Source: Patescibacteria group bacterium (lineage in GTDB: Bacteria; Patescibacteriota; Microgenomatia; UBA10105; UBA927). Taken from it: 64,000 nucleotides of DNA. The DNA is taken from NCBI GenBank assembly GCA_035510735.1, contig DATKGN010000007.1, positions 105 through 64,104 on the forward strand. The letters are read 5' to 3'. Each line of letters starts with the position of its first letter. Within the stretch, counting starts at the first letter, position 1. Of the stretch, positions 1 to 64,000 are shown piece by piece. The translations under genes and the position numbers were made by a program. The notes beneath the pieces are model-generated. The model made no database searches, was not told where the DNA came from, and saw nothing but the letters and a program-made list of their open reading frames with translations.

Positions 1-41
1 AACTACTGCGTGGTGCACTTCCAGTGCGAATGTAGGATTCT

Positions 42-653
42 TTGACCGACGAGTCATTTTATCCTATAATCCTCGCGATGACTCCAACTAAGGAATTTTC
101 GAAAAACGAATCGACGCTGGCGTATTACCATCTTCTCACGATATATCATTCTTCACTCACAAATCTAAGCCACAATGCGTTAATCACCGATGTAACACAA
201 ATATATCCTACGGAGTTTCCCGATAACCTCATCCTCAAACGAAATCGTTTTGATACTATATTTACAGTAAAAACGGAAGATAACCCCATGATATATGTAT
301 TAGGAGAAACCAAAAAAATCGGAGGTAATCACATCATTTCCCAGGTACATATACCGATGATCGATTTTCGTAGCATTACCCATGATCATCATCTTGCCAA
401 ATCGATAACCGATGAAATACGGAATATGACCGAGTGGCTTCCTGAACCATTCCGGATATCACCTTACGACGAACCGTTTGTGGGTCTTACCACCTCGTAT
501 ATTGAACGCATTATAGACTTTGAAAATGTGTCAGCTGTCGCTGATGATGTTGTTCGCGCAGTCCAATCTTTTGATACACTTCGCTCAGTGTTTGGCGAAT
601 GGACTCAAAGCCCGACTATGAAGATGCTCGGCGTTAACGTCCCGATTATTTAA
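42..653 (+). CDS. hypothetical protein (203 aa)
   Basis: Long ORF from the six-frame track; no recognisable motif. Confidence 0.35.
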   Translation: MTDESFYPIILAMTPTKEFSKNESTLAYYHLLTIYHSSLTNLSHNALITDVTQIYPTEFPDNLILKRNRFDTIFTVKTEDNPMIYVLGETKKIGGNHIISQVHIPMIDFRSITHDHHLAKSITDEIRNMTEWLPEPFRISPYDEPFVGLTTSYIERIIDFENVSAVADDVVRAVQSFDTLRSVFGEWTQSPTMKMLGVNVPII

Positions 654-1084
654 AATCCGCGGTCACTACGCCCTTCTCCCCCTGCACTATTTCCATATCG
701 AACAAATAGATTATCCCGTTCACGCATTTCCTCATCTACTCCCCTATCAAGCCCACGCTGAATAATTTTAACAACAGTTTGAGATTGCTGAGCTTGTTCT
801 TTCTTTGTAATATCAAAAGGCCATCCGACGTGATGATCAGCCCATTCCTTTTGAAAATTTTGTAACAGCTTCGGCGCCCAGGTTGAAAATTTGGGATCAT
901 TTCGGAGCGCCGCATCAAATCCTATTTTATGTTGTACGCTAAATTGATGGGCCAGAGAAAGCTTCCTTGAAAGTTCGTCAAAAGAGAGACCATGATCAAG
1001 CCCGTTGTCCATTAATAGAGTCGCGATACCTCCCCAATACATCCGTTCCTCCTCATACGAAACCGGGACCTGGAATTTCCCCAT
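650..1084 (-). CDS. hypothetical protein (144 aa)
   Basis: ORF with plausible composition; competes with overlapping ORFs 967..1323(+) and 1053..1433(-). Confidence 0.3.
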   Translation of the reverse strand: MGKFQVPVSYEEERMYWGGIATLLMDNGLDHGLSFDELSRKLSLAHQFSVQHKIGFDAALRNDPKFSTWAPKLLQNFQKEWADHHVGWPFDITKKEQAQQSQTVVKIIQRGLDRGVDEEMRERDNLFVRYGNSAGGEGRSDRGF

Positions 1085-1181
1085 ACTTTAACTTAACCAC
1101 TCCTACCCGCAAACCGCAATACACAGGAAGTATAAATGGCCCCCTTGATACTTCCCGTGTGATACTCGATACTGATAATGT

Positions 1182-1577
1182 ATGTCTCCCGATGAACTGC
1201 GTGAACAAGTCGAACTTGAAGTCGTCGAATTTATCAAGGCTAAGCTTGCCACGTTTGAAATCAACGAAACGCGCGCTCAACAAATCGCAAACCGGGTACT
1301 TGATATACTCAAGCCCGGGATGAGCTTTGAACAACTCTATAAAGCGATTCCAAGCCTCGATGATACGATGCCGGAGCTTGCTATCATCGTCCTTCCTCAT
1401 ATCCGGCAGTATGAAGAAAATGTGACGGGACAAGCCTTAAGCGCCGTCCGTGACCTCATCAAACAGGGCCAATACGATGCCGCAGCCAAACTGGGCAAGA
1501 AAGCATCAACGAACGACGTCGAGCTCGAATGGCAAGGATCCGGTAAGCCGGATGAGTCGGCGCCGTCAAACAATTAA
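1182..1577 (+). CDS. hypothetical protein (131 aa), charged, helical-looking
   Basis: ORF with protein-like composition; no recognisable motif. Confidence 0.4.
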   Translation: MSPDELREQVELEVVEFIKAKLATFEINETRAQQIANRVLDILKPGMSFEQLYKAIPSLDDTMPELAIIVLPHIRQYEENVTGQALSAVRDLIKQGQYDAAAKLGKKASTNDVELEWQGSGKPDESAPSNN

Positions 1578-1750
1578 TCATTTAGCCTCAATATCATAGG
1601 CGCCAGCCATACCCCCTTGATATAGTATGATGTATTTTTCCGGATTCAAAAAATACTTATCTTTCAAATTTGTAAAGATAATTCCCATAAATTTACAAAA
1701 CTAGCCTATAATTTGCATCTGATTGTAAAATATCGTACACTTAAATACCT

Positions 1751-2458
1751 ATGCCACCCAAAGGAATCGAAAAATTCGAAATAGCACGGCCAAATCCCGG
1801 TGAAACACCAAAACCAGGAGAACTTTTGCTTCCCGGTCAGAATCTTTTTAACCAATCCCCCTTCCGGGAGTTATTTTTCCATGAAGACATTTTTCCGGAT
1901 CAACTTTGGGATAGCGAAGAAAACCGTGATATTGGCTTCGTATCTGCAATTGATTTATTCATCCACCACATTGACATCGAAAAAGATACGCTGTCCTATA
2001 TTTTTGATAAGGAAGTCAAAACGTTTGAAGACCAGGAAAAGAACGAAACACGCTTCAGGGCAAGGGAATTTGAAATCAGGCACCATTTAAAAGATGACTT
2101 AGATCCCATCGCTACGACGCTTGCAATCATGGAAAATCTCCGCATCTTTTTTAACGATCACCCGTATGCATTCAAATACCTGCACGAGCACCTGACCGGC
2201 AGAGATGCGGAATATACTCCGTGGGGAAACCCGAAGCGCGCGCAGATTGATTACGTGCCCACGTATACCAAATATGCAAGAAATCAGGAACTCAGCACAC
2301 AAGAGGATATTCTTGTCGGAATTGGTCAGGAAGTAACGGGTCTATCAACAATTGAGGATATTCTTGCCGCATTGCCGCCAAAATCCAAAGAAAATAGATT
2401 TCATCGATACGGAAAATCTCAAAAAGGTTCAATGTCCCACAGAACATTTATTGATTGA
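1751..2458 (+). CDS. hypothetical protein (235 aa)
   Basis: Long ORF preceded by AT-rich spacer; no recognisable motif. Confidence 0.5.
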   Translation: MPPKGIEKFEIARPNPGETPKPGELLLPGQNLFNQSPFRELFFHEDIFPDQLWDSEENRDIGFVSAIDLFIHHIDIEKDTLSYIFDKEVKTFEDQEKNETRFRAREFEIRHHLKDDLDPIATTLAIMENLRIFFNDHPYAFKYLHEHLTGRDAEYTPWGNPKRAQIDYVPTYTKYARNQELSTQEDILVGIGQEVTGLSTIEDILAALPPKSKENRFHRYGKSQKGSMSHRTFID

Positions 2459-2559
2459 TTATGGCGCCCCGTGAATATTCACCCCGAGGATAAAATTATT
2501 GTATTTTCCTCATAAATATCCTATAATTCGTATACTTTGCTATTCCGCAAAGTTTTTTT

Positions 2560-5316
2560 ATGCAACGCGTTGATGTTGATCGACCACAGCCTTCTATGCC
2601 TGCCTTTACGGAAGGCTCTGTACTTCCTCCGTATGAACCCATCAGGTTCCCGGTAAACATCAATGCACTAGAGAAGCTCGCACAAACCGATCCCGCAGCG
2701 TGCATATTTTACGCATTCCTCTCGCCCGAACCGAGCTATCAAGGGTTATTGGATTTTTTAGACAATGGCGGAAATTTTTTCAAAAGGCGATTGCCTCACG
2801 ATCAATTTGATAGAAATCCGGAACTTAACAAAATCGTCAACTCATATCTACAACGTGCTCTTGATGAAAACTCCATTAACGGCACCAAAAGAATCGTACA
2901 ATCTCCTCTCTATCATGATATTGCCGAAATTTGCCAATATATACTTCAAAAAACGGAAACGCCGCAGGACTCCCCACACCTAACCCCGATTAAGCGAGCG
3001 CAGCTTGAACGCCAAGCGATTGAAACAGTTCAGCTTCGATATCCGACTGTTCATAAAATCCAAAACGATTGGCAGGCTTCACGGGATCTCTCGCGCGAAA
3101 TGTGGAGACTCGAACTTCAGACGCATTCGACAACCTCAGAAGATGTACTTCCGGAAAATCTCCGTCAGACACTAGTAGATAGAATCGATGAAATAACAGG
3201 ACAAGCGATCTATGATTACACGGTACCTCTTTGGAGGGAACAGGAGTTCATGACCGGCCGGTTTACCGGTAAAAAGGACCGATGGAAACAACCGATAGCC
3301 GTCCCCATCCGACCGCTTTCAAAGGAAGAATTTGCGTCGCTCCACATTGTACCGAAGTGGGATTATTCAAAAATCGGCTACAATCTATTCATAGAATTCC
3401 GCGACACAAATGGTAAACAGGTACCGGTATGTTTTAAAGAACCACGCGAAGATGATAATCACCTGTTTTTTTGGCTTCGATCTCTTGCCCCTTTAGAAAA
3501 AAAAGACATATTCAAGAATTACCTAAGAGAATCTGACATGTCATATCTCAGCGGCTTCTATACAAATGCATTATATGGAAGCTTCTGGATATCACACGTA
3601 CCGAGACTCCGCCGCGCGCTCCAGGAAAATAATTTCATAGAGTGGAAAACACTCGCAGAAGAATTCATAACCTCGCTCCCCGAAAAGGCATATGATATCG
3701 CTGTCGGAATTCGATATGGTGATTTTTATACATTCATCAAATTTATCTACGATTCTGTTGGCCCTGATACACTTGTCCGTCGGGAACTAGCAGCCCGACA
3801 AATGGGGCTTCCGAATATTTGCGACGCCGTTCCCGAAAATTACTGTCCAAAAGAAAAATCTTCCGAATCATCCATAGCATATTTGCCAACAGATTTAACG
3901 GTAACGAAAAATGATTCCAAAAAAGAATATGAGGCAAAATTAGCCATATCTGCATTCTTTGTGAGCATGCCGCAATCGTGGCTAGCGAAAGATCAGGCGC
4001 TCGATTTCCCAACCAACGAAGAGCATGCGAAGGGTAAGTGGCAGCCACTAGAATTTCCTCTTTCGGGGGCACAAGCTTTGGATTTCACCGATATCACAAC
4101 CACGAACCCCATTCATGCTACGCATGACTACCTCGCCCTCCCGGCGCCTACTCATGGTCAAATGGCATCCATAGAACTTATCAATTCCTTAAGAGAACCT
4201 CTCGCATACGGTACCGACTACATACTTGAATACGATGCCGCACGCAACCAATACAGAGCAAAATTGTTTAACCCGATATATAACGATTCTGTATTTCATA
4301 TCCGCATGCGATTCGCCCCTGGCGACGAATCGGCAAATCCTAATGAAGCTATCCTCATCGATTCAGAGGCTGTTGCCGCAGTGTCAGAACGGCTAGCTCA
4401 TTTGGGCTACACTGCCCTTGCTAACAATCTTAACCACGCATTGACCTATGCAAACGGCTCAATGACAACTGGCGATATTGCCCGAGTTGTGGCCAAAAGC
4501 TCGGATTATTCATTTGACACAAATTATCAACCTATCCCGTCCGATAACCCGTTTATCGCACTCTCCGGTTTTATTGACCACACAACCGGCCGACTGCAAG
4601 TCCAATGTAAAGGTGCAAATACCTTTTTAACCGCAATACTCAATGAACTATTGCCAGACGGATGCCGCGCTGAAACCATATCTTGTTACTCCTTGCAAAA
4701 CATTAAAAACCAACAAGCCGGGGATGATCCTATTTCCGCAACGATTAGCCAGGGAAATTTGCATGCCAGGACACATATATTTGTGGGTGAAGAACGAATC
4801 GCTGTCATCGATGGAACGCCGTATAGCCTGAATCATCAGGATGTATCAGCGCTTCCATATGAACAAGAAGAAGGACTATCGCCGGAAGATGAACGGGCAG
4901 CGTTTCTATCAATTCTCGATGAATCGCTCAAAAATATTATGAAAGAGCCCGGACTATTAGCCCACCTGGACCGCTGGGGAGATAAACGAGCCATGGAACC
5001 TCTTATTGATAGCCTTCGACTCGCAGCCTTCATCCAGGATCTGTCGCATGGAGTTGAAATGTCACCAGGTCGAATCGGCGGAATGTACGAAACATACGGA
5101 GAGGAAATTAACGAGAATAGCATACTCACGGAAACATTGCTTTCCCAATGGATAGAGACCGCTACGACAACCTTACGTCAAGCGATTGAATACGCGAGTA
5201 CGAAGCAATTCATCTGGAAAGAACTACCCATATATGGTGATGGCACGGTCGTATTTAAGACCCTTGGGATACTCAAAACTGCACAATCGCTCCTTAATGT
5301 GGCGCCGAATGAATAA
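2560..5316 (+). CDS. large hypothetical protein (918 aa)
   Basis: Uninterrupted 2.7-kb ORF; upstream 'atcctataattcg' (-10-like TATAAT) around 2521-2533; no recognisable domain. Confidence 0.6.
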   Translation: MQRVDVDRPQPSMPAFTEGSVLPPYEPIRFPVNINALEKLAQTDPAACIFYAFLSPEPSYQGLLDFLDNGGNFFKRRLPHDQFDRNPELNKIVNSYLQRALDENSINGTKRIVQSPLYHDIAEICQYILQKTETPQDSPHLTPIKRAQLERQAIETVQLRYPTVHKIQNDWQASRDLSREMWRLELQTHSTTSEDVLPENLRQTLVDRIDEITGQAIYDYTVPLWREQEFMTGRFTGKKDRWKQPIAVPIRPLSKEEFASLHIVPKWDYSKIGYNLFIEFRDTNGKQVPVCFKEPREDDNHLFFWLRSLAPLEKKDIFKNYLRESDMSYLSGFYTNALYGSFWISHVPRLRRALQENNFIEWKTLAEEFITSLPEKAYDIAVGIRYGDFYTFIKFIYDSVGPDTLVRRELAARQMGLPNICDAVPENYCPKEKSSESSIAYLPTDLTVTKNDSKKEYEAKLAISAFFVSMPQSWLAKDQALDFPTNEEHAKGKWQPLEFPLSGAQALDFTDITTTNPIHATHDYLALPAPTHGQMASIELINSLREPLAYGTDYILEYDAARNQYRAKLFNPIYNDSVFHIRMRFAPGDESANPNEAILIDSEAVAAVSERLAHLGYTALANNLNHALTYANGSMTTGDIARVVAKSSDYSFDTNYQPIPSDNPFIALSGFIDHTTGRLQVQCKGANTFLTAILNELLPDGCRAETISCYSLQNIKNQQAGDDPISATISQGNLHARTHIFVGEERIAVIDGTPYSLNHQDVSALPYEQEEGLSPEDERAAFLSILDESLKNIMKEPGLLAHLDRWGDKRAMEPLIDSLRLAAFIQDLSHGVEMSPGRIGGMYETYGEEINENSILTETLLSQWIETATTTLRQAIEYASTKQFIWKELPIYGDGTVVFKTLGILKTAQSLLNVAPNE

Positions 5317-5905
5317 TCACCCCGAGGATAAATTGGTTGGAATGTGGCTTTGTTCCCACACAACCGACAAAAGAAACGATCCGGGCGACCGGCCCCATGG
5401 CAGGAAGCGATAATGCCGAGATATCCTCCCCGTCTTCGCGGACGTCGATAATGCGCCCGGTTAACGGAACATCGCTATAATAATATTCTTTAGCCACCAC
5501 GAGTCTTTGATCCATCACTTTAAGATGAAGAGGCAGTATTCGTCTACCGGGGGTTAAACCGTTAATCGTCAAATCCTGAGGTGTCCCCTGATACATAACT
5601 GCCTTTAATTCCCGTGAGATGCCAAGAATAGCAATCGGAGGAGTATCTTCAAACGGGCCATTGGGCACATACACCGTGCAACCCTCGCCTAAATGCGCGA
5701 TTGGAATTGCACTTGACGCCCGCTCCGCATAATCCGCTTCCGGCTCAACGATAGACGTGAGAGTCCGGAGAGGTGTGCGTAATTGGTTAACCAGCAGATT
5801 TCCGGTTAACCGATTGACAAAGCTTCTATCCGGAGTATCGCAATTATATAGTTCACTCGGATTCCATGGCTTTCCAAGCTCTGGGTCTTTTCCTTTTTCT
5901 CCCAT
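5294..5905 (-). CDS. hypothetical protein (203 aa), last gene of a three-gene minus-strand operon
   Basis: ORF immediately downstream of GNAT gene on the same strand. Confidence 0.45.
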   Translation of the reverse strand: MGEKGKDPELGKPWNPSELYNCDTPDRSFVNRLTGNLLVNQLRTPLRTLTSIVEPEADYAERASSAIPIAHLGEGCTVYVPNGPFEDTPPIAILGISRELKAVMYQGTPQDLTINGLTPGRRILPLHLKVMDQRLVVAKEYYYSDVPLTGRIIDVREDGEDISALSLPAMGPVARIVSFVGCVGTKPHSNQFILGVIIHSAPH

Positions 5906-5918
5906 AGAAATCAGTGTA

Positions 5919-6545
5919 TCACACGCCAGCGGGCTCTCCGACCGGCTGAAGCTCTAATTGCATATCAGACGGCACCTGCCATTGATCAAGATGGATTTTA
6001 AAACGGAAATAACCGGACCGAGAGGTAGGTTCGGGCTTCTCATGAGGAAACTGCTCGCTAATAAGCCATGAAGCCAAATTTTGCTCATGAATATCCACAA
6101 GAAGGGTACGTATGCCGAATTGCTTCGCTCTAGCAGCACGTAGCTCTGCCACTCTCGTTCCAATTCTTCTACCCCAAGCTGATTTATCTAGCATCAATCC
6201 ACCATAAGCACATTTATTCCAGACGTCAAATTCACGAAGTTCGGTGTTTCCAATCGGCGTTCCGTCAGGAAGAATAATTTCAAATAGAGCCAAATCTTTA
6301 TTCTCCGCCGCCTGTTCATAATGATATTGAAGCGCAATCCAATTGACGCCGGTGTTGAGCTCAAAGCGTGAAATATCAGGATCAAGTTCCCATTCAACCG
6401 ATCGCCGAACCTGCTCTGACATTCCTTGAAATGGCATAAGGCTAATACCGCTTACCCGGTCAACAACTGCATAGCGTTTCAGCTTCGTGACGACATCGGG
6501 ATACGCTTTAAATCCTGAATATTCTGGAATCTCTAAGTTAAGCAT
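5919..6545 (-). CDS. GNAT-family N-acetyltransferase
   Basis: Motif A-like 'WGRRIGTRVAELRAARAKQFGIRTLLVDIHEQNLASWLISEQF' (R-x-x-G-x-G/A acetyl-CoA loop followed by N..A), in the order conserved in GNAT folds; 8-nt overlap with upstream methyltransferase gene. Confidence 0.6.
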   Translation of the reverse strand: MLNLEIPEYSGFKAYPDVVTKLKRYAVVDRVSGISLMPFQGMSEQVRRSVEWELDPDISRFELNTGVNWIALQYHYEQAAENKDLALFEIILPDGTPIGNTELREFDVWNKCAYGGLMLDKSAWGRRIGTRVAELRAARAKQFGIRTLLVDIHEQNLASWLISEQFPHEKPEPTSRSGYFRFKIHLDQWQVPSDMQLELQPVGEPAGV

Positions 6546-7443
6546 GATCTCTTCCTTTTAATGAGCCGCGCACCGCGACGGCGGCAAATGAAATGTTTGT
6601 ATTTTGCGGTGTTGTATAGACAGCGTCAATAAACCGAATCATATGAAATTCACGCGCCTGAAGTAGTGCTGACCGGGAACTGAGCTGGTCATTAAACCGC
6701 TCACTCCATGGAGTGCCATCGGTATCAATTACGTCATATCCTCCGTAGCCACCAGCGATAAATACAGACATGTGAGGACTCAGTTTCATAGCAGCGATTG
6801 CGGCAATATCCGCTGATACTCCATCAGCATTGCGGTATTTATCCCAGTCACCGAGATTCGTTAGTCCAATCGTCACTTGCTCAAGCTCCTGAGCGTGAGC
6901 CCGGTAATGAAACAAATCGTCATTGATAAGAATAATGCGGGTGAGATCAATGCCATTCATGGCGTAAAAATCATATGCTTTCTCAAGTAAATCAGACCTG
7001 CGTTCATACAACACGACCTTTTCTGCTCCCAATTTGAGGGCGAACAACCCTAATATGCCAATCCCGGCGCCGTTCTCAAGAGCGATTGCGCCTTTAAACG
7101 CTTCTTTTTGAGTGAGCATCGCTTTCATGATCGTTAGCGTGTGAAGAGCATATCCCCTATCAAACGAAGTCCCGCTATCTAAATCGTACGCGGCGATCGT
7201 GTAGGGAAAGCTATCGGGGGTTTCGATAATATCAGAGATGTAAATAACACACTCGTTGTCTATGGTGAAAAGTGCTGTCGGCCAAAGGTAATCAGATTCA
7301 CTCTGCGCTCTCCACCGCGCCATTTGGAATGGTTCCGTTGCCCCTGTATATCCGATATAAATATCTTCGCGGCGAAAAACCCACGATTCTTTTTTCGTGA
7401 TGCCCTCGGGGCCATCTATTGGAGGAAATTCATGGGATATCAT
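6538..7443 (-). CDS. class I SAM-dependent methyltransferase (PrmA-like)
   Basis: 'FDRGYALHTLT' followed by glycine-rich motif I 'ALENGAGIGILGLFALKLGAEKVVLYERRS', resembling the PrmA FGTG-H-TT and GxGxG arrangement. Confidence 0.5.
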   Translation of the reverse strand: MISHEFPPIDGPEGITKKESWVFRREDIYIGYTGATEPFQMARWRAQSESDYLWPTALFTIDNECVIYISDIIETPDSFPYTIAAYDLDSGTSFDRGYALHTLTIMKAMLTQKEAFKGAIALENGAGIGILGLFALKLGAEKVVLYERRSDLLEKAYDFYAMNGIDLTRIILINDDLFHYRAHAQELEQVTIGLTNLGDWDKYRNADGVSADIAAIAAMKLSPHMSVFIAGGYGGYDVIDTDGTPWSERFNDQLSSRSALLQAREFHMIRFIDAVYTTPQNTNISFAAVAVRGSLKGRDHA

Positions 7444-7622
7444 AGATTATGTTTTAATATCATCATATAGTAATTCTGATAACAGTTGGATATATCACAT
7501 TTAGGCCACTTAATGCAAGTTCTTACTTGCATTTTTCCATCCTATAGTGTATAATTTCGAAACACTAATTACCTTAAAAAGATTGCTTCGCCGTGAGAAC
7601 GGCCTCGCAATGACAAAAAAAC

Positions 7623-8465
7623 ATGAATCAATGGCAAGTAATTTACGAATACTGTAATGATCACGACGGCGCTGATTGCGCGTGCGTCGGCACTGCGTTC
7701 ATTTCTGCCATCCCTGAAGTACCACGTATTAATCTCTTATCCGGTATAACACGCACCACGAAGGCGAAAGAAGTTGTCGTCCGTTCCCCCGTCTCGCTCA
7801 GCCAGTTTCTAGGCCTCATGCTCCTCGCGCTTGGCTTGGGTGGTATTTTCGGCCCATTAATCCCGGAATTACGCATGGAAACAGCCTATTACGCCAATCA
7901 GGCAAATATCGCCTTTGACGGCGCCATGGCATCACGGAAGCCAGATCTTCCCAAATCTGCCCCAGTTATATTCACGCCTCTCACCACGCCTGACGGCGCC
8001 TCAATTGCCCCGGTAAATACTGACTTTAGTCTCGTCATCCCAAAAATTGGTGTCAATGCGCCGGTTGTTGCGAACGTCGACCCCGCTGATCCGAAATCAT
8101 ACGATGACGCGCTCCTCAAAGGCGTCGCCCACGCATCAACCTCGTTTTTACCCGACCAGGATGGCACGGTCTACCTGTTCTCCCACTCGACTAACTACGA
8201 TTGGTTCGTCAAGGATCTGAATGCAGTATTTTATCTCTTAAAGAACGTCGGGAAGGGCGACACGATCGTCGTGTTCTATAAAGGCAGGCAATACACCTAT
8301 CTTGTCACGGATAAGAAGATCGTTTCGCCGGTAAAGAACACCTATCTCTACCCGACTGCAGGCGTCCACAACCTGATTCTTGAGACCTGCTGGCCGCCGG
8401 GGTCGACCACAGAGCGCTTACTTATATTCGCAAGCCTCCTTGAGGATCACGGGCAACAGATCTAA
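7623..8465 (+). CDS. srt: sortase (transpeptidase) with N-terminal membrane anchor
   Basis: N-terminal hydrophobic segment; catalytic-domain motifs 'LVIPKIGVNAPV', 'YLFSHS', 'LILETCWPPGSTTERLLIFASL' (TLxTC Cys and downstream Arg). Confidence 0.75.
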   Translation: MNQWQVIYEYCNDHDGADCACVGTAFISAIPEVPRINLLSGITRTTKAKEVVVRSPVSLSQFLGLMLLALGLGGIFGPLIPELRMETAYYANQANIAFDGAMASRKPDLPKSAPVIFTPLTTPDGASIAPVNTDFSLVIPKIGVNAPVVANVDPADPKSYDDALLKGVAHASTSFLPDQDGTVYLFSHSTNYDWFVKDLNAVFYLLKNVGKGDTIVVFYKGRQYTYLVTDKKIVSPVKNTYLYPTAGVHNLILETCWPPGSTTERLLIFASLLEDHGQQI

Positions 8466-8469
8466 TAAA

Positions 8470-8557
8470 GGTTAGTTGGTTACTTGGTTAGTTGGTTACT
8501 TAGAAACACGTTCTTTTACCAAGTAACAAAGTAACTCGTGTTGCTAACTAACTATTA
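8470..8557. repeat. GGTTAC-type simple repeats (ggttagttggttacttggttagttggttactt) plus imperfect inverted partner between sortase and its substrate gene
   Basis: Seen directly; same unit family as 16535..16614 and 9621..9696. Confidence 0.55.
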
Positions 8558-8571
8558 ACATCCCATAACAC

Positions 8572-8600
8572 TTGACAAAAGGTTCTAATCGCTGTATACT
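8572..8600 (+). promoter_or_regulatory. sigma-70 promoter for sortase-substrate gene: TTGACA - 17 nt - TATACT
   Basis: Exact TTGACA (8572-8577), 17-nt spacer, TATACT (8595-8600), ~36 nt upstream of the ATG at 8637. Confidence 0.55.
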
Positions 8601-8636
8601 CTCACAACTGTATCAATAGGTATAGCAATATATATT

Positions 8637-9287
8637 ATGAATAAACAATCTATCGTTCTATCTCTTGCCACTGTTATCACAGGTACTCTTATGTTTGCAC
8701 CGTCAGTATTTGCTGATACGTGTACAACTCAGTATGGCGGCACAACCACATGCCAAGCAACGGATCTCGTCATTAACAAGCAAGTTGAAAACCCTGTAAC
8801 TCGCGGATTTGTCGAAAATCTTACGACCACAGATCCGACATTCACCCCGGGATCTCTTGTAACGTATAAATTAACGATCACCAATAATAGCGGCGAAACA
8901 TTTAACCCGGTGAACGTCAAGGATATTCTCCCGCCATTTATGACGTTTTTCGCCGGTCCCGGCACGTTTGATGCGAACAGCAACTCCGTGTCATTTCAAT
9001 TGGCAAATGTTATCGCAGGCCAAACCATAACGGAACAAATCGTTCTAAAAGTCATGGATGCGAGCCAGTTTCCGGCGGGGAAATCACTCTTCTGTGTCAA
9101 TAACGTCGCCCAGGTAAGCGCGCTTAACCGCTTTGACAGCGACAGCGCCCAGGTATGTTTACAAAATGGAACAGTCGTCTCCTCAACATTGCCGGTTGCC
9201 GGATTTGATGACTTCGCCATGTTACTCCCCTTCGCAGGGGTGGGCTTAGGCGGTTTTGCACTTTTGAAAGGTAAAAAAAGAGGATAA
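8637..9287 (+). CDS. sortase substrate: secreted surface protein with C-terminal LPVAG sorting signal
   Basis: N-terminal signal peptide (MNKQSIVLSLATVITGTLMFAPSVFA), DUF11-like 'TYKLTITNNSGETFNPVNVKDILPP' segment, C-terminal 'LPVAG' + hydrophobic stretch + 'KGKKRG' basic tail; adjacent to sortase. Confidence 0.7.
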   Translation: MNKQSIVLSLATVITGTLMFAPSVFADTCTTQYGGTTTCQATDLVINKQVENPVTRGFVENLTTTDPTFTPGSLVTYKLTITNNSGETFNPVNVKDILPPFMTFFAGPGTFDANSNSVSFQLANVIAGQTITEQIVLKVMDASQFPAGKSLFCVNNVAQVSALNRFDSDSAQVCLQNGTVVSSTLPVAGFDDFAMLLPFAGVGLGGFALLKGKKRG

Positions 9288-9365
9288 ACCGATCTACCAT
9301 TCTACGGTCTGCCGGCCATAATAATAATCCAATAAACAAATAATCCAATAATCAAATAAAAAATG

Positions 9366-9396
9366 AAACCGGCAGACCCGAAGGGAGCCGGTTTTT
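9366..9396 (+). terminator. possible intrinsic terminator after sortase-substrate gene
   Basis: 'aaaccggc-agacccgaaggga-gccggttt' stem-loop followed by a T-run; loop is long, so weak. Confidence 0.3.
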
Positions 9397-9436
9397 ATGT
9401 GGTCAGTTGCCGAGTTTTCGAGGCTTACTGCCACAT

Positions 9437-9599
9437 ATGGTTTGTATTCAAACCATTGATGGTTCGTAGACGCGACACCGTGACGCGTGGCTGTAAGCCT
9501 CGGGAGAAGGTAAGAATGGAGTGGGATTGTGGCAACTTGGCGAGTGAATTCTTATTCATGAGTTTAGGTGCCGATCAATGGTTTGTATTCAAACCATTA
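9437..9599. repeat. two copies of a 20-22-bp hairpin 'atggtttgtattcaaaccat' (9437..9458 and 9578..9599) flanking a ~120-nt segment
   Basis: Seen directly; each copy is self-complementary; the overlapping track ORF 9363..9614 is likely spurious. Confidence 0.4.
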
Positions 9600-9620
9600 G
9601 TGGCTCTTTTATAAAAACGA

Positions 9621-9696
9621 GTAACCGGTAATCGGTAACTGGTAATCAGTAAATTGACAATTTACCGATTACGAATTACGGGTTACGGATTACCAT
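9621..9696. repeat. ~76-bp imperfect palindrome built of GGTAAC/GGTAAT units (centre 'gtaaattg-ac-caatttac')
   Basis: Seen directly; reverse complement of the right arm matches the left arm with few mismatches. Confidence 0.5.
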
Positions 9697-10254
9697 AGAT
9701 ATTTTGACCTCGGAAATGAGTCCCGTTACCTGTCCAACGGCAGGTGGACGGTATCGGGATTCTTCCCGGTGTCAAACCGGACTTGGTTTTTGAACATGGC
9801 AGATTGCTGCCAAACTTCGAAGCCCAAGATTTGTTCTTTAACAAACGAGAACGCAGTAATGAGTTGCCAAATCGATTCTATCGAGTTGGCTTACTCAGAA
9901 TTGTCCCGTGCTAATCGCACCGTGAGCCATCTACGAATAGTAGTGAAAAGGCGAACGGCAAGATGCATGGGGCATATTTCGGGTATTTAGAAAAATACCC
10001 ATCATTCTCAATAGTTCTATAGCTCGGAAACGCATTTGGTATGCGCGTACGGCTCGGCAAACTGGGATTATCCAGGAATTTTTGGATGGAGGTTGCGCAT
10101 ACTCTCTCCGGAAATTCCTGGGTAATTTGACCAGTTAATAGTTTAAGCGGATGTACTTTAATGGTTTGAGGGCAACACAATCAAACACATTCACGCGAAT
10201 TAGGATGAATGTATTTGAAGAGTTTCAAAAAGGTGATATTCCGGCGCAATCGCA

Positions 10255-12027
10255 ATGGAAAAGTATTGCCTTTTAAAAGAAACGATGCGGATGCTAAGCT
10301 TATCCCCTTTGTCACTCAACATGCTACAACAAATAGCGTGGACAAAGCTTTTGATAAGCGGACGCCTAAGCAAAGGAAATGAAATGGCTATAACAGCCGT
10401 AATGAACATCACCGGTGTGCTCGACAAGCATGTCGGCGAACAATTACTATTGCACGTGACCCCGGTGGGAACCGTTCCGTTTGCCTTTCAATGGGCAAAG
10501 GGTGGCACTCCCATTCCTGGGCTAACCGGCGACACACTGGACATCCCGCACCTAGCATTAGCGGATGCCGCCGATTACACCTGCAATATCAGCGATGCTG
10601 CTGGCGATCATTTAGTTACCCCCTCGGTAACTGTTCATGTGACCGTCATGCCGCTCCCAACGCCCCTCGCGTTGACGATCGCGCCAGTAGCTGGCACGAT
10701 TACAAAAAATGTAGGGGATCCTTTTCAAGTCACTGCTACCGCTACCGGTGGCATTGCCCCCTATGTTTTTGAAGCAAAACGCGGCGCTACAGTCGTTCCA
10801 ATGACTGGTAATGTGCTTTCGATCGCAAATCTGACGGCCGGCGAAGCAGGGCAATACACGGTTTCCGTTAAGGACTCCGCAGTGCCCCCGACGCAAGTTA
10901 CGTCAGCAGTGATTGATCTGCATGTCAATGCCGCGACCGCGACCGCAGCGCGTCCCATACCTTGGTGGGTTTGGGTTCCATTAATCATCGGTGTAGCGAT
11001 CCTATTAGGGATTGCGTTGCAGCCGCTTGGTCAGAAAATGGCCGACCTGGTTGTGCCCGTTTCACCGACTCCGACAGTCGCGCCGACCACGCAGCAGATT
11101 ACTCCAACCCCTGGATTCCACGCGGAACCCGGATTTACTGGAGCTCCAACCGAAGCGCCCACCACCGCAGCAACTCAAGCGCCCACCACCGCAGCGCCCG
11201 CAGCCAATTCTGGCTCGAGCAATGTATCGACGAGTATCGGCGATGGAAAAGCCTTGGCTGAAAGTTTGCTCGGCAAAACGCTGCCTTGGCCGCCTGACAA
11301 ATATGTCGCAGGAAAACCTGGTTTTCCAACCACCTGCGCAGGCCTTTGTTGGGACTTGTCCAAACTCGCACAGGGTATTATGGTGCACTATGGACCAAAC
11401 CTGGGCGAAGAAGACATTACGGAATCTCCGAGCAATTTTGGCGACGGTTCAACCGGCCCGCTCGAGCTTATGACCTCCGGTAAGGTGACGAAAGTCATCT
11501 TCGCCAACGCGGTTGATGCACAATTGGAAATGTGCGCAATCGGCACCCTGGACGGCAAGCCGCTGACCGAGGTGTTAGGTGTCGCTCAAGGCGAGTGCGG
11601 AAAGCGTGTCGCGCTGCCCGCTGGATGGCATGTTATTGAAGATAATGCCAACTCGCCAGTCGCAGGATTCGGCGTGCGCTTCACGGCAACAGCCTGGGCC
11701 AGCATGTCCGAGGACCAAATTGTGAAGTACAACAGCTATTGGTCCGTTTCCGGCGATACCGCAACTTGGAAAGGCCCTGACGGCGTCGAGATTCTTATGC
11801 CACCCGCTTTGGTGAGCATGATGCAGGATTTTGGAACCCTAAAGAAGGTGGTCTTTACGACATCAACTGAAGGTCAAATCCTTTTCTGCAACGGATCAGT
11901 TAGTGGTCCGGCGAATTTCGATTCAAAAGACGGCGCATGCCATCAGTACACGGTTCCCGCTGGAACCTACACGTACTCTGGTGAACAGCGTCTGTCCGCT
12001 GGCATCTCTTGGGAACCTGCCAAGTAA
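10255..12027 (+). CDS. membrane-anchored surface protein with Ig-like N-terminal region, one TM helix, Pro/Thr-rich linker and Cys/His-containing C-terminal domain
   Basis: TM 'PIPWWVWVPLIIGVAILLGIAL'; PT-rich 'PTPTVAPTTQQITPTPG...APTTAATQAPTTAAP'; 'FPTTCAGLCWDLS' and 'LPAGWHVIEDN' weakly reminiscent of an NlpC/P60- or CHAP-type Cys-His pair; true start may be the internal Met near 10383. Confidence 0.5.
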   Translation: MEKYCLLKETMRMLSLSPLSLNMLQQIAWTKLLISGRLSKGNEMAITAVMNITGVLDKHVGEQLLLHVTPVGTVPFAFQWAKGGTPIPGLTGDTLDIPHLALADAADYTCNISDAAGDHLVTPSVTVHVTVMPLPTPLALTIAPVAGTITKNVGDPFQVTATATGGIAPYVFEAKRGATVVPMTGNVLSIANLTAGEAGQYTVSVKDSAVPPTQVTSAVIDLHVNAATATAARPIPWWVWVPLIIGVAILLGIALQPLGQKMADLVVPVSPTPTVAPTTQQITPTPGFHAEPGFTGAPTEAPTTAATQAPTTAAPAANSGSSNVSTSIGDGKALAESLLGKTLPWPPDKYVAGKPGFPTTCAGLCWDLSKLAQGIMVHYGPNLGEEDITESPSNFGDGSTGPLELMTSGKVTKVIFANAVDAQLEMCAIGTLDGKPLTEVLGVAQGECGKRVALPAGWHVIEDNANSPVAGFGVRFTATAWASMSEDQIVKYNSYWSVSGDTATWKGPDGVEILMPPALVSMMQDFGTLKKVVFTTSTEGQILFCNGSVSGPANFDSKDGACHQYTVPAGTYTYSGEQRLSAGISWEPAK

Positions 12028-12258
12028 CCATGTCCACCACCCACCTAGGGAGGTGAGCATGAAGAACTCAAAGAGGAGTCCACCACATCTGCCCTTTTGG
12101 GTGGACTCCTCTCGAGTTAGGGATTGGTGCCAGCGCAATAGGCAACCAAGTCGCCAGAGAATGACGACGAAATCAATTTATTGCGAACACGGAGAGTGAG
12201 ATTGATGGCCACTAGGCTGTCTGCAGTTTAGACTGGCAATCTTTTTTGCCTCTCCAAA

Positions 12259-13263
12259 TTGTTTATCTCGCTGCGTTCTCGTGTTCTTCGAGCGCTGAAT
12301 TTCGATTCAACGCTGGAAGTTAACATGAAAAGTAAACACATACATAGGAAGCCTTTGGTTTCCGTCATCATGCCTGTATATAATGCGGGGAAGTTTCTGG
12401 CGCCTGCAATTGAAAGCATTATCAGGCAAACATACGAGCATATAGAACTCATCATCGTCGATGATGCCTCGACCGATGACTCATGGGAAATAGTCAAGGC
12501 CTATCGGAGGCGATATCCGAAGCTCATCCGCGTCTACAGGGTTCACAAGCAAACAAACTCCGCAGGGAACGGAGCCACGAACTTAGGGCTTACCAAAGCA
12601 CGCGGACAATTCATTGCCCGTATGGATGCCGATGACCTGTCCTATCCGGAGCGGATAGAAAAACAGGTCGCATACATGACCGCTCACCCGGTAACCATCG
12701 TATTGGGAACTCAGGCTAAAGTTATTGACAAACACGACAAAATAATCGGCGTTAAGAATATGCCGACAACCCATGATGCCATATACGAACAATTCGGCAT
12801 TCTCCACCCGCTCATTCACCCGTCGGTAATGATCAGGAGATCATTATTACCGTATGCGGATAAGATCTATGCCATGAAATGGGATGTAAACGATGACTAC
12901 TATACATTTTTCCGGCTCCTGAACTATGGCGCATTCGCAAACCTACCGGAATATCTTTTAAAATACCGTATCCACGGTAACAATTTGTCATTAAACAATC
13001 CGAAAGAAAAATTCATGAATTCCATAAAAATACGCTTAGACGCGATGCGGCAGGGATATCATATGTCCTTATCCAGCATGCTTATCATGTTTGTCCAATT
13101 TGCTATGTTATCCATAACGCCGTCAGGGCTCATCGTGCCGGTCTACATGTTCGTACGGGGAATGAATCAAAAACCTGAAAAATCATTTCTATCGTGGCTC
13201 AAGAAGCTTCCGGTACCGGCACGCATCGTAAGTATCGCGAAAAAATACTATACTTATACGTGA
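12259..13263 (+). CDS. family 2 glycosyltransferase (GT-A fold)
   Basis: 'PLVSVIMPVYNAGKFLAPAIESIIRQTYEHIELIIVDDASTDDS' is the canonical GT2 N-terminal signature; a DAD-type DxD motif follows; probable ATG start at about 12325 (MKSKHIHRK). Confidence 0.8.
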   Translation: MFISLRSRVLRALNFDSTLEVNMKSKHIHRKPLVSVIMPVYNAGKFLAPAIESIIRQTYEHIELIIVDDASTDDSWEIVKAYRRRYPKLIRVYRVHKQTNSAGNGATNLGLTKARGQFIARMDADDLSYPERIEKQVAYMTAHPVTIVLGTQAKVIDKHDKIIGVKNMPTTHDAIYEQFGILHPLIHPSVMIRRSLLPYADKIYAMKWDVNDDYYTFFRLLNYGAFANLPEYLLKYRIHGNNLSLNNPKEKFMNSIKIRLDAMRQGYHMSLSSMLIMFVQFAMLSITPSGLIVPVYMFVRGMNQKPEKSFLSWLKKLPVPARIVSIAKKYYTYT

Positions 13264-13285
13264 AAGCAAATACCCGCTTTCAGGT

Positions 13286-16200
13286 ATGAAAATCATCTTC
13301 AAAACACTTGGTAAGTACTGGCCCATCCTGGCACTTCTTGTTATTGAGGTTATTTTGTTCTCAGCCAACTACACCCCGCACACGTTTGTTGTGGGTTGGG
13401 ACAATATGTATCCGGAGCTTAACTTCGGACTTAATCTTAAACGCGCGTTTTTCGGAATCTGGCAGGAGTATCGCGGATTAGGCCTGGAAGACGGACTATC
13501 CCACATAGCAGAGTTACCCCACTACCTATTTCTTTGGCTCCTCTCACTCGCCATCCCGCAGAACTTATTACGGTATACCTTTATATTTCTCATGCACTTC
13601 GTTGGCGGCGTTGGCATGTATTGGTTACTGAAAAACCATATCTTCGCGAAACATCATTCGATCGCAATTCAGCCAATTGCCCTCGCAGGAGCATTGTTTT
13701 ACCAATTTAACTTCGCAACCATTCAGATGTTTTACCTCCCATTTGAAGTGTTTATGGTTCATTTCGCCGCATTACCGTGGCTAATATATGCTGCGCTCCG
13801 ATATCTTGATGCAGGAGCCAAAAAATATCTTTGGCTTTTTGCTATTTTTTCACTTATATCTACCCCTCAAGCTCATGTGCCAACGGTTTTTCTTGTTTAC
13901 GCGATGACTCTAGGGATTATTCTGATAACTCATATGCTTACTTTTCGAAGTCGAATCGCCGTTCAGAGAAGCCTCATCATTATTTTCATCACGTTTATGG
14001 TAAACGCGTTTTGGGGGCTGCCTTTTACTCATACAACAATCACCCATGCCAGCGATATCGCCAATTCTAAGAACAATCAAATGGCTACCGATGATATATA
14101 TCTTAAGAACCAAAAGTATGGAGATCTTATGGATACTGCACTCATGCGGAGTTTTAGCCTTGACTACGTTCAATATGACTACACCACACACTCTCAGAAT
14201 AATATGTTTACCGCCTGGAAAACCCATATAGATAAACCAACCATATCGATAATCTCCGGGGTATTTTTTGCGCTAGCGGTTGTGGGTGTTGCACTTATTC
14301 TCATCCGCCAAAAAAAAGAAGGCTACCCGTTCGTTCTTCTTTTTGTATTCGCATTCCTTGTAATCGGAAATAACATCCCGATACTTTCCCGTTTCTCCGA
14401 AACTCTACAAACGATTATCCCTCTTTTTCACAATGTATTTCGTTTCGTATTCACAAAATTTTTTACTCTTTACGCATTTTCGTATGCGATACTAATTGCC
14501 TATACTCTCTATGAAATAGTTCACAGCACGAGCCACGCAATAAAAAGAGACACAATTATCATTGTATCGTTTTTTGTCGTAATTCTGACGATTTATACGT
14601 TACCGTCGTTTCAGGGAAACTTCTTTTTCAAAAATCTCCGCGTGGCAATACCACAGGAATACTTTGAAACATTCAATTTTTTATCTCAACAAAATCCGTC
14701 AGAACGGGTACTTGTGCTTCCTGCTCCATGGTTTTGGGCGTGGACACAATATAACTGGGATGTCATCGGATCAGGTTTCGAGTGGTTCGGTATCCCCCAA
14801 CCAATCGTCGATCGTGCATTTGACCCCTGGAGCCGAACGGATGAAAACCTTTATTGGGAGCTTTCGCAGGCCATATTCACCAAAAATCCGTCCCGCTTTG
14901 AAGAAATATTGAAGAAATATAACATCACGTGGGTACTCTACGATAAAAATATCATAAACGGCGACTATGAAAGATCTCTTTATAGCGATGTTATTACACA
15001 ATCCCTTGAGTCACTCAAACAAATATCTCCTCCTCAAACCTTCGGTAATATTTCTCTTTACAATTATCAAACGGATAACCCGGATAAAACATCCATCACC
15101 TCGTACGATGGGCTTCCGAATATCGGACCGCAGTATGCGTGGAACGATTATGATGCTCCCCTCCGGGACGTTTCGATATACAAAACTGACACACATACGC
15201 CGTACGATATATATTACCCATTCCGATCGTTATTTACCGGAAGATCACAAAAAGAACTGACATTCACAATTGAAGATCAGCAAAACGACTATAGAATAAA
15301 CACATTGGTACAAGGTATTTCGTCGGGGCAACAACTGGTCACACCCGCATTTGACCCTCAAATATTAACTGATATCGATTCAAAAACAGGAAAACTTATT
15401 GCGCCGCCGGAACCACTAGCGGTACTCCTCAATTCTGAAATAATTGCTACCATAGGGGCCAAACCTGAAATAACGGAATTAAACACCACCTCTCCAAGCA
15501 TACTGACCTTGCAGATACCCAAGATCAAAAATTATCAATACTACGACAGCGATCTCACGAGCGATTTCTCACAAACACCCAAAAGCTGTGACGGATATAA
15601 TACCGGTGTGTTTTCCAGACACTCCGGAGTGGATAATCAGCAGAAGTATCTTCGATTTACAAGTGTCGGATCAAGCAATTGTATTTCGTTCGGCCTATCC
15701 TCCTTTTCCCAAAAAGAAGGGTATCTCGTTCAAGTAAATACAAGACATATTGAAGGGAAATATCTGTCTATTTCAATTGTCAACAATGATACCCGACGGG
15801 CGTTCTTAGAAACGCAGATTGATACACCAGCAGATTCATCAGCTTTTGTACCTTCCTACTTCGTCATCCCGCCTATGGATCCGTACGGATTAGGTTATAC
15901 CATAACAATTGATAATGTCGCGATCGGGAGTCAAAAAACAATTAATGATTTAGCGCGCGTTTCGGTATATCAGTTGTCGTACGCCATACTTTCTGACTTG
16001 AAAATTCAACAATCTAATACTGTCTCTACTTCTTCTGCAAGCACTTCTGAATTGTCCGTCTCTCATCCAAATCCCGCGTACTATAAAGTAGTAATCGGTA
16101 ATAATGGATCCCCGATCAGGTCGGGGATGACAAATACACTCATCCTTTCCCAATCCTTTGATAACGGGTGGAAAGCCTACAGTATCAATAATCCAATAAT

Positions 16201-16504
16201 CCAATATACAAATAATCCAATAATCAAATGGATTGGAGAATCGCTGCCATTCGTATTTGGCACGGAATTTACAAATCACGTCCTCGTCAATAATTGGGAA
16301 AATGGATGGGAGCTGCCTGAGGCAGAAGTTCATGGTTCAAAGTTCATAGTTCAGGGCAACACGAATCAACCATCAACCATGAACAATGAACCAATAACCA
16401 TTATTCTCTTTTTCTGGCCGCAGCTATTGGAGTATTTGGGATTTCTCCTTCTCCCTATTCCATTCATCTATGTATGGAGATTGAAGTACGTCGAAAAACA
16501 CTAA
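13286..16504 (+). CDS. large polytopic membrane protein (1072 aa), possible GT-C/YfhO-like membrane glycosyltransferase or polysaccharide-assembly protein
   Basis: About 12 N-terminal hydrophobic helices, a long extracytoplasmic C-terminal domain, a final TM near the C-terminus; immediately downstream of the GT2 gene. Confidence 0.55.
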   Translation: MKIIFKTLGKYWPILALLVIEVILFSANYTPHTFVVGWDNMYPELNFGLNLKRAFFGIWQEYRGLGLEDGLSHIAELPHYLFLWLLSLAIPQNLLRYTFIFLMHFVGGVGMYWLLKNHIFAKHHSIAIQPIALAGALFYQFNFATIQMFYLPFEVFMVHFAALPWLIYAALRYLDAGAKKYLWLFAIFSLISTPQAHVPTVFLVYAMTLGIILITHMLTFRSRIAVQRSLIIIFITFMVNAFWGLPFTHTTITHASDIANSKNNQMATDDIYLKNQKYGDLMDTALMRSFSLDYVQYDYTTHSQNNMFTAWKTHIDKPTISIISGVFFALAVVGVALILIRQKKEGYPFVLLFVFAFLVIGNNIPILSRFSETLQTIIPLFHNVFRFVFTKFFTLYAFSYAILIAYTLYEIVHSTSHAIKRDTIIIVSFFVVILTIYTLPSFQGNFFFKNLRVAIPQEYFETFNFLSQQNPSERVLVLPAPWFWAWTQYNWDVIGSGFEWFGIPQPIVDRAFDPWSRTDENLYWELSQAIFTKNPSRFEEILKKYNITWVLYDKNIINGDYERSLYSDVITQSLESLKQISPPQTFGNISLYNYQTDNPDKTSITSYDGLPNIGPQYAWNDYDAPLRDVSIYKTDTHTPYDIYYPFRSLFTGRSQKELTFTIEDQQNDYRINTLVQGISSGQQLVTPAFDPQILTDIDSKTGKLIAPPEPLAVLLNSEIIATIGAKPEITELNTTSPSILTLQIPKIKNYQYYDSDLTSDFSQTPKSCDGYNTGVFSRHSGVDNQQKYLRFTSVGSSNCISFGLSSFSQKEGYLVQVNTRHIEGKYLSISIVNNDTRRAFLETQIDTPADSSAFVPSYFVIPPMDPYGLGYTITIDNVAIGSQKTINDLARVSVYQLSYAILSDLKIQQSNTVSTSSASTSELSVSHPNPAYYKVVIGNNGSPIRSGMTNTLILSQSFDNGWKAYSINNPIIQYTNNPIIKWIGESLPFVFGTEFTNHVLVNNWENGWELPEAEVHGSKFIVQGNTNQPSTMNNEPITIILFFWPQLLEYLGFLLLPIPFIYVWRLKYVEKH

Positions 16505-16534
16505 TTCAATTGTTCTATTGTTAGATCGCTAAAT

Positions 16535-16614
16535 TGTTACTTGGTTACTTGGTTACTTTGTTAATTGGTTACTTGGTTACTTGGTTACTTTGTTACTTGG
16601 TTACTTTGTTAATT
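16535..16614. repeat. octamer microsatellite (TTACTTGG / TTACTTTG)n, ~10 units
   Basis: Seen directly, between two convergent genes; the track ORF 16534..16812 over it is an artefact. Confidence 0.7.
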
Positions 16615-16634
16615 GCCGTTTCTTGTCCTGGGTA

Positions 16635-18167
16635 TCAACGCGCGCCTGTGCCGGGGAACATCAGACTCGCTCTTAATCGCTCTTGGGGCGTCAGAGGTAT
16701 CACTTCATCTCCTATTTCGCTTTGCCATTTCTTAAAAAATGCCCAAACTTTCGATTTCAGGGGTTCTCGGGCAAGCTCACCTGAATCTATCCATTTGCTC
16801 ACAGCAGCATGAAAGCCTTTAATGATATTTTCGTGAAACTCCATACCCATTTCCGAAAATCCCTGCTCACAGACGGCAAGGGCCAAATCAGGCGATACAA
16901 CCTGCGGGAGGTGACTATAGAGATAAATCCGGACATCTGCATGATCATCGGTACGCCGTCTCTCTATGAGGTTTCGTAAACGCGTTCGCAGTGGAGACAT
17001 CGTATGCTTATCTCCCTCTATCTGACCGGCTGACACCAATGCATACTGCCGGACTTCATATGAAGGATCATCCGTCAATTTGTTCACATCGTTGTATAAA
17101 CCAATATTTCTTTGCTTTTTCGGAAGAAATGCCATGATCTTTGCTGCGACAATTCGCTCCTCTTCCTGACCCACCGCAAGCTCATGAAACTGATTAATTA
17201 CCTCGTTGGAATATTCTTGTGCGAAATTATGCAAGTACTCAACAACCGTTGATCGCACATCCTCTTCTTCCACATCAAGAAGCCTCGTAAGCCCGCTCAC
17301 AGCTTCCCGACGATCTAACTCCATATAATATTCAATGACATTAAATAATGCGTTATGTCTTCGCGCGTCGTGCGGTTGTATTTCATACTTCAAGAGATTG
17401 TCAATCAGAACTCCCACGGCATTAAATCCCGCCTGATGGAAGGCTTGTGGGTCATCGATGTTGCCGTAGACAGCGTAGTTGTCTTGAGGGTTATTCCAAA
17501 GATTGGAAAGCCAACCTATGAGGTCGGGTTGCACGTTTTCAGGTAAATTCCCCAACTGAGGATTATATTTCAAGGCGTTTAACGTCAAAATATCCGACAA
17601 TAATGCGGTACTATATTGCCCTCTTATCCCCGGGTCTTTGATAATTGATGTCAACCCGTGCGTTGCTAACTTCCACATGGCAAATTGATCCCCCATTACC
17701 CCCTCACGGGTGGCAACTATGGCCTTTGCTAAACCGGGAAATGCCATCCCTTCATGTTCAAGTTGTGAACCCCGTATTTTTTCGCGCATATCGACAAAAT
17801 GATACCCGTTTTGCTTGGGCCAAACCATAGCCCATGCAAATACTTGTCCGATCCGATCCTCTGTTTCGAGACTCGGTCGACCGGAAATCTTATAAAACGG
17901 ATCATGATCATAGGCTTTTTTTGCTCCCCAAACCATCTCATGATATAGGCCCGTGAACCTATCCGACGCACCATCTCTCCCAAGTGTTTTATCTTCAATA
18001 TATCCAATAGGCCCATTATTGGCTAAAAACCAATCTACCGCGCGTTCCCAAATCGGCATAAATTTAAAGTCAGGAGGATTAAGCCACTTTTCCATCATGA
18101 CGGGATCATCCAAATTAATAAATTTTCCGACGACATCAAGTGAGGGTTGATCTGGATTTGTTGGCAT
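16635..18167 (-). CDS. hypothetical protein, expanded paralog family A (HEAT/ARM-like C-terminal repeats)
   Basis: Shares collinear blocks with 18222..19718 (VFAWAMVWPKQ vs ALGWAVVWPQ; FPGLAKAIVATREG vs HPGVAIAIVQAR; LLSDILTLNAL vs LLRDILTYNVL); HEAT-like 'EVRQYALVSAG', 'DVRIYLYSHL'. Confidence 0.55.
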   Translation of the reverse strand: MPTNPDQPSLDVVGKFINLDDPVMMEKWLNPPDFKFMPIWERAVDWFLANNGPIGYIEDKTLGRDGASDRFTGLYHEMVWGAKKAYDHDPFYKISGRPSLETEDRIGQVFAWAMVWPKQNGYHFVDMREKIRGSQLEHEGMAFPGLAKAIVATREGVMGDQFAMWKLATHGLTSIIKDPGIRGQYSTALLSDILTLNALKYNPQLGNLPENVQPDLIGWLSNLWNNPQDNYAVYGNIDDPQAFHQAGFNAVGVLIDNLLKYEIQPHDARRHNALFNVIEYYMELDRREAVSGLTRLLDVEEEDVRSTVVEYLHNFAQEYSNEVINQFHELAVGQEEERIVAAKIMAFLPKKQRNIGLYNDVNKLTDDPSYEVRQYALVSAGQIEGDKHTMSPLRTRLRNLIERRRTDDHADVRIYLYSHLPQVVSPDLALAVCEQGFSEMGMEFHENIIKGFHAAVSKWIDSGELAREPLKSKVWAFFKKWQSEIGDEVIPLTPQERLRASLMFPGTGAR

Positions 18168-18221
18168 AACGGTAATTATGGGTAGGAGTTAGGCAGATTA
18201 TTGTATAGTGTCGTATATTTG

Positions 18222-19718
18222 TCAAGAAAAAATATTGTTATTCGTGAGCAAGTCTATAAGGGGACGAGCACTCTTTAGATTTCCTGTTGTTACCTCACTA
18301 GCTAGAAATTCCCTGACCCGCTGCGTCAGATCTGCATCAAGAATCTTCGTCTCATATTTCCATCCTCTAACCGTTGCCGCAAATGCGCTCCATATTCTCT
18401 TCCGTTGATTCTCCGTCGCAACATCCTGAAGCCCCCGGCTCACAAGACGAAAGGCAAATTCCGGTGTGACCTGAGACTGAAGCGATTCATACAACTCGCT
18501 TACTTCCGGGTGATCGAATAAATTATCCAAGATACCGTCACGAATTCTTGCTGCAAGACCTTTATCAACATTTGGATCTCGCTCGACGAAGGCTACTGAG
18601 GCAAAAGCGCTCGCCCGGACCGAGAGTGACTGATCAAACGCCAATTGATCGAATAGCTCACCCAACAACTCTTCGCCGTGTATTTCCGGCAGAAACCGGA
18701 TTAATCGGGCCGCTATTTTGCGCCCTTCTACATCTGGTGATCCTTTATGTTTAGCAATGTGATCCACGAGAATACCAGGATTACGGTGAAGTATTCGGGA
18801 AATTGTCATATGAGCCTTGCCGCGCGGGAGATTTTCAGGCAAATCCATATATTGCGAAAGTATGTCTAACGAATCGGAATCATCAATTCGCGAGACATAT
18901 TCGTTCACTGCCAATAACGCGCTTACCCTTCGTCCGGAATGAGGCGATATATCCCTAGGACAACCTATCAATGTGCGGACAAAATCGCCCACAGCACGCG
19001 TTGCAGTTTCCCGCTCAACCGGAGAGAATTTTCGATCGTTAAATAAATCTAGCCACATGAGTAATTCCGGCTGGGACGCGACCGGCGGATCCTGAATTCC
19101 GGTATCATGACTGTTAAGAAGAACATTGTATGTAAGAATATCCCTAAGGAGGCTGACGCCCACCTCTTTGGCTTTTTCTTCTGATACGATCGACTTGACG
19201 CCCTCAACGGCTAAATCCCATAGATAGAACTGATCCAGCTCCCGCTCCATTCTTGCCTGAACGATTGCAATTGCCACCCCGGGGTGTTTGATGCCGATAT
19301 TCTGAAGATCGGAATCTTCATCCCTCATAGTCGAGTCTATTTGTTGAAGGTCAGGATATTGAGGCCAAACAACCGCCCAGCCCAAGGCTTTTTTAATCCG
19401 GTCAAGGACCTGTGATTTCCGCGGATTATCATCATGAAGTTTATACGCGAAGTTGTACGCTCCGACTGCCCCGTCAATTAATGCACTATACAGCTCCCGG
19501 GATTCTATTCCGTAATCCCGTTTAAGAGAAGACGTCTCAACATACGTCACCGGGCCGTCTTTGCCTGATAATAAATGGTCAACCGCATTCCCCCACATGT
19601 CTACTGTAAGCGGGTGAAAATGAAGGGCTGCCTCCAGATTATTGGGGTTTGAAAATAGCCGATCCGCAACTTTATGAGCAAATCCTTTGTGTTCGGTTTC
19701 TACTGGCGCCAATGTCAT
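18222..19718 (-). CDS. hypothetical protein, paralog family A
   Basis: See 16635..18167; HEAT-like 'SVRASAFASVAF'. Confidence 0.55.
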   Translation of the reverse strand: MTLAPVETEHKGFAHKVADRLFSNPNNLEAALHFHPLTVDMWGNAVDHLLSGKDGPVTYVETSSLKRDYGIESRELYSALIDGAVGAYNFAYKLHDDNPRKSQVLDRIKKALGWAVVWPQYPDLQQIDSTMRDEDSDLQNIGIKHPGVAIAIVQARMERELDQFYLWDLAVEGVKSIVSEEKAKEVGVSLLRDILTYNVLLNSHDTGIQDPPVASQPELLMWLDLFNDRKFSPVERETATRAVGDFVRTLIGCPRDISPHSGRRVSALLAVNEYVSRIDDSDSLDILSQYMDLPENLPRGKAHMTISRILHRNPGILVDHIAKHKGSPDVEGRKIAARLIRFLPEIHGEELLGELFDQLAFDQSLSVRASAFASVAFVERDPNVDKGLAARIRDGILDNLFDHPEVSELYESLQSQVTPEFAFRLVSRGLQDVATENQRKRIWSAFAATVRGWKYETKILDADLTQRVREFLASEVTTGNLKSARPLIDLLTNNNIFS

Positions 19719-19847
19719 GTGTTTTTATGAGGCAGAGGAAAACTTGTGTGAAGTATCCTACACTTGGCTTTGATTGTCAATATAATGCCAAACCAGGTCA
19801 CCTACGAGGCCTAGGTCACCTAAAATATGGCATGATAGAATACAGTC

Positions 19848-20567
19848 ATGCTGACTCTTATTCTTCTCGCAGAACTCATCGTCCTCTATTTTCTCTCTCG
19901 TTGGGTGACACAGAGCTTATTTACGTTCTTTCTCCTCCTTTTCCGATCACGCCCGGTAGCCGTCTCTATTCTTCTCGTTCTCGAATTCCCCGGCACGGCG
20001 ATTCATGAACTTTCCCACCTGTTTACTGCCGAGATTTTAGGCGTCAAGACGGGAAAATTGTCATTGGAACCTGAATCCATCCGCGGACCGGATATAACGA
20101 GCGGCAGTGTTATGATCGCCGAAACCGACCCGTTCCGGCGCTATGCCATCGGCCTCGCGCCTATATTTTCGGGGATAATTGCACTAACGGCGATTTCATA
20201 CTTTACAAACGGTCTATGGACGTCTGTTTTTTCATCGCATGTGGTTTTTTACCAAAATGCTGATTTTTATTTGTTACTCCTCATCGGGTATTGTTTATTT
20301 GCCGTCAGTAATACGATGTTCTCCTCACCCGCTGATTTGAAAGGCTTTATCCCCTTTTGTATTGTGTTGACTGTTTTTGTCGTCGCGCTCTACTTTACCG
20401 GCATACGGATTGTTCTGACGGGATTTGTACTTGAAGAGGTCACTAGAGTGGTAACAACGTTGGTTAGTAGTCTCGGTATTGTTCTTGCGATTAATGCGGG
20501 GCTATTGGTCGTCGCCTGGGCGCTTCGGAGCGTCCTTCAAAAAATAATGCATCTTCAAATTGTTTAA
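19848..20567 (+). CDS. polytopic membrane protein with HEXXH motif, putative intramembrane zinc metalloprotease
   Basis: 'FPGTAIHELSHLFTAEILG' (HExxH) inside a hydrophobic segment; 5-6 predicted TM helices. Confidence 0.45.
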   Translation: MLTLILLAELIVLYFLSRWVTQSLFTFFLLLFRSRPVAVSILLVLEFPGTAIHELSHLFTAEILGVKTGKLSLEPESIRGPDITSGSVMIAETDPFRRYAIGLAPIFSGIIALTAISYFTNGLWTSVFSSHVVFYQNADFYLLLLIGYCLFAVSNTMFSSPADLKGFIPFCIVLTVFVVALYFTGIRIVLTGFVLEEVTRVVTTLVSSLGIVLAINAGLLVVAWALRSVLQKIMHLQIV

Positions 20568-20569
20568 CG

Positions 20570-22114
20570 TTATAGAATCCCATCCGAATATACGTTTGTG
20601 CCATAGAGAGCTCTTTTAATATCACTCATGCGAGCCTGCGAGATCCTGCCCTGATATAGATCGAGAAATTTTTCTACTCTACCCATTTCGCCAGTCAATA
20701 TGCCTTTTTTTCTCCACGTATCTATAGCAGTTAATAAGCCAATTGCCGCCTGATCTCTCTCATGTGAAAGATCAAAAGCGAGTCCATGTCGGACAACAGA
20801 AAGTCCGCCATCCACGCTCATCATGCGGGGCATATACCGGACCATTTTGGCGTAACTCCCGTGCCGACGCTCCGCCTGCTCATCTAACATCTCGCCAATG
20901 AGATCGCCCACATGATAATCATGCGCATCCCACCACGCGTAAAGCTCTGCAATTTCAATATCAACATCCTGAGTCGGAATCTTTCTCACCTTGTTTATAA
21001 GATTTCTCACCCGCCGGTCCGTAGGCTTAAACCATCGTAAGAAAAGAATTCCAATCCGCTGATCCGTCCCGTAGTATAAATACCGTTCTAAAAACGGTTC
21101 GAATTCCTTTTTATAACTGACGAATCGACGTAACATATAGTCAACTATGCCGGATCTGACTTCCTCATCCTGATAATTGAGCCCTTTTAATAAGGGAACC
21201 AAAAGTTTATTGTGCCAATGCCGACTATCCATATCATTGGCGATTGTCACAGCAATATGCGCAATTTGTTGCTTCCAAGCGGTCGTAATTTTTTTCATTT
21301 CGACCGGTGAACAACGCCAATCCTCCTGAAGCGGCAGTTTATAGAGCTTCACGGCTGCGTCGATAAATGCTTCTCTTGCATCAGTAACATTATGTTCTAG
21401 AGCCGCGCCCACGAGTCCCGAGGTAATTTCAAGATCTCCTGAGGTAATTTCATGGACATCACCCTCCAACATTTCTGATTGAGCGTCTTCTATGATCAAT
21501 GAAGATAAAAACTTCTTTGCATACCATGATTTATTATGCGGCTCCGTTCCGTTTTTGAACGTGTCATCACTAAATGTATCTAACCCCATTTGTACCAATT
21601 TCCAAAGCCGAAATTGATAGTCAACGACATTGTCGACATTTGATAAGTTACTTTGAACTTTGTCGATAGCACGCATCGTTTGAGTAAAATACTCCTCTTT
21701 TTTTCTCGAGTAGAGAGTATTATCTTGCCATATCATAGTTGTTGCAAGTGCCCGTCCAACATACTTTGGTATTTTCTCATCAAATTCGGGTGAATTGAAA
21801 AAGTTATTTTCCTGTGCCACATACAGTGCGCCTTCAACAAGCCGTTTGTGCATTCCTTCAGGAGATATAATTGCCCGTCCGCCAAGATGTTCCATTGCAA
21901 AGGATTCTCCGGGGATAGCACCTGAGGAGACAATATCGATCGCGCGCATCCATTTGTCGATATCGCGACCATCCAAGGATTGCGCAATAAATAGAGAATG
22001 CTGCTCTTTATTATTTAATTGAAGTTTAAGGTTTTCCTGCATAATACCAGTCCGTTTTTGGAGCAGATGAACGTTATGTCCAGGATAATATATCAACCGG
22101 GCCCGTTGTGTCAA
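20570..22114 (-). CDS. hypothetical protein, paralog family A
   Basis: 'KYVGRALATTMIWQDN' and 'WKLVQMGLDTF' blocks align with family A members. Confidence 0.5.
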   Translation of the reverse strand: MTQRARLIYYPGHNVHLLQKRTGIMQENLKLQLNNKEQHSLFIAQSLDGRDIDKWMRAIDIVSSGAIPGESFAMEHLGGRAIISPEGMHKRLVEGALYVAQENNFFNSPEFDEKIPKYVGRALATTMIWQDNTLYSRKKEEYFTQTMRAIDKVQSNLSNVDNVVDYQFRLWKLVQMGLDTFSDDTFKNGTEPHNKSWYAKKFLSSLIIEDAQSEMLEGDVHEITSGDLEITSGLVGAALEHNVTDAREAFIDAAVKLYKLPLQEDWRCSPVEMKKITTAWKQQIAHIAVTIANDMDSRHWHNKLLVPLLKGLNYQDEEVRSGIVDYMLRRFVSYKKEFEPFLERYLYYGTDQRIGILFLRWFKPTDRRVRNLINKVRKIPTQDVDIEIAELYAWWDAHDYHVGDLIGEMLDEQAERRHGSYAKMVRYMPRMMSVDGGLSVVRHGLAFDLSHERDQAAIGLLTAIDTWRKKGILTGEMGRVEKFLDLYQGRISQARMSDIKRALYGTNVYSDGIL

Positions 22115-22142
22115 TCTAAAAGATAGCGTATTAATACACCTG

Positions 22143-22395
22143 ACTGTGGGTACCGATGTTTACAAGGAGAACAGTATCATCGCTTCGGGTAAATAGTATT
22201 CGTAAATCGTATCCGACGGAAAAACTCCACGTTTCTCGTTCATATCCATCCAACTTGTGAATACGGAGAACCGGGTGTTTCGGATTCAATCTGAATTGTT
22301 CAATTTTCTCTTTAACAATTTGAGCCTTTTGGGCATCTCGTTTTACCAGCCGTTTATACGGCTCTCACAAAAGAGGGCGCTAATTCAAGGTTCAT
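22143..22395 (-). pseudogene. ParE/RelE-family toxin disrupted by a -1 frameshift (or sequencing error)
   Basis: Minus-strand ATG at 22395 overlaps the ParD stop (ATGA). Frame 1 gives 'MNLELAPSFVRAV*'. The adjacent frame continues 'KRLVKRDAQKAQIVKEKIEQFRLNPKHPVLRIHKLDGYERETWSFSVGYDLRILFTRSDDTVLLVNIGTHSQVY*', a typical RelE/ParE pattern. Confidence 0.55.
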
Positions 22396-22640
22396 AGTGC
22401 ATCTAAATCATCGATTTTATTAATCGGAGTCGTCTTTCCCGCTTTATAGTCTTTCCATGCTTGATCAACCAATGTTATTTGACGCTTATTCATCGGTATA
22501 ATTGGAATCTCCGGCTCCAATAGCCTACGAAGAGCATCACGAATAACTTCGCTCAGCGATCCATAGTACCCTTTTTTTACCTGTTCTCGAGCTGCTTTCG
22601 CAAGCTGTTTTGGCAATGATATATTGACTGTATAATTCAT
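22392..22640 (-). CDS. parD: ParD/CopG-type ribbon-helix-helix antitoxin
   Basis: 'ISLPKQLAKAAREQVKKGYYGSLSEVIRDALRRLLE' matches the RHH antitoxin pattern; 82 aa; immediately upstream of the toxin remnant. Confidence 0.65.
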   Translation of the reverse strand: MNYTVNISLPKQLAKAAREQVKKGYYGSLSEVIRDALRRLLEPEIPIIPMNKRQITLVDQAWKDYKAGKTTPINKIDDLDAL

Positions 22641-22672
22641 ATATGAATATCATACAATTTTTGTATGTATTG

Positions 22673-23311
22673 TCAAACATCGTTCATCGCATGGAGCTCG
22701 CGGAATTCATCGGAAACTGAGTGTATTCTGTAGGCTACAACTTCCCCTTCAGTCCCCCGTTCAATCCCCGTGTAAATATGCCGCATGATCCAGGGAAATT
22801 CACTTTCCCACCGTACAAAATGCTTTCCGGGCATGTGATGATACATCAGAAGCTCCTTTGAGTCTTTCGCATGCCATAAGGTAAAATCCTCAACCGCCTC
22901 ATATTTGAGCACATCGAGTAAAAAAGGGCATGTGAGGGCGAATTCTACCATCTCCTCCCTGGCTGCAACAGAAAGATGTTGCGGATCGTCAGGCGGCCGC
23001 CGTATTGACTGTCCTACGACGCCACGCTGGCCCCACATCTCCCTCGGCCGGTCATAGGCATGTTTGTACAATTGGTAGGGCGTCGCTCCAGCCGGAACGG
23101 ATAATAATGACCCTAATTCGCGGACTAATTCTGTTGGCTTATGGTGAGTTGTCTCCCACACCCAATGAATATAGTTGGGGCCAATGGAAAGAAATTTCGC
23201 CGTTCCCGTTTCAAAATCTTTATATGCACCGGATAGCCAAAATGACGGATCAAGATACTTCTTGGTCATTACTCCATCGGCAAACACATGGCGTAGATCT
23301 TCATTGGACAT
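22673..23311 (-). CDS. hypothetical protein (212 aa)
   Basis: ORF; no recognisable motif. Confidence 0.45.
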   Translation of the reverse strand: MSNEDLRHVFADGVMTKKYLDPSFWLSGAYKDFETGTAKFLSIGPNYIHWVWETTHHKPTELVRELGSLLSVPAGATPYQLYKHAYDRPREMWGQRGVVGQSIRRPPDDPQHLSVAAREEMVEFALTCPFLLDVLKYEAVEDFTLWHAKDSKELLMYHHMPGKHFVRWESEFPWIMRHIYTGIERGTEGEVVAYRIHSVSDEFRELHAMNDV

Positions 23312-23382
23312 ACTTTAGTATGCGGAACGCATGAGATGATAATACTATAAGACTATATTAAAGTAAAATCCCGATGAAGCGT

Positions 23383-24879
23383 TTATTGGAGTAATTCTAA
23401 AATAGCCTTCTCATACGACCCGACCGGATATTTACGATAGGCTTCAACCATTTCTTCAATGTTCATACGAAGAACAGCGCCATCCGGACCATCCAAAAAC
23501 CCTTTCTTCTTCCACAGTTTTACCGATTCTTCAAATACCTGTGCGGCCACGACCTGGGAATCATGTGCGATGAGACAATCCCTAAAAAACATCATAGCAG
23601 TATCCACGGAAATAAATGGAAGCGCGCGGATAACCTCATCCCGCGCCGCAGCTGTACCGTTAAAATCGCTAATAATCTTCACTTGAGCTCCATCACGGTG
23701 CATTATATTACGCGACGCGTCGGCTTCAATTTCAGCGAGCGAGATATACGTTGCAATTCGGACGGGCTTTCGCGGGTCATCTAAAAACGTATACGTGAGA
23801 TTCGAAAACGTCTCTTTGGAAGTATCCGTCGGAACGCATGCGATAAGCGATGCCGCAGCAAGCGCTAAATCCGCATCATAGCGGAACGCCGACGCCGCCA
23901 AATGCCTGAGAAGCTGATTCGCAAACCAACCGCCGCCTGAAGTGTACCTTTCCTTTATTTTTGTATATATAAGGGGTTTCGCTTCCTCATCTGCCATCGA
24001 CAACAGTCCGATAAATCCATCCAATCCTTCTTCCCGGTCCAAGCGTTCATAAAAAGTCATGAGGTTCTCAATGAACCTATGTTTAGCTCTGTTGTCATAA
24101 TTTCGCCCGCGGACTTCGTCCCCCCGGTCTATAGGGAATAGTCGATGCGCATATGTATTAACCCCGTCAATCATTATTGCCCGTATAGGATCAACAGAAG
24201 ACGGAAAATATCCCAACACTTCACCGGGCCATGCGTCTACGCTCGGAGCGCCCTTTAACACCTGCTCGGAAATCATATCCGCCATGACCATCGTGCCAAC
24301 CCGCGAAGTATATTCCGGGGCGAACTCCTGTACTCCATTGACGAGAAACATCCAGAGCGCATAGTTCCACGTTTTACCTCCGCGATCGACGAGTTTCGTC
24401 GCCACATTATGAGCCCATTCTTTCTCCCCCAGATACTCTCTCCACGGGTCACCTGCATCCGCCCGTTTCCCGAGGAAAGTAAAGCCCTCCGTCATAGACA
24501 GAAGCGCCACCTGGCTCAACACCTGCTTAAACCGTTTTTGCGTGCTTTCGGGGGGGAAATACGATTCGAATGTTGTTTTGAATTGATCTATCGTACTATC
24601 AAGGAGTGTATTTGTTAGCTTTTTGAGACTCTCTTCACGGTTGACGAGCGGACCATGGGTTCTCATACAATCCGTAATGTAGCCAAATATTCCGCCGGTT
24701 TCAGGAGTTGTGATCTGGCCAACGACTGCCTCCCAATCACGTAGACCAATATCTTTTCGGCTTAGGGTATCAACCACATGTTCTATCGTCCAAATTTCAC
24801 GGGCGTCACCAGTAGAGAAAGATTCGAAGGCTCTCAGGTTCGGATACGGAAGTGCTGCTTCTGCTTGTGATGTCGGCAT
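23383..24879 (-). CDS. hypothetical protein, probable paralog family A
   Basis: Similar length and architecture; 'NYALWMFLVNGVQEF' and HEAT-like 'KPVRIATYISLAEI'; assignment weaker than for other members. Confidence 0.45.
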   Translation of the reverse strand: MPTSQAEAALPYPNLRAFESFSTGDAREIWTIEHVVDTLSRKDIGLRDWEAVVGQITTPETGGIFGYITDCMRTHGPLVNREESLKKLTNTLLDSTIDQFKTTFESYFPPESTQKRFKQVLSQVALLSMTEGFTFLGKRADAGDPWREYLGEKEWAHNVATKLVDRGGKTWNYALWMFLVNGVQEFAPEYTSRVGTMVMADMISEQVLKGAPSVDAWPGEVLGYFPSSVDPIRAIMIDGVNTYAHRLFPIDRGDEVRGRNYDNRAKHRFIENLMTFYERLDREEGLDGFIGLLSMADEEAKPLIYTKIKERYTSGGGWFANQLLRHLAASAFRYDADLALAAASLIACVPTDTSKETFSNLTYTFLDDPRKPVRIATYISLAEIEADASRNIMHRDGAQVKIISDFNGTAAARDEVIRALPFISVDTAMMFFRDCLIAHDSQVVAAQVFEESVKLWKKKGFLDGPDGAVLRMNIEEMVEAYRKYPVGSYEKAILELLQ

Positions 24880-24999
24880 AATGAAAAATAACCGGCAGGA
24901 GGACTAATTAATGCCGAACTATAGTACGATTACTTCGACCTGTCAAGCAAAGTTGATAAATATCGAAGTGGGGATATTTCGGCCGGTACTAATGGGAAA

Positions 25000-25644
25000 T
25001 TATCGCTGTACCAGACTGTACGTCGAATCGTCCCGATGGCGACCATGCCGCTCTCTCACAATGCTCCACACCCCAGTAGTGTCAAAGTCAAGCTTGTGAT
25101 TTATTTCTGCGATCGTATCTATAATCTCTTTCGGCTTCATATCGTGAAGCCGCAGATCCAATTCAAGAAAACGTAGCTTTGATTGATCACCGTACGCACG
25201 GGATAATTCTAAAAATATCTTAAGCTCTGCGGGAGCCAATCGCGGCTCAGCTTCTGTTTGATTAATGACGGTCGCATACCGCATCATGACCAACAGCCTA
25301 GACATATCATGCTCAAAGGGAACCCCCGAAAACCAATCAGGATCGGGCATAAAACCAGCAGGTCTAAGTATTGTCCCCGGCTCCTGAACCCCATCCAGAT
25401 AGACATATCCGTGTCCCGTTATCGTAAAAAGAGACCCATTTCGCTTCGGAGCCTCGTTGTGACGAACCCGCCATATGAGCTCGTTTACACCGTTTTCCGG
25501 ATTCGGATTACCGGGAAAAAATTTTAATTGAAATTCCTCAGTTGTAATCAATTTGTTTTCATTAAGAAAAAAATGCCGCATGGCACGCTCAGCGATCGGA
25601 TAGTCCGAATAATCGATATAATATTCATGCGGCTTTTCAACCAT
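25000..25644 (-). CDS. hypothetical protein (214 aa)
   Basis: ORF; no recognisable motif. Confidence 0.45.
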   Translation of the reverse strand: MVEKPHEYYIDYSDYPIAERAMRHFFLNENKLITTEEFQLKFFPGNPNPENGVNELIWRVRHNEAPKRNGSLFTITGHGYVYLDGVQEPGTILRPAGFMPDPDWFSGVPFEHDMSRLLVMMRYATVINQTEAEPRLAPAELKIFLELSRAYGDQSKLRFLELDLRLHDMKPKEIIDTIAEINHKLDFDTTGVWSIVRERHGRHRDDSTYSLVQR

Positions 25645-25764
25645 AATATCCTATAATTATAACATACAGCCACAAAACTATCCAGATTACGCTATGAATA
25701 GCCAAGCGAATTCACGCAGTTCATACGTTGACAAAAATAGAAATGAGCCTATACTACGCTCCAT

Positions 25765-26499
25765 ATGACTACTCCGGAAGAAATCAAAGCCACTCCTGAT
25801 AAACAATACTACGAAACGCGCGAAAGTTCTCTTGAAATACCCCCGGTAATTAAAAAGCACGGATCGTACGCTTATTTCCCCGTCGTTGAGGATGCCGGAC
25901 AATCATCTTTAGCAGGAATTAAAATCAAGGGAACTTCACACGGATCTCTTTTATTCCCTTCATTTACCTATAACGGTGACCCTGTTATCCTTTCCATGTC
26001 AAATCAACCCACGAGCGATGATCCTAAAAACTATCGGTACAACCTGGAGGGACATGGATTGCTCATCCCCCACTATGGAGTATTCAAAAATAAAAATTTA
26101 AATATATATCAGCCGTCGAATACTCCCTGGAATATCGAAGCTCATGGGTCGGTAATCGCCCAAGCACATTATGATGCATCTGATCAGGCAATGTGGATAA
26201 TGATCACCAACCGCACGCTTCCGATCTCAGTACACTTAGACAGAAAACAGACCTGTTCATTTCTTGTCGAATCTGAAAAAATATTTTACGATTTGTTATT
26301 CCGGGATTTTTCTGATTATTACGATCCGACGATGAAAGAAAAACATCCGCACGCATTTGTTCGATTTCCAAACCATCATGAAATGGAATTAACCGAATCA
26401 CATAGAACGCAATCCTGGGTAATGAATGGTAAGGATCTGTGTACGTTCTCATTCCTCACGCCGGCGCAGCAACCCATAACCCCAACAGCAACTGAATAA
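25765..26499 (+). CDS. hypothetical protein (244 aa), tandem paralog 1
   Basis: Collinear with 26544..27281 (GIKIKGTSHGSLLFPSFTYNGDPVILSMSNQP vs GIKLPLGQKASLVYPSFTVRDSPVHIILESMP; both end '...GKxLCTFSFLTP'); 'tcctataat' -10-like box about 105 nt upstream. Confidence 0.5.
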   Translation: MTTPEEIKATPDKQYYETRESSLEIPPVIKKHGSYAYFPVVEDAGQSSLAGIKIKGTSHGSLLFPSFTYNGDPVILSMSNQPTSDDPKNYRYNLEGHGLLIPHYGVFKNKNLNIYQPSNTPWNIEAHGSVIAQAHYDASDQAMWIMITNRTLPISVHLDRKQTCSFLVESEKIFYDLLFRDFSDYYDPTMKEKHPHAFVRFPNHHEMELTESHRTQSWVMNGKDLCTFSFLTPAQQPITPTATE

Positions 26500-26543
26500 A
26501 ATCTTTATCCTGCAATTGACAGCGACAAATCGTTCGTATTATC

Positions 26544-27281
26544 ATGCCGCGCATGGCAGTACCGGCAGAAACCACCATCCGTCCTTGGCTCGACTTGCAA
26601 TACAGTTCTGTTGAGATTCCATCCAATCTGGAAAATGCAGGGTTGTATATTGAGTTCCCCACAAATCCAGACACCGGTAAAATCGCACTCACCGGCATAA
26701 AACTACCACTTGGACAAAAAGCTTCACTTGTCTATCCATCATTTACCGTTCGCGACAGTCCCGTACATATTATTCTAGAAAGTATGCCGGCAAGAGGAGC
26801 GTTCCCAGAACTCGGTAAGCGAGCGTATCCGGAGCAAGGGAAAATAACGTATGTGTATAGCGGGGTAAAAGGTGGGCATTTTCTGATATCACGTTCCAGC
26901 GAAAACCCGTGGAAGATTGGCATATTGAGAGAAACGGTAGCCAACGCATACTGGGATAGCAAGGACCGTTCGCTCCACATCAATCCAACTTTGGCAACAC
27001 TCCCAGTTGCGATCCTCGTGCACCCCAGGCGAACGTGTACATTTTTTGTCGATTATCAAGGACAATCGCGCCCGCTTGACGTAGAGGATGTATCGCAAGG
27101 GAAAAGCGAGGTTGGCCGGCCCAATCCAAGAGCGTTTGTGGAATTCCACACGGGCAAGCTAGCACGATTGAATCCGTTTCGCCCCACGACATCATGGATG
27201 GTTGGCGGCAAAACGTTATGTACGTTTTCATTTCTCACGCCGCCCCTCGGGCTCACGAAGCAGGAAGCTCCACAATCTTAA
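26544..27281 (+). CDS. hypothetical protein (245 aa), tandem paralog 2
   Basis: See 25765..26499. Confidence 0.5.
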   Translation: MPRMAVPAETTIRPWLDLQYSSVEIPSNLENAGLYIEFPTNPDTGKIALTGIKLPLGQKASLVYPSFTVRDSPVHIILESMPARGAFPELGKRAYPEQGKITYVYSGVKGGHFLISRSSENPWKIGILRETVANAYWDSKDRSLHINPTLATLPVAILVHPRRTCTFFVDYQGQSRPLDVEDVSQGKSEVGRPNPRAFVEFHTGKLARLNPFRPTTSWMVGGKTLCTFSFLTPPLGLTKQEAPQS

Positions 27282-27961
27282 GTTGATGTAACGGGGTTTA
27301 TCGCTTCGGTCCCAGACACAAATGTAGCACCGGGAGAAAGAATCAGTGTGCCCTCCAGAGCATGAAGATGAGGATTCACTGGCGGTCCGACACGGACTTC
27401 TGTATAGTGAAAAAGTTCCCGTCCGCCTACATCGACTCCAGGGAGCAATGAAGAGCTGTGTTCATACGCTTCAACCAGAACCGAGGCGTCTTTTCCGTTC
27501 CACTGATGGTTAATAACCATCCATGAGTCGTGCGCTTTGTAAAAACGGGAAATAACCGCCGCTGCACCAGGATCACTTACTGCAATTTCCTGATGATCGT
27601 CGCGGTTCAAAAGCACCATGCTGATACTTGCCGGCACCTCCACTTTGGATGCTATCTGCAGCGCGTCTACAAGCGTTCCAACGTCAGTAGGGATCGTCCA
27701 ATCAAGCCCGACGTAGGAAGAGGTTTCCGGAATCCACATTTTCATCCCTGCCGGAGTTTTGATATGATTCCAATCGCCCTTGTGGTTCCTCGTCTGAAGA
27801 TCCAGCAATTCCAAATTGCCGATCTCAACCGGCTTAAAAACCGCTTTCCCTCTGTTTTCAGAACTTAGTGCTGCTTCAACGTGAAATGCCATAGATTTAT
27901 CCGCCAATAACCTCCACAACACCAGCGCCACCGAATCCTGGTTCTTTGGGCTGACAATCAT
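27278..27961 (-). CDS. hypothetical protein (227 aa)
   Basis: ORF; overlaps upstream ORF by 65 nt out of frame. Confidence 0.4.
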   Translation of the reverse strand: MIVSPKNQDSVALVLWRLLADKSMAFHVEAALSSENRGKAVFKPVEIGNLELLDLQTRNHKGDWNHIKTPAGMKMWIPETSSYVGLDWTIPTDVGTLVDALQIASKVEVPASISMVLLNRDDHQEIAVSDPGAAAVISRFYKAHDSWMVINHQWNGKDASVLVEAYEHSSSLLPGVDVGGRELFHYTEVRVGPPVNPHLHALEGTLILSPGATFVSGTEAINPVTST

Positions 27962-28526
27962 GAAATACTACAATAAGCTTTGGTGGCGGAACGTCAGATG
28001 AGGGTGTTCCGAGCATAAAATATTTCTTGTCATTATACGGTTCAACAGTCGTCACAGAAAGCCCTATCGCCTTTCTCATCGTATTTTCCCTAATCTGCAT
28101 AACATGACCGTCAACATCAAATCCAAGGGTTGTATTCCACGGGGGTAAACCTTTTGCACCATACACTAAATCTATAGAGCGATGTAACCCGGGGAACGGT
28201 ATATCCGCTCGTTTAGCAACAAGAAGTCTGGATTGTTTTAGTTTTGGTTGCACAACAACGATCGGCGCCTCAGGCATAACGACTAACCACTTCATATCCA
28301 ACTCTTCATGACGAAGATCATGCCAACCATCACCTAATATTGTTGTTAATTCACCGATCCCCCTGATAAACCCATTCATTTCTCGTTGTTGTTCAGAATT
28401 CAGCTCTTGAGGATACGATTGTCCAGCTCTCACTTCTATATTCGGACTATATGTGAGCGCTAACCCTAATTTAACCGCTTGAGTAAATATATCAGGTTGA
28501 ACTTCTTTTACTGCTGTTGTTGACAT
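27897..28526 (-). CDS. hypothetical protein (209 aa)
   Basis: ORF; 65-nt out-of-frame overlap with downstream ORF. Confidence 0.4.
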   Translation of the reverse strand: MSTTAVKEVQPDIFTQAVKLGLALTYSPNIEVRAGQSYPQELNSEQQREMNGFIRGIGELTTILGDGWHDLRHEELDMKWLVVMPEAPIVVVQPKLKQSRLLVAKRADIPFPGLHRSIDLVYGAKGLPPWNTTLGFDVDGHVMQIRENTMRKAIGLSVTTVEPYNDKKYFMLGTPSSDVPPPKLIVVFHDCQPKEPGFGGAGVVEVIGG

Positions 28527-28600
28527 AACAAATCCCTTAGTGGACAGCTAGAGTATGCTGCGAATAATATATCGACGAACCGATTGTGTCAACAAATGAA

Positions 28601-29830
28601 TTATCGGGAGCCATTCACAAACGAAACCAGATATGGATGAAATTGCCGCGCGATCGCAAATATTTCACCGAGCACCTGCTCGCGGGTGTACCCCTTCTCA
28701 ACCAATTTTCGCATGTCCCACTTTTCTACTATAAAATTATAACCCACCGACTCGGTATCCCCTTTCTCAATGTGTGCGATGCGAAATAGTAACCCTATTG
28801 AATTTTCAGGATCAAGCGCTTCGCCAAAGAACGTAATCGAATGCATATTTGATATGCAATAATCACCAAATTTCTCAATCATCTCGCCTATCGATTCGTC
28901 ATTATCGCCAAAAACAGACATCATCTCTGTGGGGAATACTACCATGCCTTCAATCCTGCCTCCCTTTTCATTCTCTTCGTCATCAGTCGACTTCATATCT
29001 ATCTTGTAAACCATGCCATCTATCGTGACCTGTCCGCCAGTTTCATATTCAATCGGCTCCGTCCCTTCGACCGGCTCTAGCCACTCGCCCCGAACTTCAT
29101 GAGCACCCAATGCACTAATCGCGCTCACCGGCCATGCGGGGGGTTTCGTCTCAATGCGTTCTTCCCGCTTTTTGATAAGCTTCGGTATCTCATTTTGGAT
29201 AAAGGTAGGCGTGTATTCTTTGAGCGTTCGTACCAAATTCCCCAAACGCTCGGCTATTTGAGCGCCGTACTGCTCGCGTGTCATGCCGTCATGCGTATTT
29301 GGATCGTGGTAATGACCCACGGGGGTATCTTCAACTTCTATATCAAGCGTGTCATCGTCCTCCGCCTCGCTACTTATACACGCAGCTCCGGAATCGGTCG
29401 CCAACCCGTTCTCATGCATGCGCCAATTAAGACTTGTGTGTCCCTCTTCGCGAAGCCTATCAACCCAGTCGGTCCATGCGTCATCAAGCTCATCTGTAAA
29501 TGACAACAGTTCTTCATCAAACGGCGCGATCGGTACGTGCACGGTGGCACAGAGGAATTCCCACACATCGTCTTCATCCTGACTGCCGGTATGAGACCAC
29601 GATGCGTCAAACTTCACCCAGTCGCCCGTGCTATCTTCCCAACCCGGCGCCCAAAGAAAACCCTGAAGTACATAGTTTTTTGCCTCTTCCGGATCACGGA
29701 ATAGATGCGGTTCAAATCCGGGTTCGGCGCACACAAACCGCGACCGTATAAACCCCTGCAAGAATTCCGGGGCTTTCGTCAGGGATAATTCGGGATATGG
29801 TTTACCATCAAACGTTTCAAGACCACCCAT
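28601..29830 (-). CDS. hypothetical acidic protein (409 aa)
   Basis: Long ORF, Asp/Glu-rich; no recognisable motif. Confidence 0.45.
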   Translation of the reverse strand: MGGLETFDGKPYPELSLTKAPEFLQGFIRSRFVCAEPGFEPHLFRDPEEAKNYVLQGFLWAPGWEDSTGDWVKFDASWSHTGSQDEDDVWEFLCATVHVPIAPFDEELLSFTDELDDAWTDWVDRLREEGHTSLNWRMHENGLATDSGAACISSEAEDDDTLDIEVEDTPVGHYHDPNTHDGMTREQYGAQIAERLGNLVRTLKEYTPTFIQNEIPKLIKKREERIETKPPAWPVSAISALGAHEVRGEWLEPVEGTEPIEYETGGQVTIDGMVYKIDMKSTDDEENEKGGRIEGMVVFPTEMMSVFGDNDESIGEMIEKFGDYCISNMHSITFFGEALDPENSIGLLFRIAHIEKGDTESVGYNFIVEKWDMRKLVEKGYTREQVLGEIFAIARQFHPYLVSFVNGSR

Positions 29831-29986
29831 AGGCCGCTACTATAGCCTAAAACACCCAGAAGTGCAAATTAAAACCCTCTCCGAAATGACCGGCGACTTC
29901 GAACTAACGTGTATTCAAACGTACATATAGCGGACACATTCACATACTATTGATTTATTATCTTTATAGGATATATAATACGTGGT

Positions 29987-30805
29987 ATGAAATCGCAGGC
30001 AGAAGAAGCACGCAGGTCGCCACTTGGGCCTTCAGAAGCATTTTTACCACCGCAATTATTTGATCCGTCCTTATGGATACCGGTGAAAAAACTCGGTGAT
30101 AATGTGCCCATCGAAATATATGTCACAGGGCTTATCCTTTCTGATACATCACTTTTTTGGCAAAAATCCGCAGATTACGGCACCGAAACGATTTTTATCG
30201 TCGATAAATCACAAATCACACGAATAGATTGTAAACCTATGGTCCCTTTTCTGGATGCCCCCGATTGGGTGCAGGAAGCCAACAAGACGCTCCCAAAAGA
30301 CGACGAGATGATGTTCCAGGAACTAACCTCTGCCATGATTGATCCTCATAAGACATTCGCGCAACTATCTCACCAATCGGTTGTCTATACACCCGACGGA
30401 GCGAAGAATGATATTCTTGTGGCCCACACAGTGATATTGCGCCTGAATCATCCGAAAATCCCATTCATCCCGCCGCTTATAGAAATTTCCGACCCCGTAG
30501 GCAATGCGTTTGTCGATATCGGGGAACTTCAGGAGCGGCGCACACTCCTCGTCTCAACGGCGTTTTCAATAGAAACCCGCGTAGAAAGTGACGGTAAAAT
30601 GCCCGATATGAATATAAGCACGAAACTCATTTCGGAACACGAACAGCGACATACCAAAGTTCAGGAAGGTGCTGATCTTCAAAGTATTGGACTGCAACTC
30701 TTTGGCGTACGGGTCCAAAATGATAAAACATCCTTTAATGCCACTGAGGCTCAACTTCTGGAAAAAACCACCTTGCGCCTCAGGCAGCCAACGGAAAACT
30801 TCTGA
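29987..30805 (+). CDS. hypothetical protein (272 aa)
   Basis: ORF; no recognisable motif. Confidence 0.45.
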   Translation: MKSQAEEARRSPLGPSEAFLPPQLFDPSLWIPVKKLGDNVPIEIYVTGLILSDTSLFWQKSADYGTETIFIVDKSQITRIDCKPMVPFLDAPDWVQEANKTLPKDDEMMFQELTSAMIDPHKTFAQLSHQSVVYTPDGAKNDILVAHTVILRLNHPKIPFIPPLIEISDPVGNAFVDIGELQERRTLLVSTAFSIETRVESDGKMPDMNISTKLISEHEQRHTKVQEGADLQSIGLQLFGVRVQNDKTSFNATEAQLLEKTTLRLRQPTENF

Positions 30806-30841
30806 CGCGGCGGCAGACTCTCGGATAAAGTAAATGGGGCA

Positions 30842-32155
30842 CTACTCCTGAGGCGGTTTATGAAGCAATCGCTTTGCTGCGTTCAGGCGGGCTTTTTCTT
30901 TCAAGTTCTGATCGCGCCATATTTCATCCTGCTTTTGACTCAGGATGTTACGTAATGCGCTTTCGTTAAACCCCTCGGTGTCAATCTTACTCACGAGATC
31001 GACAAATTCTTCTTCCATCGCCAATTCCCGTATAGCACGTCGCCCATCCATCCACGCGCCGTGCTCCCATCGATTCTTCCAAAGCGATTGCAGGTAATCG
31101 TACTTTGCCCCTTTTTGATCCTCCTCGGGCACCAACGTGTCAATAAGTTTATAAGCTATTTTACTTATTAACGGATATTCGTCCTGTAACAACGGGAGGA
31201 TCTGGACGACGATTTTCTGCCCGTCCAGCTGAGCCAGATCTTTTAACGTCACCAACACCTCAAGATCATCGGATACAGGTTGCTCAAAGTCGGGTCTCCA
31301 TCCTGCTGTTTTCCACGCTAACAACTCTTGATTGCACGCACGGGCCGCATCCTGTTCCGTAAACGCCCGCCATGACACCTCTCTGGGGTCAATAACCAGC
31401 GCCAATCTTTCGATAAATTCACCCAGACTAGACGTAGTATGTTGATACCTCTCTTCATGCCACTCATGTAACTGGTTAACAGCCGATTGTGCTGCTAGCT
31501 TCACTCCCTCAGGCGGCACACTCCACTCGGTCCGAATAAGCTGAAATACCCGTCCTACCACCTCTTGTGCATGTTCTATAGAGGATCTACCAAAACTTTT
31601 CCCGAACATTATATAGTCATGGATAACATATTCGGCTAACACTTGTTGATCCGCCTCATCTGCTCCAAGATACTTTGCCAAAAAAAGTTCTTTAAGCGTT
31701 ATCGGGTCATCCAAACGAGGAGGTCCGAACGCGTTGTTTTCATCAACATGCTTTCTCAAACCCGCCCACTTATTGGTATACGCTTCTTTTACCTCCGGAA
31801 ATAATCGAATGACGTCATCAACCATATCGTAACGCTTAGGATGATGAAAATTAATTAACTCATCTACATCGTGAACAAGGTAAAATGAATCGGATAAAAA
31901 ATCCATAAGAACGGACGCTTCTTTCGAGAATAACTCCCCGACTAATTCATCTGTTTTATCTGTAGGGAGGGTGAAGCTGTGTACCCCGTCTGCGAGTTTT
32001 GTGTAGAGATCCAGTCTCTTATTATGATCTAGCTCATTCGTGAGATGCAGAGTGAGGTCTTTTAAATGATCAAGAAGTATACTCTGTGCTTCGGGAATCG
32101 AAAGATCTTTTGCTTGCTCTACTCCTGCTACCATACGTTCTTTATTTTTGGGCAA
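30842..32155 (-). CDS. hypothetical protein (437 aa)
   Basis: Long ORF; helical composition; no convincing family A blocks. Confidence 0.45.
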   Translation of the reverse strand: MPKNKERMVAGVEQAKDLSIPEAQSILLDHLKDLTLHLTNELDHNKRLDLYTKLADGVHSFTLPTDKTDELVGELFSKEASVLMDFLSDSFYLVHDVDELINFHHPKRYDMVDDVIRLFPEVKEAYTNKWAGLRKHVDENNAFGPPRLDDPITLKELFLAKYLGADEADQQVLAEYVIHDYIMFGKSFGRSSIEHAQEVVGRVFQLIRTEWSVPPEGVKLAAQSAVNQLHEWHEERYQHTTSSLGEFIERLALVIDPREVSWRAFTEQDAARACNQELLAWKTAGWRPDFEQPVSDDLEVLVTLKDLAQLDGQKIVVQILPLLQDEYPLISKIAYKLIDTLVPEEDQKGAKYDYLQSLWKNRWEHGAWMDGRRAIRELAMEEEFVDLVSKIDTEGFNESALRNILSQKQDEIWRDQNLKEKARLNAAKRLLHKPPQE

Positions 32156-32212
32156 ATTGTGAATTCACGGAGATTATAGGACCGGTAGATAGGTCTGTCA
32201 AATAGAGCCGAT

Positions 32213-32899
32213 TCAATATGATGATATGGGCGCTTCCGATAGCGGAGTTCTTCGGAGAAAATCGAGTCTCACAGGCTCATAACCCCAACCAGCCTTGTCT
32301 CCTGAATTGATGGTAAATACTCTCATCGTCCCGAAATATGGTGATCCGGAATCCATACGCAATGATGGCCGGAGAAAAAATGAGAGCCGGGATACATTCT
32401 CAATTTCGTGAGACGTAGGCCACTGCCCCCAACAGGCCCGTGGAGCGTTATGCAAATAGTCTTCTATAGAATCCAACCCCCCGCTCACAATCTTAAATGT
32501 CTCAATATCGCGGGTTATCGTAAAATTTGAAGGCGATCCCATATACCATACGTTACTATCCTTTGTCCGGACCAAAAAATAGCTATGGACAGGTTCAATG
32601 AACCGATGTTGCGGGCTCTCTTTCCATGAAGTCAAAAGCACAAACCGGTCAAATAGTCGTCCTGCCTGTTTATCTTTTGCAATTGACCATAACGCCAAGG
32701 CCGATGCATCGTGGCATTTGAATTTCGTCCAAGCAACCAGATCGAACAAAGATTTGTCAAACGATACAACTTTTTCTTCACCCTCCCCTTCTCCTGCCCA
32801 CGCTAACAATCCGGGCTCAATTTGCCGCCAGAAAGAATACCGCATGGAATGGGCGACAACGTCTCTTGACATTTGTACGCCGTCATCAAGTTCTTGCAT
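32213..32899 (-). CDS. hypothetical protein (228 aa)
   Basis: ORF. Confidence 0.45.
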   Translation of the reverse strand: MQELDDGVQMSRDVVAHSMRYSFWRQIEPGLLAWAGEGEGEEKVVSFDKSLFDLVAWTKFKCHDASALALWSIAKDKQAGRLFDRFVLLTSWKESPQHRFIEPVHSYFLVRTKDSNVWYMGSPSNFTITRDIETFKIVSGGLDSIEDYLHNAPRACWGQWPTSHEIENVSRLSFFLRPSLRMDSGSPYFGTMRVFTINSGDKAGWGYEPVRLDFLRRTPLSEAPISSY

Positions 32900-33049
32900 A
32901 TAGTGATATTGATTATATCAAAAAGTATCAAATAAGTTTACCAATTCCCGCCCCAGATGCGCTATATATGCACACTATAGACCATATATTAATATATCAT
33001 ATAGTGCTTTTAGTATATATTAGATAATCAGAAGATCTTAGGCTGAAAG

Positions 33050-34132
33050 TTATAACGAACGGTCGGGGTGTTGAGATAATGAAAATCCACCGAACTTCGA
33101 CAACATCGTGCTATCAAATAAATCGGATAACGCTCCCGCCAGAAGCGGACCGGACGTCCCATTCACGAGCGTCTCCCATAACGCGTTATCAGCAACACCT
33201 TTTGGCTTAACGAGTGCTCCTTTCGTGCCATTCTTTTTATCAAACCATAATCCATCGCTTTCTTTACCCACTCTCTTTTCCAGTTTCAGCTCATAGTCGC
33301 CCTCAAACATACCCGTTATGGGTGAAAGATCGGAAATTGCCTGCACGGCGTAGTGCCACGCACCTTTCCCATCATTCGTATGACTCAATATGAGGTGTGC
33401 GACATTCGTTTCATACTCGTTTCCCGCCATGTGCTGACTCACTGAAATAGTACAGTCGCCTAATAGGCTTAAATAATTCGTTGACGGAGTCAACAGAGCA
33501 TCGATATACCCTTCACGAGTTATTCCGTCATGCACGATCCTGTATCTCCGGTCTTCCCGAACAGAAGCAGGCACGCTTGACTCAGGTTTAAATTGAAAAA
33601 CCAAATTCCTGCCGGCTTCTTTGATTTGTATTGATTTGAGATATTTACCCTCCTGTTCTCCTGAGGTTTTAGGAAAAGTAAACATGATAAGCGCTTGTTC
33701 GGAAAGGCGGGTGCTCTCTCCGTTCACCGGTGAAACAACAACTTGAAATGATGATTGCTCAGGGTCAATCTCTGACTCATCACGCGTGAATATACCGTCT
33801 GATCCTAGCTCAACCCTCCCGAACCCCGCATACTGCACCTCATATTCGCCTCCCGCGATAACGACGGGAATACGTGCATCTATTCCTTTTCCTTCAGGGG
33901 GAAGGGTGTCAATAAACGTGGTTACATCAGACGTGAGACCATTCGTTAGAATCGATTCAGCGAGGGCCGGAACCGGAGACAACTTCTGCATCTCGGGAAC
34001 CGGGTCAAATAGTTCATCAAACAATTGTGGCACCAGCGCGAGCGCCCGATCACGGGCTTCCCCTATTTCTCCCGCGGCAAGCTGACTCTTTGTGCTATGA
34101 AATATATCCACAGCCTGATCAGCATTCCCCAT
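33050..34132 (-). CDS. hypothetical protein (360 aa)
   Basis: ORF. Confidence 0.45.
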   Translation of the reverse strand: MGNADQAVDIFHSTKSQLAAGEIGEARDRALALVPQLFDELFDPVPEMQKLSPVPALAESILTNGLTSDVTTFIDTLPPEGKGIDARIPVVIAGGEYEVQYAGFGRVELGSDGIFTRDESEIDPEQSSFQVVVSPVNGESTRLSEQALIMFTFPKTSGEQEGKYLKSIQIKEAGRNLVFQFKPESSVPASVREDRRYRIVHDGITREGYIDALLTPSTNYLSLLGDCTISVSQHMAGNEYETNVAHLILSHTNDGKGAWHYAVQAISDLSPITGMFEGDYELKLEKRVGKESDGLWFDKKNGTKGALVKPKGVADNALWETLVNGTSGPLLAGALSDLFDSTMLSKFGGFSLSQHPDRSL

Positions 34133-34287
34133 ATTGCTATCAGTATATCAGTGAATTTCAACTTGACACGTATCTTTTCGTCAACGTATCCCAACCTGCT
34201 TACGATACATATTGGTTGCATCCTCATACCGCATCCGTGCTGCATTGCATAGATATACCCCATAAGGATACGCTGTAACCGGCTTCT

Positions 34288-34584
34288 ATGCCCACATTCC
34301 TTGAGCGAAGCGCTGTCCGAAGTTTCTTTTTTTCCTTCGGTGAACTGGAGGTCCTCGATAATTTAAAAATTTCCAAAGAACAGAGAGAACAAATAGTCGA
34401 CGACCAATTAGCCGCCTCCGACGCCCGGTTGGCAAAAGCCGGAGCCTCCGGGTTTAAACTCCAGGGAGTCATCGCCGATCATGAATCTATAGCAAGGAAA
34501 AAAGGAGAACCGGATTGGGATGAAGTGAAGCGGGATGCAATCCGCGAAATGGCACACAAAATGGCTGCAGAAACTGAGCTATAA
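34288..34584 (+). CDS. small hypothetical protein (98 aa or shorter)
   Basis: ORF in the gap between two minus-strand genes; charged, helical composition. Confidence 0.3.
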   Translation: MPTFLERSAVRSFFFSFGELEVLDNLKISKEQREQIVDDQLAASDARLAKAGASGFKLQGVIADHESIARKKGEPDWDEVKRDAIREMAHKMAAETEL

Positions 34585-34632
34585 TCTGCTCCCCTTTTTA
34601 GGACTTCAAAGAATGCAGATTTGGGATCTCAA

Positions 34633-36036
34633 TTACGTTAGAAGCGGCTTGTTCCCCAACTCAAATGTGTCAACTAGATCCTGAAGATTTACCGCATATG
34701 TTTTTCCTGTATGTATTTCAATGCCATAATATATCCCATACCGCCAGATAGTTTCTGGAGTTAGTTCGCAGAACCGTATGCCTTTCCCATTCCGTGTGTT
34801 CACAATCGCTATCTCTGTCCGTGCCTCTTTGTAGTCTGAAAGAGTAAGATCCTTTTTTTCAAACGGAGAAAGCCAGCCGCCGCGATGATGTCTGAATTTT
34901 ACATGCAAAGGTACGCCATTGAATGAACAGTCCCCCTCTGAAGGGATATATTGTTGACGAAAATGTTCGTATATATATTTCAGAGGCAGGGCCAAATCCT
35001 GGTGCGTCAACCCAAGCTCATGCACCCGGTCATTCATATCCAGCATATGTGAAATCAGTGATTCTCCGGGCGCAAGCATCGCATCACGCGTTTTAATTAA
35101 CGGATATTCGCTCGGGACCTGCAGTTGTGTCGTTAATGACTGTATATCATGTCCGTTTATGTGCGTAATTCCAAGTATTGTCGCTTCATCGTTAACGCCT
35201 CCGATGTTGAACCCATTATCAACGTCCCCCGTCGAATCAAATCTGACACCAAGCTGTTCGGGCGTAGGTTCAGCGATAAACTCAGATGAATTTTCCACAA
35301 CCATACCACCCCCATGAGGTGATATTGCGAAACGATACGATGCATTTTGAACGATGAGCGTCGGGACAGTTCTTGTATCCTCAGGAGCGTAAAAATGACG
35401 CGGAGCTACACCTTTACCAATGATTTGTAAATCCGGAGTTATTTTATCCCGCACGTACTGTCCTAACGGCTTAAACACTCTCATAAGCCGGTCACCTTCA
35501 AATACGAATAATAACGTAATCGATGACGATTCATCATCTGTTTGCTCGAGATACGTACAGGAATATAAATTTTCTGACATTCTTGTAAAATTAGGGTGAA
35601 GTTCAATTTGTTTCTTCACCATTGGTGTATTTAAATCAAATAACGTATATTGGCGTTTGTCATCCTTCACATGAACCTGACCATTTTCGAAAGTAACATC
35701 AGGTACATTCAAGGATCCACTACTGCCGGATCCTCCTGCTAGTTTTCGTTCGTAGTTAAAAAATTTGGAATGGAATTGGATTGAAGAGACAATCATAACT
35801 TCGTTCCAGGTTGCAAATGTCTCATCGCCGACTATGCCAATTGCAAATGCATTGTGTATATCATCAGTGTCATCAAAAAAATCCGTAAAAATATTGGCTG
35901 TAGTGCCATCCGGATTATAGAGAATAGCGAATCCCGGCGTAATCCAAACGTTTGTGTCGTCAATTTGGCGGAATTCCGATGCCTGAATTCCATGTTCATG
36001 AGCAGGACCTCTTTGTAGCAGATTACCTTCGTACAT
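34633..36036 (-). CDS. hypothetical protein (467 aa)
   Basis: ORF. Confidence 0.5.
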   Translation of the reverse strand: MYEGNLLQRGPAHEHGIQASEFRQIDDTNVWITPGFAILYNPDGTTANIFTDFFDDTDDIHNAFAIGIVGDETFATWNEVMIVSSIQFHSKFFNYERKLAGGSGSSGSLNVPDVTFENGQVHVKDDKRQYTLFDLNTPMVKKQIELHPNFTRMSENLYSCTYLEQTDDESSSITLLFVFEGDRLMRVFKPLGQYVRDKITPDLQIIGKGVAPRHFYAPEDTRTVPTLIVQNASYRFAISPHGGGMVVENSSEFIAEPTPEQLGVRFDSTGDVDNGFNIGGVNDEATILGITHINGHDIQSLTTQLQVPSEYPLIKTRDAMLAPGESLISHMLDMNDRVHELGLTHQDLALPLKYIYEHFRQQYIPSEGDCSFNGVPLHVKFRHHRGGWLSPFEKKDLTLSDYKEARTEIAIVNTRNGKGIRFCELTPETIWRYGIYYGIEIHTGKTYAVNLQDLVDTFELGNKPLLT

Positions 36037-36197
36037 AAGAGAGAATTATACTATAGGGCAATATCATATGCAAATATACGTAATTTCCTGGGGAACCATT
36101 TTATTGACCTGGCCCGTCATAATGGTCTATACTCTCCTATCATATATCTTAAGAACGACCTATTCCATGCGGGTAGCATGGATACATAAACAACACT

Positions 36198-36809
36198 ATG
36201 ACCGGAAATGAGACTCATGAAAATCAACAACTCGTCGAGGTGAAGAGGTACTTAAATGAGATGGCACTACGAGAAGTTCAGGCGCTATCCGGCCTTATCG
36301 ACCAATACGTCGCGCCACATGTTGCCATAGAGCATCCGAGCGTTCTCATTGTAGGGCAGGGATTTCGATACACAGAAACAATTGCAATTGATGACCGTCT
36401 GACGCCCGGCCATATCACCTCTGCCGATAACGGTTTTTCTGAAATAGGATTGCATTACTCACTACAGAATGCGATTGCAGGCGGCGTCACCCGCGACGCG
36501 AACATCCTTTCACTGACAACACACGTTTCTTCTGATTTCCAGGATTTGGATGAGACGTATGACATTGTCTTCGCGTTTAGTTTGGCGCTAAGCCTCCAAA
36601 ACCCGGAGTGCGTTGAGCAACTCCTGGGTAAAAGTCGCGGACTCTCTGTCATCACTGCCCATAAGCCAAGCGAGGATCTGAGGGGGTTTCTACTGGAAGA
36701 ATATGTGCATATAGATCAATTACTTGAACAACGGGGTGTATCTTTTATCACACGCAAAGAATCCCTCTCTCTCCCAACTAAAGACGGACATATCTGGGTG
36801 ATGAAATAA
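36198..36809 (+). CDS. hypothetical protein (203 aa)
   Basis: ORF. Confidence 0.45.
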   Translation: MTGNETHENQQLVEVKRYLNEMALREVQALSGLIDQYVAPHVAIEHPSVLIVGQGFRYTETIAIDDRLTPGHITSADNGFSEIGLHYSLQNAIAGGVTRDANILSLTTHVSSDFQDLDETYDIVFAFSLALSLQNPECVEQLLGKSRGLSVITAHKPSEDLRGFLLEEYVHIDQLLEQRGVSFITRKESLSLPTKDGHIWVMK

Positions 36810-36849
36810 CAAACAGAATCAAACTATATCGAGGCGTGTAGATTTTGGC

Positions 36850-38031
36850 TTATTTATCGTCTTCCCGCTGAGGAATGACGTAGAGCCGTTCAATAATTTG
36901 ATGACCGGTGTACACATTTGCTTGACCCCACCACTGTGCAGACCGTATCATTTTCTTAACATCTGCCTTCTCTAAAGGGGCGAAGCAATCGGAACGTCGG
37001 ACATCCATAATCTCAAACAGGCGCTCGCCGCGCGGATTGAGCTCAATGATAAAGCCCCGGTTTACACGCGCGCCGAAGAGAATATCGTGAGCATCCCACA
37101 ACCCCATTGGATTAATTTCTGCGGCATCCGGCACATACATCGTTGTGTTATCAGATACTTGCTTTCCCTTCGTTTCGTCCGTCGATACGAAATTCCGGAA
37201 ACCGATATAGTTGCGGATGGCATTCCCACGGGATTCAAGCTCTCTTCCTCTCGTCGATCCATTCACTTCCGGAACAAAATCATCGTTGGCAGTAAACCGT
37301 ATTGATTGTATCTCATCAGGAAGAAACTGACTCACATATGTTCCGCGACTGACTGTCCCTATGAGGAGTTCAATTGCGGGAGCAATTGTTTCTCCAACCG
37401 CCATCACGGTAAAATTTGACCTGCGTCTAATCCGATTGCTCTCATACGGCAACGGGAAAATCATCCGGCTGGGTAAGACTTCCCCATATTGGTCTTCATA
37501 CATCTGTCGAAGATAGATAAGCTGTTCTCTTGATTCCGTAAAATAATGTGCAAGTGGTCTCTCCAAGTCAATATCGCCTGCAAGTTCAACTTCCACGCCC
37601 TTAGCGAGATGTGGAAACAGGAAAAGCGCCCGATACAAGAGGTCGTTCATCGCGTCGACAGCTTGTACATTTTCCTGGTGAGACCTATTCGCCTGGAATG
37701 TATGCAGTAAATCATCAAGCCGCCGGTTCAGGCCGCCCACCCCCTCCCGTTCGATAACGGTTAAATATTTGACGTCTTTGACTAATCGGGTAATATAGGG
37801 ATTTTGAAATTGCTCGCGCTCTGTCTCAAACCTGCTCACGAGATTATTTACAGAACCAACCGAGGCAATCGTTGTTTCATTCCCGTAGTAAGACAAACTA
37901 CTTATGAATCCTTTTTCATATTCGCTGGTCGGTCCAAGAGAGTCTACCGGGCGCGACACAAGACTGGTAATCCGGTTTTGAATAAGCTGGATGTGAGGCG
38001 GTGAATCGTATTGATGTGTCCCTTCTTTCAT
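36850..38031 (-). CDS. hypothetical protein (393 aa)
   Basis: ORF. Confidence 0.5.
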   Translation of the reverse strand: MKEGTHQYDSPPHIQLIQNRITSLVSRPVDSLGPTSEYEKGFISSLSYYGNETTIASVGSVNNLVSRFETEREQFQNPYITRLVKDVKYLTVIEREGVGGLNRRLDDLLHTFQANRSHQENVQAVDAMNDLLYRALFLFPHLAKGVEVELAGDIDLERPLAHYFTESREQLIYLRQMYEDQYGEVLPSRMIFPLPYESNRIRRRSNFTVMAVGETIAPAIELLIGTVSRGTYVSQFLPDEIQSIRFTANDDFVPEVNGSTRGRELESRGNAIRNYIGFRNFVSTDETKGKQVSDNTTMYVPDAAEINPMGLWDAHDILFGARVNRGFIIELNPRGERLFEIMDVRRSDCFAPLEKADVKKMIRSAQWWGQANVYTGHQIIERLYVIPQREDDK

Positions 38032-38162
38032 GGCGTGATTATACTATAAGACCCAAAAATACCATACTTTTGCACAGAAGCGAATGATAACAATGGTCAA
38101 ACACACGCAGGTAATCCGATAGAATTTTGGTCGCTTTTCCAAAAAGCATCTGATTTGAATTT

Positions 38163-38235
38163 TACTCCCGTTTTAACACTTCAAAAATAGCTGACTTGGG
38201 GAATTTCTACCCGGCCGATCAATTTCCCTGCAGAG
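38163..38235. repeat. degenerate direct copy (copy C) of the lepA 3' end, putative displaced att site
   Basis: 'ctcccgttttaacacttcaaaaatagctgacttggggaatttctacccggccgatcaatttcc' vs lepA 3' end 'ctctctttaacacttcaaaaaacgctgactgagggatttcgacccggcctattaatttca'. Confidence 0.6.
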
Positions 38236-38312
38236 CGGGATTTCGTCCTTCGACAGACTCAGGACTCAACATTCTCGCCTCACCCAACCATTTCCCTTAT
38301 TAACTATATATA

Positions 38313-39524
38313 TTGATATCTAACTATACTTTACTATATAATTCCGACATGGCTGCTATTGAATTTGCGGATGTAAAACCAAAAGATATTGATTTAACCG
38401 GCATCCCGACAGGATGGAATATCCTTTCTGAGGCCGAACATTCGCTGGCTTGGGATTTTTTATCCGGACGAAATACTGAAACGCTTCGGAGCATCATCAC
38501 AATGGAAGGAAGAAATACGTTTATTCTGCGGCCCGGCTCCCCTGATCCGATATACACCCATATTCAGCTTTCCGGAGGATTTTATAAGGAGCTAGAAATA
38601 TCAAGAAATGGGATGGCCATATCCAAAAATACTGTCCATCTATTATCTGCTGATAATTTCGTCTTGGGACGGGAACCCATGTTTAGAACCAATGCAATAA
38701 CAGAGGACGGCCAAATAACGACGACCCAGCCTGATTATGTCCCCACCGGAGCATATACACAAATGCAGGCTATAAAAAAAGCTATTGATACCCTTTCTAT
38801 CACAGCCAGTCTGGAAAAACTGAAAGCTCTCGATTTTCCTGATAAAAAAATGTTTATGGTTCCGAGGATTGTCGGCGTCTATCAATTTCCGGAAGTTACT
38901 GACCCGACAGGTGAGCCGGTATACGGAATTGCTATGCTCACATCTTCCCCTGAAAACAGGCTGAGCCAACGTATAAATAGTTTTTTCAACAGGTATGGAA
39001 AACACTATGAAGCGTCCATAAACAGACGGATACAGAGGAATTTCGGCTACCAAACGGTCGCACTGGGGGCAGCCATACGGACGCTTCATGATTCCTTTGA
39101 CCTGTATCACCGTCAGATAACCAGCGGCAACTGTGAAATTGTAACGTTGCCGGATAACCAGTTCACGCCCTTCTTTCATGATTGGAGCACGACGATGAGG
39201 CTCCCTAAAAACCTTCGTCCTAATAGGATGGCGCGCGCAATTGACCTCATAATACCATGGGCATCCGTTTCCATTTTGATGGACCATATGCGCGAAACCG
39301 GCGCAACAAACAACGACGTTGCGCAATTTATGACCACGTCGTTTCTCGCGAATCTTACGGCAGGGTATGTGCATTTGCTGCCACGAAGATCAAACGAGTT
39401 TGAGAAAGAATTATTTTCTCAATTCACTCTTGCCGAAACGGACAGTAGCACCGTTGAGCGTTTAGCAAATTTTATCACCTCTTTTGATGCTACTATCGGA
39501 GTAGAAACAGAAGAAGAAATATAA
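38313..39524 (+). CDS. hypothetical protein (about 390-403 aa), sole cargo gene of the distal lepA-associated module
   Basis: ORF bounded by lepA 3'-end copies C and B; probable ATG at 38349 (MAAIEFADVK); weak, unverified kinase-fold-like features (glycine-rich 'QLSGGFYKE', 'YHRQITSGNCEI', 'FHDWS'). Confidence 0.5.
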   Translation: MISNYTLLYNSDMAAIEFADVKPKDIDLTGIPTGWNILSEAEHSLAWDFLSGRNTETLRSIITMEGRNTFILRPGSPDPIYTHIQLSGGFYKELEISRNGMAISKNTVHLLSADNFVLGREPMFRTNAITEDGQITTTQPDYVPTGAYTQMQAIKKAIDTLSITASLEKLKALDFPDKKMFMVPRIVGVYQFPEVTDPTGEPVYGIAMLTSSPENRLSQRINSFFNRYGKHYEASINRRIQRNFGYQTVALGAAIRTLHDSFDLYHRQITSGNCEIVTLPDNQFTPFFHDWSTTMRLPKNLRPNRMARAIDLIIPWASVSILMDHMRETGATNNDVAQFMTTSFLANLTAGYVHLLPRRSNEFEKELFSQFTLAETDSSTVERLANFITSFDATIGVETEEEI

Positions 39525-39536
39525 CTCTTCCAGTTC

Positions 39537-39600
39537 AATTATTCTCTCTTTAACACTTCAAAAAACGCCGACTGGGGAATTTCGACGAGACCTTAGAATT
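39537..39600. repeat. direct copy (copy B) of the lepA 3' end, putative att site between two cargo modules
   Basis: 'caattattctctctttaacacttcaaaaaacgc' is 33/33 identical to the lepA terminus at 41417..41449; then diverges (cgactggggaatttcgacgagaccttagaattca). Confidence 0.65.
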
Positions 39601-40127
39601 CAAGATTGTAATAGTTGTAGGATCTTTCCCATTATCGCCAACTGCTTACTCGCTTTTTCGATCACGCTCTTTGAAAACAGTCCCTTATAAGACAAATAGT
39701 CCATTGCTTCGCCCTCATCTAAATATTTTTGATGAAATTCTCGTTTACATTGTGGTGTGGACCAAGTCGCATGTGATCGTCGAGGTTCTCGAATATCTAG
39801 AAACAAGCCTTCGACACATGGCTCTGGGACGAAAATAACCCACCTATTGCCAATTAATAGATCTCTTCGTGGTGACGATAATTTAGTATCACCATCCAAT
39901 AGCAATAATTTTCGTGAGTAAGGAATCTCTCCATGCGCTTGCATTGCTTTTTTTGCAGCACCATCAGCTCCGCCTCCATGAGCATTATCGTATCTCACTA
40001 ACTTCCCACATCCTCGCGGACAATATAAACCACCTAAATAATGCAAAAAAGCTTCGTCTGTGGGACCCTCACCGTATAATAGTATCGATTGAAGCTGCAG
40101 ACGATGCAATTGTGATTTCTTACGCAT
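39600..40127 (-). CDS. small TOPRIM-like protein (RloB-like / DUF4276-like), partner of the AAA ATPase
   Basis: N-terminal 'ILLYGEGPTDEAFLHYLGGLY' (hhh-EG-x-TE motif of RloB/DUF4276/OLD-TOPRIM) and downstream 'LLLLDGDTK' acidic motif; starts 3 nt after the ATPase stop on the same strand. Confidence 0.55.
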   Translation of the reverse strand: MRKKSQLHRLQLQSILLYGEGPTDEAFLHYLGGLYCPRGCGKLVRYDNAHGGGADGAAKKAMQAHGEIPYSRKLLLLDGDTKLSSPRRDLLIGNRWVIFVPEPCVEGLFLDIREPRRSHATWSTPQCKREFHQKYLDEGEAMDYLSYKGLFSKSVIEKASKQLAIMGKILQLLQS

Positions 40128-40130
40128 ATC

Positions 40131-41342
40131 TTATACATTCGGCCGTCCTCCATATATTCCAGCCAAATATTTTTTTAAATAGTTACTATCGCTTCTGATA
40201 TCATCAACGTCATCGAGTCGCCAAATGTTCGTTTGACCCTTTTGATTTTTCTCAGTCAAAAAGACCTGGTACATATCCAGACGGTCGAGCATTTGGATAT
40301 TATGCGTCGACGCTATAAGTTGAGCGTTCTTTGGATTCCATTTTGGCGAAGCGAATAACTCAACAATTTTCGGCATCATCATGGGATGAAGCCCTTCTTC
40401 AATATCATCATAAACGACAACACCTCCATCTTTGAGTGCAGGAAGAACGTCTCTTAAGAGTAAATAGAGATTTTGTGTACCATGAGATTCGTTGTAAAGG
40501 GTCAACGGATAACGACTGTTCTTTCCTATTTCATGAATACCAAATGCAAAATAATCATCTATCATCTTGTCTGAACGATCTTTACGCTGTCGTTTTTCAA
40601 TCTTCATTTCCGACAATCCAAGATCAAATTCTGAAATTAGTCGATCGGCCAATAGTTTTTCCTCACTATGAGAATAAAAATACTTAACGGCCTCATCAAT
40701 GTCTTCCCAACGATTATTTAATGTCTTCCCCATCATCCCAACATTAGTCACAGATTTATCCCAATATTTAGCAATTGATAGACACTTAGGATTGTTTAAC
40801 GTGACCCCAATTGACACTACGGAAGCGTTTTTTCGGCTGAGCGCTTGAACGATGCTTTCGCTTTTCCCAAAGAGCTTCGTGTTTATAACGTAATTGTTAG
40901 AGTTTTTATTCCATTTTTTTCTAAAAATATATTTAATATATTTCCCTTCATTTTTTTCTTTCAGAGACTCCGCAACGACATGCTCTTCAGTAAAAATTAA
41001 AGAATAATAGTATATCGACGTACCATCTAAAAACTCAACCTCAATGTGGGTTGGTTTATTTACAAATTTTGGGGAAAATACAAAAGAGTCAAACGGTATT
41101 TTGCTATCTGGTTTCATTTGCGAGGAGGCGGGAATGAAAAAATTCAAGAATGATAATATCTTGAGAGTGTTAGTTTTCCCCGACGCATTCGGACCAAAAA
41201 TGAAATTAATTTTAGAAATACGATCATTAAAAATCGTTTTCACATAATCAGAAGTCGAAGGTGCGTTCCCATTAACATAAAACGATATATCTTGCTTCTC
41301 CCCAAGGGAATAAAAATTATTTATAACCAAACGACGAATCAT
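40131..41342 (-). CDS. ABC-type AAA ATPase (AAA_15/AAA_21 family), AbiLi/OLD-ATPase-like
   Basis: N-terminal 'IRRLVINNFYSL'; Walker A 'FGPNASGKTNTL'; signature-like 'ESHGTQNLYLLLRDVL'; Walker B 'GGVVVYDDIEEGLHP'; H-loop 'IASTHNIQML'; gene is markedly AT-richer than its neighbours. Confidence 0.75.
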   Translation of the reverse strand: MIRRLVINNFYSLGEKQDISFYVNGNAPSTSDYVKTIFNDRISKINFIFGPNASGKTNTLKILSFLNFFIPASSQMKPDSKIPFDSFVFSPKFVNKPTHIEVEFLDGTSIYYYSLIFTEEHVVAESLKEKNEGKYIKYIFRKKWNKNSNNYVINTKLFGKSESIVQALSRKNASVVSIGVTLNNPKCLSIAKYWDKSVTNVGMMGKTLNNRWEDIDEAVKYFYSHSEEKLLADRLISEFDLGLSEMKIEKRQRKDRSDKMIDDYFAFGIHEIGKNSRYPLTLYNESHGTQNLYLLLRDVLPALKDGGVVVYDDIEEGLHPMMMPKIVELFASPKWNPKNAQLIASTHNIQMLDRLDMYQVFLTEKNQKGQTNIWRLDDVDDIRSDSNYLKKYLAGIYGGRPNV

Positions 41343-41419
41343 ACCGTGAAGTATAATCGTTTATTACAAATTTGTCAATATTATACGAATTTTTGTATAA
41401 AATCGATAAATTTGAACAA

Positions 41420-43570
41420 TTATTCTCTCTTTAACACTTCAAAAAACGCTGACTGAGGGATTTCGACCCGGCCTATTAATTTCATCCGGGCTTTTCCTTT
41501 GGCCTGTTTCTTTAATAATTTATCCTTACGTGTCCTATCGCCGCCGTAGAGCTTCTGGATAACGTCTTTGCGGAATGCTTTCACATCGGCACGTGCTACA
41601 ATCTGGCCCCCAATGGCGCCCTGGATCGGAATCTGGAACTGCTGGCGCGGGATAACCTGGGCCAACCGCTCGACGATGGCTATGCTCCGATGGTGCGCCT
41701 GATCGCGGACGGCGAGAAATGAAAGTGCGTCGACTTTTTCTTTGTTTACCAAAATATCAATTTTTACCACATCGACCGCCTGAAATTCAAAAAATTCATA
41801 ATCCAGGGATGCATAACCCTCCGAAATACTCTTTAAACGGTCAAAAAAATCAATAATCATATCGGAGAGCGGGAGCAAATACGTCATCTCGACCATAATG
41901 CGCGAATCAAATTCATTAGGCTCGTCTTCGACCTCACCCGCTTTGTCTATTGTTGTATTGTTGTATTGTTGTATTGTTACTTCTCCATGTAAGTACTTCA
42001 TATCGATGTATTCGCCGCGCTTCTCCTGCGATAGCTGCATGATCGCGCCGACGTAGCGCTTGGGGGTAAAAATTTTCACATCCATGATGGGCTCTTTCAC
42101 GCCGTCGATGTAGGTTGGGTCGGGAAATTCGGTTGCGGATTGAATGGCGACCTCGACGCCTTGATCGGGCGCTGAGGTTGCTCGTCCAATTTCTCGGGCA
42201 GTTCGATCCCCGCTTTGCGGGGCCGCTTCGCCGGACGTCTCGAAATTGTCCAAGCGCCCCGCGCCCCGTACAAGTTCTGGGTGTTCATTTATAACAGACG
42301 ATACGGTCAATCCTAATTTAGAAAGCGATACGCCGCGCGCGAGCATGAGATGATATTCAACCGACGGCGCCGTCGCAATCATGTCAAGGTCAAACTCACG
42401 CGAAAGCCGTTCCTGCACAATTTCGGCGTGGAGTAAACCGAGGAATCCGCAGTGGAAACCATTGCCCAAGGCAAGGGATGAGATCGGCCGGAAGGTGAAA
42501 GCCGAGTCGCTTAACCGCAATTTTTCCATACACTCGCGTGCATGGGTAAATTCGTCGGCGTTTAATGGGAAGAGGCTCAAAAAAACCATGGGTTTGGGCT
42601 CCCTATATCCCGGTAGCGCCTCTTTTGCCTGCTTAGGCTGTATATGAGCATTCACGGTACTTCCGGCCGTTATGGTGTCACCTACCTTCGCTAAACGTAC
42701 ATCCTTAAGGCCTGTGGCAATGTACCCCACTTCACCAGTCGAAATCCCAGCAGATTTTACCATTTGGGGCATAAAAAAACCTGCCTCAATTGCCTGAATT
42801 TGAGCATTTGATGCGAAAAACTTAATACTCGTATGTGGATCGTACTGCATAGTACCATCAACTACCCGAACAAACACTACTACTCCTTTATGCGGGTCGT
42901 ACTGTGAGGAAAATATTAGTGCCCGCAGTGGTTTATCGGCATCACCGAACGGCGGCGGGATCCGATCAATAATTGCCTCAAGAACCGCTGGAACATTTTG
43001 CCCGGTCTTAGCGGAAATCTCTATCATCTCCTCATCTCTAAACCCTAATGCTCTAAGCTCTGCGCGCGTTTCGACAATGCGCGCGTGCGGCATATCAATT
43101 TTATTAATCAAGGGAATTACGGTGAGGTTGTGGAGGCGCGCCTGATGGAGGTTCGCGAGGGTCTGCGCCTGGACGCCCTGGGTAGCGTCTACCACGAGAA
43201 GCGCGCCTTCACACGCCGCAAGCGACCGGGAAACCTCATAACCGAAATCAACATGGCCGGGAGTGTCGATGAGATTTAATATAAACTCCTCCTTGCTGTC
43301 ATTCCGGGCTTGACCCGGAATCCACACCGCATTCTCATGGATCCCGGCTCGGGGGCCGGGATGACAAAAAAAATGCATCCTCACCGGCGCAAGCTTTATC
43401 GTAATCCCCCGCTCACGCTCAATGGGATTGCTGTCAAGAAGCTGCGCCTGCATATCGCGCATCGCAACCGTCCCGGTAAGCTCCAGAAGCCTATCGGCGA
43501 GGGTACTTTTCCCATGATCGATATGGGCTATGATCGCAAAATTTCTAATATGATCTTGTTTCATATGCAA
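41420..43570 (-). CDS. lepA: elongation factor 4 (LepA)
   Basis: G1 '[18 protein letters not shown]', '[10 protein letters not shown]', '[16 protein letters not shown]', 'LINKID'; LepA-specific C-terminus '[34 protein letters not shown]'; the track start is a TTG, the likely ATG is 3 nt in (MKQDHIRNF). Confidence 0.95.
   Translation of the reverse strand: [716 protein letters not shown]
41421..41490. repeat. lepA 3'-terminal segment (copy A) that is repeated at 39537 and 38163; putative attL core
   Basis: Reverse complement encodes the lepA C-terminus '...[17 protein letters not shown]'. Confidence 0.65.
41948..41979. repeat. in-frame octamer tandem repeat (tattgttg)x4 inside lepA, encoding 'QQYNNTTI'
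   Basis: Seen directly; lies in a lineage-specific insertion relative to canonical LepA (between 'YHGxxV' and 'LDFFDRLKS'). Confidence 0.6.
43297..43367. mobile_element. ~70-nt palindromic element inserted in-frame in lepA (RPE-like), termini TGTCAT...ATGACA
   Basis: 'tgtcattccgggcttgacccggaatcc...ggatcccggctcgggggccgggatgaca': two internal hairpins plus terminal inverted repeats. It encodes '[23 protein letters not shown]' between ITIK and [12 protein letters not shown]. Removing it restores canonical LepA spacing. Confidence 0.6.
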
Positions 43571-43579
43571 AATTGTTTA

Positions 43580-43650
43580 CCCCGTAGACGTGCTCTTGCG
43601 AGGCGATCCGTCAGCTGACGGATCGCGAGCAAGTAAACGTTCTACTGGGG
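43580..43650. promoter_or_regulatory. ~70-bp imperfect palindrome with perfect 22-bp core 'cgatccgtcagctgacggatcg' in the lepA / HAD-gene divergent promoter region
   Basis: Seen directly; outer arms 'ccccgtagacg...cgttctactgggg' also pair; function (operator or hairpin element) unknown. Confidence 0.35.
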
Positions 43651-43767
43651 CGGATGTGATCCTGAGACATTGTGAACGGATTATAACAGGAATATAGTTC
43701 TTTGTTGCGTAAGCCCCGGATCAAATAGCTGTGCATAACGCCGTTTATTGCGTTATAATGCGCTCTT

Positions 43768-44445
43768 ATGAATTCACCGGAACAGAATAAATTGATTTGC
43801 TGGGATAAAGACCACACAATCGGAGAGATTGTCCGAGATTCATTCGTTCCATACCCAGATATTAGATCCGTGCTCACCGAGCTCTCCCTCATGGGATTTC
43901 AACACTATATGACCACGTCGGCCGGGGAAGGCCCCACATGGGAACAAATGCAGTCGTGTGGACTTGACGATATATTTGACGAGGTAGATATTTACGGCAA
44001 CGAATCGATCGAGACCGAACCGAAAATCTACCATACACCGTATTTCGTATTTTCCGAAGAGACCGGATCAAAAGAACCGCACAGAGACATGATCATTATC
44101 GGAGACTCGGTGAAAGACCAGGCGGGAGACCTCATCCATGTCGTATTTATCGGGCTGGATAAGGCCGAGACTCAACTGACAACGCTTCCACCGATTATAT
44201 CTCACCTACTTGCCATGGGCGATGGAGAAATCAGGAAAGGATTTGACAGGATCTATCTGGATGCGGACCTAACAGATACCTCACCCGAAAATCATCAGGT
44301 GAAACACATTTCATTGCCTAACAGTGTTGCATTTGATCTCGAGTATATAGACCTCTATTTCCAGGTTCCAACCGACTTGGAGTTCAGTTATCCCGTGATC
44401 AGAAATATAACAGCCGCCCCTCCTCCAAACGTTAATTCACTGTAA
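43768..44445 (+). CDS. HAD-superfamily hydrolase
   Basis: Motif I 'ICWDKDHTIG' (DxDxT) and motif IV 'IIIGDSVKDQ' (GDxxxD). Confidence 0.55.
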   Translation: MNSPEQNKLICWDKDHTIGEIVRDSFVPYPDIRSVLTELSLMGFQHYMTTSAGEGPTWEQMQSCGLDDIFDEVDIYGNESIETEPKIYHTPYFVFSEETGSKEPHRDMIIIGDSVKDQAGDLIHVVFIGLDKAETQLTTLPPIISHLLAMGDGEIRKGFDRIYLDADLTDTSPENHQVKHISLPNSVAFDLEYIDLYFQVPTDLEFSYPVIRNITAAPPPNVNSL

Positions 44446-44531
44446 TTGATGCGGGCAAGCGAAGTTCTTATTGTGATCCCGATGTATATGGGAGGATATT
44501 AACAGGAAAACAGCGCGGGGTCCTTGAAACA

Positions 44532-46184
44532 CTATTTATCTTTCAATAATCCCTGGGCTCTACTTAAGGCTGTATACGAATCCAACACACCCAAGGCGTC
44601 ATGGTTACTTTTGTTAAGTTGATGCCATCTGCTTTCTACGGCGTCAATAAGCTCTTTTACGGTATTCTGCATATGCTTTTCTCCCGTCATAAGGAACCCA
44701 TGTGTCGCCATAGCGTGTTCTTCGACGAATGCGCTAAATGCCGTTTCGCCAACACGTCTCATTTTATTGTCATCATATAACGCCTCCAATAACCATTGGG
44801 CGGATTTTTCCATGGAACTACGCTCCATAACCTCTTGCCAGATCTGCTTCGTTTCGGAAGATTGACGTCCAAACAACTTTTCCCGGATCATCTCCGTATA
44901 ATTGTCTGCCAAATCATATGTCTGCCCCTCAACCAATGCTTCCCCATGGATAAGGGTGCGAAGAGCCATCAACCGGACGGAGGGATGTTCATGATCTAAT
45001 CCGAAGTTGACGAGCTGCTCAAATAGCTCGTCTTCACCCTGTATATTTGGATTGAGCGTCCGGCCTAAATACATCAAGCCAAATGCTTCGGTCTCAGAAA
45101 TCTTGCTCCATGTATTTTCATCCTCAAGCTCCTGGATATAACTACGTAAGGGATCGATGAACGCGCGGTTTAGATAATAATCGTGACCAACATCGAAACC
45201 TGCCTCCTGTTTGATCGTATCTTCGATGTGATCCAACGGTTGATTAAGAAGGTAATGATAGCCCACAACGCCTGCGACAAGACCATTGAGAATTCCGATG
45301 GACTTCATATTTCTATAGTGATTCAGTTCACGGGCTACTTCCAAAAAGGGCTGTGCAAAGTAGGAGGGCGGGTTAAGCTGGAGGCTCGGCGGCACAAAAT
45401 CTGCATCTGTTGGTTTTTCCCCTCTAAACACGGACGACATAATGAGGACACCGTTATAAAAATCGAACCGGCTGCCTTTTCCCTCTAACTTTCTGCGCCA
45501 TACCTCAATAGCATTTACTGCATCCGCGCGATCCGGCCTTTGATGTCCGTCAGCGGCGAGCTTCACGAGCACATCTGCGGTTATAAACGCTTTCAAATCT
45601 CTCACGTTCACAACCCGGTTAAAAAGATTGACCGTTTCACCGGTTCCTTCCTTTTTGGCTTTCCTGTCTACCGCTGAAAGCACGTTCTGCCAGACCACAA
45701 TAGATTTCTCCGCAAGCTCATCGTGAGCACTACGGTCGTAGTCGGCATAATCGGTGTTTTGCGTAATTACCGAACTTATCTTAACCCTTGTATCATCCAT
45801 GTTAACCGGGCGGGAGTAGCCCTGCGCCACGGATAATTCCAGTGACGCAATAAGCGCATCTCCTACACGTTCTCCTATGTCACCGTGCAAATCATTGAGG
45901 GATGCATCGCGGACGACACGGGCGGCCCCCACGCCAAGTGAATGTTCCGTCTTGGCGGCAAACTCCCAAACTTTCATCCCAAACCGCTCATGGGAGGATT
46001 CGACAAACGGGATGACGCCCTGGTCAAGGACCTTATCAAGAGCACTTTTCCACGCATCCACTGATGACAATGTGTACTCCAATGATGGGAATAGAAACAT
46101 ACGATCCCCGGCGAGTTGCAGTGTATCTTTGAGAGGATTGCCGTGTCCTTTTTGAGGACTATTGTTCTCTTTTGCGAGCGTCAT
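44532..46184 (-). CDS. hypothetical protein (550 aa), probable paralog family A (HEAT-like)
   Basis: Similar size and architecture; HEAT-like 'HPSVRLMALRTLIHG'; family assignment tentative. Confidence 0.45.
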   Translation of the reverse strand: MTLAKENNSPQKGHGNPLKDTLQLAGDRMFLFPSLEYTLSSVDAWKSALDKVLDQGVIPFVESSHERFGMKVWEFAAKTEHSLGVGAARVVRDASLNDLHGDIGERVGDALIASLELSVAQGYSRPVNMDDTRVKISSVITQNTDYADYDRSAHDELAEKSIVVWQNVLSAVDRKAKKEGTGETVNLFNRVVNVRDLKAFITADVLVKLAADGHQRPDRADAVNAIEVWRRKLEGKGSRFDFYNGVLIMSSVFRGEKPTDADFVPPSLQLNPPSYFAQPFLEVARELNHYRNMKSIGILNGLVAGVVGYHYLLNQPLDHIEDTIKQEAGFDVGHDYYLNRAFIDPLRSYIQELEDENTWSKISETEAFGLMYLGRTLNPNIQGEDELFEQLVNFGLDHEHPSVRLMALRTLIHGEALVEGQTYDLADNYTEMIREKLFGRQSSETKQIWQEVMERSSMEKSAQWLLEALYDDNKMRRVGETAFSAFVEEHAMATHGFLMTGEKHMQNTVKELIDAVESRWHQLNKSNHDALGVLDSYTALSRAQGLLKDK

Positions 46185-46262
46185 ATATGTGTTCCGGGCA
46201 GATGGTCAAATGATGCGACGGAGTATAGCCAATTGCGCCGGCAAATGCAAGAAATGGTAGGA

Positions 46263-47078
46263 TTACCCTATCGTACGAGCTATCGGCGTAAATTGTTCGA
46301 TATCGAGAACGTGGATGTGGACGCCGGCTTTATCCTGTGTCAACAGACACTGTGTCGCGCCCACATCTGCTGTCGAATCAATGCCATGAGACCTGAATAC
46401 CGCCTCAAATTTATACGTTAAGCTGTCATCCATGTCACGCAATTTTTTCCACAAAGTATTATCCGTGCCGTGATAGAGTCCCGTCGCATCCGGTATCCAC
46501 TCATATACCAGCACCTTTTTTTGCGTTTGCCGGTCTATGACACCGACTAGCGGTTCACAGAGACTCATGGACGCGCATTCCAATACGTTGCGGGTGAATT
46601 CCTGCACCTCGTGTGAATCAATGACCGCCCGGACGCGCGGCGCCATGGCAAGTTCGTTATAAATACTGTTACGGGCTCTCGCAATGTGCCGGTGCCTATC
46701 CGTTATGTTTTTTAACATGAAGGCGAGTCGTATGGAATCACGGTTATCGCTACGGACCTTTGCGATAAATGTCGGCTCCGCCGCATCCACAAATAAATTA
46801 CCATGATCATCTATCCGCCGGTGGTACGGAATCCATGCCGTAAGGCCCTCTTCAACAAGCGGGAGAACAGCGGCAACCTTCATCTGATCCGCACTCAGAT
46901 TCATCGCGATATCATATCGCCCATTATGGATCGTTTCTATCGTACGGACGTGATGTCTACCCTCTTCTATCATGTGGAATATCCTACCATTTTTTGATAT
47001 AAAATGATATAGTTTATGATTCTCTTGTGTCCCCACCCAAATTGTCCTATAATTGCTTTCCAATGTTAGATAGCTCAC
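46263..47078 (-). CDS. hypothetical protein, weak resemblance to RIO/Kdo-type small kinases
   Basis: 'KKVLVYEWIPDATGL' (hinge-like), 'SHGIDSTADVG...' and 'VHIHVLDIEQF' loosely match HGD-x-x-x-N and IDF-x-Q motifs. The track N-terminus overlaps the rpoD promoter, so the real start is probably internal (about 46973). Confidence 0.35.
   Translation of the reverse strand: MSYLTLESNYRTIWVGTQENHKLYHFISKNGRIFHMIEEGRHHVRTIETIHNGRYDIAMNLSADQMKVAAVLPLVEEGLTAWIPYHRRIDDHGNLFVDAAEPTFIAKVRSDNRDSIRLAFMLKNITDRHRHIARARNSIYNELAMAPRVRAVIDSHEVQEFTRNVLECASMSLCEPLVGVIDRQTQKKVLVYEWIPDATGLYHGTDNTLWKKLRDMDDSLTYKFEAVFRSHGIDSTADVGATQCLLTQDKAGVHIHVLDIEQFTPIARTIG
47025..47053 (+). promoter_or_regulatory. promoter of rpoD paralog 1: TTGTGT - 17 nt - TATAAT
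   Basis: 'ttgtgtccccacccaaattgtcctataat'. The block 'tcgtcctataattgctttc' plus leader ending 'atatgaca' is near-identical upstream of both rpoD genes. Confidence 0.5.
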
Positions 47079-47082
47079 CTAT

Positions 47083-48291
47083 ATGACACAATCAACCGAA
47101 GTAGCTGGCGATAGCACAGAAGCGGAATCCCGCGGGCTCCACCCGATGCCTACGGACTCATCAGATGGACAGGAAGATCTCGGTGACGATTTGCCGGCTG
47201 ATAACCTGTTTAATGATGAAGAAGAATCCGAAGACCCATTGAAAAACGTACCGGAGCCGACAGAAGATGACCTGTCAGATATCGATGAGGATATTGAGCC
47301 GGTTGATAAAATATTACATGACATTCCCTTTGGCGACCGCCATGAAGAAGCCTCTGTAAAGATATATTTAGATGAACTTTTACGCACTCCCCTTTTAGAT
47401 GCAGAGGAAGAAGTAGCCTTGGCCATGCGTATTGAAGAAGGGAAAAAAGCAACAATTGATATGACGAAACCCAAAGAAGAGTTAGATGAAAAGAGAATAC
47501 GGGAAATCCCGCGCCTTATTGAGGATGGACGAACCGCCCACAAGCACCTTTTTACGGCTAATTTACCGCTCGTTGTCAGCGTTGCGAAGAAATTTGTGGG
47601 GCGCGGGGTTTCATTCCTCGACCTTATCCAGGAGGGCAATCTTGGTCTTATGAAAGGCGTCGATAAGTTCGATTATCATAAGGGGTTCAGATTTTCGACC
47701 TATGCGAGATGGTGGATACGTCAGGGTATAACCAGAGCAACCTTGAATCAGAATCGAAACGTAAGGATTGTGGAAGAAATGGGTAATGCGATTAACAAAA
47801 TGAATAGAGTAAATAAAGAACTAACGAACCGATTGCGCCGTCAACCCTCCATAGAAGAGTTGGCCAACGAATTACAAACCACGCCTAAAAACGTAATGGA
47901 TATGCAAAAGGCCGCACAACTGGAATATTCATTTAATATGCCGGTCGATGATGGCGGTGCTCATGAGTTTGGAGAATCTATTGAAGATGAGAACCAAAAA
48001 CCGGAAGCTGATGCTACACGCAATCTGTTCAGTGAGGATATGGCAAACATTCTACATGGATTACTTCCACTGGAATTACTAGTACTCCAACTACGCTTTG
48101 GCCTCTTGGATGGCATATCACGCAACATAGCTGAAGTTGGACGCGAATTGCATATCAGACAGGAAAGAGTGAAAAGCGTGGAATTTAAAGCACTCTATCG
48201 ATTAGCTCACGGCCGGTATAGAGATCTGCTATTGCAATACTATGGCAATGAGCATCCGACAAAAGATATCGATGACGAACCTGAGGAATAA
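47083..48291 (+). CDS. rpoD: RNA polymerase sigma-70 factor, primary-type paralog 1 (divergent region 4.2)
   Basis: Region 1.2 'IYLDELLRTPLLDAEEEVALAMRIEEG'; region 2 'DLIQEGNLGLMKGVDKFDYHKGFRFSTYARWWIRQGITRA'; region 3 present; region 4.2 degenerate ('IRQERVKSVEFKALYRL'). Confidence 0.9.
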   Translation: MTQSTEVAGDSTEAESRGLHPMPTDSSDGQEDLGDDLPADNLFNDEEESEDPLKNVPEPTEDDLSDIDEDIEPVDKILHDIPFGDRHEEASVKIYLDELLRTPLLDAEEEVALAMRIEEGKKATIDMTKPKEELDEKRIREIPRLIEDGRTAHKHLFTANLPLVVSVAKKFVGRGVSFLDLIQEGNLGLMKGVDKFDYHKGFRFSTYARWWIRQGITRATLNQNRNVRIVEEMGNAINKMNRVNKELTNRLRRQPSIEELANELQTTPKNVMDMQKAAQLEYSFNMPVDDGGAHEFGESIEDENQKPEADATRNLFSEDMANILHGLLPLELLVLQLRFGLLDGISRNIAEVGRELHIRQERVKSVEFKALYRLAHGRYRDLLLQYYGNEHPTKDIDDEPEE

Positions 48292-48314
48292 ACCTCCGTA
48301 TACGGTAAAATACC

Positions 48315-48343
48315 TTGTTTCTCCAGCCTAATCGTCCTATAAT
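48315..48343 (+). promoter_or_regulatory. promoter of rpoD paralog 2: TTGTTT - 17 nt - TATAAT
   Basis: 'ttgtttctccagcctaatcgtcctataat', same architecture as 47025..47053. Confidence 0.5.
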
Positions 48344-48372
48344 TGCTTTCTGATGTAAAACATCACACATAT

Positions 48373-49536
48373 ATGACAGGTTCGATTGAAGCACCAGGTG
48401 AAGAATCAAACATTCGGCTGACTTCCGATGTGATTGACGCACTAGCGGATCAACAGATGTCAGCCGATGATGAACTGTTGAATGAACCGTTGGGTAAGGG
48501 AGACGAATCCGAAGATTCATTGAAAAATATACCGGAACCAACGGACAATGAGCTCGCCGAAGTTGAGGAAGAAGAACCTGAACAAGATGACATACTACTT
48601 GATGATGACCTCAAAGACATCGATATAAGTGACGGCGTCGGGCTTTATATGAAAGAGGTTCAACGCACTCCCCTCTTGGATCATCAAGGTGAAATAGATT
48701 TAGCAATGCGTATGGAAAAAGGAAAAATGGCCCGGGAAGAATTCGCAAAAAAAACAACACATATTAGCAACGAGAGAAGGATAGAGCTCCGTAAATTAAG
48801 TCAAGATGGATACGCAGCAAGCGAGAACTTGATTAATGCAAACGCACGCCTGGTGATGAGCGTTGCAAAAAAATACATGGGCCGTGGTATGCCGTTCCTG
48901 GACCTTATCCAAGAAGGAAACATCGGTCTCATCCGCGCGGTGAAAAAATTTGAATATCGTCGCGGCCATAAATTTAGTACCTACGCGACCTGGTGGATAC
49001 GCCAGGCGGTTACCCGCGCAATCGCAGACAACGGCCGTACAATCCGTATACCGGTACATGAGGGAGATATGATCAATAAATTGTTACGTATCCAACATGT
49101 GTTAACGCAAAAGTTCGGTCGCGAACCTTCTATTGATGAACTCGCTAAGGCAATGCATCGCTCCACGAAAAAAATAACCGATATGCTACGAGAAGCAGAG
49201 CTCGCTATTTCCTTTGAAACGCCGGTTGGTGATGAAGAAGACTCCGTCCTTGGTGATTTTATTGAAGATGAAAGTTCCAATAGCAATCCAGTGGACGAGG
49301 CAACGAGACGCATGCTTCGCGAAAAACTTGCTGAAGTAGTAACAGGCTTACCTCCAAGAGAGGTCACGGTTCTTCAATTACGCTATGGGCTCGTTGACGG
49401 AAAGGGGCATACACTTGAAGAAGTAGGTCATATGATGGGTATTACGCGGGAGCGAGTCCGTCAAATCGAAGGGCAGGGTTTATCACGATTACGTCACCCA
49501 GGAACGAGACGCGAGCTACGGGATTTTTTAGGTTAG
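48373..49536 (+). CDS. rpoD: RNA polymerase sigma-70 factor, primary-type paralog 2 (canonical region 4.2)
   Basis: 'DLIQEGNIGLIRAVKKFEYRRGHKFSTYATWWIRQAVTRA'; region 4.2 'HTLEEVGHMMGITRERVRQIEGQGLSRLRHP'; the track start 48343 is a TTG, the likely ATG is 48373 (MTGSIEAPG) with the same 'atatgaca' context as paralog 1. Confidence 0.9.
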   Translation: MTGSIEAPGEESNIRLTSDVIDALADQQMSADDELLNEPLGKGDESEDSLKNIPEPTDNELAEVEEEEPEQDDILLDDDLKDIDISDGVGLYMKEVQRTPLLDHQGEIDLAMRMEKGKMAREEFAKKTTHISNERRIELRKLSQDGYAASENLINANARLVMSVAKKYMGRGMPFLDLIQEGNIGLIRAVKKFEYRRGHKFSTYATWWIRQAVTRAIADNGRTIRIPVHEGDMINKLLRIQHVLTQKFGREPSIDELAKAMHRSTKKITDMLREAELAISFETPVGDEEDSVLGDFIEDESSNSNPVDEATRRMLREKLAEVVTGLPPREVTVLQLRYGLVDGKGHTLEEVGHMMGITRERVRQIEGQGLSRLRHPGTRRELRDFLG

Positions 49537-49560
49537 TTTTCATCTTTCTAATCAAACCAT

Positions 49561-50250
49561 ATGGCCGCTGAACTTGATAAGCCTCAGCTATATACCGAAA
49601 CCGATCTGGATCCAAAAATATTTAAAACACCCACGCATCTCATGGAGATTCTTCTCCCCTGGGCTAAAACATGCCCGCCGCCCGGAACAGTTATCGACCT
49701 GGCGGCTGGCCTTGGTACCGAGGTTTTGGCCCTCGAACAGGCGGGCATTCCGGTTATTGGGCAGGAGGGCGGAGAGTACATACATGCGGTCACGACATTA
49801 CAGAAGGGATTGGCAGAGAAGCTCGATCAATATCCCGATCATTCATTTGGCGGGGCATTCCTCAAGGACACATGGCTACTTCTTTCCCCTTCGCAACGCA
49901 GGGAAATGCTCACGGGCCTTAAGCGCATACTACAACCACAAGGATCACTCCTTCTCATCTCCGAAATAATTTCCGAGTATCATGCCCGGGGCAGCAAAAC
50001 TGGTGAAATTGTGGCCCACGATTACCCATCGTGGCGTGCGGGTGTCAGTCTCATCCAATCTAATGAAGGCCTTGAGACAATCAATTATCTGAGTACGCCC
50101 GAAGACACACGATGTACGGCCGAGGAAAACGGATATGAATTTACTCTTATCCGAGAGTATCCTAAAACTGACCCGCTTGCACGGGAAAACCGGTGGACGC
50201 CGGGTGACGGATTTATTGCAAAACTGACACCAAAGACGGGAGAGGAGTAG
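49561..50250 (+). CDS. hypothetical protein, possible class I methyltransferase-like fold, paralog 1
   Basis: 'VIDLAAGLGTEVLALEQAGIPVIGQEGG' (motif I-like) and 'GSLLLISE'; collinear with 50387..51091 (both have 'DDPLARENRW'). Confidence 0.4.
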   Translation: MAAELDKPQLYTETDLDPKIFKTPTHLMEILLPWAKTCPPPGTVIDLAAGLGTEVLALEQAGIPVIGQEGGEYIHAVTTLQKGLAEKLDQYPDHSFGGAFLKDTWLLLSPSQRREMLTGLKRILQPQGSLLLISEIISEYHARGSKTGEIVAHDYPSWRAGVSLIQSNEGLETINYLSTPEDTRCTAEENGYEFTLIREYPKTDPLARENRWTPGDGFIAKLTPKTGEE

Positions 50251-50386
50251 CGAATCCACCGCCCCAGATGCTCTTTTTGACGATATATAACTACATCTAT
50301 ATATATTAATATATATCTTATGAACTCGCCTCAATTGCACTCCACTATCCTCCTTTTTCTTGTCAATAAGACCCTAGATCACTATA

Positions 50387-51091
50387 ATGCTCTTCGCTAT
50401 GATCGAGTGTGAAAAACCACAGCTTTTTATCAGCGCCTCCCAAAATTCAAGAATGTTTGAACCGCAGCCGCGCTGTATGGATATTATCAAAGACTGGGCG
50501 CGGTTATGCCCGCCGTCTCCTTTGGGGATTCTTGATCTTGCTGCCGGATATGGGGTGGAAGTCCAGGCGTTAAAAGACGAAGGAATTCCCGTCATCGGTC
50601 AGGAAGGCTCGTCCGATATGCGTAAACATGCAGTAACCAAACTCTACAACGGTCTCGTGGAAGATCTTCATCTTCACCAGGACGGTGCATTCGGCGGCGC
50701 ACTCCTCAAAGATACGTTGATCTTCCTTACCCCGAAACAGCGGGAATTCATGTTTACGGGTGTACGGCGTATTCTCACGCCCGGTGGATCATTTCTTATC
50801 ATCTCAGAATTGTATGATCTTGACGACGTTATACGGAATTCGAGTGATAACATCTGGGTTTTTGCTTATGACGAAAAAGAGGGAAGAAACTACAAAAAAC
50901 AGGTGATCTCCCGCACTATTTGTACGCCGGAAAAAGTTGAGCAGTATGCCAAAAAATATAACTTTTCCTACGAACTTGTACGTTCATACGGCCGTGACGA
51001 TCCGCTCGCCCGGGAAAATCGCTGGATGGCGCATGATGGGTTTATCACGAAACTCACTCTGGGAACGTCCTATTCAGCCACATCAAGATGA
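50387..51091 (+). CDS. hypothetical protein, paralog 2 of 49561..50250
   Basis: 'ILDLAAGYGVEVQALKDEGIPVIGQEGS', 'GSFLIISE', 'DDPLARENRW'. Confidence 0.4.
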   Translation: MLFAMIECEKPQLFISASQNSRMFEPQPRCMDIIKDWARLCPPSPLGILDLAAGYGVEVQALKDEGIPVIGQEGSSDMRKHAVTKLYNGLVEDLHLHQDGAFGGALLKDTLIFLTPKQREFMFTGVRRILTPGGSFLIISELYDLDDVIRNSSDNIWVFAYDEKEGRNYKKQVISRTICTPEKVEQYAKKYNFSYELVRSYGRDDPLARENRWMAHDGFITKLTLGTSYSATSR

Positions 51092-51156
51092 ACCGTATCA
51101 ATTGTCAGCCGCCATTTGCAAGTATATTTGGGTGGAATTTCAGTCAAAAATGCGTT

Positions 51157-51894
51157 TTAGCCTATCGGTACGAGGCGACTTGTACCCACATGACGTCGTA
51201 TATGTACTCTATTTATCGTCCATGCATTTGTATACCGCTGAAGTAGATCACGCAAACGATTAATACTTGAAAACAAATAATCAGAAGTACCAAATACTTC
51301 ATTAATGAGCATGCGATTATTAACAACTTGCTTATTGAGATACCCAAACGAAAGAGCGGTTAATAATGCATGAAGGTCATCGGTGAGAAGCGGCATTGCT
51401 TCAGGTGAACCGGGGAAAAACGATGCTTTGCCCATCATGTCAAAAAGGGAAATCAGTTTGTCTTGACGGTCCTTTGGCCCATTCCACTGGGGCAAAGGCC
51501 TGAAACCATCAATCTTCACGAGGGTCATCTCTGAAACCCGAGGGTATACGGCGTATCCCTCATCAGTAACCGAATACAACTCCTCTAGATATCCCTTCTC
51601 TCGCAATTTCGCGCGGACTTGATCCGCGTATGCATTAATTTGAAATTTACCCGGCAAACCCTCCCAGCCCGGATTTTTCACAATCGTATCAAAGGGGATA
51701 AAATCACTCGTCGGAACCGAACTCACCGGTTCGATTTTCCACCCTTCCTGCAATGTCTTTCTTGATTCCAGTAACGTCATATATATTTTGAACAAAAAAA
51801 GCTCCCTATCTTTGGGAGCTTCGGATTTGTTCTTTTTGTTGATTCTAGCAAACCATCCGGGCTCCCTCCGCTTCAAGGATTGTTTTAAGTACAA
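51157..51894 (-). CDS. hypothetical protein (245 aa)
   Basis: ORF. Confidence 0.4.
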   Translation of the reverse strand: MYLKQSLKRREPGWFARINKKNKSEAPKDRELFLFKIYMTLLESRKTLQEGWKIEPVSSVPTSDFIPFDTIVKNPGWEGLPGKFQINAYADQVRAKLREKGYLEELYSVTDEGYAVYPRVSEMTLVKIDGFRPLPQWNGPKDRQDKLISLFDMMGKASFFPGSPEAMPLLTDDLHALLTALSFGYLNKQVVNNRMLINEVFGTSDYLFSSINRLRDLLQRYTNAWTINRVHIRRHVGTSRLVPIG

Positions 51895-51982
51895 TAATTC
51901 GCCCGAACGTCTTCATACTCGTGTCTGTATAATAGCATACACATCTATGTCTGACAATATGGATATTTTAGGAGGAAATCGG

Positions 51983-53362
51983 CTACAAATTCCGTTTATC
52001 GGGGAGCATCTGCTTTTTAAGCGAAGCCATCCGTCGCGACAGTCTTTTATCCAAATCCTCATACATAACATCATTAAACATCGATCCTGCTCCGCCCCAG
52101 AACGATTTACTGCGCTGTAGCGCTTCCTGATCGGATTTTGAGAGCGCATTCCACCGTGCCTCAATAAGGTCAATCCATGACTTCGTGATTTCAACGGAGT
52201 GCTTCCGTAGAAATACCCGTTTTGTATCAAACAAATTCTCTTCGGTTACCCGTATTTCATGCTCACCCACCTTCACCTCAAACAGGTCATCTGTCTCACG
52301 ACTCCAAAGTTCATTACAAACGACAAACAGAGCATCCTCCGATATCTCGCCCTTAAACAGAAGTTCCACCCAAAGAGCCTGAACGTCGGCGGCGCTAATG
52401 CCGACTGTGCGGGCAAAATCCGTAAATCCTATCCCGTGGTATTCAATCGGTCCGCTGTACCCGCCGCCAGAGGGTTTTTTGAAAAACATAGCATTCAACG
52501 CAAGTAACACCCCTTGAAGATCCTTATTTTCCGGGTGTTCGCGGATTACGTCTCCTATATGCCGTTCCATAAGCTCACCGGCCACTCGCTTTTGTTCGGC
52601 AACCAGCCCTGAATATATATGATCGGGAATCATCTCATCTATCTTCTGTGCCAACTTCACCCGGTCTACCATGGCACCAGCCGCCGGCAGCATCTCCGCT
52701 TCGCCCGCAGTGGCCGCCTGCAAATCTGTAACAATCTCTTTGGCCCGCACAATGATTTTCCCATTTATTTTTTTATCTCTTGCGGGGTGCGAATAATCCG
52801 TGTGTTCAGTGGACTGGGTAAGCTTGTCGACGTCAGCCCACGATTTCACGGATGCCATATCTATATGATCAACAAACTCGGTAAACCGCGCCGAAAGCGT
52901 TTCACCGGATGCAGCCGACGGGAAATACGCGGCTGCGTATTTGGCGCCGTCAATGGCTTTTGTGATAAATTCTTCAAATGGAATTGGCGATTTGATGGGG
53001 TTGAGCAAATACCTCGCACCATCTGATTTGTTGGCATTTCGTCTCACCGTCCACGAAAAATAGGAGTATTGGTCGGTACCTTTCGGCGCATTCCAATAGG
53101 CAGCTGCCGCGGCCATCCATTTATATCCTTCAGCAAATTGTTGAAGGTCGCCGGTCGTATCGAGTAATCCGCCCTCATCACAGATGGGCATTATAAGAGT
53201 AATGAGCGCGTTATGTTCTTCGTCCGACAGCACACGGCCAAAATAGCGGGGATCAAACGCCGGAATAGTCCCCGCCTGCACCTGGGCTTGTAGGGCCTCG
53301 GATTCTTTGACAATGTTAAAAATAGGCGCACCTTCATCCATATATTTACCTGTTACGACCAA
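51983..53362 (-). CDS. hypothetical protein, paralog family B (tandem copy 2)
   Basis: Collinear with 53346..54764 ('IPAFDPRYFGRVLSDEEHNALI' vs 'IIPPFDPRYLDHSLSEGERSLV'; 'PIPFEEFITKAIDGAKYAAAYFP' vs 'PLTIDDFITEALYGAAFARNRFP'); 17-nt overlap with the upstream copy. Confidence 0.5.
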   Translation of the reverse strand: MVVTGKYMDEGAPIFNIVKESEALQAQVQAGTIPAFDPRYFGRVLSDEEHNALITLIMPICDEGGLLDTTGDLQQFAEGYKWMAAAAAYWNAPKGTDQYSYFSWTVRRNANKSDGARYLLNPIKSPIPFEEFITKAIDGAKYAAAYFPSAASGETLSARFTEFVDHIDMASVKSWADVDKLTQSTEHTDYSHPARDKKINGKIIVRAKEIVTDLQAATAGEAEMLPAAGAMVDRVKLAQKIDEMIPDHIYSGLVAEQKRVAGELMERHIGDVIREHPENKDLQGVLLALNAMFFKKPSGGGYSGPIEYHGIGFTDFARTVGISAADVQALWVELLFKGEISEDALFVVCNELWSRETDDLFEVKVGEHEIRVTEENLFDTKRVFLRKHSVEITKSWIDLIEARWNALSKSDQEALQRSKSFWGGAGSMFNDVMYEDLDKRLSRRMASLKKQMLPDKRNL

Positions 53363-54764
53363 TTATGCGTGCAAAAAAAGGTTTATTTTGAGGGATCATA
53401 CGGCGCTCCATAGCGTCAATACGATTTCGTATTTCAACACTATAATCATCTGTAACCCGCATCCGATGTAAAGACCCGAACAGTAGTTGTAAACTCTCAC
53501 GGAATCTCTCATCCCAGATGAGTTTGCTGCGGCCGCGTCGACCGAGCTCGCGCCACTTCTCTTCGATGTCGTCAATCCAGTTTATGACCCGCGGAGTCGA
53601 TTCACGCTCTTCAAAGTGTATAAATTCCCAAAACTTCAACTTCCGGCTTACGGTCAGTTCTCCTCTTTCGATCTTATCCTCAAACCGCTCGATCTCCTCG
53701 CGCTTCCAAAGGTTTTGAGCGAGTGTAAATAAATCAGGGCCGGTATACTGCGCACGGAAGACCATATTCATGAGTAACTCCCGGATATCATCAAACCGGA
53801 TATTTTCACGCCAGAAAATATCCACCAGACTCATATCTGTCTGTGGAGTTATTCCCTCCTCATCTTCCGGGTTCGGCAACCGCTCCTCTTTTTGTGGGAA
53901 CCATACTCCGAGCTGACACAGTGTTTGCCCTACCAACTCACCCACCGATTCATCCAACATGATCTCCCGAATGTGATGGGAGAAATATTCAGCAATATGG
54001 TCGCGCGTCCTCGTGCTTACTGTGCTCTGGTGGTCCCGACGAAAGTTGTCTATATGCGACGCAATTATGAGAGCGTCACCCATGAGATCGGTCATCAATA
54101 CAAGATCCGGTTCTGCTTTATATACGTGCTCAAGCGCCGATACAACATCGTCGCTCTTCGTAACAAGCAGCGTTGCAAAAAGTCGTTCATGAATAGGGAG
54201 ATCTTCAGAAAACGACTTTGTGATATGAGCAGTCACACCGATCAGTCTTTGTATTGTGTTCCTGTCGGAGATTTCAAAATTCAGACGTTTCGTAAATTCC
54301 TGCATTCTTGATTCTATGACCTCATCCGTCGCCTCTCCGGGGAAACGATTACGGGCAAATGCTGCGCCATATAGCGCTTCAGTAATAAAGTCGTCTATTG
54401 TAAGCGGGGCCTTCTCGTTTTCAAAAAGAAAATTGGCCCCGCGTATTTTTTCCAGATTGTTAGATCGGAGCAGCAGAATATTCTGATAGGTGTTTGAATC
54501 ATGATCTGGTTTTCTATACTCTATAATACCCAGAAGCCATCCATCTGCGTCCATAACCTGCTTCGGATCAGTGGTAGTGTACAGAAGCCCCTGCGTCAGA
54601 CCGCCCCCGTCTATTGCGCGAAAGATATCATTTACAAGAGAACGTTCTCCTTCACTCAATGAGTGGTCCAGATAACGGGGGTCAAACGGAGGAATGATAC
54701 CGGCCTGCAGCTGGGCTTCAATTGTATTGGACTGAGCGATGATGGTTTTTTCGTCTTCAGGCAT
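53346..54764 (-). CDS. hypothetical protein, paralog family B (tandem copy 1)
   Basis: See 51983..53362. Confidence 0.5.
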   Translation of the reverse strand: MPEDEKTIIAQSNTIEAQLQAGIIPPFDPRYLDHSLSEGERSLVNDIFRAIDGGGLTQGLLYTTTDPKQVMDADGWLLGIIEYRKPDHDSNTYQNILLLRSNNLEKIRGANFLFENEKAPLTIDDFITEALYGAAFARNRFPGEATDEVIESRMQEFTKRLNFEISDRNTIQRLIGVTAHITKSFSEDLPIHERLFATLLVTKSDDVVSALEHVYKAEPDLVLMTDLMGDALIIASHIDNFRRDHQSTVSTRTRDHIAEYFSHHIREIMLDESVGELVGQTLCQLGVWFPQKEERLPNPEDEEGITPQTDMSLVDIFWRENIRFDDIRELLMNMVFRAQYTGPDLFTLAQNLWKREEIERFEDKIERGELTVSRKLKFWEFIHFEERESTPRVINWIDDIEEKWRELGRRGRSKLIWDERFRESLQLLFGSLHRMRVTDDYSVEIRNRIDAMERRMIPQNKPFFARIIGRNR

Positions 54765-54931
54765 ATATTTCGCGATAACGAGCGTATCATAACATTATTA
54801 TAGGTTTTTTCAAGGAGAAATATGACGAAATGTAATATATATTACAATATAATTGTATTATAGGTTCTCTTTGAGCGCACTTCCTCCTCTTTCGGTACCT
54901 GCGCGGCCATAGTGATGATATACTTACACTC

Positions 54932-55798
54932 ATGGAAACGACAATACTCAAATCTGTCCAACAATCAATTAAAACTGAAAAAGAGCGCGAATATTTTCTC
55001 ATCCACGTGGAGCGGTATAGGGTGATATTGGAGGAGATAGAGAAAATCAATCAGAGCGCGAAGGCAGATGGTAGAGCATCGAACATAGGAGTAGAAGATA
55101 GACGATCGAAGGTAGATAAAACAAATCGATCCTCCATTCTCAATCCTCAACAACCATCCTCTACACTCCATCCTCTATCTTCTCGTCGTATTCGCGTTCT
55201 CGATGTCGGCTGTTTCCCCTACCACCTCGGAGCGGCACTGGAAATGATGAATCATGAAGTCTACGGAATTTCATCATCCCACGAACCGATAAAAAGTTCC
55301 CGCATTAAAATTTGCAATATCGAAAAAGACACGTTTCCTTTCAAAGATAATTTTTTCGACCTCGTCATCTGCACTGAGGTCCTCGAACATCTCCCGCAGT
55401 CCCCGCTCCATGCCATTCGTGAAATGCATCGCGTCACTGCGCCCCGGGGGCATGTGTTCCTGACCACCCCTAACATCGCCCGATCAATCAACCGGGCAAA
55501 AATTTTGTTAGGGAAAAGTGTCACATACCCTCTTCATCAGCTCCTGGAAAACGACGGAGAAGGGAGTAACATTTATCACCGGCACAACCGGGAATACACT
55601 TTATCGGAGGTAACGACATTGATGAGACATGGGTATTGGAATGTCGTGAAAGCAACTCATTTTGTCAGTTATACTCCAATGCGCAGGCGTGTTATCCCCG
55701 ATTCTCTGCTTTTAAAAGCCGGAAAATACGCCAATTACGTCCTCATGATGTTTCTGTCGTCTTTGCGGGATACACTTCTTGTCATTGGAGAGAAATAG
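54932..55798 (+). CDS. class I SAM-dependent methyltransferase (Methyltransf_11-like)
   Basis: Motif I 'RVLDVGCFPYHLG', post-I 'EVYGISS', motif II/III 'FDLVICTEVLEHLP', 'PRGHVFLTTPN'. Confidence 0.75.
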   Translation: METTILKSVQQSIKTEKEREYFLIHVERYRVILEEIEKINQSAKADGRASNIGVEDRRSKVDKTNRSSILNPQQPSSTLHPLSSRRIRVLDVGCFPYHLGAALEMMNHEVYGISSSHEPIKSSRIKICNIEKDTFPFKDNFFDLVICTEVLEHLPQSPLHAIREMHRVTAPRGHVFLTTPNIARSINRAKILLGKSVTYPLHQLLENDGEGSNIYHRHNREYTLSEVTTLMRHGYWNVVKATHFVSYTPMRRRVIPDSLLLKAGKYANYVLMMFLSSLRDTLLVIGEK

Positions 55799-55832
55799 AC
55801 TGAAAGGACGGGCCGGGGGAATACGCTTACTT

Positions 55833-55915
55833 TGTCATTGCGAGCCCATTCCGATGGCGAAGCAATCTATAATTTACGGGATTGCCACGTCTCGAAGACT
55901 CGACTCGCAATGACA
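55833..55915. mobile_element. ~83-bp intergenic palindromic element, termini 'tgtcattgcgag' / 'ctcgcaatgaca', internal hairpin 'gcaatc...gattgc'
   Basis: Seen directly; same TGTCAT...ATGACA architecture as the lepA in-frame element; a right-half fragment ('gattgcttcgcc...ggcctcgcaatgaca') occurs at 7581..7607. Confidence 0.55.
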
Positions 55916-55984
55916 TAAACAATCCACGCAAAATTGGAGTGCACTGAAAAAAGCGTTTACATGTCCGCAAATACTAAAAACTAA

Positions 55985-56749
55985 TTACTGGTTTTTCAGA
56001 AGTACTTTTGGTGTCGGGGTTGCAATTGACGTTGCTGCACCGGCGACTGCGGGAGTCCCCGCCTTCGTTGCCTCGCCTGCAGGCGAGGCAGAGCTTGTTG
56101 CAGCCGGGGTGTTTTGTGCAACGGGCGTCGGGGTCACCGGTCTGATAAATCCAACCTCGACAATGCGGTCGCGGACCGGATCGTACAAAATTGCCCGTTT
56201 TGAAAATACAAGCACCTTATCCCCATCTACCGCATTGGCATAAAACGGCTCCTGCTTGAGACTCGCGGCATTGGTGATCGTCGTCACAATCGGCGTCTCA
56301 TTGGGCAAATCCATGTGACGCCGCACCTGATCAATGAGCGTACTTGTCTGAAACTCCGTATACACCGTCGGCGATGCTTTTTCAAGGGCACTCAGTTTTT
56401 GCTGAGAATTCCAGTACAGATACACGCTGGTGCCGACGGTCCCGAAAATCAAAAGAAGAGCAATAACAATAAAAAACGTTTTCACCGGATTCCGCCTTGA
56501 CCGGAACTCACGCTGCGGAGCGGGCTTCGGAGCCCGTTGGGGCGCGGTTCTTTGCTGTGGCTCATGTTGAACGACCACAGGTTGACTGACTGGTTGAGGC
56601 GCTACTGCCTGCTCAACGGGTGCAACTGGTTGCGGCGTCACCAGGGTCGGCTGGCCTCCGGCCTGCATCTCTGCCTCCATGCTGAACGATGCGCGTTTAA
56701 CGCCTTTGATAAATCTTCGTGATGATGGATGATCCGGTGTATCTGTCAT
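55985..56749 (-). CDS. single-pass membrane protein with Pro/Gln-rich N-terminal region (254 aa)
   Basis: TM 'FFIVIALLLIFGTVGTSVYLYW'; last gene of a minus-strand cluster with the M23 and collagen-like genes. Confidence 0.45.
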   Translation of the reverse strand: MTDTPDHPSSRRFIKGVKRASFSMEAEMQAGGQPTLVTPQPVAPVEQAVAPQPVSQPVVVQHEPQQRTAPQRAPKPAPQREFRSRRNPVKTFFIVIALLLIFGTVGTSVYLYWNSQQKLSALEKASPTVYTEFQTSTLIDQVRRHMDLPNETPIVTTITNAASLKQEPFYANAVDGDKVLVFSKRAILYDPVRDRIVEVGFIRPVTPTPVAQNTPAATSSASPAGEATKAGTPAVAGAATSIATPTPKVLLKNQ

Positions 56750-56806
56750 AGGCTACTTTTTCCGTGAACCTGTTATACCATATTTTCCCTTCCGGCAATA
56801 CCCCCA

Positions 56807-59800
56807 TTAAAATGTGAACGGATAATATACACCGTTGGTAAACGCTTTTCCGTGACGCATAAGGTTTACCATATCCGGTTGCCAGGTAATCCGGAAATGC
56901 GTCGTTGCCGCGCCAGATCCTGATACCGTCCCCAGATACTGAAAATATCTGGTATTCGTTCCGACCTGCGCTTCATCGGAGTCCTGCGTTATGTTGTAAT
57001 CCGTTCCGGCAGTCAGCGTCGTCCATGTCGTACCGTTATCAGTCGATTTTTCCACAACCGCAGCACCGCTCCAGGTCCAGTTCGTAATTTTAATCACCGG
57101 ATCGTAGTACGTATAGGCAGTTGAGGCGCCCCGCGTATCGCTGAAGGACACCTGTACGGTATTATTCCCGTCAGCCTGCATGGAATAGTACCCCTGACCC
57201 TCGTTATACCCATCGGTATTTGCGTCGCCTGTGTCACTGGTTACCTTCGTACCGGTCACCGCTGTATAGAACGGATTCCAATAATCCTGCCCCTCGTGCT
57301 GGAACGTGGCGTCAAGAGCGCTCCCATTTTGAAATATGAATTGATAGTAGTCTGTCTTGGTGCTCCCAGCCGTATAAGAAACGCTCGTATCTCCCAATGC
57401 ATACAACGCAAGCGTACCGTCTCCATACGTTTGATTTTGCAACACGCTTGTTTCGCGGGGTGTGTAGGTCCAATACCCGACATACCATTTGGGATCAGCT
57501 GTTGCCGTATGCGTGCGCACTACCGCGGCCTGGGTTGTATAGGTAAGATTCGTAAACGTCCACGTGCTGGTTGTCGGTATCGTCGTCCAGCTCCCATCAA
57601 GCGTCGTATTATTAAATTGCTTATACTCCGAGGCGAGGCTAGCGAGCATGGTAAAAACAATCGGTTTATATTGTCCGGAAAATGCGCTCGTTGTATGGAT
57701 CGGCTCGTTAACGGTTACACGGTCAGGATACAGATAAAATTTTACGTTCGTCGCGTCTTGTGATGAATTTGTCCACGTACCGGTAACAACAACACGCACC
57801 GATGAGCTTTCCGAGAGAGCGATCGAAGACGTGGTAAACGTCGTGAACGTATCAAACGTGCTGTAATCGCGGATACATATTCCCATATCAGCGCTGGATA
57901 CTACACCTAATCTGTTTGTTGTATCGGTGTCAGGTAAAAAGAGTTGGTCTGCCATACCGGGTGCGGAGTTAAAGCGGATTTTGTAGACCCCGCTTGATGT
58001 CACAGTGACGGTGGTTGATGTGGATGTAGCCGACATTGTGGGGTCGATAACCAAATCGCCGGAAACGCCATCCGGCTCAAAATAGATGCGGACTGTGTTG
58101 GTGGTCGCGTCCTCATTCCAGCTCATGTTTCCGTTATACGGCGCAACGATGTGCACATCCCCATAGGTAGCTTCGTTGATTGACCTCACTGTACCATCTT
58201 CAGTCTTTGTCATGATGTTTTCCCGCGACTGGGTGAGGACAAAATTTTTCAGTTGAATTTCCCACATAATCCGTTTTTTCTGCGCGCCTGTCAGCTTCCA
58301 GTCTTCTTTCATGGCAGGCGTATCGCCGCTTGTCACTGTCCGTAACTTCCGCTCAAATGTCGCACCCAGCCCCAGTTTATTTTGGATGGAATCATCAAAT
58401 CGTACGCGTTTTTTGTCGGAATTTGCTTTCTTAAAATCGCTTTTCGTTGCGCTAATACGCGGATATGCTTCCCAGGTGTTTGTATCTGTATTCCAGTATT
58501 GGGGCGTAACGACGCCCACGGATGCAAGCTGATTGTTATCCGTAAGTTCTGTCACATCGTTATCTTTATACACTTGCTTCTGCGTTCCCCGCAAAGATTT
58601 ATACGTGACGGTTTTTGTCGCCGAAGTATTGTCTACCACAAAAGACTTGAGCTGTTTATCCTGCGGATCCTGAATGAGGAAATCATTCGGCTGGGTATCG
58701 GCGTTTACTACCACGGCACTCATCCCTTTTTTGCTTACATGAAGAACCTGATCCGCTACGACTTGCCACCTCCGCACGTCGCTAAATACTGTGGTCGTGG
58801 GCGTGGGAGTCTCGGGCGGTGCAATCTCTGCGCTTTGTGAAGCAACAGCGCTTCCTGACGCCTCGTTCATGGGAAGAAGGTCAACGGAAGGCAGCGCCGC
58901 GCTTTGAGTCGCCTGAGGATTTTCCGGCAATTGCGCACTGGCAGACGCCAGCGGACCTTCCGACAATTGGGCACTATCTGAAGCCTGCGCGGTTGACGGT
59001 GGCGCTTGGCTTCCTAACACGAGAGCGACGGGAGCCACTGTCGTCATCCGGACCGGACCCAAGAAGTACAGTGAGGGAAATATTTCCGGAGCTTTATATC
59101 GATATCCCAAGGTTAAATGGTCACCTGCTTTCATCGCCACCTGCCAACTCACCGCCTGAACATATGTTTGTGTCATGGCCACGGATTTTCCAAGATATTC
59201 CATCGGATCAATTTTGCCGAAATAGCCGTTATTCGGATCAAAAACGTTTAACCGCATACCGAAGTGCAAATGCGAGCCGGTCGCAAGGCCGGTATGACCG
59301 GAAAGACCGAGGACATCTCCCTGGGCAACGACTTGTCCTTCGGAAACAGAAATGTGACTAAAGTGGCCGTAATACGTCCTTCCCCAGGCATGCTGAATAA
59401 TAACGGTATTTCCGTACACACCCGGTCCCGCAGAGATTACGCTGCCGCGATCGGCCGCCAACACCGGCGTCCCTTCAGGGAGACCAAAATCTACCCCGTC
59501 GTGTCCGGCCAGGCCAAATTGCTGGTAGAGACTCTTCTCATTGGCGTCGTACAGCTGTTCCCCAAACCCAAGCGTTTCCGTGTAGCTCCCGTTAAACGGA
59601 TACCGCAGTAAAATGGTGCCGGAAACGCTCGCTTCTCCGCCTCCCGGTGTAAAAGGAATAACGGTTAATGCATCAAACGCCCGGCTTCCGTTTAGTGGGG
59701 TGACGGTAAAGGCGTCGGGGACAAAATCGGAAATGGTGCCTGTGAAATCCTGGTGCGCCGTGACAGAAAGATTCACCGTGTATGGTTCATGCGGATAGAT

Positions 59801-60907
59801 CCGTGTCGCTGTCGTTCGTTCAATGTCAAATGGTGAGGACGCTTGCACGTCAAACGTATCGGTAATGCCATACGGCACGCCATTAACGACAGCGGTGACA
59901 TGCATCGTATACGTACCCGCGCCATTCGTTTTATACGTCGCCCCATAATCGGATTTTTCGGTATACCGGTGCAGCTGACATTCGGAATTCACGGTGATGG
60001 TCGAATCGGCAACGCTCAGGGTGACGGTGGCGCCCGCGGGATCGGTAATCGTAGCGGCAAGGCCTGAATTATCACATATAATATTCCCCTCTTCATCAAG
60101 AACTGCGAAACTCATTTTGGCAACTTCCCCCGGCGTATAGATGGATTTATTCATGTTCACCGCAAGAATGCCCCACGTAAGTGATTGTTCCGATATCATC
60201 GCGTCATTTTGATACACACGCGCCGTATACTTTCCCGGCTTTATCTCATCAGGAGGGATAATGGTAAAGACAGTTGCTGTATCACCGGAAGTTTCCTGAA
60301 TTGTCGCCGGCACCTCGTCACCTGCATAATCGAAAAGAGCAACGTGAACACTCTGAGCTGTCGTGTCAACGATATTCGTGACGGTTATGGGAATTGACTC
60401 AACGCTTCGGAAATCCCGTTTCGGAAGCGCCCGAACAACGGCAATTTCACGAATGCTTGCTGATCCTGTTTGAGACGAAAATCCCAAATCGGGCATAATT
60501 GTCGGCGTCGGCGTGGGACTTGGCGCCGTTGGATAATCCGGGACGGCGATAGTCGGATGTATAGGCGTGGGAGTCGGAGACGGCGATGCAGTCGGGACCG
60601 GTGTAGATGTAGGCGTAGGCACAGATGCCGAACCGGTGGCCGGCGGACCGTCAAATAAACCCATAGGTGTCGGGGTCGGACTTGTGGATGATGTGGGACT
60701 CACGGACGGCGTCGGACTCACTGTTGGGGTCACGCTTGGTGTGGCGCCCTGAGCCAGCGCAGACTGCCACGGCAACAGTAATTGTTCAAGACTAAGAATG
60801 AGAATAAATCCCCAAATCCCAAGCTTTTTCAGCATTGGTTTGTATTGTTTTGATCTTTTTGTATGCATATATTTTTTCATAACAAGGCGCAAGACACCCA
60901 AACCCAC
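56807..60907 (-). CDS. giant secreted protein (1366 aa) with central M23 (LytM-type) metallopeptidase domain
   Basis: Signal/TM 'LGIWGFILILSLEQLLLPWQSALA'; PT-rich linker; M23 motifs 'HDGVDFGLPEGTPVLAADRGSVI...GNTVIIQH...YGHFSHISVSEGQVVAQGDVLGLSGHTGLATGSHLHFGMRL'; long Thr/Ser-rich C-terminal region of unknown fold. Confidence 0.75.
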   Translation of the reverse strand: MGLGVLRLVMKKYMHTKRSKQYKPMLKKLGIWGFILILSLEQLLLPWQSALAQGATPSVTPTVSPTPSVSPTSSTSPTPTPMGLFDGPPATGSASVPTPTSTPVPTASPSPTPTPIHPTIAVPDYPTAPSPTPTPTIMPDLGFSSQTGSASIREIAVVRALPKRDFRSVESIPITVTNIVDTTAQSVHVALFDYAGDEVPATIQETSGDTATVFTIIPPDEIKPGKYTARVYQNDAMISEQSLTWGILAVNMNKSIYTPGEVAKMSFAVLDEEGNIICDNSGLAATITDPAGATVTLSVADSTITVNSECQLHRYTEKSDYGATYKTNGAGTYTMHVTAVVNGVPYGITDTFDVQASSPFDIERTTATRIYPHEPYTVNLSVTAHQDFTGTISDFVPDAFTVTPLNGSRAFDALTVIPFTPGGGEASVSGTILLRYPFNGSYTETLGFGEQLYDANEKSLYQQFGLAGHDGVDFGLPEGTPVLAADRGSVISAGPGVYGNTVIIQHAWGRTYYGHFSHISVSEGQVVAQGDVLGLSGHTGLATGSHLHFGMRLNVFDPNNGYFGKIDPMEYLGKSVAMTQTYVQAVSWQVAMKAGDHLTLGYRYKAPEIFPSLYFLGPVRMTTVAPVALVLGSQAPPSTAQASDSAQLSEGPLASASAQLPENPQATQSAALPSVDLLPMNEASGSAVASQSAEIAPPETPTPTTTVFSDVRRWQVVADQVLHVSKKGMSAVVVNADTQPNDFLIQDPQDKQLKSFVVDNTSATKTVTYKSLRGTQKQVYKDNDVTELTDNNQLASVGVVTPQYWNTDTNTWEAYPRISATKSDFKKANSDKKRVRFDDSIQNKLGLGATFERKLRTVTSGDTPAMKEDWKLTGAQKKRIMWEIQLKNFVLTQSRENIMTKTEDGTVRSINEATYGDVHIVAPYNGNMSWNEDATTNTVRIYFEPDGVSGDLVIDPTMSATSTSTTVTVTSSGVYKIRFNSAPGMADQLFLPDTDTTNRLGVVSSADMGICIRDYSTFDTFTTFTTSSIALSESSSVRVVVTGTWTNSSQDATNVKFYLYPDRVTVNEPIHTTSAFSGQYKPIVFTMLASLASEYKQFNNTTLDGSWTTIPTTSTWTFTNLTYTTQAAVVRTHTATADPKWYVGYWTYTPRETSVLQNQTYGDGTLALYALGDTSVSYTAGSTKTDYYQFIFQNGSALDATFQHEGQDYWNPFYTAVTGTKVTSDTGDANTDGYNEGQGYYSMQADGNNTVQVSFSDTRGASTAYTYYDPVIKITNWTWSGAAVVEKSTDNGTTWTTLTAGTDYNITQDSDEAQVGTNTRYFQYLGTVSGSGAATTHFRITWQPDMVNLMRHGKAFTNGVYYPFTF

Positions 60908-60908
60908 G

Positions 60909-64000
<3,092 letters not shown>

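Follow-up and report, generated by a model that had tools for sequence, protein, structure and literature searches.

A lineage-specific family of predicted HEAT-type alpha-solenoid proteins in a variable locus of a Patescibacteria genome

Four genes on the minus strand of the 64-kb window (the whole stretch of Patescibacteria DNA analysed here) encode soluble proteins of similar size that are referred to below as family A, each gene being named by its lowest coordinate: 16635..18167 (510 aa), 18222..19718 (498 aa), 20570..22042 (490 aa) and 23383..24879 (498 aa). The first of these converges with a plus-strand gene (13286..16504) for an AftD-like GT-C membrane glycosyltransferase (Pfam GT-C_AftD, 7.6e-6), which is syntenic in the related loci L002, L007, L009, L011 and L012. 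The convergent spacer holds ten tandem copies of the octanucleotide GTTACTTG (16536..16615), and another octamer array is found at the equivalent position in L002. Between the second and third family A genes lies a plus-strand gene (19848..20567) for an HExxH membrane protein with six hydrophobic segments, which carries S2P/M50-like motifs and is not itself a family member. This protein has no sequence match in Pfam, NCBIfam or the PDB; more than 514 homologues occur in Patescibacteria, none with a Pfam domain, and the residues H53-E-x-x-H57 and N155-x-M-F-S-x-P-x-D163-L-K-G166 are invariant in 23 of them.

The third and fourth family A genes are separated by three further minus-strand features: a ParE/YafQ-like toxin remnant of 77 codons that lacks a start codon (22131..22364; recognised from its translation and from Pfam matches to YafQ_toxin, 2.4e-4, and ParE_toxin, 4.5e-4, both under the curated cut-offs), a ParD/RHH antitoxin of 82 residues (22392..22640; Pfam ParD_antitoxin 8.9e-5, RHH_1; TIGR02606 1.5e-11) and a soluble 212-aa ORFan (22673..23311). 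Beyond the fourth gene, a soluble ORFan of 214 residues (25000..25644, minus strand) is a weak paralogue of 51157-51894 (z = 8); neither ORFan has a match in Pfam, NCBIfam, PADLOC or PHROGs. An AbiLi/AbiLii pair (39600-41342; PADLOC matches at 39600 and 40131) lies about 17 kb from family A, and genes with toxin domains were not found among the family A neighbours. The initial annotation had described the genes interleaved with the family as unrelated ORFans, which does not apply to all of them: the HExxH gene belongs to the conserved backbone of the locus, and the ParD gene with its ParE/YafQ remnant, also named there, is real.

Each family A gene is preceded on its own strand by a sigma70-like promoter, matching the consensus at 11 of 12 positions upstream of 16635 (18197..18225), 10 of 12 upstream of 18222 (19752..19780) and 11 of 12 upstream of both 20570 (22087..22114, with an extended -10 TG) and 23383 (24918..24946), and the genes would appear to form single transcription units. 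The start of 20570 is most likely the ATG at 22042, chosen because of its agreement with P0004 and the position of the promoter, and the TTG at 22114, with which the mechanically called reading frame 'starts', is part of the -35 hexamer (TTGACA) of that near-consensus promoter.

The relationship among the four proteins extends over their full length, although paralogue identity is very low (14-30%). In BLASTP comparisons, 16635 matches 18222 at 1e-38 (28% identity over 453 aa), 23383 at 4e-9 and 20570 at 5e-5. A core HMM was built from nine family A members, with 23383 and the 20570 type left out as an independent test; it recovers both (1.4e-14 and 1.3e-8, respectively), while all remaining ORFs of the window score at E >= 0.06. 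Profile-profile comparison with hhalign likewise aligns the core with the 20570-type profile (97% probability, E 1e-10, 431 columns) and with 23383 (97.5%, 402 columns), the most divergent of the four, for which no close relative was found. The proposal of a four-member homologous family on the minus strand at these positions is thereby borne out, with a size range of 490-510 aa in the window and 437-517 aa in relatives in place of the 440-550 aa first given. Both 16635 and 18222 contain the collinear motifs by which the family had been recognised (xxGWAhVWPQ, HPGhAhAIVxAR, LLxDILTxNxL); in 20570 and 23383 these occur in degenerate form. A probable fifth member, 44532 (44532..46184, minus strand), did not withstand the same comparisons (BLASTP E 0.27; independent HMMs E 0.05-0.06; hhalign 15-22%) and shares with the family just a HEAT-like stretch at about residues 379-451. 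Hmmsearch and hhalign revealed no hidden members among all other ORFs of the window, and kinship of the 'family B' proteins (51983/53346) with family A was rejected or unproven.

The HEAT/ARM-like character that had been attributed to these proteins is supported by sequence profiles as well as by the predicted structure. The AlphaFold2 model of 16635, computed from an input alignment of only 14 sequences, is entirely helical (about 29 helices; pLDDT 83.4, pTM 0.82), and every significant Foldseek match to it is a generic HEAT/ARM solenoid. Pfam HEAT_2 matches residues 270-332 of 16635 below threshold (23.9 bits versus a cut-off of 27.7); such sub-threshold matches occur in 4 of 14 family A members, none of which reaches the gathering score, and no other family match was obtained from Pfam, NCBIfam, PADLOC or PHROGs. 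Against the PDB, the family profile matches a designed armadillo protein (1.6e-15), alphaRep (3e-7) and the HEAT repeats of AP-2 beta (6e-5); it also matches multi-HEAT_2 giants, one of them a NACHT-HEAT protein.

This HEAT/ARM signal is restricted to profile positions of about 230-400, so that recognisable repeats do not cover the whole protein. The N-terminal 230 residues have no sequence match among known families or in the PDB, and a separate AlphaFold2 model of this module gave a best Foldseek E value of 0.3, by which its assignment to a known fold was rejected. The module is nevertheless the better conserved part of the protein (mean BLOSUM score 0.7 versus 0.24-0.31 for residues 201-400), its conserved residues being mostly hydrophobic or aromatic and including the signatures W-x2-A-x-D, G-P-x2-Y, G-A, W-P, Q-x2-L-W and L-L-x-D-I-L-x2-N; the family signatures are kept across lineages. 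Family A proteins may accordingly be pictured as soluble, acidic alpha-solenoids of about 500 residues: the first 230 or so would form a helical module peculiar to the family, and a more variable series of about six HEAT/ARM-type hairpins would come after it. Since the family has no conserved catalytic motif, its members most likely act as non-enzymatic binding or adaptor modules, and protein binding is the most likely function rather than housekeeping or catalysis.

The family is exceptionally rare. A search of 1.84 billion representatives returned 31 matches at E <= 1e-3; some 12 of these count as true members, and about half of the 31 are generic multi-HEAT giants. A search of 5.8 billion clusters returned 2. 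All family A clusters derive from contigs that are syntenic with the window or that otherwise resemble those of Gottesmanbacteria-like Patescibacteria (CPR), and GTDB genomes and JGI metagenomes added further loci only in L002 and L001/L013. About a dozen clusters in a database of this size support the view that the family is lineage-specific. Nor is family A a housekeeping scaffold of broad conservation, which was one of the two findings named beforehand as able to overturn the first interpretation. One member, P0016, is a single copy amid housekeeping genes, with no TA/Abi-type or GT-C/HExxH neighbours. Relatives were not found on IMG/VR contigs with either of two pattern sets, and PHROGs matches were nil; a phage origin was rejected, and the absence of the family from viral contigs leaves no phage link to draw. 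Nothing relevant on HEAT or alpha-solenoid families of Patescibacteria/CPR emerged from a search of the literature.

Comparison with related loci places family A in a hotspot. The backbone common to the relatives comprises GT2, GT-C, the HExxH membrane protein and LepA, and this backbone spans 47 kb in the window versus 12 kb in one relative. The gap between GT-C and HExxH is 24 nt in L011, a locus without family A in a related 1.22-Mb genome, versus 3.3 kb in the window, and that between HExxH and LepA is 16 nt in L012 versus 20.9 kb in the window. Where family A is missing from the GT-C/HExxH gap (L011 and L012), the gap consists of 24 nt or holds an unrelated 322-aa gene; in the window, L002, L007, L009 and the P0010 locus, family A occupies it, always on the strand opposite to GT-C and HExxH. 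The inserted block of the window carries the AbiLi/AbiLii genes, the ParD gene with its ParE remnant and several tandem paralogue pairs, and otherwise consists mostly of ORFans; its content varies among relatives, and mobility genes (integrase, transposase) were not seen within the window. Family A would thus occupy a lineage-specific hotspot wedged into this backbone, with its genes in the gaps.

The recurrence of family A in the GT-C/HExxH gap of five lineages could also indicate that the proteins are accessories of envelope biogenesis, that is, cytoplasmic scaffolds or regulators that work with GT2/GT-C and the S2P-like HExxH protein, for example by presenting substrates or tethering enzymes. 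Fast divergence of the extracytoplasmic C-terminal part of GT-C is in keeping with this idea: it is 32-35% identical to its counterparts in L007, L009 and L011, against 61-71% for the HExxH protein. However, GT-C and HExxH lie directly next to each other and function without family A in L011 and L012, the HExxH protein has hundreds of homologues as compared with the dozen or so family A clusters, P0016 lacks these neighbours, and the family A genes lie on the opposite strand under their own promoters. An envelope role is, on balance, improbable.

Sequence divergence within the hotspot is uneven. Between the window and L002, the 20570 type is 87% identical (dN/dS 0.09) and the HExxH protein 76-79% (BLASTP versus global alignment; dN/dS 0.15), and 20570 is 41-48% identical to P0008 and P0009. 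Compared with these flanks (76-87%), members in the slot between GT-C and HExxH are only 27-45% identical: 16635 shares 45% with its closest relative, P0002, and 18222 shares 27% with P0007, which holds the equivalent position in L002. Synonymous differences are saturated in the two slot genes only (pS 0.76-0.77, versus 0.50-0.67 for the flanks), so that omega is not computable for the fast members. The rapid diversification proposed for the family therefore applies to the slot genes but not to the 20570 type, which behaves as a stable orthologue and evolves under purifying selection. The slot pattern would fit replacement rather than drift in place, an argument weakened by the high synonymous divergence of the flanks themselves (dS 0.8-1.7). 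The description of the locus in terms of variable cassettes has to be revised, since HExxH is fixed with family A around it and the 20570 type is conserved. Four independent metagenome assemblies match the window at 99.995-100% identity, with the four family A ORFs identical, and consequently carry no within-population signal.

Low paralogue identity, the pseudogene debris of the ParE remnant nearby and an N-terminal half without a known domain might alternatively suggest functionless, decaying ORFs, relics of duplication in neutral drift. This is extremely unlikely, given that all four ORFs are intact over about 500 codons in each of those assemblies, that the 20570 type evolves under strong constraint, that the fold is predicted with confidence, that signatures are conserved across lineages and that a near-consensus promoter precedes each gene.

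A hydropathy scan detected no transmembrane segment or signal peptide in any family A member, nor does any contain a lipobox; the proteins are acidic (pI 5.2-6.5; 5.3 for 16635), and from the scan alone they are predicted to be cytoplasmic. These properties bear on the initial suggestion of host- or partner-interaction proteins, according to which family A would be secreted or injected effectors of an episymbiotic CPR cell, with the variable HEAT surface binding host proteins. Patescibacteria, to which the organism belongs, are generally regarded as episymbiotic, eukaryote-like ARM/HEAT folds are common in effectors of other bacteria, and the family is both lineage-specific and partly hyperdivergent. 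Nonetheless, with no export signal in any member, no secretion-system domains or genes within the 64-kb window, no toxin partner, acidic and apparently cytoplasmic proteins, and strong conservation of the 20570 type, the effector interpretation is not upheld and must be rated distinctly unlikely.

The tandem array of divergent paralogues, the hypervariable slot and the TA remnants close by would equally be expected of immunity-type proteins from a conflict system, such as one based on polymorphic toxins. Such proteins are typically far smaller than the roughly 500 residues seen here, there is no adjacent toxin-domain or Rhs/CDI/T6/T7-type gene, and each family A gene has its own promoter with no coupling to a toxin, all of which make an immunity function very unlikely.

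Instead, we tentatively favour the interpretation that family A comprises clade-restricted, cytoplasmic solenoid binding proteins of an accessory hotspot, which would have arisen by duplication and divergence and serve in genetic conflict or in another strain-specific role. The N-terminal module may hold a common partner while the variable HEAT surface would serve to recognise a diversified set of targets, possibly proteins of phages or mobile elements that are sensed or neutralised. A role in conflict is proposed on account of the TA debris and the AbiL pair in the same hotspot, that is, by guilt by association. A more specific version, in which family A is the diversified recognition component of an undescribed conflict system peculiar to Patescibacteria, its N-terminal module coupling to a common effector or partner and its HEAT array being swapped between strains, is doubtful. 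Such a system might act against phages or mobile elements or be directed at host proteins, with the variable slot placed beside the GT-C and S2P-like genes.

Patescibacteria genomes measure about 1 Mb, and in the present one roughly 35 kb of a single locus are given over to lineage-specific soluble proteins, the four family A paralogues accounting for about 6 kb. The analysis delimits the family and the hotspot it occupies, and shows how rare it is and how its proteins are built in two parts. It thereby offers specific candidates for functions in defence or strain-specific interaction, in an uncultured group whose accessory genes are mostly uninterpretable.

Compared with defence-island-type hotspots, the locus likewise combines TA modules, Abi systems and variable content between conserved backbone genes; unlike these, it has no mobility genes in the window and no PADLOC model matches family A (PADLOC-DB v2: 0 families for the four members and 44532). 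The HExxH neighbour may resemble the S2P/M50 metalloproteases, which have HExxH in a transmembrane helix and a second motif, N-x2-P-x3-(L)DG, with the third zinc ligand; its invariant HExxH and N-x-M-F-S-x-P-x-D-L-K-G motifs and six hydrophobic segments would correspond to these at the level of motifs only. Family A itself shares its repeat signal and helical-hairpin solenoid with bacterial HEAT_2/PBS-lyase-type proteins and with designed alphaRep and armadillo proteins (PF13646, PF02985, PF03130), but differs from the HEAT_2/PBS-lyase type in scoring below the Pfam gathering threshold and in its N-terminal 230 residues, which have no counterpart there, as well as from the PBS-lyase type in the absence of a bilin-lyase or other enzymatic context. 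The top Foldseek matches are eukaryotic solenoid adaptors (importin-alpha, the PP2A A subunit, SF3B1, CAND1 and AP-1/AP-2 beta), which belong to the same architecture class and bind via their concave helical surface. With TM-scores of 0.2-0.3, rmsd values of 13-22 Å and identities of 10-13%, the likeness to the modelled family A protein is one of fold class and not of orthology. Family A is an uncharacterised protein family of familiar fold class and not a new class of system; should it act in a conflict system, it would resemble, in stand-alone form, the repeat-based sensors of the STAND/Avs type.

Four minus-strand genes of the window, 16635 (16635-18167, 510 aa), 18222 (18222-19718, 498 aa), 20570 (20570-22042, 490 aa) and 23383 (23383-24879, 498 aa), encode the HEAT-repeat-like proteins of family A. 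In an all-against-all BLASTP comparison of 50 window ORFs, 16635 matches 18222 over 453 residues (1e-38, 28% identity), as well as 23383 (4e-9) and 20570 (5e-5). In a non-circular test, an HMM trained on nine members, with 23383 and the 20570 subfamily left out, recovers 23383 at 1.4e-14 and 20570 at 1.3e-8, while all other window ORFs stay at 0.06 or above; profile-profile comparison matches the core profile to the 20570 type (97%, E 1e-10, 431 columns) and to 23383 (97.5%, 402 columns). The independent HMM scores and profile-profile matches therefore identify the four genes as full-length homologues, bearing out the initial annotation. The fifth member that it had proposed, ORF 44532 (44532-46184, minus strand), does not hold up: it scores only 0.27 in the same BLASTP comparison, its hmmsearch E of 4.7e-5 with all four genes in the training set becomes 0.05-0.06 with independent profiles, hhalign gives 15-22%, and no PDB sequence is matched. 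It lies slightly above background, with the similarity running through a single HEAT-like stretch, and was not counted as a member.

Near-consensus sigma70-type promoters (10-11 of 12 positions) are found 30-60 nt upstream of every family A start codon (minus strand; 18225-18197 for 16635, 19780-19752 for 18222, 22114-22087 for 20570 and 24946-24918 for 23383), so that each gene appears to form a transcription unit of its own. The database protein P0004 and its orthologues P0008 and P0009 start at the ATG at 22042, and the third gene is therefore 20570-22042; the TTG at 22114 that begins the mechanical ORF (20570-22114, 514 aa) is the -35 hexamer of its promoter.

Family A is a real and very rare family. 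In a word-indexed search, 5.8 billion clusters yielded two matches, a 100%-identical fragment and the protein P0002 (45% identity); when 1.84 billion representatives were searched exhaustively with a profile, 31 matched at E <= 1e-3, only about a dozen of which have family size (437-517 aa, plus fragments), four being the window's own proteins. GTDB genomes, JGI metagenomes and IMG/VR, when scanned, contributed only the loci L002 and L001/L013, with no member on a viral contig. The family has expanded by duplication; its tree groups 20570 with P0008 and P0009, P0010 with P0011 and P0018, 16635 with P0002, 18222 with P0014 and P0007 with P0006, and loosely joins 23383 and P0016, each very divergent. 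At 100% identity, the LepA of the window matches a 'MAG TPA: Patescibacteria group bacterium' protein in NCBI; of named relatives, Candidatus Gottesmanbacteria come next (64-65%). Four other assemblies carry the window sequence at 99.995-100% identity. L002 (CAYLQG010000095.1), a 5-kb contig in an 'uncultured Gammaproteobacteria' MAG, is gene-for-gene syntenic with the window and has probably been mis-binned under that label.

In a related 1.22-Mb genome (L011, 962-14974), sortase, DUF11, GT2, GT-C (an AftD-like glycosyltransferase), HExxH, one gene, LepA, methyltransferase and the M23 giant form a 12-kb backbone with 24 nt between GT-C and HExxH; in the related locus L012, 16 nt separate HExxH from LepA. 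The same backbone is stretched to 47 kb in the window (7623-56749), with additional genes in three gaps. Between GT-C (13286-16504, plus strand) and HExxH (19848-20567, plus strand) lie 16635 and 18222. The HExxH/LepA gap (20.9 kb) begins with 20570, followed by a ParD/ParE remnant, 22673 (22673-23311, minus strand, a soluble ORFan of 212 aa), 23383, 25000 (25000-25644, minus strand, a soluble ORFan of 214 aa) and roughly 14 kb of additional soluble ORFans, and ends with an abortive-infection pair; the gap after LepA contains 44532 along with paralogue pairs, duplicated sigma-70 genes among them. Compared with L011, three blocks thus add about 35 kb of genes that are lineage-specific and mostly ORFans. 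Family A genes stand between HExxH and GT-C, always antiparallel to both, in the window, L002, L007, L009 and the P0010 locus; the window, L002 and L007 also have a 20570-type gene convergent with HExxH. P0016 occurs singly, amid housekeeping genes. Family A sits in a hotspot of lineage-specific DNA, and a role in envelope biogenesis is weakened because relatives have GT-C and HExxH side by side without it.

Grouped initially with the unrelated ORFans, the HExxH membrane protein (239 aa, six TM segments) is not one: Patescibacteria have more than 514 homologues of it, all lacking a Pfam domain, and the protein itself matches nothing in Pfam or among PDB sequences. Its HExxH and N-x-M-F-S-x-P-x-D-L-K-G motifs, invariant in 23 homologues, resemble site-2-protease signatures, and it appears to represent an undescribed family of metalloprotease-like membrane proteins that is widespread in CPR. 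The proposed ParDE remnant is confirmed: the ParD-like antitoxin gene (22392-22640, minus strand, 82 aa) is intact, and downstream of it lies a ParE/YafQ-like toxin remnant of 77 codons (22131-22364, minus strand), which has no start codon and is preceded by stop codons, and the module is therefore a decayed TA system. AbiLi (40131-41342, minus strand; 2.4e-64, also AriA-like AAA_21) and AbiLii (39600-40127, minus strand; 2.5e-7) form a pair (39600-41342) located directly next to LepA, where the lineage-specific block ends.

Local duplications are unusually frequent in this locus, which has four further tandem paralogue pairs: 25765/26544 (25765-27281; 32% identity, 4e-33), two sigma-70 factors (47083-49536; 42%, 5e-89), 49561/50387 (49561-51091; 43%, 2e-56) and 51983/53346 (51983-54764; 24%, 1e-40). 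In L007, homologues of 32213 (32213-32899) and 27278 (27278-27961) lie at 1971-3335, directly upstream of the 20570-type gene and overlapping it by 4 nt, and in L010 the 20570-type gene is followed by a 27278-like gene (2629-2991); the three may form a conserved module that insertions have split up in the window. In the spacer between the convergent GT-C and 16635 genes lies an octanucleotide array, GTTACTTG x10 (16536-16615), and L002 has a different octamer, AACAATAC x17, at the equivalent position (4596-4730). Other 8-nt arrays (8470-8501, 9323-9369, 16186-16229, 41948-41978) occupy intergenic spacers and the GT-C and LepA coding sequences; that at 41948-41978 belongs to a variable insertion inside LepA (41420-43570, minus strand; 716 aa, close relatives 592 to 773 aa), an otherwise highly conserved translation factor. 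At 56807-63836 (minus strand), a 1366-aa M23-peptidase protein is followed by a GC-rich (63%), 975-aa collagen-triple-helix-repeat protein with long 9/18/54-nt tandem repeats.

Between the window and L002, the 20570 type is 87% identical (dN 0.08, dS 0.84, dN/dS 0.09), the HExxH gene 76-79% (BLASTP/global alignment; dN 0.14, dS 0.95, dN/dS 0.15) and the GT-C C-terminus 68% (dN 0.21, pS 0.67, dN/dS 0.13). Within the GT-C/HExxH slot, identity is 45% for 16635 and P0002 (dN 0.47) and 27% for 18222 and P0007 (dN 0.90), both at pS 0.76-0.77, where dN/dS is not computable. Synonymous saturation is seen only in these two slot genes (flanks, pS 0.50-0.67), and P0007 stands no nearer to 18222 than to 16635. 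The 20570 subfamily is conserved, and the slot holds deeply divergent family A copies. Deeper synonymous divergence limited to the slot is more in keeping with old paralogues or alleles having replaced the genes than with acceleration in place; the flanks are themselves far diverged, so replacement is suggested rather than proven. Purifying selection, intact ORFs, promoters and a confidently predicted fold contradict the view that family A is neutral junk.

The AlphaFold2 model of 16635, built from a 14-sequence alignment (A3), consists of helices only (mean pLDDT 83.4, pTM 0.82). Its N-terminal 238 residues, modelled alone (pLDDT 77, pTM 0.79), have no structural relative (best E 0.3). The N-terminal half is the better conserved (mean pairwise BLOSUM 0.7 versus 0.24-0.31 for residues 201-400) and bears nearly all family-wide signature residues (W40, A43, D45, G52-P53, Y56, G81-A82, W116, A147, Q161, W165, G171, L189-L190, N197), which are mainly hydrophobic or aromatic, with no catalytic-looking constellation among the conserved positions. 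Because a conserved catalytic motif is absent and the fold class is used for binding, family A would function in non-enzymatic binding. The proteins (pI 5.2-6.5) have no hydrophobic segment or signal-like N-terminus and are presumably cytoplasmic; the effector role first proposed for them is unsupported, there being no secretion evidence. Since the AbiL pair and TA debris share their block, their role would be accessory and possibly conflict-related. For an immunity array a toxin is missing, and that the proteins are swappable, stand-alone HEAT sensors in a conflict system specific to CPR seems rather unlikely.

Foldseek comparison of the model with the PDB finds generic solenoids only (TM-scores 0.2-0.3, identity 10-13%), namely SF3B1, CAND1, importin-alpha, designed armadillo, alphaRep and the PP2A A subunit. 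The family profile matches designed armadillo (1.6e-15), alphaRep (3e-7) and AP-1/AP-2 beta (6e-5 and weaker), all confined to profile positions about 230-400, and Pfam HEAT_2 appears in 4 of 14 members at sub-threshold level only (23.9 bits versus a 27.7 cut-off). The long matches of the exhaustive search are genuine multi-HEAT_2 proteins, one of them bearing a NACHT domain, and align repeatedly to this same central segment. The HEAT/ARM-like assignment thus stands, the architecture being a soluble, two-part HEAT-type solenoid. Pfam, NCBIfam, PADLOC and PHROGs hold no model for family A, which is a new family in a well-known fold class, without a demonstrated new mechanism.

Follow-up and report, generated by a model that had tools for sequence, protein, structure and literature searches.

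The described proteins closest to the one reported here are the AMPylating pseudokinases SelO/YdiU, which have a kinase-like fold and lack the catalytic-base Asp but still possess the DFG-type Asp and the metal-binding Asn; in SelO, the catalytic motif is HGV..N, with DFG/DYG retained (PMC12599244, Table 1). A 391-residue protein encoded in a variable island beside lepA of a Patescibacteria genome displays the same combination, but its family differs from SelO/YdiU in that: 1) there is no sequence-family relationship between them (no Pfam match); 2) the substituted position is Val in SelO/YdiU and Gln in this family; 3) the beta3 Lys is kept in SelO/YdiU (WHLK/LHLK), whereas none is apparent in this family. 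Eukaryote-like Ser/Thr kinases (PknA, MAP kinases) can be aligned with the protein over the catalytic loop and alphaE (LHs..ivHRDlKpxN...DFG with LHD..GlxHxQxxxGN...DW) and share its alphaF Asp; in contrast to them, the family has Gln for the HRD Asp, no apparent VAIK Lys, neither APE motif nor activation loop, an expanded N-lobe sheet, and scores under every Pfam kinase threshold. The HRD Asp is likewise absent from bacterial pseudokinases surveyed in PMC12599244 (e.g. Leptospira CP1, 'Hnqigpss'), including one CP1 protein with H-N-Q, but the Asn and the DFG Asp, both of which are kept here, are missing as well from that CP1 protein (motif WLG); Patescibacteria go unmentioned in that survey. 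As for HipA-type toxin kinases, they too combine a kinase fold with toxin-antitoxin-rich surroundings, but our protein has neither a HipA Pfam match nor a HipB-like partner, and its catalytic loop is different.

With respect to genomic setting, the nearest parallels are the CIME-type or tandem islands at gene 3' ends and the integron cassettes. As in CIME-type elements, the modules beside lepA are arranged in tandem, are each flanked by direct repeats of the 3' end of the gene at which they sit, leave that gene intact and contain no recombinase; however, they are very small (1-2 genes, 1.3-1.9 kb), occur here in Patescibacteria and are only putatively mobile. Like integron cassettes, they are one- or two-gene units, each with one copy of a recombination site, on a fixed chromosomal platform, but we found no IntI-type integrase near them, the repeat is a gene 3' end rather than an attC hairpin, and the lepA cassettes are self-promoted and occur in either orientation.

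The lepA hotspot and its one-gene cassette

The window, i.e. the entire 64,000-nucleotide stretch of DNA analyzed, contains the following features in and around the island.

19848..20567, + strand: gene for a membrane protein with a HELSH motif, at the far island edge (tblastn 54% identity, E 1e-56)
20568..41419, no strand: variable island of 20.9 kb, from lepA to the convergent membrane-protein gene
34587-34630, - strand: lepA 3'-end copy D, weaker, encoding PKSAFFEVLKR (1/500 shuffles reach its score)
38162-38252, - strand: lepA 3'-end copy C, bounding the cassette distally (E 3e-5; 0/500 shuffles reach its score)
38313..38342, + strand: promoter-like site of the cassette gene, TTGATA-18-TATAAT, 11/12 consensus matches, with the -10 ending 6 nt before the ATG
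38349..39524, + strand: cassette gene, ATG start at 38349, stop at 39524, 391 aa (enclosing ORF 38313-39524)
39536-39586/39600, - strand: lepA 3'-end copy B, between the cassette gene and the AbiL pair; last 17 codons, stop codon and 3 nt beyond
39600..40127, - strand: AbiLii-like gene, 175 aa (PADLOC AbiLii, E 2.5e-7)
40131..41342, - strand: AbiLi-like AAA ATPase, 403 aa (PADLOC AbiLi, E 2.4e-64; Pfam AAA_21, E 1.6e-36)
41350..41378, - strand: promoter-like site of the AbiL pair, TTGACA-17-TATACT, with the -10 ending 7 nt before the AbiLi ATG
41420..43570, - strand: lepA (EF4), 716 aa (Pfam GTP_EFTU, EFG_C, LepA_C); the repeats correspond to its last ~17-30 codons

Every lepA 3'-end copy in the window has the same strand as lepA itself. 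Over 51 nt, copy B matches the true lepA end at 41417-41467 with 94% identity (E 4e-17), and it falls within the block 38298-39587 that is shared with other loci (see below); copy C is an 'old-type' pseudo-3' end whose 30-nt insertion is common to distal copies in other genomes. A first-pass annotation had described the gene as the sole one between copies C and B, in a module adjoining an AbiL-like one, and both points hold: the copies are real, the gene is the only credible one between them, with only 143 nt upstream and 11 nt downstream, and PADLOC confirmed AbiLi and AbiLii, the ATPase gene and its partner being adjacent and co-oriented as befits an AbiL system. Direct repeats from the lepA 3' end flank the module on both sides in the window and also at loci L001/L010, with which the block 38298-39587 is shared at 87% identity; the cassette there is the same, its neighbors differ (on either side in L010), and cargo varies across 24 related loci, in keeping with CIME-like modules. 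Upstream of the homologues at two further loci, a distal lepA copy was not found in L006 and was marginal in L008 (17/500 shuffles reach its score).

Comparison with the L010 orthologue (86% identical in amino acids; 36/18/85 differences at codon positions 1/2/3; dN/dS 0.17, dS 0.40) establishes a real coding gene under purifying selection. Its product is identical in sequence to VMR81_04825, which NCBI annotates as a hypothetical protein in a Patescibacteria MAG, and is a soluble protein of 44 kDa and pI 5.6 with no predicted TM segments. We preferred the ATG at 38349 to a TTG start at 38313 because it accords with the product as annotated and with a promoter geometry that is conserved. A nested antisense ORF at 38643-39374 (243 aa) has a dN/dS of 1.13 and a stop codon in the L010 orthologue, and was therefore dismissed as spurious. 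The 'tatataat'-like -10 box reported earlier is part of the promoter-like site listed above. The region shows no general enrichment of such sites (9 observed vs. 9.8 expected). The TATAAT-N6-ATG spacing recurs in L001/L010 and L006, and L008 has TATACT-N7-ATG. The -10 hexamer being only 6 nt 5' of the ATG, the mRNA is probably leaderless. The gene is a self-promoted one-gene cassette, at about 38298-39587, within a variable island.

The island (GC 0.446 vs. 0.477 outside) yielded no Pfam match among its scanned ORFs apart from AbiL. In 17 related loci the gap between lepA and the membrane-protein gene spans 47 nt to 6.6 kb, compared with 20.9 kb in the window, and holds extra lepA-end copies together with BrnT/BrnA, HEPN/MNT, YafQ-type and AbiE-like cargo; two or more lepA-end copies are present in 10 of 24 further lepA loci, and recent copies all start at LepA residue -17 or -18. 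The island was most probably built through repeated insertion at the lepA 3' end, each event leaving behind a copy of the last ~17 lepA codons. No recombinase was detected among the window ORFs scanned against Pfam, and the insertion mechanism is therefore unproven. The lepA-end pattern was not found in IMG/VR, the hairpin remained unmatched by Rfam on six hotspot loci, and our literature search found nothing specific on lepA as an attachment site or on Patescibacteria hotspots.

Several side observations pertain to these sites. The constant copy boundary at LepA residue -17/-18 is at most suggestive of site-specific recombinase action. Sites range from 'empty' (about 50-120 nt between lepA and the membrane gene) through minimal (a lepA-end copy plus a hairpin) to 20.9 kb of cargo. 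By eye, the large ORFs of other lepA islands are sigma factor-, glycosyltransferase- and Fic-like, with no obvious recombinase.

Close relatives of the gene occupy the same hotspot in three other genomes, but the family is absent from all 24 related lepA loci sampled, and the gene is therefore very probably accessory cargo of the hotspot. One might instead take it for a core gene, i.e. a conserved syntenic neighbor of lepA, with the lepA-end copies arising only from insertions around it, given that four genomes have a homologue adjacent or close to lepA and always convergent with it (in L006 a lepA fragment, BrnT/BrnA and the lepA end come after the homologue; in L008 the homologue lies tail-to-tail with lepA). 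This has largely been refuted already and we regard it as highly improbable, as evidenced by: 1) the conserved convergent gene in the 17 loci is that of the HELSH membrane protein, not the cassette gene, and it is itself present in L006 and, 20.9 kb off, in the window; 2) the family is missing from the sampled loci, as stated; 3) beyond the cassette gene, as seen from lepA, there is a lepA copy both in the window and in L010; 4) the L008 homologue is only about 35% identical, an excessive divergence given that the LepA proteins are 79% identical. The gene is thus no syntenic housekeeping neighbor of lepA, and the first-pass annotation, which had taken it for candidate cargo, was right on this point.

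Family, fold and active site

The protein belongs to a previously unannotated family with a protein-kinase-like fold. It had been called an ORFan with no recognizable family; the first term has to be given up, as a full HMMER scan recovered 47 remote relatives (47 clusters among 1.84 billion representatives), and the second is true of Pfam, NCBIfam, PHROGs and PADLOC, where no model matched, but not of the fold, which was recognized by Foldseek and by the family profile. A word-index search, run with the protein alone and with the family profile, returned nothing beyond the protein itself, one relative at 87% and a single distant member, and a locus search with the narrower alignment A4 recovered only L010 and one Roizmanbacteria locus. 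The few family members bearing organism names are ultra-small Patescibacteria in every case. The family HMM found no paralogue in the window, and no relatives were found in IMG/VR, INPHARED phages or PLSDB plasmids. As to whether homologues recur near defence or mobile genes, the L006 homologue has BrnT/BrnA nearby, and P0023, a family member, adjoins an IS1595 transposase and a Panacea-type TA gene; the remoter members reside among ordinary chromosomal or housekeeping genes. Around distant homologues we found no 3'-end duplications of other neighbor genes, barring an odd self-repeat in L012.

The AF2 model (pLDDT 91, pTM 0.91) has the bilobal kinase layout, with an N-lobe beta-sheet plus alphaC helix and a helical C-lobe in which the catalytic loop connects alphaE and beta7. 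In the Foldseek check that had been proposed for it, almost all PDB matches listed, and all named BFVD matches, are kinases or kinase-like enzymes, with a best E of about 4e-5 and probabilities up to 1.0, yet with low TM-scores (0.25-0.37); SelO (6eac) has the highest TM-score among the PDB matches, and maltose kinase is among the top matches. Searched against PDB sequences, the 48-member family profile hit protein kinases only, over the catalytic loop (E 4e-5), and a profile of the 12 closest members found nothing. Pfam Pkinase gave no match to the protein and matched one of the 48 members at E 0.04, short of its gathering score. That the fold is kinase-like we hold with high confidence.

For residue mapping alone, we used hhalign against a PKA sequence, which aligned the catalytic loop only (probability 7.5%, E 0.005) and placed Q256, N261 and D278 at D166, N171 and D184 of PKA. 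The catalytic loop accordingly reads H254-R-Q256-x4-N261, followed by D278-W as the DFG equivalent, with R296-A-x-D299 in an alphaF-like helix. The weak kinase-like features noted earlier by eye are genuine, since 'LSGG' contains the invariant G76 and 'YHRQITSGN' is the catalytic loop. The catalytic Asp is lacking: at the catalytic-base position (HRD Asp), 47 of the 48 members have Gln and the remaining one has Ser. By comparison, the metal-binding Asn N261 is kept in all 48 and the DFG-type Asp D278 in 47; the HRD-type H254 and the alphaF Asp D299 are conserved, and R55, K144 (alphaC-like helix), R204 and R296 are nearly invariant. As to the beta3 Lys, no conserved Lys is apparent after the Gly-rich turn and K93 is variable, in an N-lobe that carries extra strands and is not mappable residue by residue. 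In the model, the segment from D278 to the alphaF-like helix is short (about 10 residues) and there is no activation loop. Judged from the alignment, the family has a pseudokinase-type, SelO-like catalytic site, non-canonical yet strongly conserved in the active-site region. The protein presumably binds ATP-Mg, and K144 and R55 may be the residues that contact phosphate.

Since the catalytic base is missing, we infer that the protein would not act as a classical O-phosphotransferase. Could another residue supply the base, making it a conventional kinase of proteins or of small molecules such as an antibiotic or metabolite? The short D278-alphaF segment without activation loop does resemble small-molecule or atypical kinases, the maltose kinase match points the same way, and single-gene kinase cargo is typical of resistance genes. 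We nevertheless consider this quite unlikely, given the near-invariant Gln at the catalytic-base position and the fact that the Pfam models APH, ChoK, Kdo and ABC1 match at most 2 of the 48 members, at E 0.04 or weaker. We know of no precedent for a near-invariant Gln at this position among active O-phosphotransferases.

Possible roles of the cassette protein

On balance, we favor the view that this is a kinase-fold protein with a non-canonical site, carried as a one-gene cassette in a lepA hotspot and serving an accessory, most likely conflict-related, role. By analogy with SelO and its AMPylation, it may act as a non-canonical nucleotide-dependent transferase, or else as an NTP-gated switch; the chances of such chemistry, as against ordinary kinase activity or a dead scaffold, seem to us about even. 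The accessory role could be, for example, that of a growth-arresting or anti-invader effector that stays silent until triggered; a conflict or defence role taken by itself we put forward tentatively.

Two rival views bear on this proposal. According to one, the protein is an inert pseudokinase, i.e. a scaffold, sensor or regulator in a lineage-specific process with no conflict function. The absence of the catalytic Asp in 47 of the 48 members, along with the apparent lack of a conserved beta3 Lys, is what one would expect of such a protein, and three further observations fit: between two sister genomes the gene is as conserved as LepA, at the identity and dN/dS given above, while the adjoining slot switched cargo; its GC content is close to that of the genome, which is not the case for the AbiL pair; and distant relatives sit in ordinary chromosomal contexts. 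However, N261 and D278, the metal ligands, are invariant, as are several basic residues, and pure scaffolds usually keep less; in addition, the rarity and patchiness of the family, both among the 1.84 billion representatives and across the sampled lepA loci, argue against a core role. An inert pseudokinase therefore strikes us as a minority possibility, and a rather doubtful one.

According to the other, the primary function is that of a dedicated single-gene anti-phage, abortive-infection or toxin system. The company kept by the gene is suggestive, since the other cargo of the hotspot consists of AbiL, BrnT/BrnA, HEPN/MNT, YafQ-type and AbiE-like genes; the gene also has its own strong promoter and a patchy distribution, and P0023 has the transposase and TA neighbors mentioned above. 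The position of the gene, and it only, renders a defence or toxin role plausible. Against a dedicated system stand the following: 1) the support is entirely positional, and PADLOC-DB 2.0, at an E cutoff of 0.1, assigned no family to the protein or to its relatives P0003 and P0004; 2) no antitoxin gene accompanies the cassette gene, nor does the cassette leave space for one, so that in place of the adjacent co-oriented toxin and antitoxin of a type II TA layout there is a single 391-aa gene; 3) relatives are missing from the phage, plasmid and IMG/VR collections searched; 4) no PHROG or toxin family was matched; 5) the gene is stably retained between sister genomes, and such retention next to a slot that turns over is atypical of fast-cycling defence cargo. 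We thus deem a dedicated system unlikely, albeit less so than an inert pseudokinase.

At its boldest, our proposal of a conflict-related kinase-fold protein would entail a new enzyme class in which the invariant Gln serves non-phosphorylation chemistry (e.g. nucleotidyl transfer), a one-protein growth-arrest or immunity module in Patescibacteria, and its spread on a platform of small cassettes for which the lepA 3' end serves as the attachment site, no recombinase having been found next to it; we offer this combination as a long shot.

Implications for Patescibacteria

Classical defence and toxin-antitoxin systems are often said to be scarce in Patescibacteria, whose genes for the most part have no annotation. 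The present work defines a new and testable kinase-fold family with the signature H-x-Q-x4-N...D-W and no apparent beta3 Lys. It lengthens the list of "pseudokinases" in which the metal site is kept and whose chemistry, as in SelO, may thus be of another kind. At the lepA 3' end lies a concrete hotspot for insertions, seen repeatedly among the related loci sampled; its empty, minimal and cargo-rich sites form a natural comparison series, from which the insertion mechanism is tractable with metagenomic reads. Small TA, Abi and unknown cassettes accumulate at this site and thereby allow unknown cargo from an uncultured phylum to be gathered in a systematic way, with a view to discovering its functions.

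A single gene between two lepA-end copies

The last codons of lepA recur three times in the window, on the same strand as lepA itself, and the "att" copies that the first-pass annotation had placed around the gene of interest are real as judged by identity, E-value and shuffling. The AbiL-like pair which it had described in the neighbouring module is likewise confirmed, with PADLOC matches to both AbiLi and AbiLii. The features, including the two promoter-like sites, are as follows:

Features around the gene of interest in the window
34587-34630, - strand: copy D (weaker), encodes PKSAFFEVLKR; 1/500 shuffles reaches its score
38162-38252, - strand: copy C, E 3e-5; 0/500 shuffles reach its score
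38313-38342, + strand: promoter-like site, TTGATA-18-TATAAT, 11/12 matches; ends 6 nt 5' of the ATG of the gene of interest
39536-39586/39600, - strand: copy B, 94% identity over 51 nt, E 4e-17
between copy B and lepA, - strand: AbiLi, PADLOC E 2.4e-64
between copy B and lepA, - strand: AbiLii, PADLOC E 2.5e-7
41350-41378, - strand: promoter-like site of the AbiL pair, TTGACA-17-TATACT, 11/12 matches; ends 7 nt 5' of the AbiLi ATG
41420-43570, - strand: lepA (Pfam GTP_EFTU, EFG_C, LepA_C)

An ORF scan placed the gene at 38313-39524 (+), with the ATG at 38349 as the biologically sensible start, yielding a 391-aa product (44 kDa, pI 5.6, no hydrophobic segment) identical to the NCBI hypothetical protein VMR81_04825 from a "Patescibacteria group bacterium" MAG. 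This is a real coding gene, because comparison with the orthologue in the sister genome (loci L010/L001; 86% amino acid identity) revealed 36/18/85 substitutions at codon positions 1/2/3 and a dN/dS of 0.17 at a dS of 0.40. A nested opposite-strand ORF (38643-39374, 243 aa) was rejected as an artefact, with a dN/dS of 1.13 and a stop codon interrupting it in the orthologue. Our gene is the only credible one between copies C and B, as had been proposed.

The -10 box claimed upstream of the gene is also present, as the TATAAT of the TTGATA-18-TATAAT site. Only this site and that of the AbiL pair reached 11/12 matches in the scanned region, where promoter-like sites overall were not enriched, and the spacing of 6-7 nt between the -10 element and the ATG is found 5' of the homologues in L001/L010, L006 and L008 as well. 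Given that no Shine-Dalgarno sequence is visible for either cassette and that the -10 elements lie so near the ATG, we infer that both transcripts would be leaderless; with near-consensus sigma-70-type promoters in both, leaderless expression may be usual for cassettes of this hotspot.

The family, its fold and its active site

That the protein lacks a recognisable family holds for Pfam, NCBIfam, PHROG and PADLOC, none of whose models matched, and by sequence it is no member of SelO, HipA or Pfam Pkinase. Its supposed ORFan status did not survive a remote homology check: a word-indexed search of 5.8 billion proteins returned only the protein itself and one 87% relative, and HMMER, run in full against 1.84 billion cluster representatives, uncovered 47 proteins at E <=1e-3 (11 at E <=1e-10), nearly all 350-430 aa long. 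The clusters hold 1-4 members each and the family is therefore rare; the few named members are from Roizmanbacteria, Saccharimonadales and unclassified Patescibacteria, with no relatives in IMG/VR, INPHARED phages or PLSDB plasmids. The more distant members (25-34% identity) reside amid ordinary chromosomal genes (for instance KsgA, peptidase M20, ThrRS, Clp-like ATPase, TopA) and share no common partner gene; one of them has a transposase (IS1595) and a TA gene of Panacea type next to it. Two distant members, one of them P0045, carry a C-terminal SEC-C zinc-binding motif (Pfam E 8.8e-10). In another, P0010, the last 65 nt of the gene are repeated just upstream at 97% identity (L012, 9803-9867 and 11161-11225), resembling the lepA-end duplication but involving the kinase-fold gene's own 3' end; two 48-aa members in its 90%-identity cluster may correspond to the repeated fragment.

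Three lines of analysis point to kinases, and we therefore consider it very probable that the family, highly divergent as it is, has a protein-kinase-like fold. First, the profile of the 48-sequence family alignment matched protein kinases only among all PDB sequences (best a Leishmania MAP kinase, E 4e-5, then PknA and PDK1), always over the segment "LHD..GltHnQltlGN...ylaDWsT". Second, an AlphaFold2 model from this alignment (pLDDT 91, pTM 0.91) has its elements in kinase order: a Gly-containing hairpin comes before a long alphaC-like helix and two strands, and alphaD- and alphaE-like helices lead to the catalytic loop, after which come two short strands, then D278 and an alphaF-like helix bearing R296-A-x-D299. 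Third, Foldseek against the PDB and viral models gave almost exclusively kinases or kinase-like enzymes, including LAMMER kinase, maltose kinase, DCLK1, GSK3, SelO and giant-virus Ser/Thr kinases, with E to about 4e-5 and probability 1.0 but TM-scores of just 0.25-0.37, the highest for Pseudomonas SelO.

G134, H247, H254, N261 and Y340 are invariant in the alignment, and R55, G76, Y136, K144, P172, R204, Q256, D278, T281, R296 and D299 nearly so. Both motifs tentatively picked out by eye in the first-pass annotation proved right, with "LSGGFY" holding the conserved G76 between two strands and "YHRQITSGN" being the catalytic loop. In an hhalign comparison with a PKA sequence, which aligned over the catalytic-loop segment only, Q256 falls on the catalytic base D166, N261 on N171, and D278 on D184 of the DFG motif. 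What sets the family apart is its active site: structural His, metal-binding Asn and DFG-type Asp are conserved, and the catalytic Asp position is Gln in 47 of the 48 members and Ser in one. No conserved Lys was found in the strands after the Gly turn across the 48 members, K93 of our protein being variable; K144 in the alphaC-like helix is kept in 47/48, and three Arg are also conserved. With only about 10 residues between D278 and the alphaF-like helix, there is no activation loop.

A kinase-fold protein is usually called a pseudokinase when it has lost its beta3 Lys, HRD Asp or DFG Asp (PMC12599244), and by that definition our protein is one; the metal and phosphate site nevertheless appears to be retained by selection. 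SelO, which uses ATP to AMPylate proteins, displays the same retention pattern (HGV..N with DFG/DYG), while one Leptospira CP1 pseudokinase has H-N-Q with both the Asn and the DFG Asp lost (PMC12599244, Table 1). We surmise that the protein binds ATP-Mg and either performs a non-canonical transfer, for which SelO would be the closest mechanistic precedent, or works as a nucleotide-gated switch. To our knowledge, a conserved Gln at the catalytic-base position has no counterpart among active kinase families.

The lepA-end hotspot

A single metagenome scan with the LepA C-terminal sequence AFFEVLKRE* gave 24 loci, 10 of them with two or three lepA-end copies on the same strand. The cargo between lepA and the distal copy included an MNT-type nucleotidyltransferase alongside a HEPN/NTase_sub_bind protein, a YafQ/ParE-type toxin preceded by a small gene, BrnT/BrnA, and an AbiEii-like protein (weak match) with an HTH protein. 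A conserved membrane protein of 220-250 aa with a HELSH motif is encoded convergently to lepA in 17 other loci, at a spacing of 47 nt to 6.6 kb. The corresponding gene in the window lies 20.9 kb from lepA (19848-20567, + strand), making the window island (20568-41419) the largest among the loci seen. Island GC is 0.446 vs. 0.477 outside, with 0.36-0.415 for the AbiL genes and 0.446 for our gene, which looks ameliorated. Apart from AbiL, no scanned island ORF matched Pfam; consecutive ORFs of about 98-514 aa without a Pfam match occupy ~21 kb (18222-39524), most of the island, and several also lack PADLOC, PHROG and NCBIfam matches, forming a dense block of unknown cargo.

The "recent" copies (window B, L010 b, L006, L018, L022 and L028) all begin at LepA residue -17 or -18, a constant boundary consistent with a defined attachment site. 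The distal copies of the "old type" have in common a 30-nt insertion of two small palindromes, missing from real lepA ends, and read '...SRSAGKLIGRVEIPQ' instead of 'KGKARMKLIGRVEIPQ'; based on this common insertion, those in five genomes seem to go back to one older duplication, with the cargo between these copies and lepA turning over.

Old-type copies with the 30-nt insertion (alignment of lepA-end copies)
window 38184-38252 (copy C)
L039:498-578
L019:1680-1757
L035:898-1005
L020:2556-2657

Of the window ORFs that were scanned with Pfam, none matched a recombinase. Insertion may proceed by site-specific recombination in trans or by Campbell-type insertion of circles via about 50-nt homology. 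Among known systems, integrase-less elements that accrete in tandem at a gene 3' end are the nearest genetic parallel. At minimal sites, a long hairpin of ~85 nt follows the lepA stop codon, then a second lepA 3'-end copy; the inner sequence varies by locus with the shape kept (RNAfold z-scores -6.6, -3.7 and -3.4), and no Rfam match was found. This hairpin may serve as a terminator or recombination site, or be what is left of a cassette.

Minimal-site hairpins
L026:2213-2300
L040:3602-3690
L035:815-900
L039:392-500

Two independent assemblies of the window population (L002, L005) break within copy B, so that lepA-end repeats fragment metagenome assemblies and lepA islands are probably under-represented in MAGs. 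LepA itself is 716 aa long in the window but has 597 residues in L008 and 700 in L010, the extra residues by eye forming segments inserted within the otherwise conserved GTPase and EF-G-like domains. Elsewhere in the window, two tandem sigma-70 (RpoD-like) paralogues (402 and 397 aa; 47083-49536) precede two class-I methyltransferase-like genes, and an M23 peptidase-domain protein of 1366 aa adjoins a 975-aa protein consisting largely of collagen triple-helix repeats (56807-63836).

Related cassettes and the role of the gene

In L010/L001, an 87%-identical block (window 38298-39587) holds promoter, gene and copy B. On its lepA side, two unrelated genes (228 aa and 185 aa), with a weak lepA copy between them, replace the AbiL pair, the 185-aa protein being methyltransferase-like by eye with no confident family match; the window's 393-aa gene has no counterpart on the far side, where a decayed copy C carries an inserted hairpin. 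Beyond lepA the two are syntenic. The L010 contig (CAYLQG010000055.1) was deposited in an 'uncultured Gammaproteobacteria' MAG and is probably mis-binned, since it is syntenic with and 75-87% identical in DNA to the Patescibacteria window. In L006, a frameshifted lepA fragment comes after the homologue P0003 (40% identity), then a BrnT/BrnA pair and, at the contig edge, a further lepA end. In L008, the homologue P0004 (35% identity overall) lies tail-to-tail with lepA, 2 nt apart, the distal lepA copy being a marginal match.

The first-pass annotation had weighed the alternative that the gene is a conserved housekeeping neighbour of lepA, and this reading does not stand, for four reasons: the neighbour that is truly conserved encodes the HELSH membrane protein; the family is absent from the 24 related lepA loci; lepA copies lie on both sides of the gene in two genomes; and the L008 homologue, at 35% identity where LepA has 79%, can hardly be explained by simple vertical inheritance of a single orthologue. 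In L010, both LepA and the family protein are 86% identical to their window counterparts. The gene is not typical fast-turnover cargo either, because between the window and L010 it stayed put with no more divergence than LepA, whereas the slot beside it swapped contents. On balance, what the first-pass annotation observed holds, and its interpretation finds partial support. Our data show a new Patescibacteria family of kinase-like fold with a conserved H-x-Q-x4-N...D-W site, here a self-promoted single-gene cassette within a recurrent lepA-end hotspot otherwise filled with TA and Abi modules. A conflict-related role for the gene is a tentative reading, to which we give somewhat less than even weight.

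Follow-up and report, generated by a model that had tools for sequence, protein, structure and literature searches.

A two-gene pair placed directly behind lepA in the analysed window, a 64,000-nt stretch of a Patescibacteria group contig, is an ordinary, diverged member of the known AbiL/RloAB kind, carried here by a bacterium of the candidate phyla radiation. The two genes match the AbiLi and AbiLii models, respectively, and are adjacent and co-oriented with the ATPase gene first, which is what defines AbiL in the sense of PADLOC and DefenseFinder. An earlier reading made from the sequence only had proposed an AbiL-type defence pair, and this was borne out by HMM searches, synteny and structure prediction. 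The location of the pair as a cassette at the lepA end is more unusual than the pair itself.

Gene organization and base composition

The first gene (40131-41342, minus strand) encodes an AbiLi/RloA-like ABC ATPase of 403 aa, and the second (39600-40127, minus strand) encodes an AbiLii/RloB-like TOPRIM-type protein of 175 aa. The TAA stop codon of the ATPase gene lies at 40131-40133 and the ATG of the small gene at 40127 on the same strand, leaving a gap of 3 nt, while lepA (41420-43570, minus strand) is located directly upstream of the ATPase gene. In the public record, the ATPase is labelled as 'AAA family ATPase' only. An identical layout, including the lepA remnant downstream, is present on contigs of four further samples (L006-L009), and therefore the pair is not an assembly artefact. 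The sequence-only reading had described the two ORFs, their lengths, the 3-nt spacing and a set of motifs, all of which were found in their places, as well as a lepA-proximal module, which corresponds to the lepA-proximal unit of a 20.9-kb insert.

The pair had also been described as markedly AT-rich, and the GC comparison agrees. The ATPase gene has a GC content of 0.360 (GC3 0.349) and the small gene one of 0.415 (GC3 0.312), while the other 46 ORFs of the window have a mean GC of 0.471 (sd 0.036) and a mean GC3 of 0.467 (sd 0.050).

The ATPase

The 403-aa protein is an ABC ATPase of the AAA_15/AAA_21, Rad50/SMC-like kind. It matches AAA_21 (1.6e-36) and AAA_15 (5e-10) in Pfam, as well as the PADLOC AbiLi model PDLC02335 (E 2.4e-64, 215 bits), which covers residues 1-403, in line with the AAA_15/AAA_21 defence ATPase that had been proposed. 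Its PADLOC 'AriA' matches stem from generic AAA_21-like models, and no near-cut-off match was found in NCBIfam for either protein of the pair. The AF2 model (pLDDT 89.7) resembles Rad50 heads, PtuA and SMC heads best among solved structures (E about 1e-11), and PtuA (8ee4) is also the closest solved relative by sequence profile (7e-9).

The protein possesses a Walker A motif (GPNASGKT, residues 50-57), a signature-like motif (SHGTQNLYLLL, residues 286-296, with ESHGT at 285-289), a Walker B stretch (VVYDDIEEGLHP, residues 309-320, in which VVVYD312 is followed by D313) and an H-loop (STHN, residues 345-348, with S345-T-H347). We gathered 151 homologues of the ATPase. G50, N52, A53, G55, K56, E285, S286, G288 and D312 are invariant positions and present in the window protein, as is the near-invariant H347 (at least 90%). 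However, the catalytic Glu expected directly after the Walker B Asp is replaced. Position 313 is Glu in 102 homologues and Gln in one, while Asp is confined to this lineage, namely to the window protein and a 78%-identical relative (L001). The ABC motif set had been taken as complete; this holds for Walker A, the signature, the Walker B Asp and the H-loop, but not for the catalytic Glu. Judging by degenerate ABC sites in general, such a Glu-to-Asp change may slow down ATP turnover, in keeping with a sensor that remains ATP-bound.

The small protein

The small protein falls within the RloB/AbiLii lineage. Its match to the PADLOC AbiLii model PDLC02338 (E 2.5e-7, residues 49-161) is weak taken alone, and no Pfam family, including RloB (PF13707), matched the window protein even at E<=1. 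At over 40 loci spread across several phyla, a homologue of about 175 aa follows in the same order and starts no more than about 10-20 nt from the ATPase stop codon, and 27 of 33 such syntenic partners match Pfam RloB (best 1.2e-13). The window protein aligns with syntenic RloB partners in BLASTP over nearly its full length (28-31% identity, E 1e-22 to 2e-24), so that its membership in the RloB/AbiLii family rests on the PADLOC match together with this homology. The sequence-only reading had offered RloB-like, DUF4276 and OLD-type TOPRIM modules for this protein, of which only the first stood: neither the window protein nor a single one of 33 family members matched DUF4276 (PF14103), and for OLD-like_TOPRIM (PF20469) there was one weak match (E 0.006) among 33 relatives. 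The DUF4435 and AriB models of Pfam and PADLOC gave no match to the small protein either.

All family-invariant residues (E20, G21, D78, P103, E106 and K128) are kept, as are C104 and the near-invariant D80; E20, which lies in the stretch ILLYGEGPTDEAFL (residues 15-28), D78-x-D80, E106 and K128 are the predicted catalytic residues. According to the AF2 model (pLDDT 88), the protein would adopt the topology beta1-alpha-beta2-alpha-beta3-alpha-beta4, with strands at residues 14-19, 43-48, 72-76 and 96-99 and alternating helices, and both E20 (after beta1) and D78-G-D80 (after beta3) would be placed at strand ends. A four-stranded core with a Glu after strand 1 and a DxD after strand 3 is the arrangement of a TOPRIM fold, for which the earlier reading had asked structure prediction. 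In Foldseek searches, an RloB-like phage protein was the top match in BFVD (E 9.9e-5, TM 0.62), while the top match in the PDB, the OLD C-terminal region 6nk8_A, was weak (E 0.017, probability 0.75, TM 0.35). Searching PDB sequences with the small-protein profile returned chance-level matches only and no solved relative.

Upstream region, age and selection

A promoter-like site, TTGACA-17-TATACT (41350..41378, minus strand), with 11 of 12 consensus matches in a consensus scan, lies in the 77 nt that separate the lepA stop codon from the ATPase start. This block is also conserved upstream of the ATPase gene in L001, and it probably functions as a promoter. Just upstream of the -35 hexamer is a palindrome, TTATAC-N8-GTATAA (41381..41400), with arms conserved in L001 and a spacer differing there at two positions; it is a possible operator.

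L001 possesses the same lepA-to-ATPase junction. An AbiL pair downstream of lepA was found in none of 24 lepA relatives, and L001 alone shares it. Between L001 and the window, amino-acid identity is 78% for the ATPase and 81% for lepA, and dN/dS is 0.061 and 0.07, respectively. The module thus diverged together with lepA and has long been resident there, instead of having arrived recently. The ATPase gene of L001 has a GC content of 0.360, equal to that of the window copy, and as the gene has also diverged as far as lepA, the low GC is not explained by a recent horizontal acquisition. The horizontal acquisition proposed earlier is therefore upheld as a bounded insertion flanked by duplicated lepA 3' ends, but not as a recent event.

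These data also bear on a rival explanation, by which the pair would be a remnant that is inactive or decaying, or the ATPase would serve in SMC/RecF-type housekeeping repair and the small gene next to it would be unrelated. The Asp in place of the catalytic Glu, the small protein without a Pfam match and the weak SMC_N and RecF matches of the ATPase might point that way. Both ORFs are intact, however, with a dN/dS of 0.06 and the invariant residues of the small protein kept, and D313 itself is conserved in the 78%-identical relative. The SMC_N and RecF matches are far under the cut-off, the spread across phyla is patchy, and the pair is an insertion. Such an explanation is largely refuted, and we regard it as very improbable.

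Proposed mode of action and comparison with known systems

AbiL has been placed alongside PARIS and the OLD-like defence systems that combine an ABC ATPase with TOPRIM, and AbiLii has been described as a toxic TOPRIM effector (PMC11464382, PMC10440598, PMC13064643). PARIS, which consists of the ABC ATPase AriA and the DUF4435 TOPRIM protein AriB and is counted as OLD class 4, is the sole member of the ATPase-plus-TOPRIM layout with a solved mechanism, in which the nuclease is sequestered, ATP binding is required for trigger recognition and nuclease release, and the released nuclease cuts tRNA. The window pair likewise combines an ABC ATPase with a separate TOPRIM-type nuclease; its nuclease, however, is of RloB type rather than DUF4435, and its ATPase is smaller (403 aa). 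According to reviews, a PARIS-like working of AbiL is still to be tested, and one review found AbiLii and AriB to be without significant sequence similarity, their predicted structures superimposing poorly.

The family identity, the two-gene architecture, the intact catalytic residues, the purifying selection and the cassette-like insertion at lepA are shown by the data, and a nuclease that is sequestered and then released, its trigger and substrate, and an abortive outcome are proposed for the pair by analogy. We somewhat favour an AbiL/RloAB system with its own promoter, in which a PARIS-like sensor ATPase would control a TOPRIM-type nuclease. The pair would be transcribed from its own promoter just past lepA, with the small RloB-family gene translationally coupled to the ATPase gene. 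The ATPase would form an ATP-bound oligomer that keeps the nuclease inactive and senses infection, until a phage-made trigger alters the ATPase state and the nuclease is freed or activated. Through a putative metal site formed by E20, D78-x-D80 and E106, the nuclease might then cut host or phage nucleic acid, and infection would be halted at the price of the growth of the cell. The toxin-antitoxin cassettes that relatives carry behind lepA count in favour of this reading as context. D313 may make the ATPase behave unlike those of the studied systems, which speaks against it, as do the small protein's lack of a Pfam RloB match, its weak fold match to a solved OLD TOPRIM, the poor agreement between AbiLii and AriB, and the ten insert ORFs that gave no PADLOC match.

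The ABC ATPase and TOPRIM metal site are also common to OLD classes 1-2 (P2 Old, GajA), whose domains are fused in one polypeptide, unlike the two genes of the window pair. By comparison with these enzymes, the pair might be an ATP-powered nuclease complex of class 1/2 OLD or Gabija-like type that nicks or degrades invading DNA, with neither sequestration nor host killing. Among solved structures, the small protein matches the OLD nuclease C-terminal region best, its two acidic clusters (E20, DxD, E106) with K128 resemble the OLD-type two-metal site, and the ATPase resembles the DNA-acting Rad50 and PtuA heads; OLD class 1 enzymes are described as nicking DNA (PMC12392090). Yet the small protein resembles OLD only weakly in structure, the split genes with a small stand-alone nuclease form a PARIS- or toxin-antitoxin-like layout, and NetFlax counts RloB partners as toxins that AAA ATPases neutralise. 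A direct nuclease of this kind is considered unlikely. By both sequence profile and fold, Septu and retron-associated PtuA come closest to the ATPase among solved proteins, but the partner of PtuA is an HNH nuclease (PtuB) rather than a TOPRIM protein.

AbiL of the Lactococcus lactis plasmid pND861, compared by means of the PADLOC models, is likewise a two-gene operon of an AAA_15/21 ABC ATPase followed by a small RloB/TOPRIM-like protein. Unlike AbiL of pND861, the window pair is located on a Patescibacteria chromosome instead of a lactococcal plasmid, its small protein is very diverged, and its Walker-B Glu is replaced by Asp; no Lactococcus records were among the listed plasmid matches. The RloA/RloB proteins of Campylobacter jejuni type I restriction-modification loci represent the same protein pair, as the partners of the ATPase homologues belong to PF13707, and plasmid relatives are annotated as RloA and 'RloB domain-containing protein'. 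In contrast to the C. jejuni loci, the surroundings of the window pair yielded no restriction-modification genes. Some relatives do adjoin such genes, with L043 beside a type III res gene and L032 beside an SNF2 helicase gene.

The lepA 3'-end repeats and the insert

The cassette is bounded by two direct-repeat copies of the lepA 3' end on the minus strand. Copy A (41417..41481), the left boundary, is the live lepA 3' end (ending in GRVEIPQSAFFEVLKRE and the stop codon) with 3 further nt, and copy B (39536..39600), the right boundary, is a displaced lepA 3' remnant (GLVEIPQSAFFEVLKRE and the stop codon) that abuts the stop codon of the small gene, giving a cassette unit of 1881 nt. The copies share 86% identity over 65 nt, including 33 identical nt, and this 33-nt exact core occurs twice, while none is expected in shuffles. 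Five codons differ between them, four at the third (synonymous) position only and the fifth as an R-to-L change.

Two further remnants follow on the same strand. The second displaced remnant (38165..38252; about 29 codons with a 1-nt frameshift), identified by tblastn with the lepA C-terminus, bounds a module 2 that consists of a 403-aa ORF (38313-39524, plus strand). The third (PKSAFFEVLKR, 34593..34625; tblastn E 0.005) is the most diverged and weakest of the four copies and bounds a module 3 of three ORFs without a family match. As a whole, the variable insert spans 20.9 kb (20568..41419) and separates lepA from the convergent gene that was ancestrally its neighbour (19848-20567, plus strand); at 11 related loci, this gene and the lepA end are 0.07-0.8 kb apart.

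No recognisable defence island surrounds the pair, as none of ten insert ORFs (27897-39524) matched PADLOC. Apart from the AbiL pair, none of 17 scanned insert ORFs matched Pfam, none of eight (seven of the 27897-39524 set and 20570-22114) matched PHROGs, and no paralogy was found among those of modules 2 and 3. Among 42 window ORFs scanned, no Pfam match to a recombinase or transposase was obtained, and the 1.9-kb cassette holds two genes only. Scans of the window for tRNA and Rfam families, covering an attachment site or an RNA component, returned nothing, and viral contigs searched with two degenerate lepA-end patterns yielded no phage- or plasmid-borne copy.

In relatives, the same lepA site carries toxin-antitoxin cassettes, namely MNT/HEPN, BrnT with a CopG-type antitoxin, and YafQ-like. 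These unrelated cassettes bear the same kind of lepA remnant, which rules out self-insertion by the ATPase/TOPRIM pair. At another locus (L024), a different AbiL-like pair adjoins a large serine recombinase.

The classical toxin-antitoxin pairs at this site are among the points in favour of a mainly selfish addiction module, which would stabilise itself and the lepA-linked insert and would have no meaningful anti-phage role here. AAA-plus-TOPRIM pairs act as toxin-antitoxin pairs in NetFlax assays, and purifying selection has acted over the whole lepA divergence of two lineages; such long vertical retention suits an addiction module just as well as the defence system favoured above. However, toxin-antitoxin behaviour and defence can coexist, and the founding AbiL was reported to confer abortive phage resistance in Lactococcus, for which both genes are needed (Deng 1999). 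We consider a mainly selfish module quite unlikely.

For the site, we tentatively propose, at slightly less than even confidence, that in one Patescibacteria clade the lepA 3' end serves as a capture site to which toxin-antitoxin and abortive-infection cassettes have been added serially with no cassette-borne recombinase, the AbiL-like pair being the lepA-proximal unit. Every addition would bring a new lepA 3' end and displace the older one downstream, where it would persist as a remnant whose length varies, and the 20.9-kb stretch behind the pair would be accumulated cargo. The likely route would start from DNA uptake, followed by recombination anchored in conserved lepA and a second join that is short or illegitimate; a host recombinase would be the alternative.

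Recombinase-less arrays at fixed sites include pdif/Xer-dependent modules, cis-mobilisable elements that arise from tandem accretion, and integron arrays. The lepA array resembles them in its small toxin-antitoxin and defence modules, in the insertion-site repeat after each module and in the newest module standing beside the target gene. Unlike theirs, the lepA repeat consists of coding sequence from a gene's 3' end and varies between 9 and about 30 codons in length, without obvious dyad symmetry by eye and with DNA little conserved beyond coding need, and no integrase or Xer site was found.

Implications

D313 is a natural variant of the catalytic base, conserved under selection, and may serve as a probe for ATP turnover versus binding alone in ATPase-plus-TOPRIM defence. 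The insert ORFs without an assigned family are candidate defence or toxin-antitoxin genes. Moreover, the lepA-linked array of toxin-antitoxin and Abi cassettes allows clean comparisons of empty and occupied sites across metagenomes, making the lepA site a tractable case for recombinase-less islet insertion in unculturable organisms.

Identification of an AbiL-like gene pair

Two adjoining minus-strand genes, encoding an ATPase of 403 aa (40131-41342) and a small protein of 175 aa (39600-40127) and separated by 3 nt, follow lepA (41420-43570, minus strand; 716 aa; Pfam GTP_EFTU, EFG_C, and LepA_C), whose end at 41420 lies 77 nt upstream of the ATPase gene. This arrangement was found exactly as the sequence-only reading had described it, together with every motif that it quoted for the two proteins. 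The pair is also AT-richer than its surroundings, as had been noticed, with GC contents of 0.360 (GC3 0.349) for the ATPase gene and 0.415 (GC3 0.312) for the small gene, whereas the window's remaining 46 ORFs average 0.471 ± 0.036 (GC3 0.467 ± 0.050). The same pair of genes was seen on contigs of four independent samples, which rules out an assembly artefact as its origin.

The ATPase, named merely "AAA family ATPase" in the public record, matched Pfam AAA_21 (1.6e-36) and AAA_15 and PADLOC AbiLi (2.4e-64), while no NCBIfam match came close to any cut-off. Its AF2 model (pLDDT 89.7) resembles Rad50 heads, Septu/retron PtuA, and SMC heads (E ~1e-11), and PtuA is also its closest solved relative by sequence in a family profile search.

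The small protein matched no Pfam family even at E<=1 and had a single, near-identical match in a word-indexed search of 5.8 billion proteins; PADLOC returned AbiLii (2.5e-7). Its predicted identity as an RloB-type partner is settled by synteny, since genes of ~176 aa bearing Pfam RloB lie downstream of ATPase homologues of ~40% identity, and the small protein is 28-31% identical to these partners over nearly its full length (E 1e-22 and 2e-24). Scanning species-representative genomes revealed 43 loci, spread over Patescibacteria, Verrucomicrobiota, Proteobacteria, Omnitrophota, and further groups, in which a small-protein homologue begins within ~10-20 nt of the ATPase stop. Pfam RloB was present in 27 of 33 syntenic partners and DUF4276 in none of them; the DUF4276 assignment that had been considered from sequence is not supported. 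The family is large, with 1825 cluster representatives (50% identity) at E<=1e-3.

Residues E20, G21, D78, P103, and K128 are invariant in both family alignments, G52 and E106 are invariant in one (E106 reaching at least 90% in the other), and D80 and C104 are near-invariant; all of these are retained in the window protein. In its AF2 model (pLDDT 88, pTM 0.81), four strands are interleaved with helices, and E20 after strand 1 and D78-x-D80 after strand 3 take up what is predicted to be a TOPRIM arrangement. The sole significant Foldseek match among viral structures was a myovirus "RloB-like protein" (E 9.9e-5, TM 0.62). The proposed pairing of an AbiL/RloB-type ATPase with a TOPRIM-like protein is therefore supported by PADLOC, RloB synteny, and the structural models, and the pair very probably belongs to the AbiL/RloAB family.

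Walker B variant and possible mechanism

Among ~105 homologues with a recognizable Walker B motif (hhhhDE), the residue after the Walker B Asp is Glu in 102 and Gln in one, while Asp occurs in this lineage only: the window ATPase and its 78%-identical relative, P0003, read VVVYDD. Asp313 (codon at 40404-40406) thus stands where the catalytic Glu is expected. Strong purifying selection acts on the ATPase gene (dN/dS 0.061 in comparison with the related locus L001), so Asp313 is a maintained variant rather than decay, and an inactive or housekeeping protein is largely refuted as an explanation. The pair is an ordinary ATPase-plus-TOPRIM member of the AbiL/RloAB family with a notable Glu-to-Asp catalytic variant.

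In ABC proteins, Asp in place of the catalytic Glu after Walker B marks slow-hydrolysing "degenerate" sites. In PARIS (AriA ABC ATPase with AriB TOPRIM nuclease), trigger recognition requires ATP binding and the trigger decreases ATP turnover, so that by analogy a slow-turnover sensor is plausible for the window ATPase. No solved mechanism has been reported for any AbiL/RloAB member, and reviews leave open whether AbiL is PARIS-like. In the mechanism that analogy supports best, an ATPase oligomer would keep the RloB nuclease inactive and detect a phage product, ATP-dependent remodelling would free the nuclease, and the latter would cleave either tRNA, like the PARIS nuclease, or DNA, like OLD, thereby aborting infection. 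The PARIS-like version is held tentatively, at slightly less than even confidence. One rival is a direct OLD/Gabija-like DNA nuclease; the best PDB match of the small-protein model was the C-terminal (Toprim) region of a Burkholderia OLD protein, although a weak one (E 0.017, TM 0.35).

Expression and age of the module

The 77-nt leader between lepA and the ATPase gene contains a promoter-like site, TTGACA-17-TATACT, which is conserved in L001. Just 5' of its -35 hexamer lies a palindrome, TTATAC-N8-GTATAA (41381-41400), which keeps its arms in L001 with a different spacer and may be an operator. These conserved signals suggest that the pair is expressed autonomously, possibly with autoregulation.

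The lepA-promoter-ATPase junction has the identical arrangement in L001, which comes from a related organism. Protein identity between the two loci is 81% for lepA and 78% for the ATPase, with dS of 1.7 and 2.0, respectively, and a lepA dN/dS of 0.069; ATPase GC is 0.360 in both, while lepA GC is 0.502 in the window and 0.509 in L001. The shared junction, matched divergence, and equal GC show the module to be a long-standing resident with stable AT-richness. Horizontal acquisition, as first proposed, stands, while a recent arrival does not.

Displaced lepA ends and cassette units

The pair is bracketed by direct repeats on the minus strand, namely the live lepA 3' end (copy A, 41417-41481) and a copy directly after the small gene (copy B, 39536-39600), which are 86% identical across 65 nt and have 33 identical nt in common (0 expected by chance). 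Copy B retains the lepA-end reading GLVEIPQSAFFEVLKRE-stop, and nearly all differences fall at third-codon positions, so each of the two copies evolved while coding for a lepA end. Two more diverged remnants (38165-38252 and 34593-34625) complete three serial displaced lepA 3' ends within 34593-41481, splitting the region into three units: the AbiL-like pair, one 403-aa ORF, and three ORFs.

A degenerate search of metagenomes for the lepA C-terminal coding sequence gave 24 related loci (lepA 58-77% identical), none carrying the AbiL pair, and in many of them one or two remnants follow lepA. Small remnant-bounded cassettes occur in L092, L093, L095, L100/L105, L102, L104, L111, and L112, encoding MNT and HEPN (L093, L100), BrnT with a CopG-type antitoxin (L102), a YafQ-like toxin pair (L100; also adjoining lepA in L091), or ORFs without an assigned family. 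A purely selfish TA module is likewise a rival reading of the AbiL-like pair. L097 and L106 are empty sites, in which the sequence 3' of the lepA stop equals that 3' of the L093 remnant, providing a clean empty-versus-occupied comparison.

The distance between lepA and its ancestral neighbour, a convergently transcribed gene for a membrane HExxH protein (19848-20567 in the window, plus strand), is 0.07-0.8 kb in 11 loci, 2.6 kb in L091/L109, 6.8 kb in L101, and 20.9 kb in the window. Besides the AbiL pair, the insert (20568-41419) gave no match to Pfam (17 ORFs scanned), PADLOC (10 ORFs), or PHROGs (8 ORFs). The L091 insert carries an IS200-like Y1 transposase (PF01797, 6e-11; 1353-2039, minus strand, reoriented coordinates) beside the YafQ-like TA pair. 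The window lepA protein exceeds that of L024, another Patescibacteria MAG (603 aa), and has lineage-specific insertions (e.g., ~residues 60-95 and 430-480) common to related metagenomic lepA genes. Elsewhere in the window, tandem paralogue pairs (25765-26499/26544-27281; 47083-48291/48343-49536, both plus strand; 49561-50250/50387-51091; 51983-53362/53346-54764) include two adjoining sigma-70 factors, 41.5% identical, and the extreme second-codon-position GC (0.787; overall GC 0.596) of a 975-aa ORF (60909-63836, minus strand) suggests a low-complexity or repeat protein.

Remnants range from 9 to ~30 codons, and synonymous sites of the shared lepA-end core show no unusual conservation, which argues against a fixed-core site-specific recombinase; Pfam found no recombinase in the window (42 ORFs scanned), and none lies inside the cassettes. 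Both features tentatively favour insertion by homologous recombination anchored in lepA, the second join being short or illegitimate. A recombinase acting in trans is the rival route. AbiL-like pairs of other phyla are likewise bracketed by local host-sequence duplications of 100-250 nt, derived from an intergenic stretch in L023 (122 nt, 100% identity; 5620-5741/8097-8218), the 3' end of an SNF2 helicase gene in L032 (~250 nt; 2307-2560/4498-4728), and the 5' end of a downstream gene in L043 (100 nt; 5803-5902/7868-7967). L024 carries a large serine recombinase (4008-5468, minus strand; Pfam Resolvase, Recombinase, and Zn_ribbon_recom) 3.3 kb downstream of its lepA, adjoining a different AbiL-like pair (6001-7763). 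The array of lepA-end cassettes is offered as a lead, being a more interesting and less expected result than the gene pair itself.

Follow-up and report, generated by a model that had tools for sequence, protein, structure and literature searches.

An in-frame dimer of TGTC-tagged REP units in a Patescibacteria lepA gene, at a LepA loop that has probably been hit repeatedly

lepA and the palindromic repeats of the window

The window, by which we mean the whole 64-kb stretch of DNA analysed, carries on its minus strand an open reading frame of 716 codons (41420..43570) that encodes a full-length LepA (EF4) protein. It matches T. thermophilus EF4 with E=6e-177, its G1-G4 motifs are intact, and the protein is identical to the NCBI entry of a Patescibacteria MAG. 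Between the G2 (GITIK) and G3 (DTPGH) motifs lies a palindromic element that is read in frame as residues 67-89 of the 714-aa protein (Table 1). A sequence-only reading of this DNA had proposed such an in-frame element in the G domain, inserted relative to ordinary LepA. Both points are confirmed: the frame is open throughout, and the segment is absent from solved EF4 proteins and from the nearest relatives. The same reading had called lepA essential, which is too strong, because lepA, conserved as it is, is dispensable in E. coli.

The two internal hairpins described earlier were both found. Unit A has a perfect 8-bp stem, ATTCCGGG/CCCGGAAT (43301-08/43314-21), and so does unit B, ATCCCGGC/GCCGGGAT (43341-48/43355-62); the 6-nt loop of unit B has an alternative in the DNA fold, a 4-nt loop on a 9-bp stem. 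On the lepA strand unit A is translated as WIPGQARND and unit B as CHPGPRAGI. The TGTCAT...ATGACA termini stand as first read, but the span 43297-43367 does not: the element ends at 43366 and is 70 nt long, one A fewer. It folds more stably than its shuffles, both as RNA (z=-2.7) and as DNA (z=-3.9).

Table 1. Coordinates of lepA and of the TGTC-tagged repeats in the window
Feature	Position	Strand	Remarks
Host gene lepA (EF4), 714 aa	41420..43564	-	ATG at 43564; assigned by similarity to EF4
Complete element, HH-type heterodimer of two TGTC-tagged REP units, tags outside	43297..43366	.	in frame in lepA; encodes 23-aa peptide
REP unit A	43297..43324	+	tag TGTC 43297-43300 (+); loop CTTGA; tail CCA 43322-24
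Spacer, 13 nt	43325..43337	.	separates the two CCA tails
REP unit B	43338..43366	-	tag TGTC 43366-43363 (-); loop CCCCGA; tail CCA
Solo TGTC REP unit, stem ATCCCCGA	16105..16132	-	in frame in another ORF
Second-type TGTC-tagged dimer, TGTCATTGCGAG...CTCGCAATGACA, 'VIASEAKQS' type	55833..55915	.	intergenic; convergent ORFs either side
Solo second-type unit (TGTCATTGCGAGGCCGTTCTCACGGCGAAGCAATCT)	7580..7615	-	intergenic; upstream of sortase gene

In total, the window holds one dimer of the lepA type, one solo unit and two units of a second type. The solo unit, absent from the sequence-only reading, lies in a plus-strand ORF (13286..16504; 1072 aa, GT-C-like membrane protein), where it reads GSPIRSGMT. 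The intergenic copy at 55833..55915 is related to the lepA element, as had been noted, but only in its TGTCAT/ATGACA termini and its arrangement as a dimer, and its stems differ (ATTGCGAG type); its DNA fold has z=-6.0, and units of this second type fill the lepA site in two other loci (L004/L128). What had been taken for a fragment at 7581..7607 is a related unit, but a solo one of the second type, reaching 7615. A window-wide search with the pattern TGTCATNCCGG...CCGGNATGACA and a gap of 50-75 nt gave no match because this gap setting is too long for the element.

The element fits the CGTC-tagged REP superfamily

The superfamily of CGTC-tagged REPs was described by Di Nocera, De Gregorio and Rocco (2013, BMC Genomics 14:522, PMC3733652). 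By that definition a unit has an unpaired CGTC or TGTC tag, an 8-9 bp stem with complementary A and T at the first and second positions, a loop of 4-5 nt (other lengths in some families) and a 3-nt unpaired tail with the consensus CCA. Units occur mainly as HH dimers (tags outside), often heterodimers, with spacers mostly of 20-100 nt, and a family numbers many copies in each genome (PMC3733652). The element agrees with this description in its tag, stem, CCA tail and HH heterodimer layout; against the published loop of 4-5 nt, unit A has 5 nt and unit B 6 nt (or 4). Judged by these sequence features, it is a member of the superfamily, a non-autonomous selfish palindromic repeat, and the suggestion of an undescribed element family falls, since its units fit a published definition.

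The likeness to Rickettsia RPEs, by comparison, was well seen. RPE-4 corresponds to CGTC-4, and RPE-6 and Neisseria dRS3 both to CGTC-1 (PMC3733652), which makes these two RPEs superfamily relatives of the lepA element, and like them it is an in-frame insertion in a conserved protein. That paper already describes dimers within genes that add 20-30 residues, and its supplement gives VIPAKAGI, CHSRESGNP and DSRFRGND as peptides of such insertions in R. conorii. By peptide comparison these appear to share reading frames with the CHP...RND of the present insert and with the SVIPAKAGIQ of related LepA proteins. What is new beyond PMC3733652, where CGTC REPs come from five phyla, is Patescibacteria as host phylum and the repeated occurrence at a single LepA loop. 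Rfam returned no family at gathering score (its sole match was chance-level at E<=1), and literature searches turned up nothing specific on in-frame palindromes in CPR.

Bypassed mobile palindromes occur in yeast mitochondria, and stable hairpins form within the coding sequence here as well; the element could accordingly be imagined to be skipped by ribosomes (programmed bypassing, cf. mitochondrial 'byp') or cut from the mRNA. We find this scarcely credible and rejected a translational bypass element, as in all CPR coding copies examined the reading frame crosses the element without a stop and continues in register behind it. Nor is there an evident pair of take-off and landing codons, and PMC3733652 treats intragenic CGTC REPs as coding and cites R. 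conorii proteins that carry RPE-1 and are expressed in vivo.

Units recur across phyla and inside conserved CPR genes

The 26-mer of unit A, GTCATTCCGGGCTTGACCCGGAATCC, is present without mismatch in genome stretches of many phyla, at least 120 in number, and it also matches 13 viral stretches. A chance origin of the element is excluded by this recurrence, and the implied restriction to one lineage is not supported for a unit so widely spread. An assembly artefact is ruled out by the same arrangement in independent assemblies with diverged flanks. Most of the cross-phylum units (86/133) have an inverted ATGAC partner at most 130 nt away; 60 of these 86 partners pair at 7/8 or more stem positions, with 21 different stem sequences, compared to 1/81 positions in controls. 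Searches of plasmid and phage record collections with the element (blastn) gave no match, and a protein-database search with the insert peptide doubled to 46 aa gave a single weak match and no list of host proteins.

In a Gottesmanbacteria genome, units of the B type are paired with unit A at further loci (L055, L080), this heterodimer is present at least 3 times, and a 647-aa ORF contains two in-frame copies with an identical 36-nt spacer. Further in-frame copies were found in ArgRS and MreB of one contig (L006), where the unit types of its own lepA site are met again, and three dimers lie in a single LepA (L131). Most repeats in the CPR loci examined lie within conserved genes (LepA, ArgRS, MreB and a GT-C-like membrane ORF), in a sample biased towards lepA, on which the loci were centred.

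A striking hot spot in LepA

We compared the window protein with its 120 closest LepA proteins. Lineage-specificity of the insertion, as expected by the sequence-only reading, is seen in the three nearest relatives (P0004, P0006, P0009; 85-86% identity over aligned columns), which have the empty site HYKEYILNL; the same element is present in the more distant P0005 (79%). Among the 120 proteins the loop is minimal in 55, holds TGTC-type dimers in 11 and other long inserts in 42. The 11 dimers represent at least 5 unit combinations, and 5 of the 7 other long inserts with DNA folded are long hairpins. The loop classes are interleaved on a neighbour-joining tree (a simple tree without support values). 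As each related genome has its own resident unit types at the loop, the site would have been hit or overwritten repeatedly. The LepA loop is a striking hot spot, and the kind of element concerned is already known.

At the DNA level, conservation of the repeat units is far above the synonymous background. Among six lepA genes with the CCGGG/CCCGGC subfamily, four-fold degenerate sites are only 0.32-0.56 identical, while unit A, 28 nt long, shows no more than 1 base of difference; spacers differ, and the 13-nt spacer in the window has other sequence and length than those of related lepA copies. These data bear on a single ancient insertion in the ancestor of Microgenomates-like lineages, with units kept uniform by gene conversion with copies elsewhere in the genome or by hairpin selection, and sites emptied by repeated precise loss. 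The six copies share position, orientation and unit order, differing mainly in spacer and loop, as one insertion would predict, and hairpin-dependent HUH transposition typically excises its element precisely, which could have emptied sites. We nevertheless judge this history unlikely. The minimal loop of the three closest relatives is also that of distant CPR lineages (39-51% identity), the site is filled by at least 5 unit combinations, and the lepA-site unit types of L006 recur in ArgRS and MreB of the same contig. Saturated synonymous sites next to near-identical units favour recurrent insertion or turnover over one ancient event.

The AlphaFold model gives residues 71-89 as coil with pLDDT <50, flanked by strands 61-66 and 93-100, in line with the surface loop anticipated by the sequence-only reading; as modelled, the LepA insert is a disordered surface loop. 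The insertion point would correspond to the tip of the beta2-beta3 hairpin of the G domain and, by the standard Ras-fold layout, to the sheet end farthest from the GTP site. Selection of the insert for a function, either as an mRNA or DNA hairpin (pause, regulatory or protein-binding site) or as an adaptive LepA loop, appears very improbable. True, about half of the 120 related proteins have a long insert at the site, most inserts with DNA available are hairpins of unrelated sequence, and units are conserved at synonymous positions. Yet about half of the relatives, the closest included, lack an insert, neither its length nor its sequence is conserved, the loop is predicted to be disordered, and the same elements are found in other LepA loops, unrelated proteins and intergenic DNA.

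Mobility and implications

We consider it likely that a selfish HH dimer of TGTC-tagged REPs was inserted in lepA, is translated there, and occupies a loop that has been hit repeatedly. The element would be transcribed and translated within LepA as an unstructured surface loop of ~23-26 residues; we infer both its translation and its neutrality. Such insertions would survive because the loop is permissive, because unit A lacks stops in most frames (no stop codon in 4/6) and because only frame-preserving insertions are viable.

The family probably moves as a whole dimer, spacer included, as the two Gottesmanbacteria copies with an identical spacer suggest, and without target-site duplication: no direct repeat flanks any compared copy. 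Measured from GTCAT to ATGAC, coding copies have lengths of 0 or 2 mod 3, which sets neither one inserted unit nor a fixed duplication. By analogy with GTAG REPs and RAYTs, an HUH/Y1-type enzyme supplied in trans could mobilise the family by transposition that depends on hairpins and ssDNA, a possible scheme to which we give somewhat less than even credence. The literature links no transposase to CGTC REPs (PMC3733652). Among ORFs clustered around 120 cross-phylum loci, a search for a recurrent transposase returned only generic large families, and tblastn of the window with a CPR Y1 transposase gave no match. The only RAYT-like gene seen (in L005) has another palindrome, of the GTAG type, on its flanks.

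A bolder proposal is that the ~1-Mb genomes of Patescibacteria contain CGTC/TGTC REP dimers and other palindromes that still move today and land repeatedly at the same few LepA loops through target preference or hairpin-driven insertion and excision, not through selection filtering alone. We regard this as rather doubtful. If true, the enzyme that moves these repeats would be identified best in such very small genomes, which have hardly any mobile-element genes. The mobiliser of CGTC REPs has been a question since 2013, and small CPR genomes with active copies would narrow the search. More broadly, gene-invading CGTC-tagged REPs, Rickettsia RPE-4/6 among them, are extended from five phyla to the candidate phyla radiation. 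Their recurrent landing in one LepA loop offers a natural experiment on new protein loops, and it calls for caution with alignments and phylogenies of CPR marker proteins.

Comparison with known systems

MITEs resemble the element in being short, coding for no transposase and having terminal inverted repeats. The element, however, has neither target-site duplication nor parent insertion sequence and is built of two autonomous hairpins; a MITE was rejected, as no compared copy has a flanking direct repeat. REPINs, mobilised by RAYT, likewise consist of two inverted hairpin units in a larger hairpin, are multi-copy and lack target-site duplication. Membership among them was rejected on the tag, which is TGTC and not GTAG, and on the lack of a cognate RAYT, no RAYT flanked by TGTC units having been found.

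Within the superfamily, Neisseria dRS3 has the same unit architecture (ATTCCC-N-GGGAAT stems), but it is mostly clustered and intergenic and is a known integration target, a role that is not evident for the element. RPE-1, the classical long Rickettsia element, is larger and different. RPE-4 and RPE-6 parallel the element as REP units and dimers in frame in conserved housekeeping proteins, and the encoded peptides appear to be of the same types (VIPAKAGI, CH...P, D...RND, compared via the supplement peptides of PMC3733652), though Rickettsia belongs to a different phylum from the present host. The element also matches the 8-bp-stem families of CGTC-tagged REPs (PMC3733652), which share the tag, AT-starting stem, short loop, CCA tail and HH heterodimers, the intragenic occurrence as 20-30 extra residues and the absence of an associated transposase. 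The element departs from them in its Patescibacteria (CPR) host, one 6-nt loop and a 13-nt spacer, and nearly all copies in the CPR loci, which were centred on lepA, are intragenic, whereas elsewhere copies are mostly intergenic.

A dimer of hairpin units lies in frame in lepA

The element at 43297..43366 consists of two mutually inverted hairpin units with their TGTC ends outermost. A sequence-only reading had placed a palindromic element with two internal hairpins at 43297-43367, inserted in frame in the G domain of LepA. Both units are present in inverted arrangement where the sequence was read, although the end must be moved, 43367 being one A past the inverted repeat. The element folds more stably than shuffled sequence (z=-2.7 as RNA, z=-3.9 as DNA). 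The ORF stays open through it and can be aligned with solved EF4/LepA across all domains (T. thermophilus EF4, E=6e-177); in the HMMER alignment a gap in solved EF4 spans most of the inserted segment, which encodes residues 67-89 of the 714-aa protein. An identical NCBI protein entry comes from a 70,170-bp contig of a Patescibacteria-group MAG. We conclude that the feature is real and that its reading as an insertion is right.

In an AlphaFold2 model (62-sequence alignment, mean pLDDT 72), strands 61-66 and 93-100 bracket the insert, and residues 71-89 are coil at pLDDT < 50. The beta2-beta3 turn of a standard Ras-like fold is at the sheet end distant from the nucleotide pocket. Unit A, read directly, has no stop codon in four of its six frames, which helps in-frame survival. 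In E. coli, lepA is conserved yet dispensable, and this may help explain why inserts accumulate there.

A scan of the window for perfect stems that begin with AT and are preceded by GTC returned three units (two in lepA and a solo one at 16108..16131) against a shuffled mean of 0.54; in related loci the identical scan found units in pairs. The hairpin directly upstream of the lepA start has GTAG motifs near both feet and no second copy in the window or in the 206 loci searched; it might represent a GTAG-type REP or have a regulatory role. One of the two further LepA inserts (42163..42298) is modelled as disordered and contains a REP-like hairpin in degenerate form, GGCCCCGCAAAGCGGGGATCGA, which may be the remnant of an older unit.

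Features of the window and of compared loci
Feature	Location	Details
lepA ORF	41420..43570 (-)	ATG at 43564; 716 codons
Unit A	43297..43324 (+)	TGTC-ATTCCGGG-CTTGA-CCCGGAAT-CCA, then 13-nt spacer
Unit B	43338..43366 (-)	After the spacer, TGG-ATCCCGGC-TCGGGG-GCCGGGAT-GACA
Hairpin upstream of lepA	43580..43650	70 nt, near-perfect; DNA fold z=-6.6
Lineage-specific LepA insert	42163..42298	~aa 432-468
Lineage-specific LepA insert	41896..41995	~aa 530-556
Solo TGTC REP unit, with tag and tail	16105..16132	In frame in 1072-aa GT-C-like membrane ORF; reads GSPIRSGMT
Second, imperfect hairpin of short motifs	16328..16384	Farther along the same ORF
Two long hairpins	9419..9502, 9616..9693	Short tandem-like motifs (GTAACCGGTAATCGG...); no ORF >=100 aa in the surrounding stretch
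Collagen-like protein	60909..63836 (-)	975 aa, nearly all G-x-T triplets, which account for many repeats reported nearby
CCCGGC + CCGGG	lepA site	Window, L001, L127, L131, L143, L144; L003 with left-arm variant
CCTCGC + CCCGC	lepA site	L005
CCCCGA + CTCGC	lepA site	L006
ATTGCGAG type	lepA site	L004, L128
CHPELVSGS...PKQVRHD type	lepA site	P0092, P0104 (protein level only)
In-frame REP dimers	L006 4895..4967, 21349..21401	Arginyl-tRNA synthetase and MreB; 995-kb CPR contig
Three REP dimers in a single LepA	L131 539..1719	At three loops
Two in-frame CCGGG + CCCGGC heterodimers	L080 2986..3708	Gottesmanbacteria, 647-aa membrane ORF
26-mer head-to-tail array	L030 5493..5706	Armatimonadota contig; five copies, 47-nt period
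RAYT-like Y1 transposase	L005 8600..9612	229 aa; HFH and YIHRNP motifs; Pfam Y1_Tnp; CPR contig
Further head-to-tail arrays of the 26-mer	L208; L213 and L219 (IMGVR_UViG_3300003667_000196)	

The same LepA loop is occupied recurrently among relatives

Among the 120 closest LepA proteins, all CPR-like and 560-773 aa long, the aligned site holds a minimal loop (VRMxY-K-xYILNL) in 55, a short loop in 12, TGTC-type dimers in 11 and other long inserts in 42. At the DNA level, independent assemblies carry TGTCAT...ATGACA at this site with at least five unit combinations; the unit types of L006 recur on the same contig, in its two other host genes. Two further sites in other LepA proteins bear REP-type peptides. 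When the seven other long inserts with available DNA were folded, five (L136, L129, L184, L197 and L155) gave long hairpins of unrelated sequence and two (L201 and L139) gave no long hairpin. This suggests that these genomes are generally prone to acquire palindromes in coding loops. The five hairpins are imperfect, and some consist of short motifs and their complements.

Lineage-specificity, which the ortholog alignment was to check, is borne out: the closest relatives of the window LepA (proteins P0004, P0006 and P0009, 85-86% identity over aligned columns) all have an empty site. P0005 carries the same element, yet is only 79% identical. Insert-bearing and empty sequences are interleaved in a neighbour-joining tree, which is of limited weight as it has no support values. 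Across six lepA genes with the CCCGGC + CCGGG subfamily, four-fold degenerate sites are 0.32-0.56 identical, near saturation. Unit A, 28 nt long, shows no more than one base change in any of the six, while the spacers differ. The lepA copies are thus either younger than the divergence of their hosts or subject to constraint on their DNA sequence. Repeated insertion or replacement is favoured, and one ancient insertion seems improbable.

Mobility, distribution and possible mechanism

The two Gottesmanbacteria heterodimers in L080 have identical 36-nt spacers, so the dimer spreads whole, spacer included; a third copy, on another contig, has a different spacer. None of the copies compared shows a target-site duplication, and in coding copies the GTCAT..ATGAC length, taken mod 3, is 0 or 2.

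At least 120 stretches of a one-genome-per-species collection contain the unit A 26-mer, GTCATTCCGGGYTTGAYCCGGAATCC, without mismatch. Judged by record title, hosts among the matches listed include Bacteroidota, alpha-, beta- and gamma-Proteobacteria, Chloroflexota, Nitrospirota, Planctomycetota, Spirochaetota, Armatimonadota, Verrucomicrobiota, Gottesmanbacteria, Moranbacteria and a Woesearchaeota MAG; the records are mostly MAGs, so binning errors are possible for some host assignments. Several matches, however, sit on 2-5 Mb contigs or chromosomes. An inverted ATGAC lies within 130 nt of 86 of 133 units, and 60 of these 86 partners, with 21 distinct stem sequences, pair at 7/8 or more stem positions, versus 1/81 control positions. 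Thus, the hairpin is preserved while its stem sequence varies. The 26-mer was also found in 13 viral-contig stretches; blastn of the element found nothing in collections of plasmid and phage records. Two viral contigs hold 6 and 10 single same-orientation units, CCA-CGTCATTCCGGGCTTGACCCGGAATCCACTCAAC, spaced by ~50-2200 nt, and phages may be a vehicle of this repeat.

No dedicated transposase for CGTC REPs is reported in the literature, ORF clustering around the 120 26-mer loci yielded no candidate, and no Y1 homologue lies in the window. Copies of a palindrome, TAGCTTCGCAAGGCC-N-GGCCTTGCGAAGCTA, stand on either side of the RAYT-like gene of L005, which lies 2.5 kb from a lepA with two TGTC dimers. 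The upstream copy bears a GTAG; this palindrome is GTAG-type and differs from the TGTC units. The tetranucleotide beside the hairpin foot, the lack of duplication and the mobility of the dimer lead us to propose, tentatively and by analogy with GTAG REPs and IS200/IS605, that a hairpin- and ssDNA-dependent HUH enzyme might mobilise the units in trans.

Relation to CGTC-tagged REPs and Rickettsia palindromic elements

The published definition of CGTC-tagged REPs, which includes a stem of 8-9 bp, a 4-5-nt loop and a CCA tail (PMC3733652), fits both lepA units; only unit B departs from it, with a 6-nt loop when its stem is read as 8 bp. In that superfamily HH dimers (tags outside) predominate, some units are intragenic, and association with transposase genes is not seen (PMC3733652). 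The element is therefore a member of a described superfamily, and the earlier idea of an undescribed family falls. New here are the occurrence in a CPR host, the finding that intragenic copies predominate in the lepA-centred loci covered, and the repeated use of a single LepA loop.

The comparison with Rickettsia palindromic elements (RPEs) is, in turn, literally right, because CGTC-1 and CGTC-4 are equated with R. conorii RPE-6 and RPE-4 (CGTC-1 also with Neisseria dRS3; PMC3733652) and the peptide frames match. R. conorii intragenic peptides in the supplement of that study include VIPAKAGI, CHSRESGNP and DSRFRGND (PMC3733652); the RPE-type peptides use the same reading frames as the window insert (CHP..., ...RND), and VIPAKAGI has the frame of SVIPAKAGIQ in related LepA proteins.
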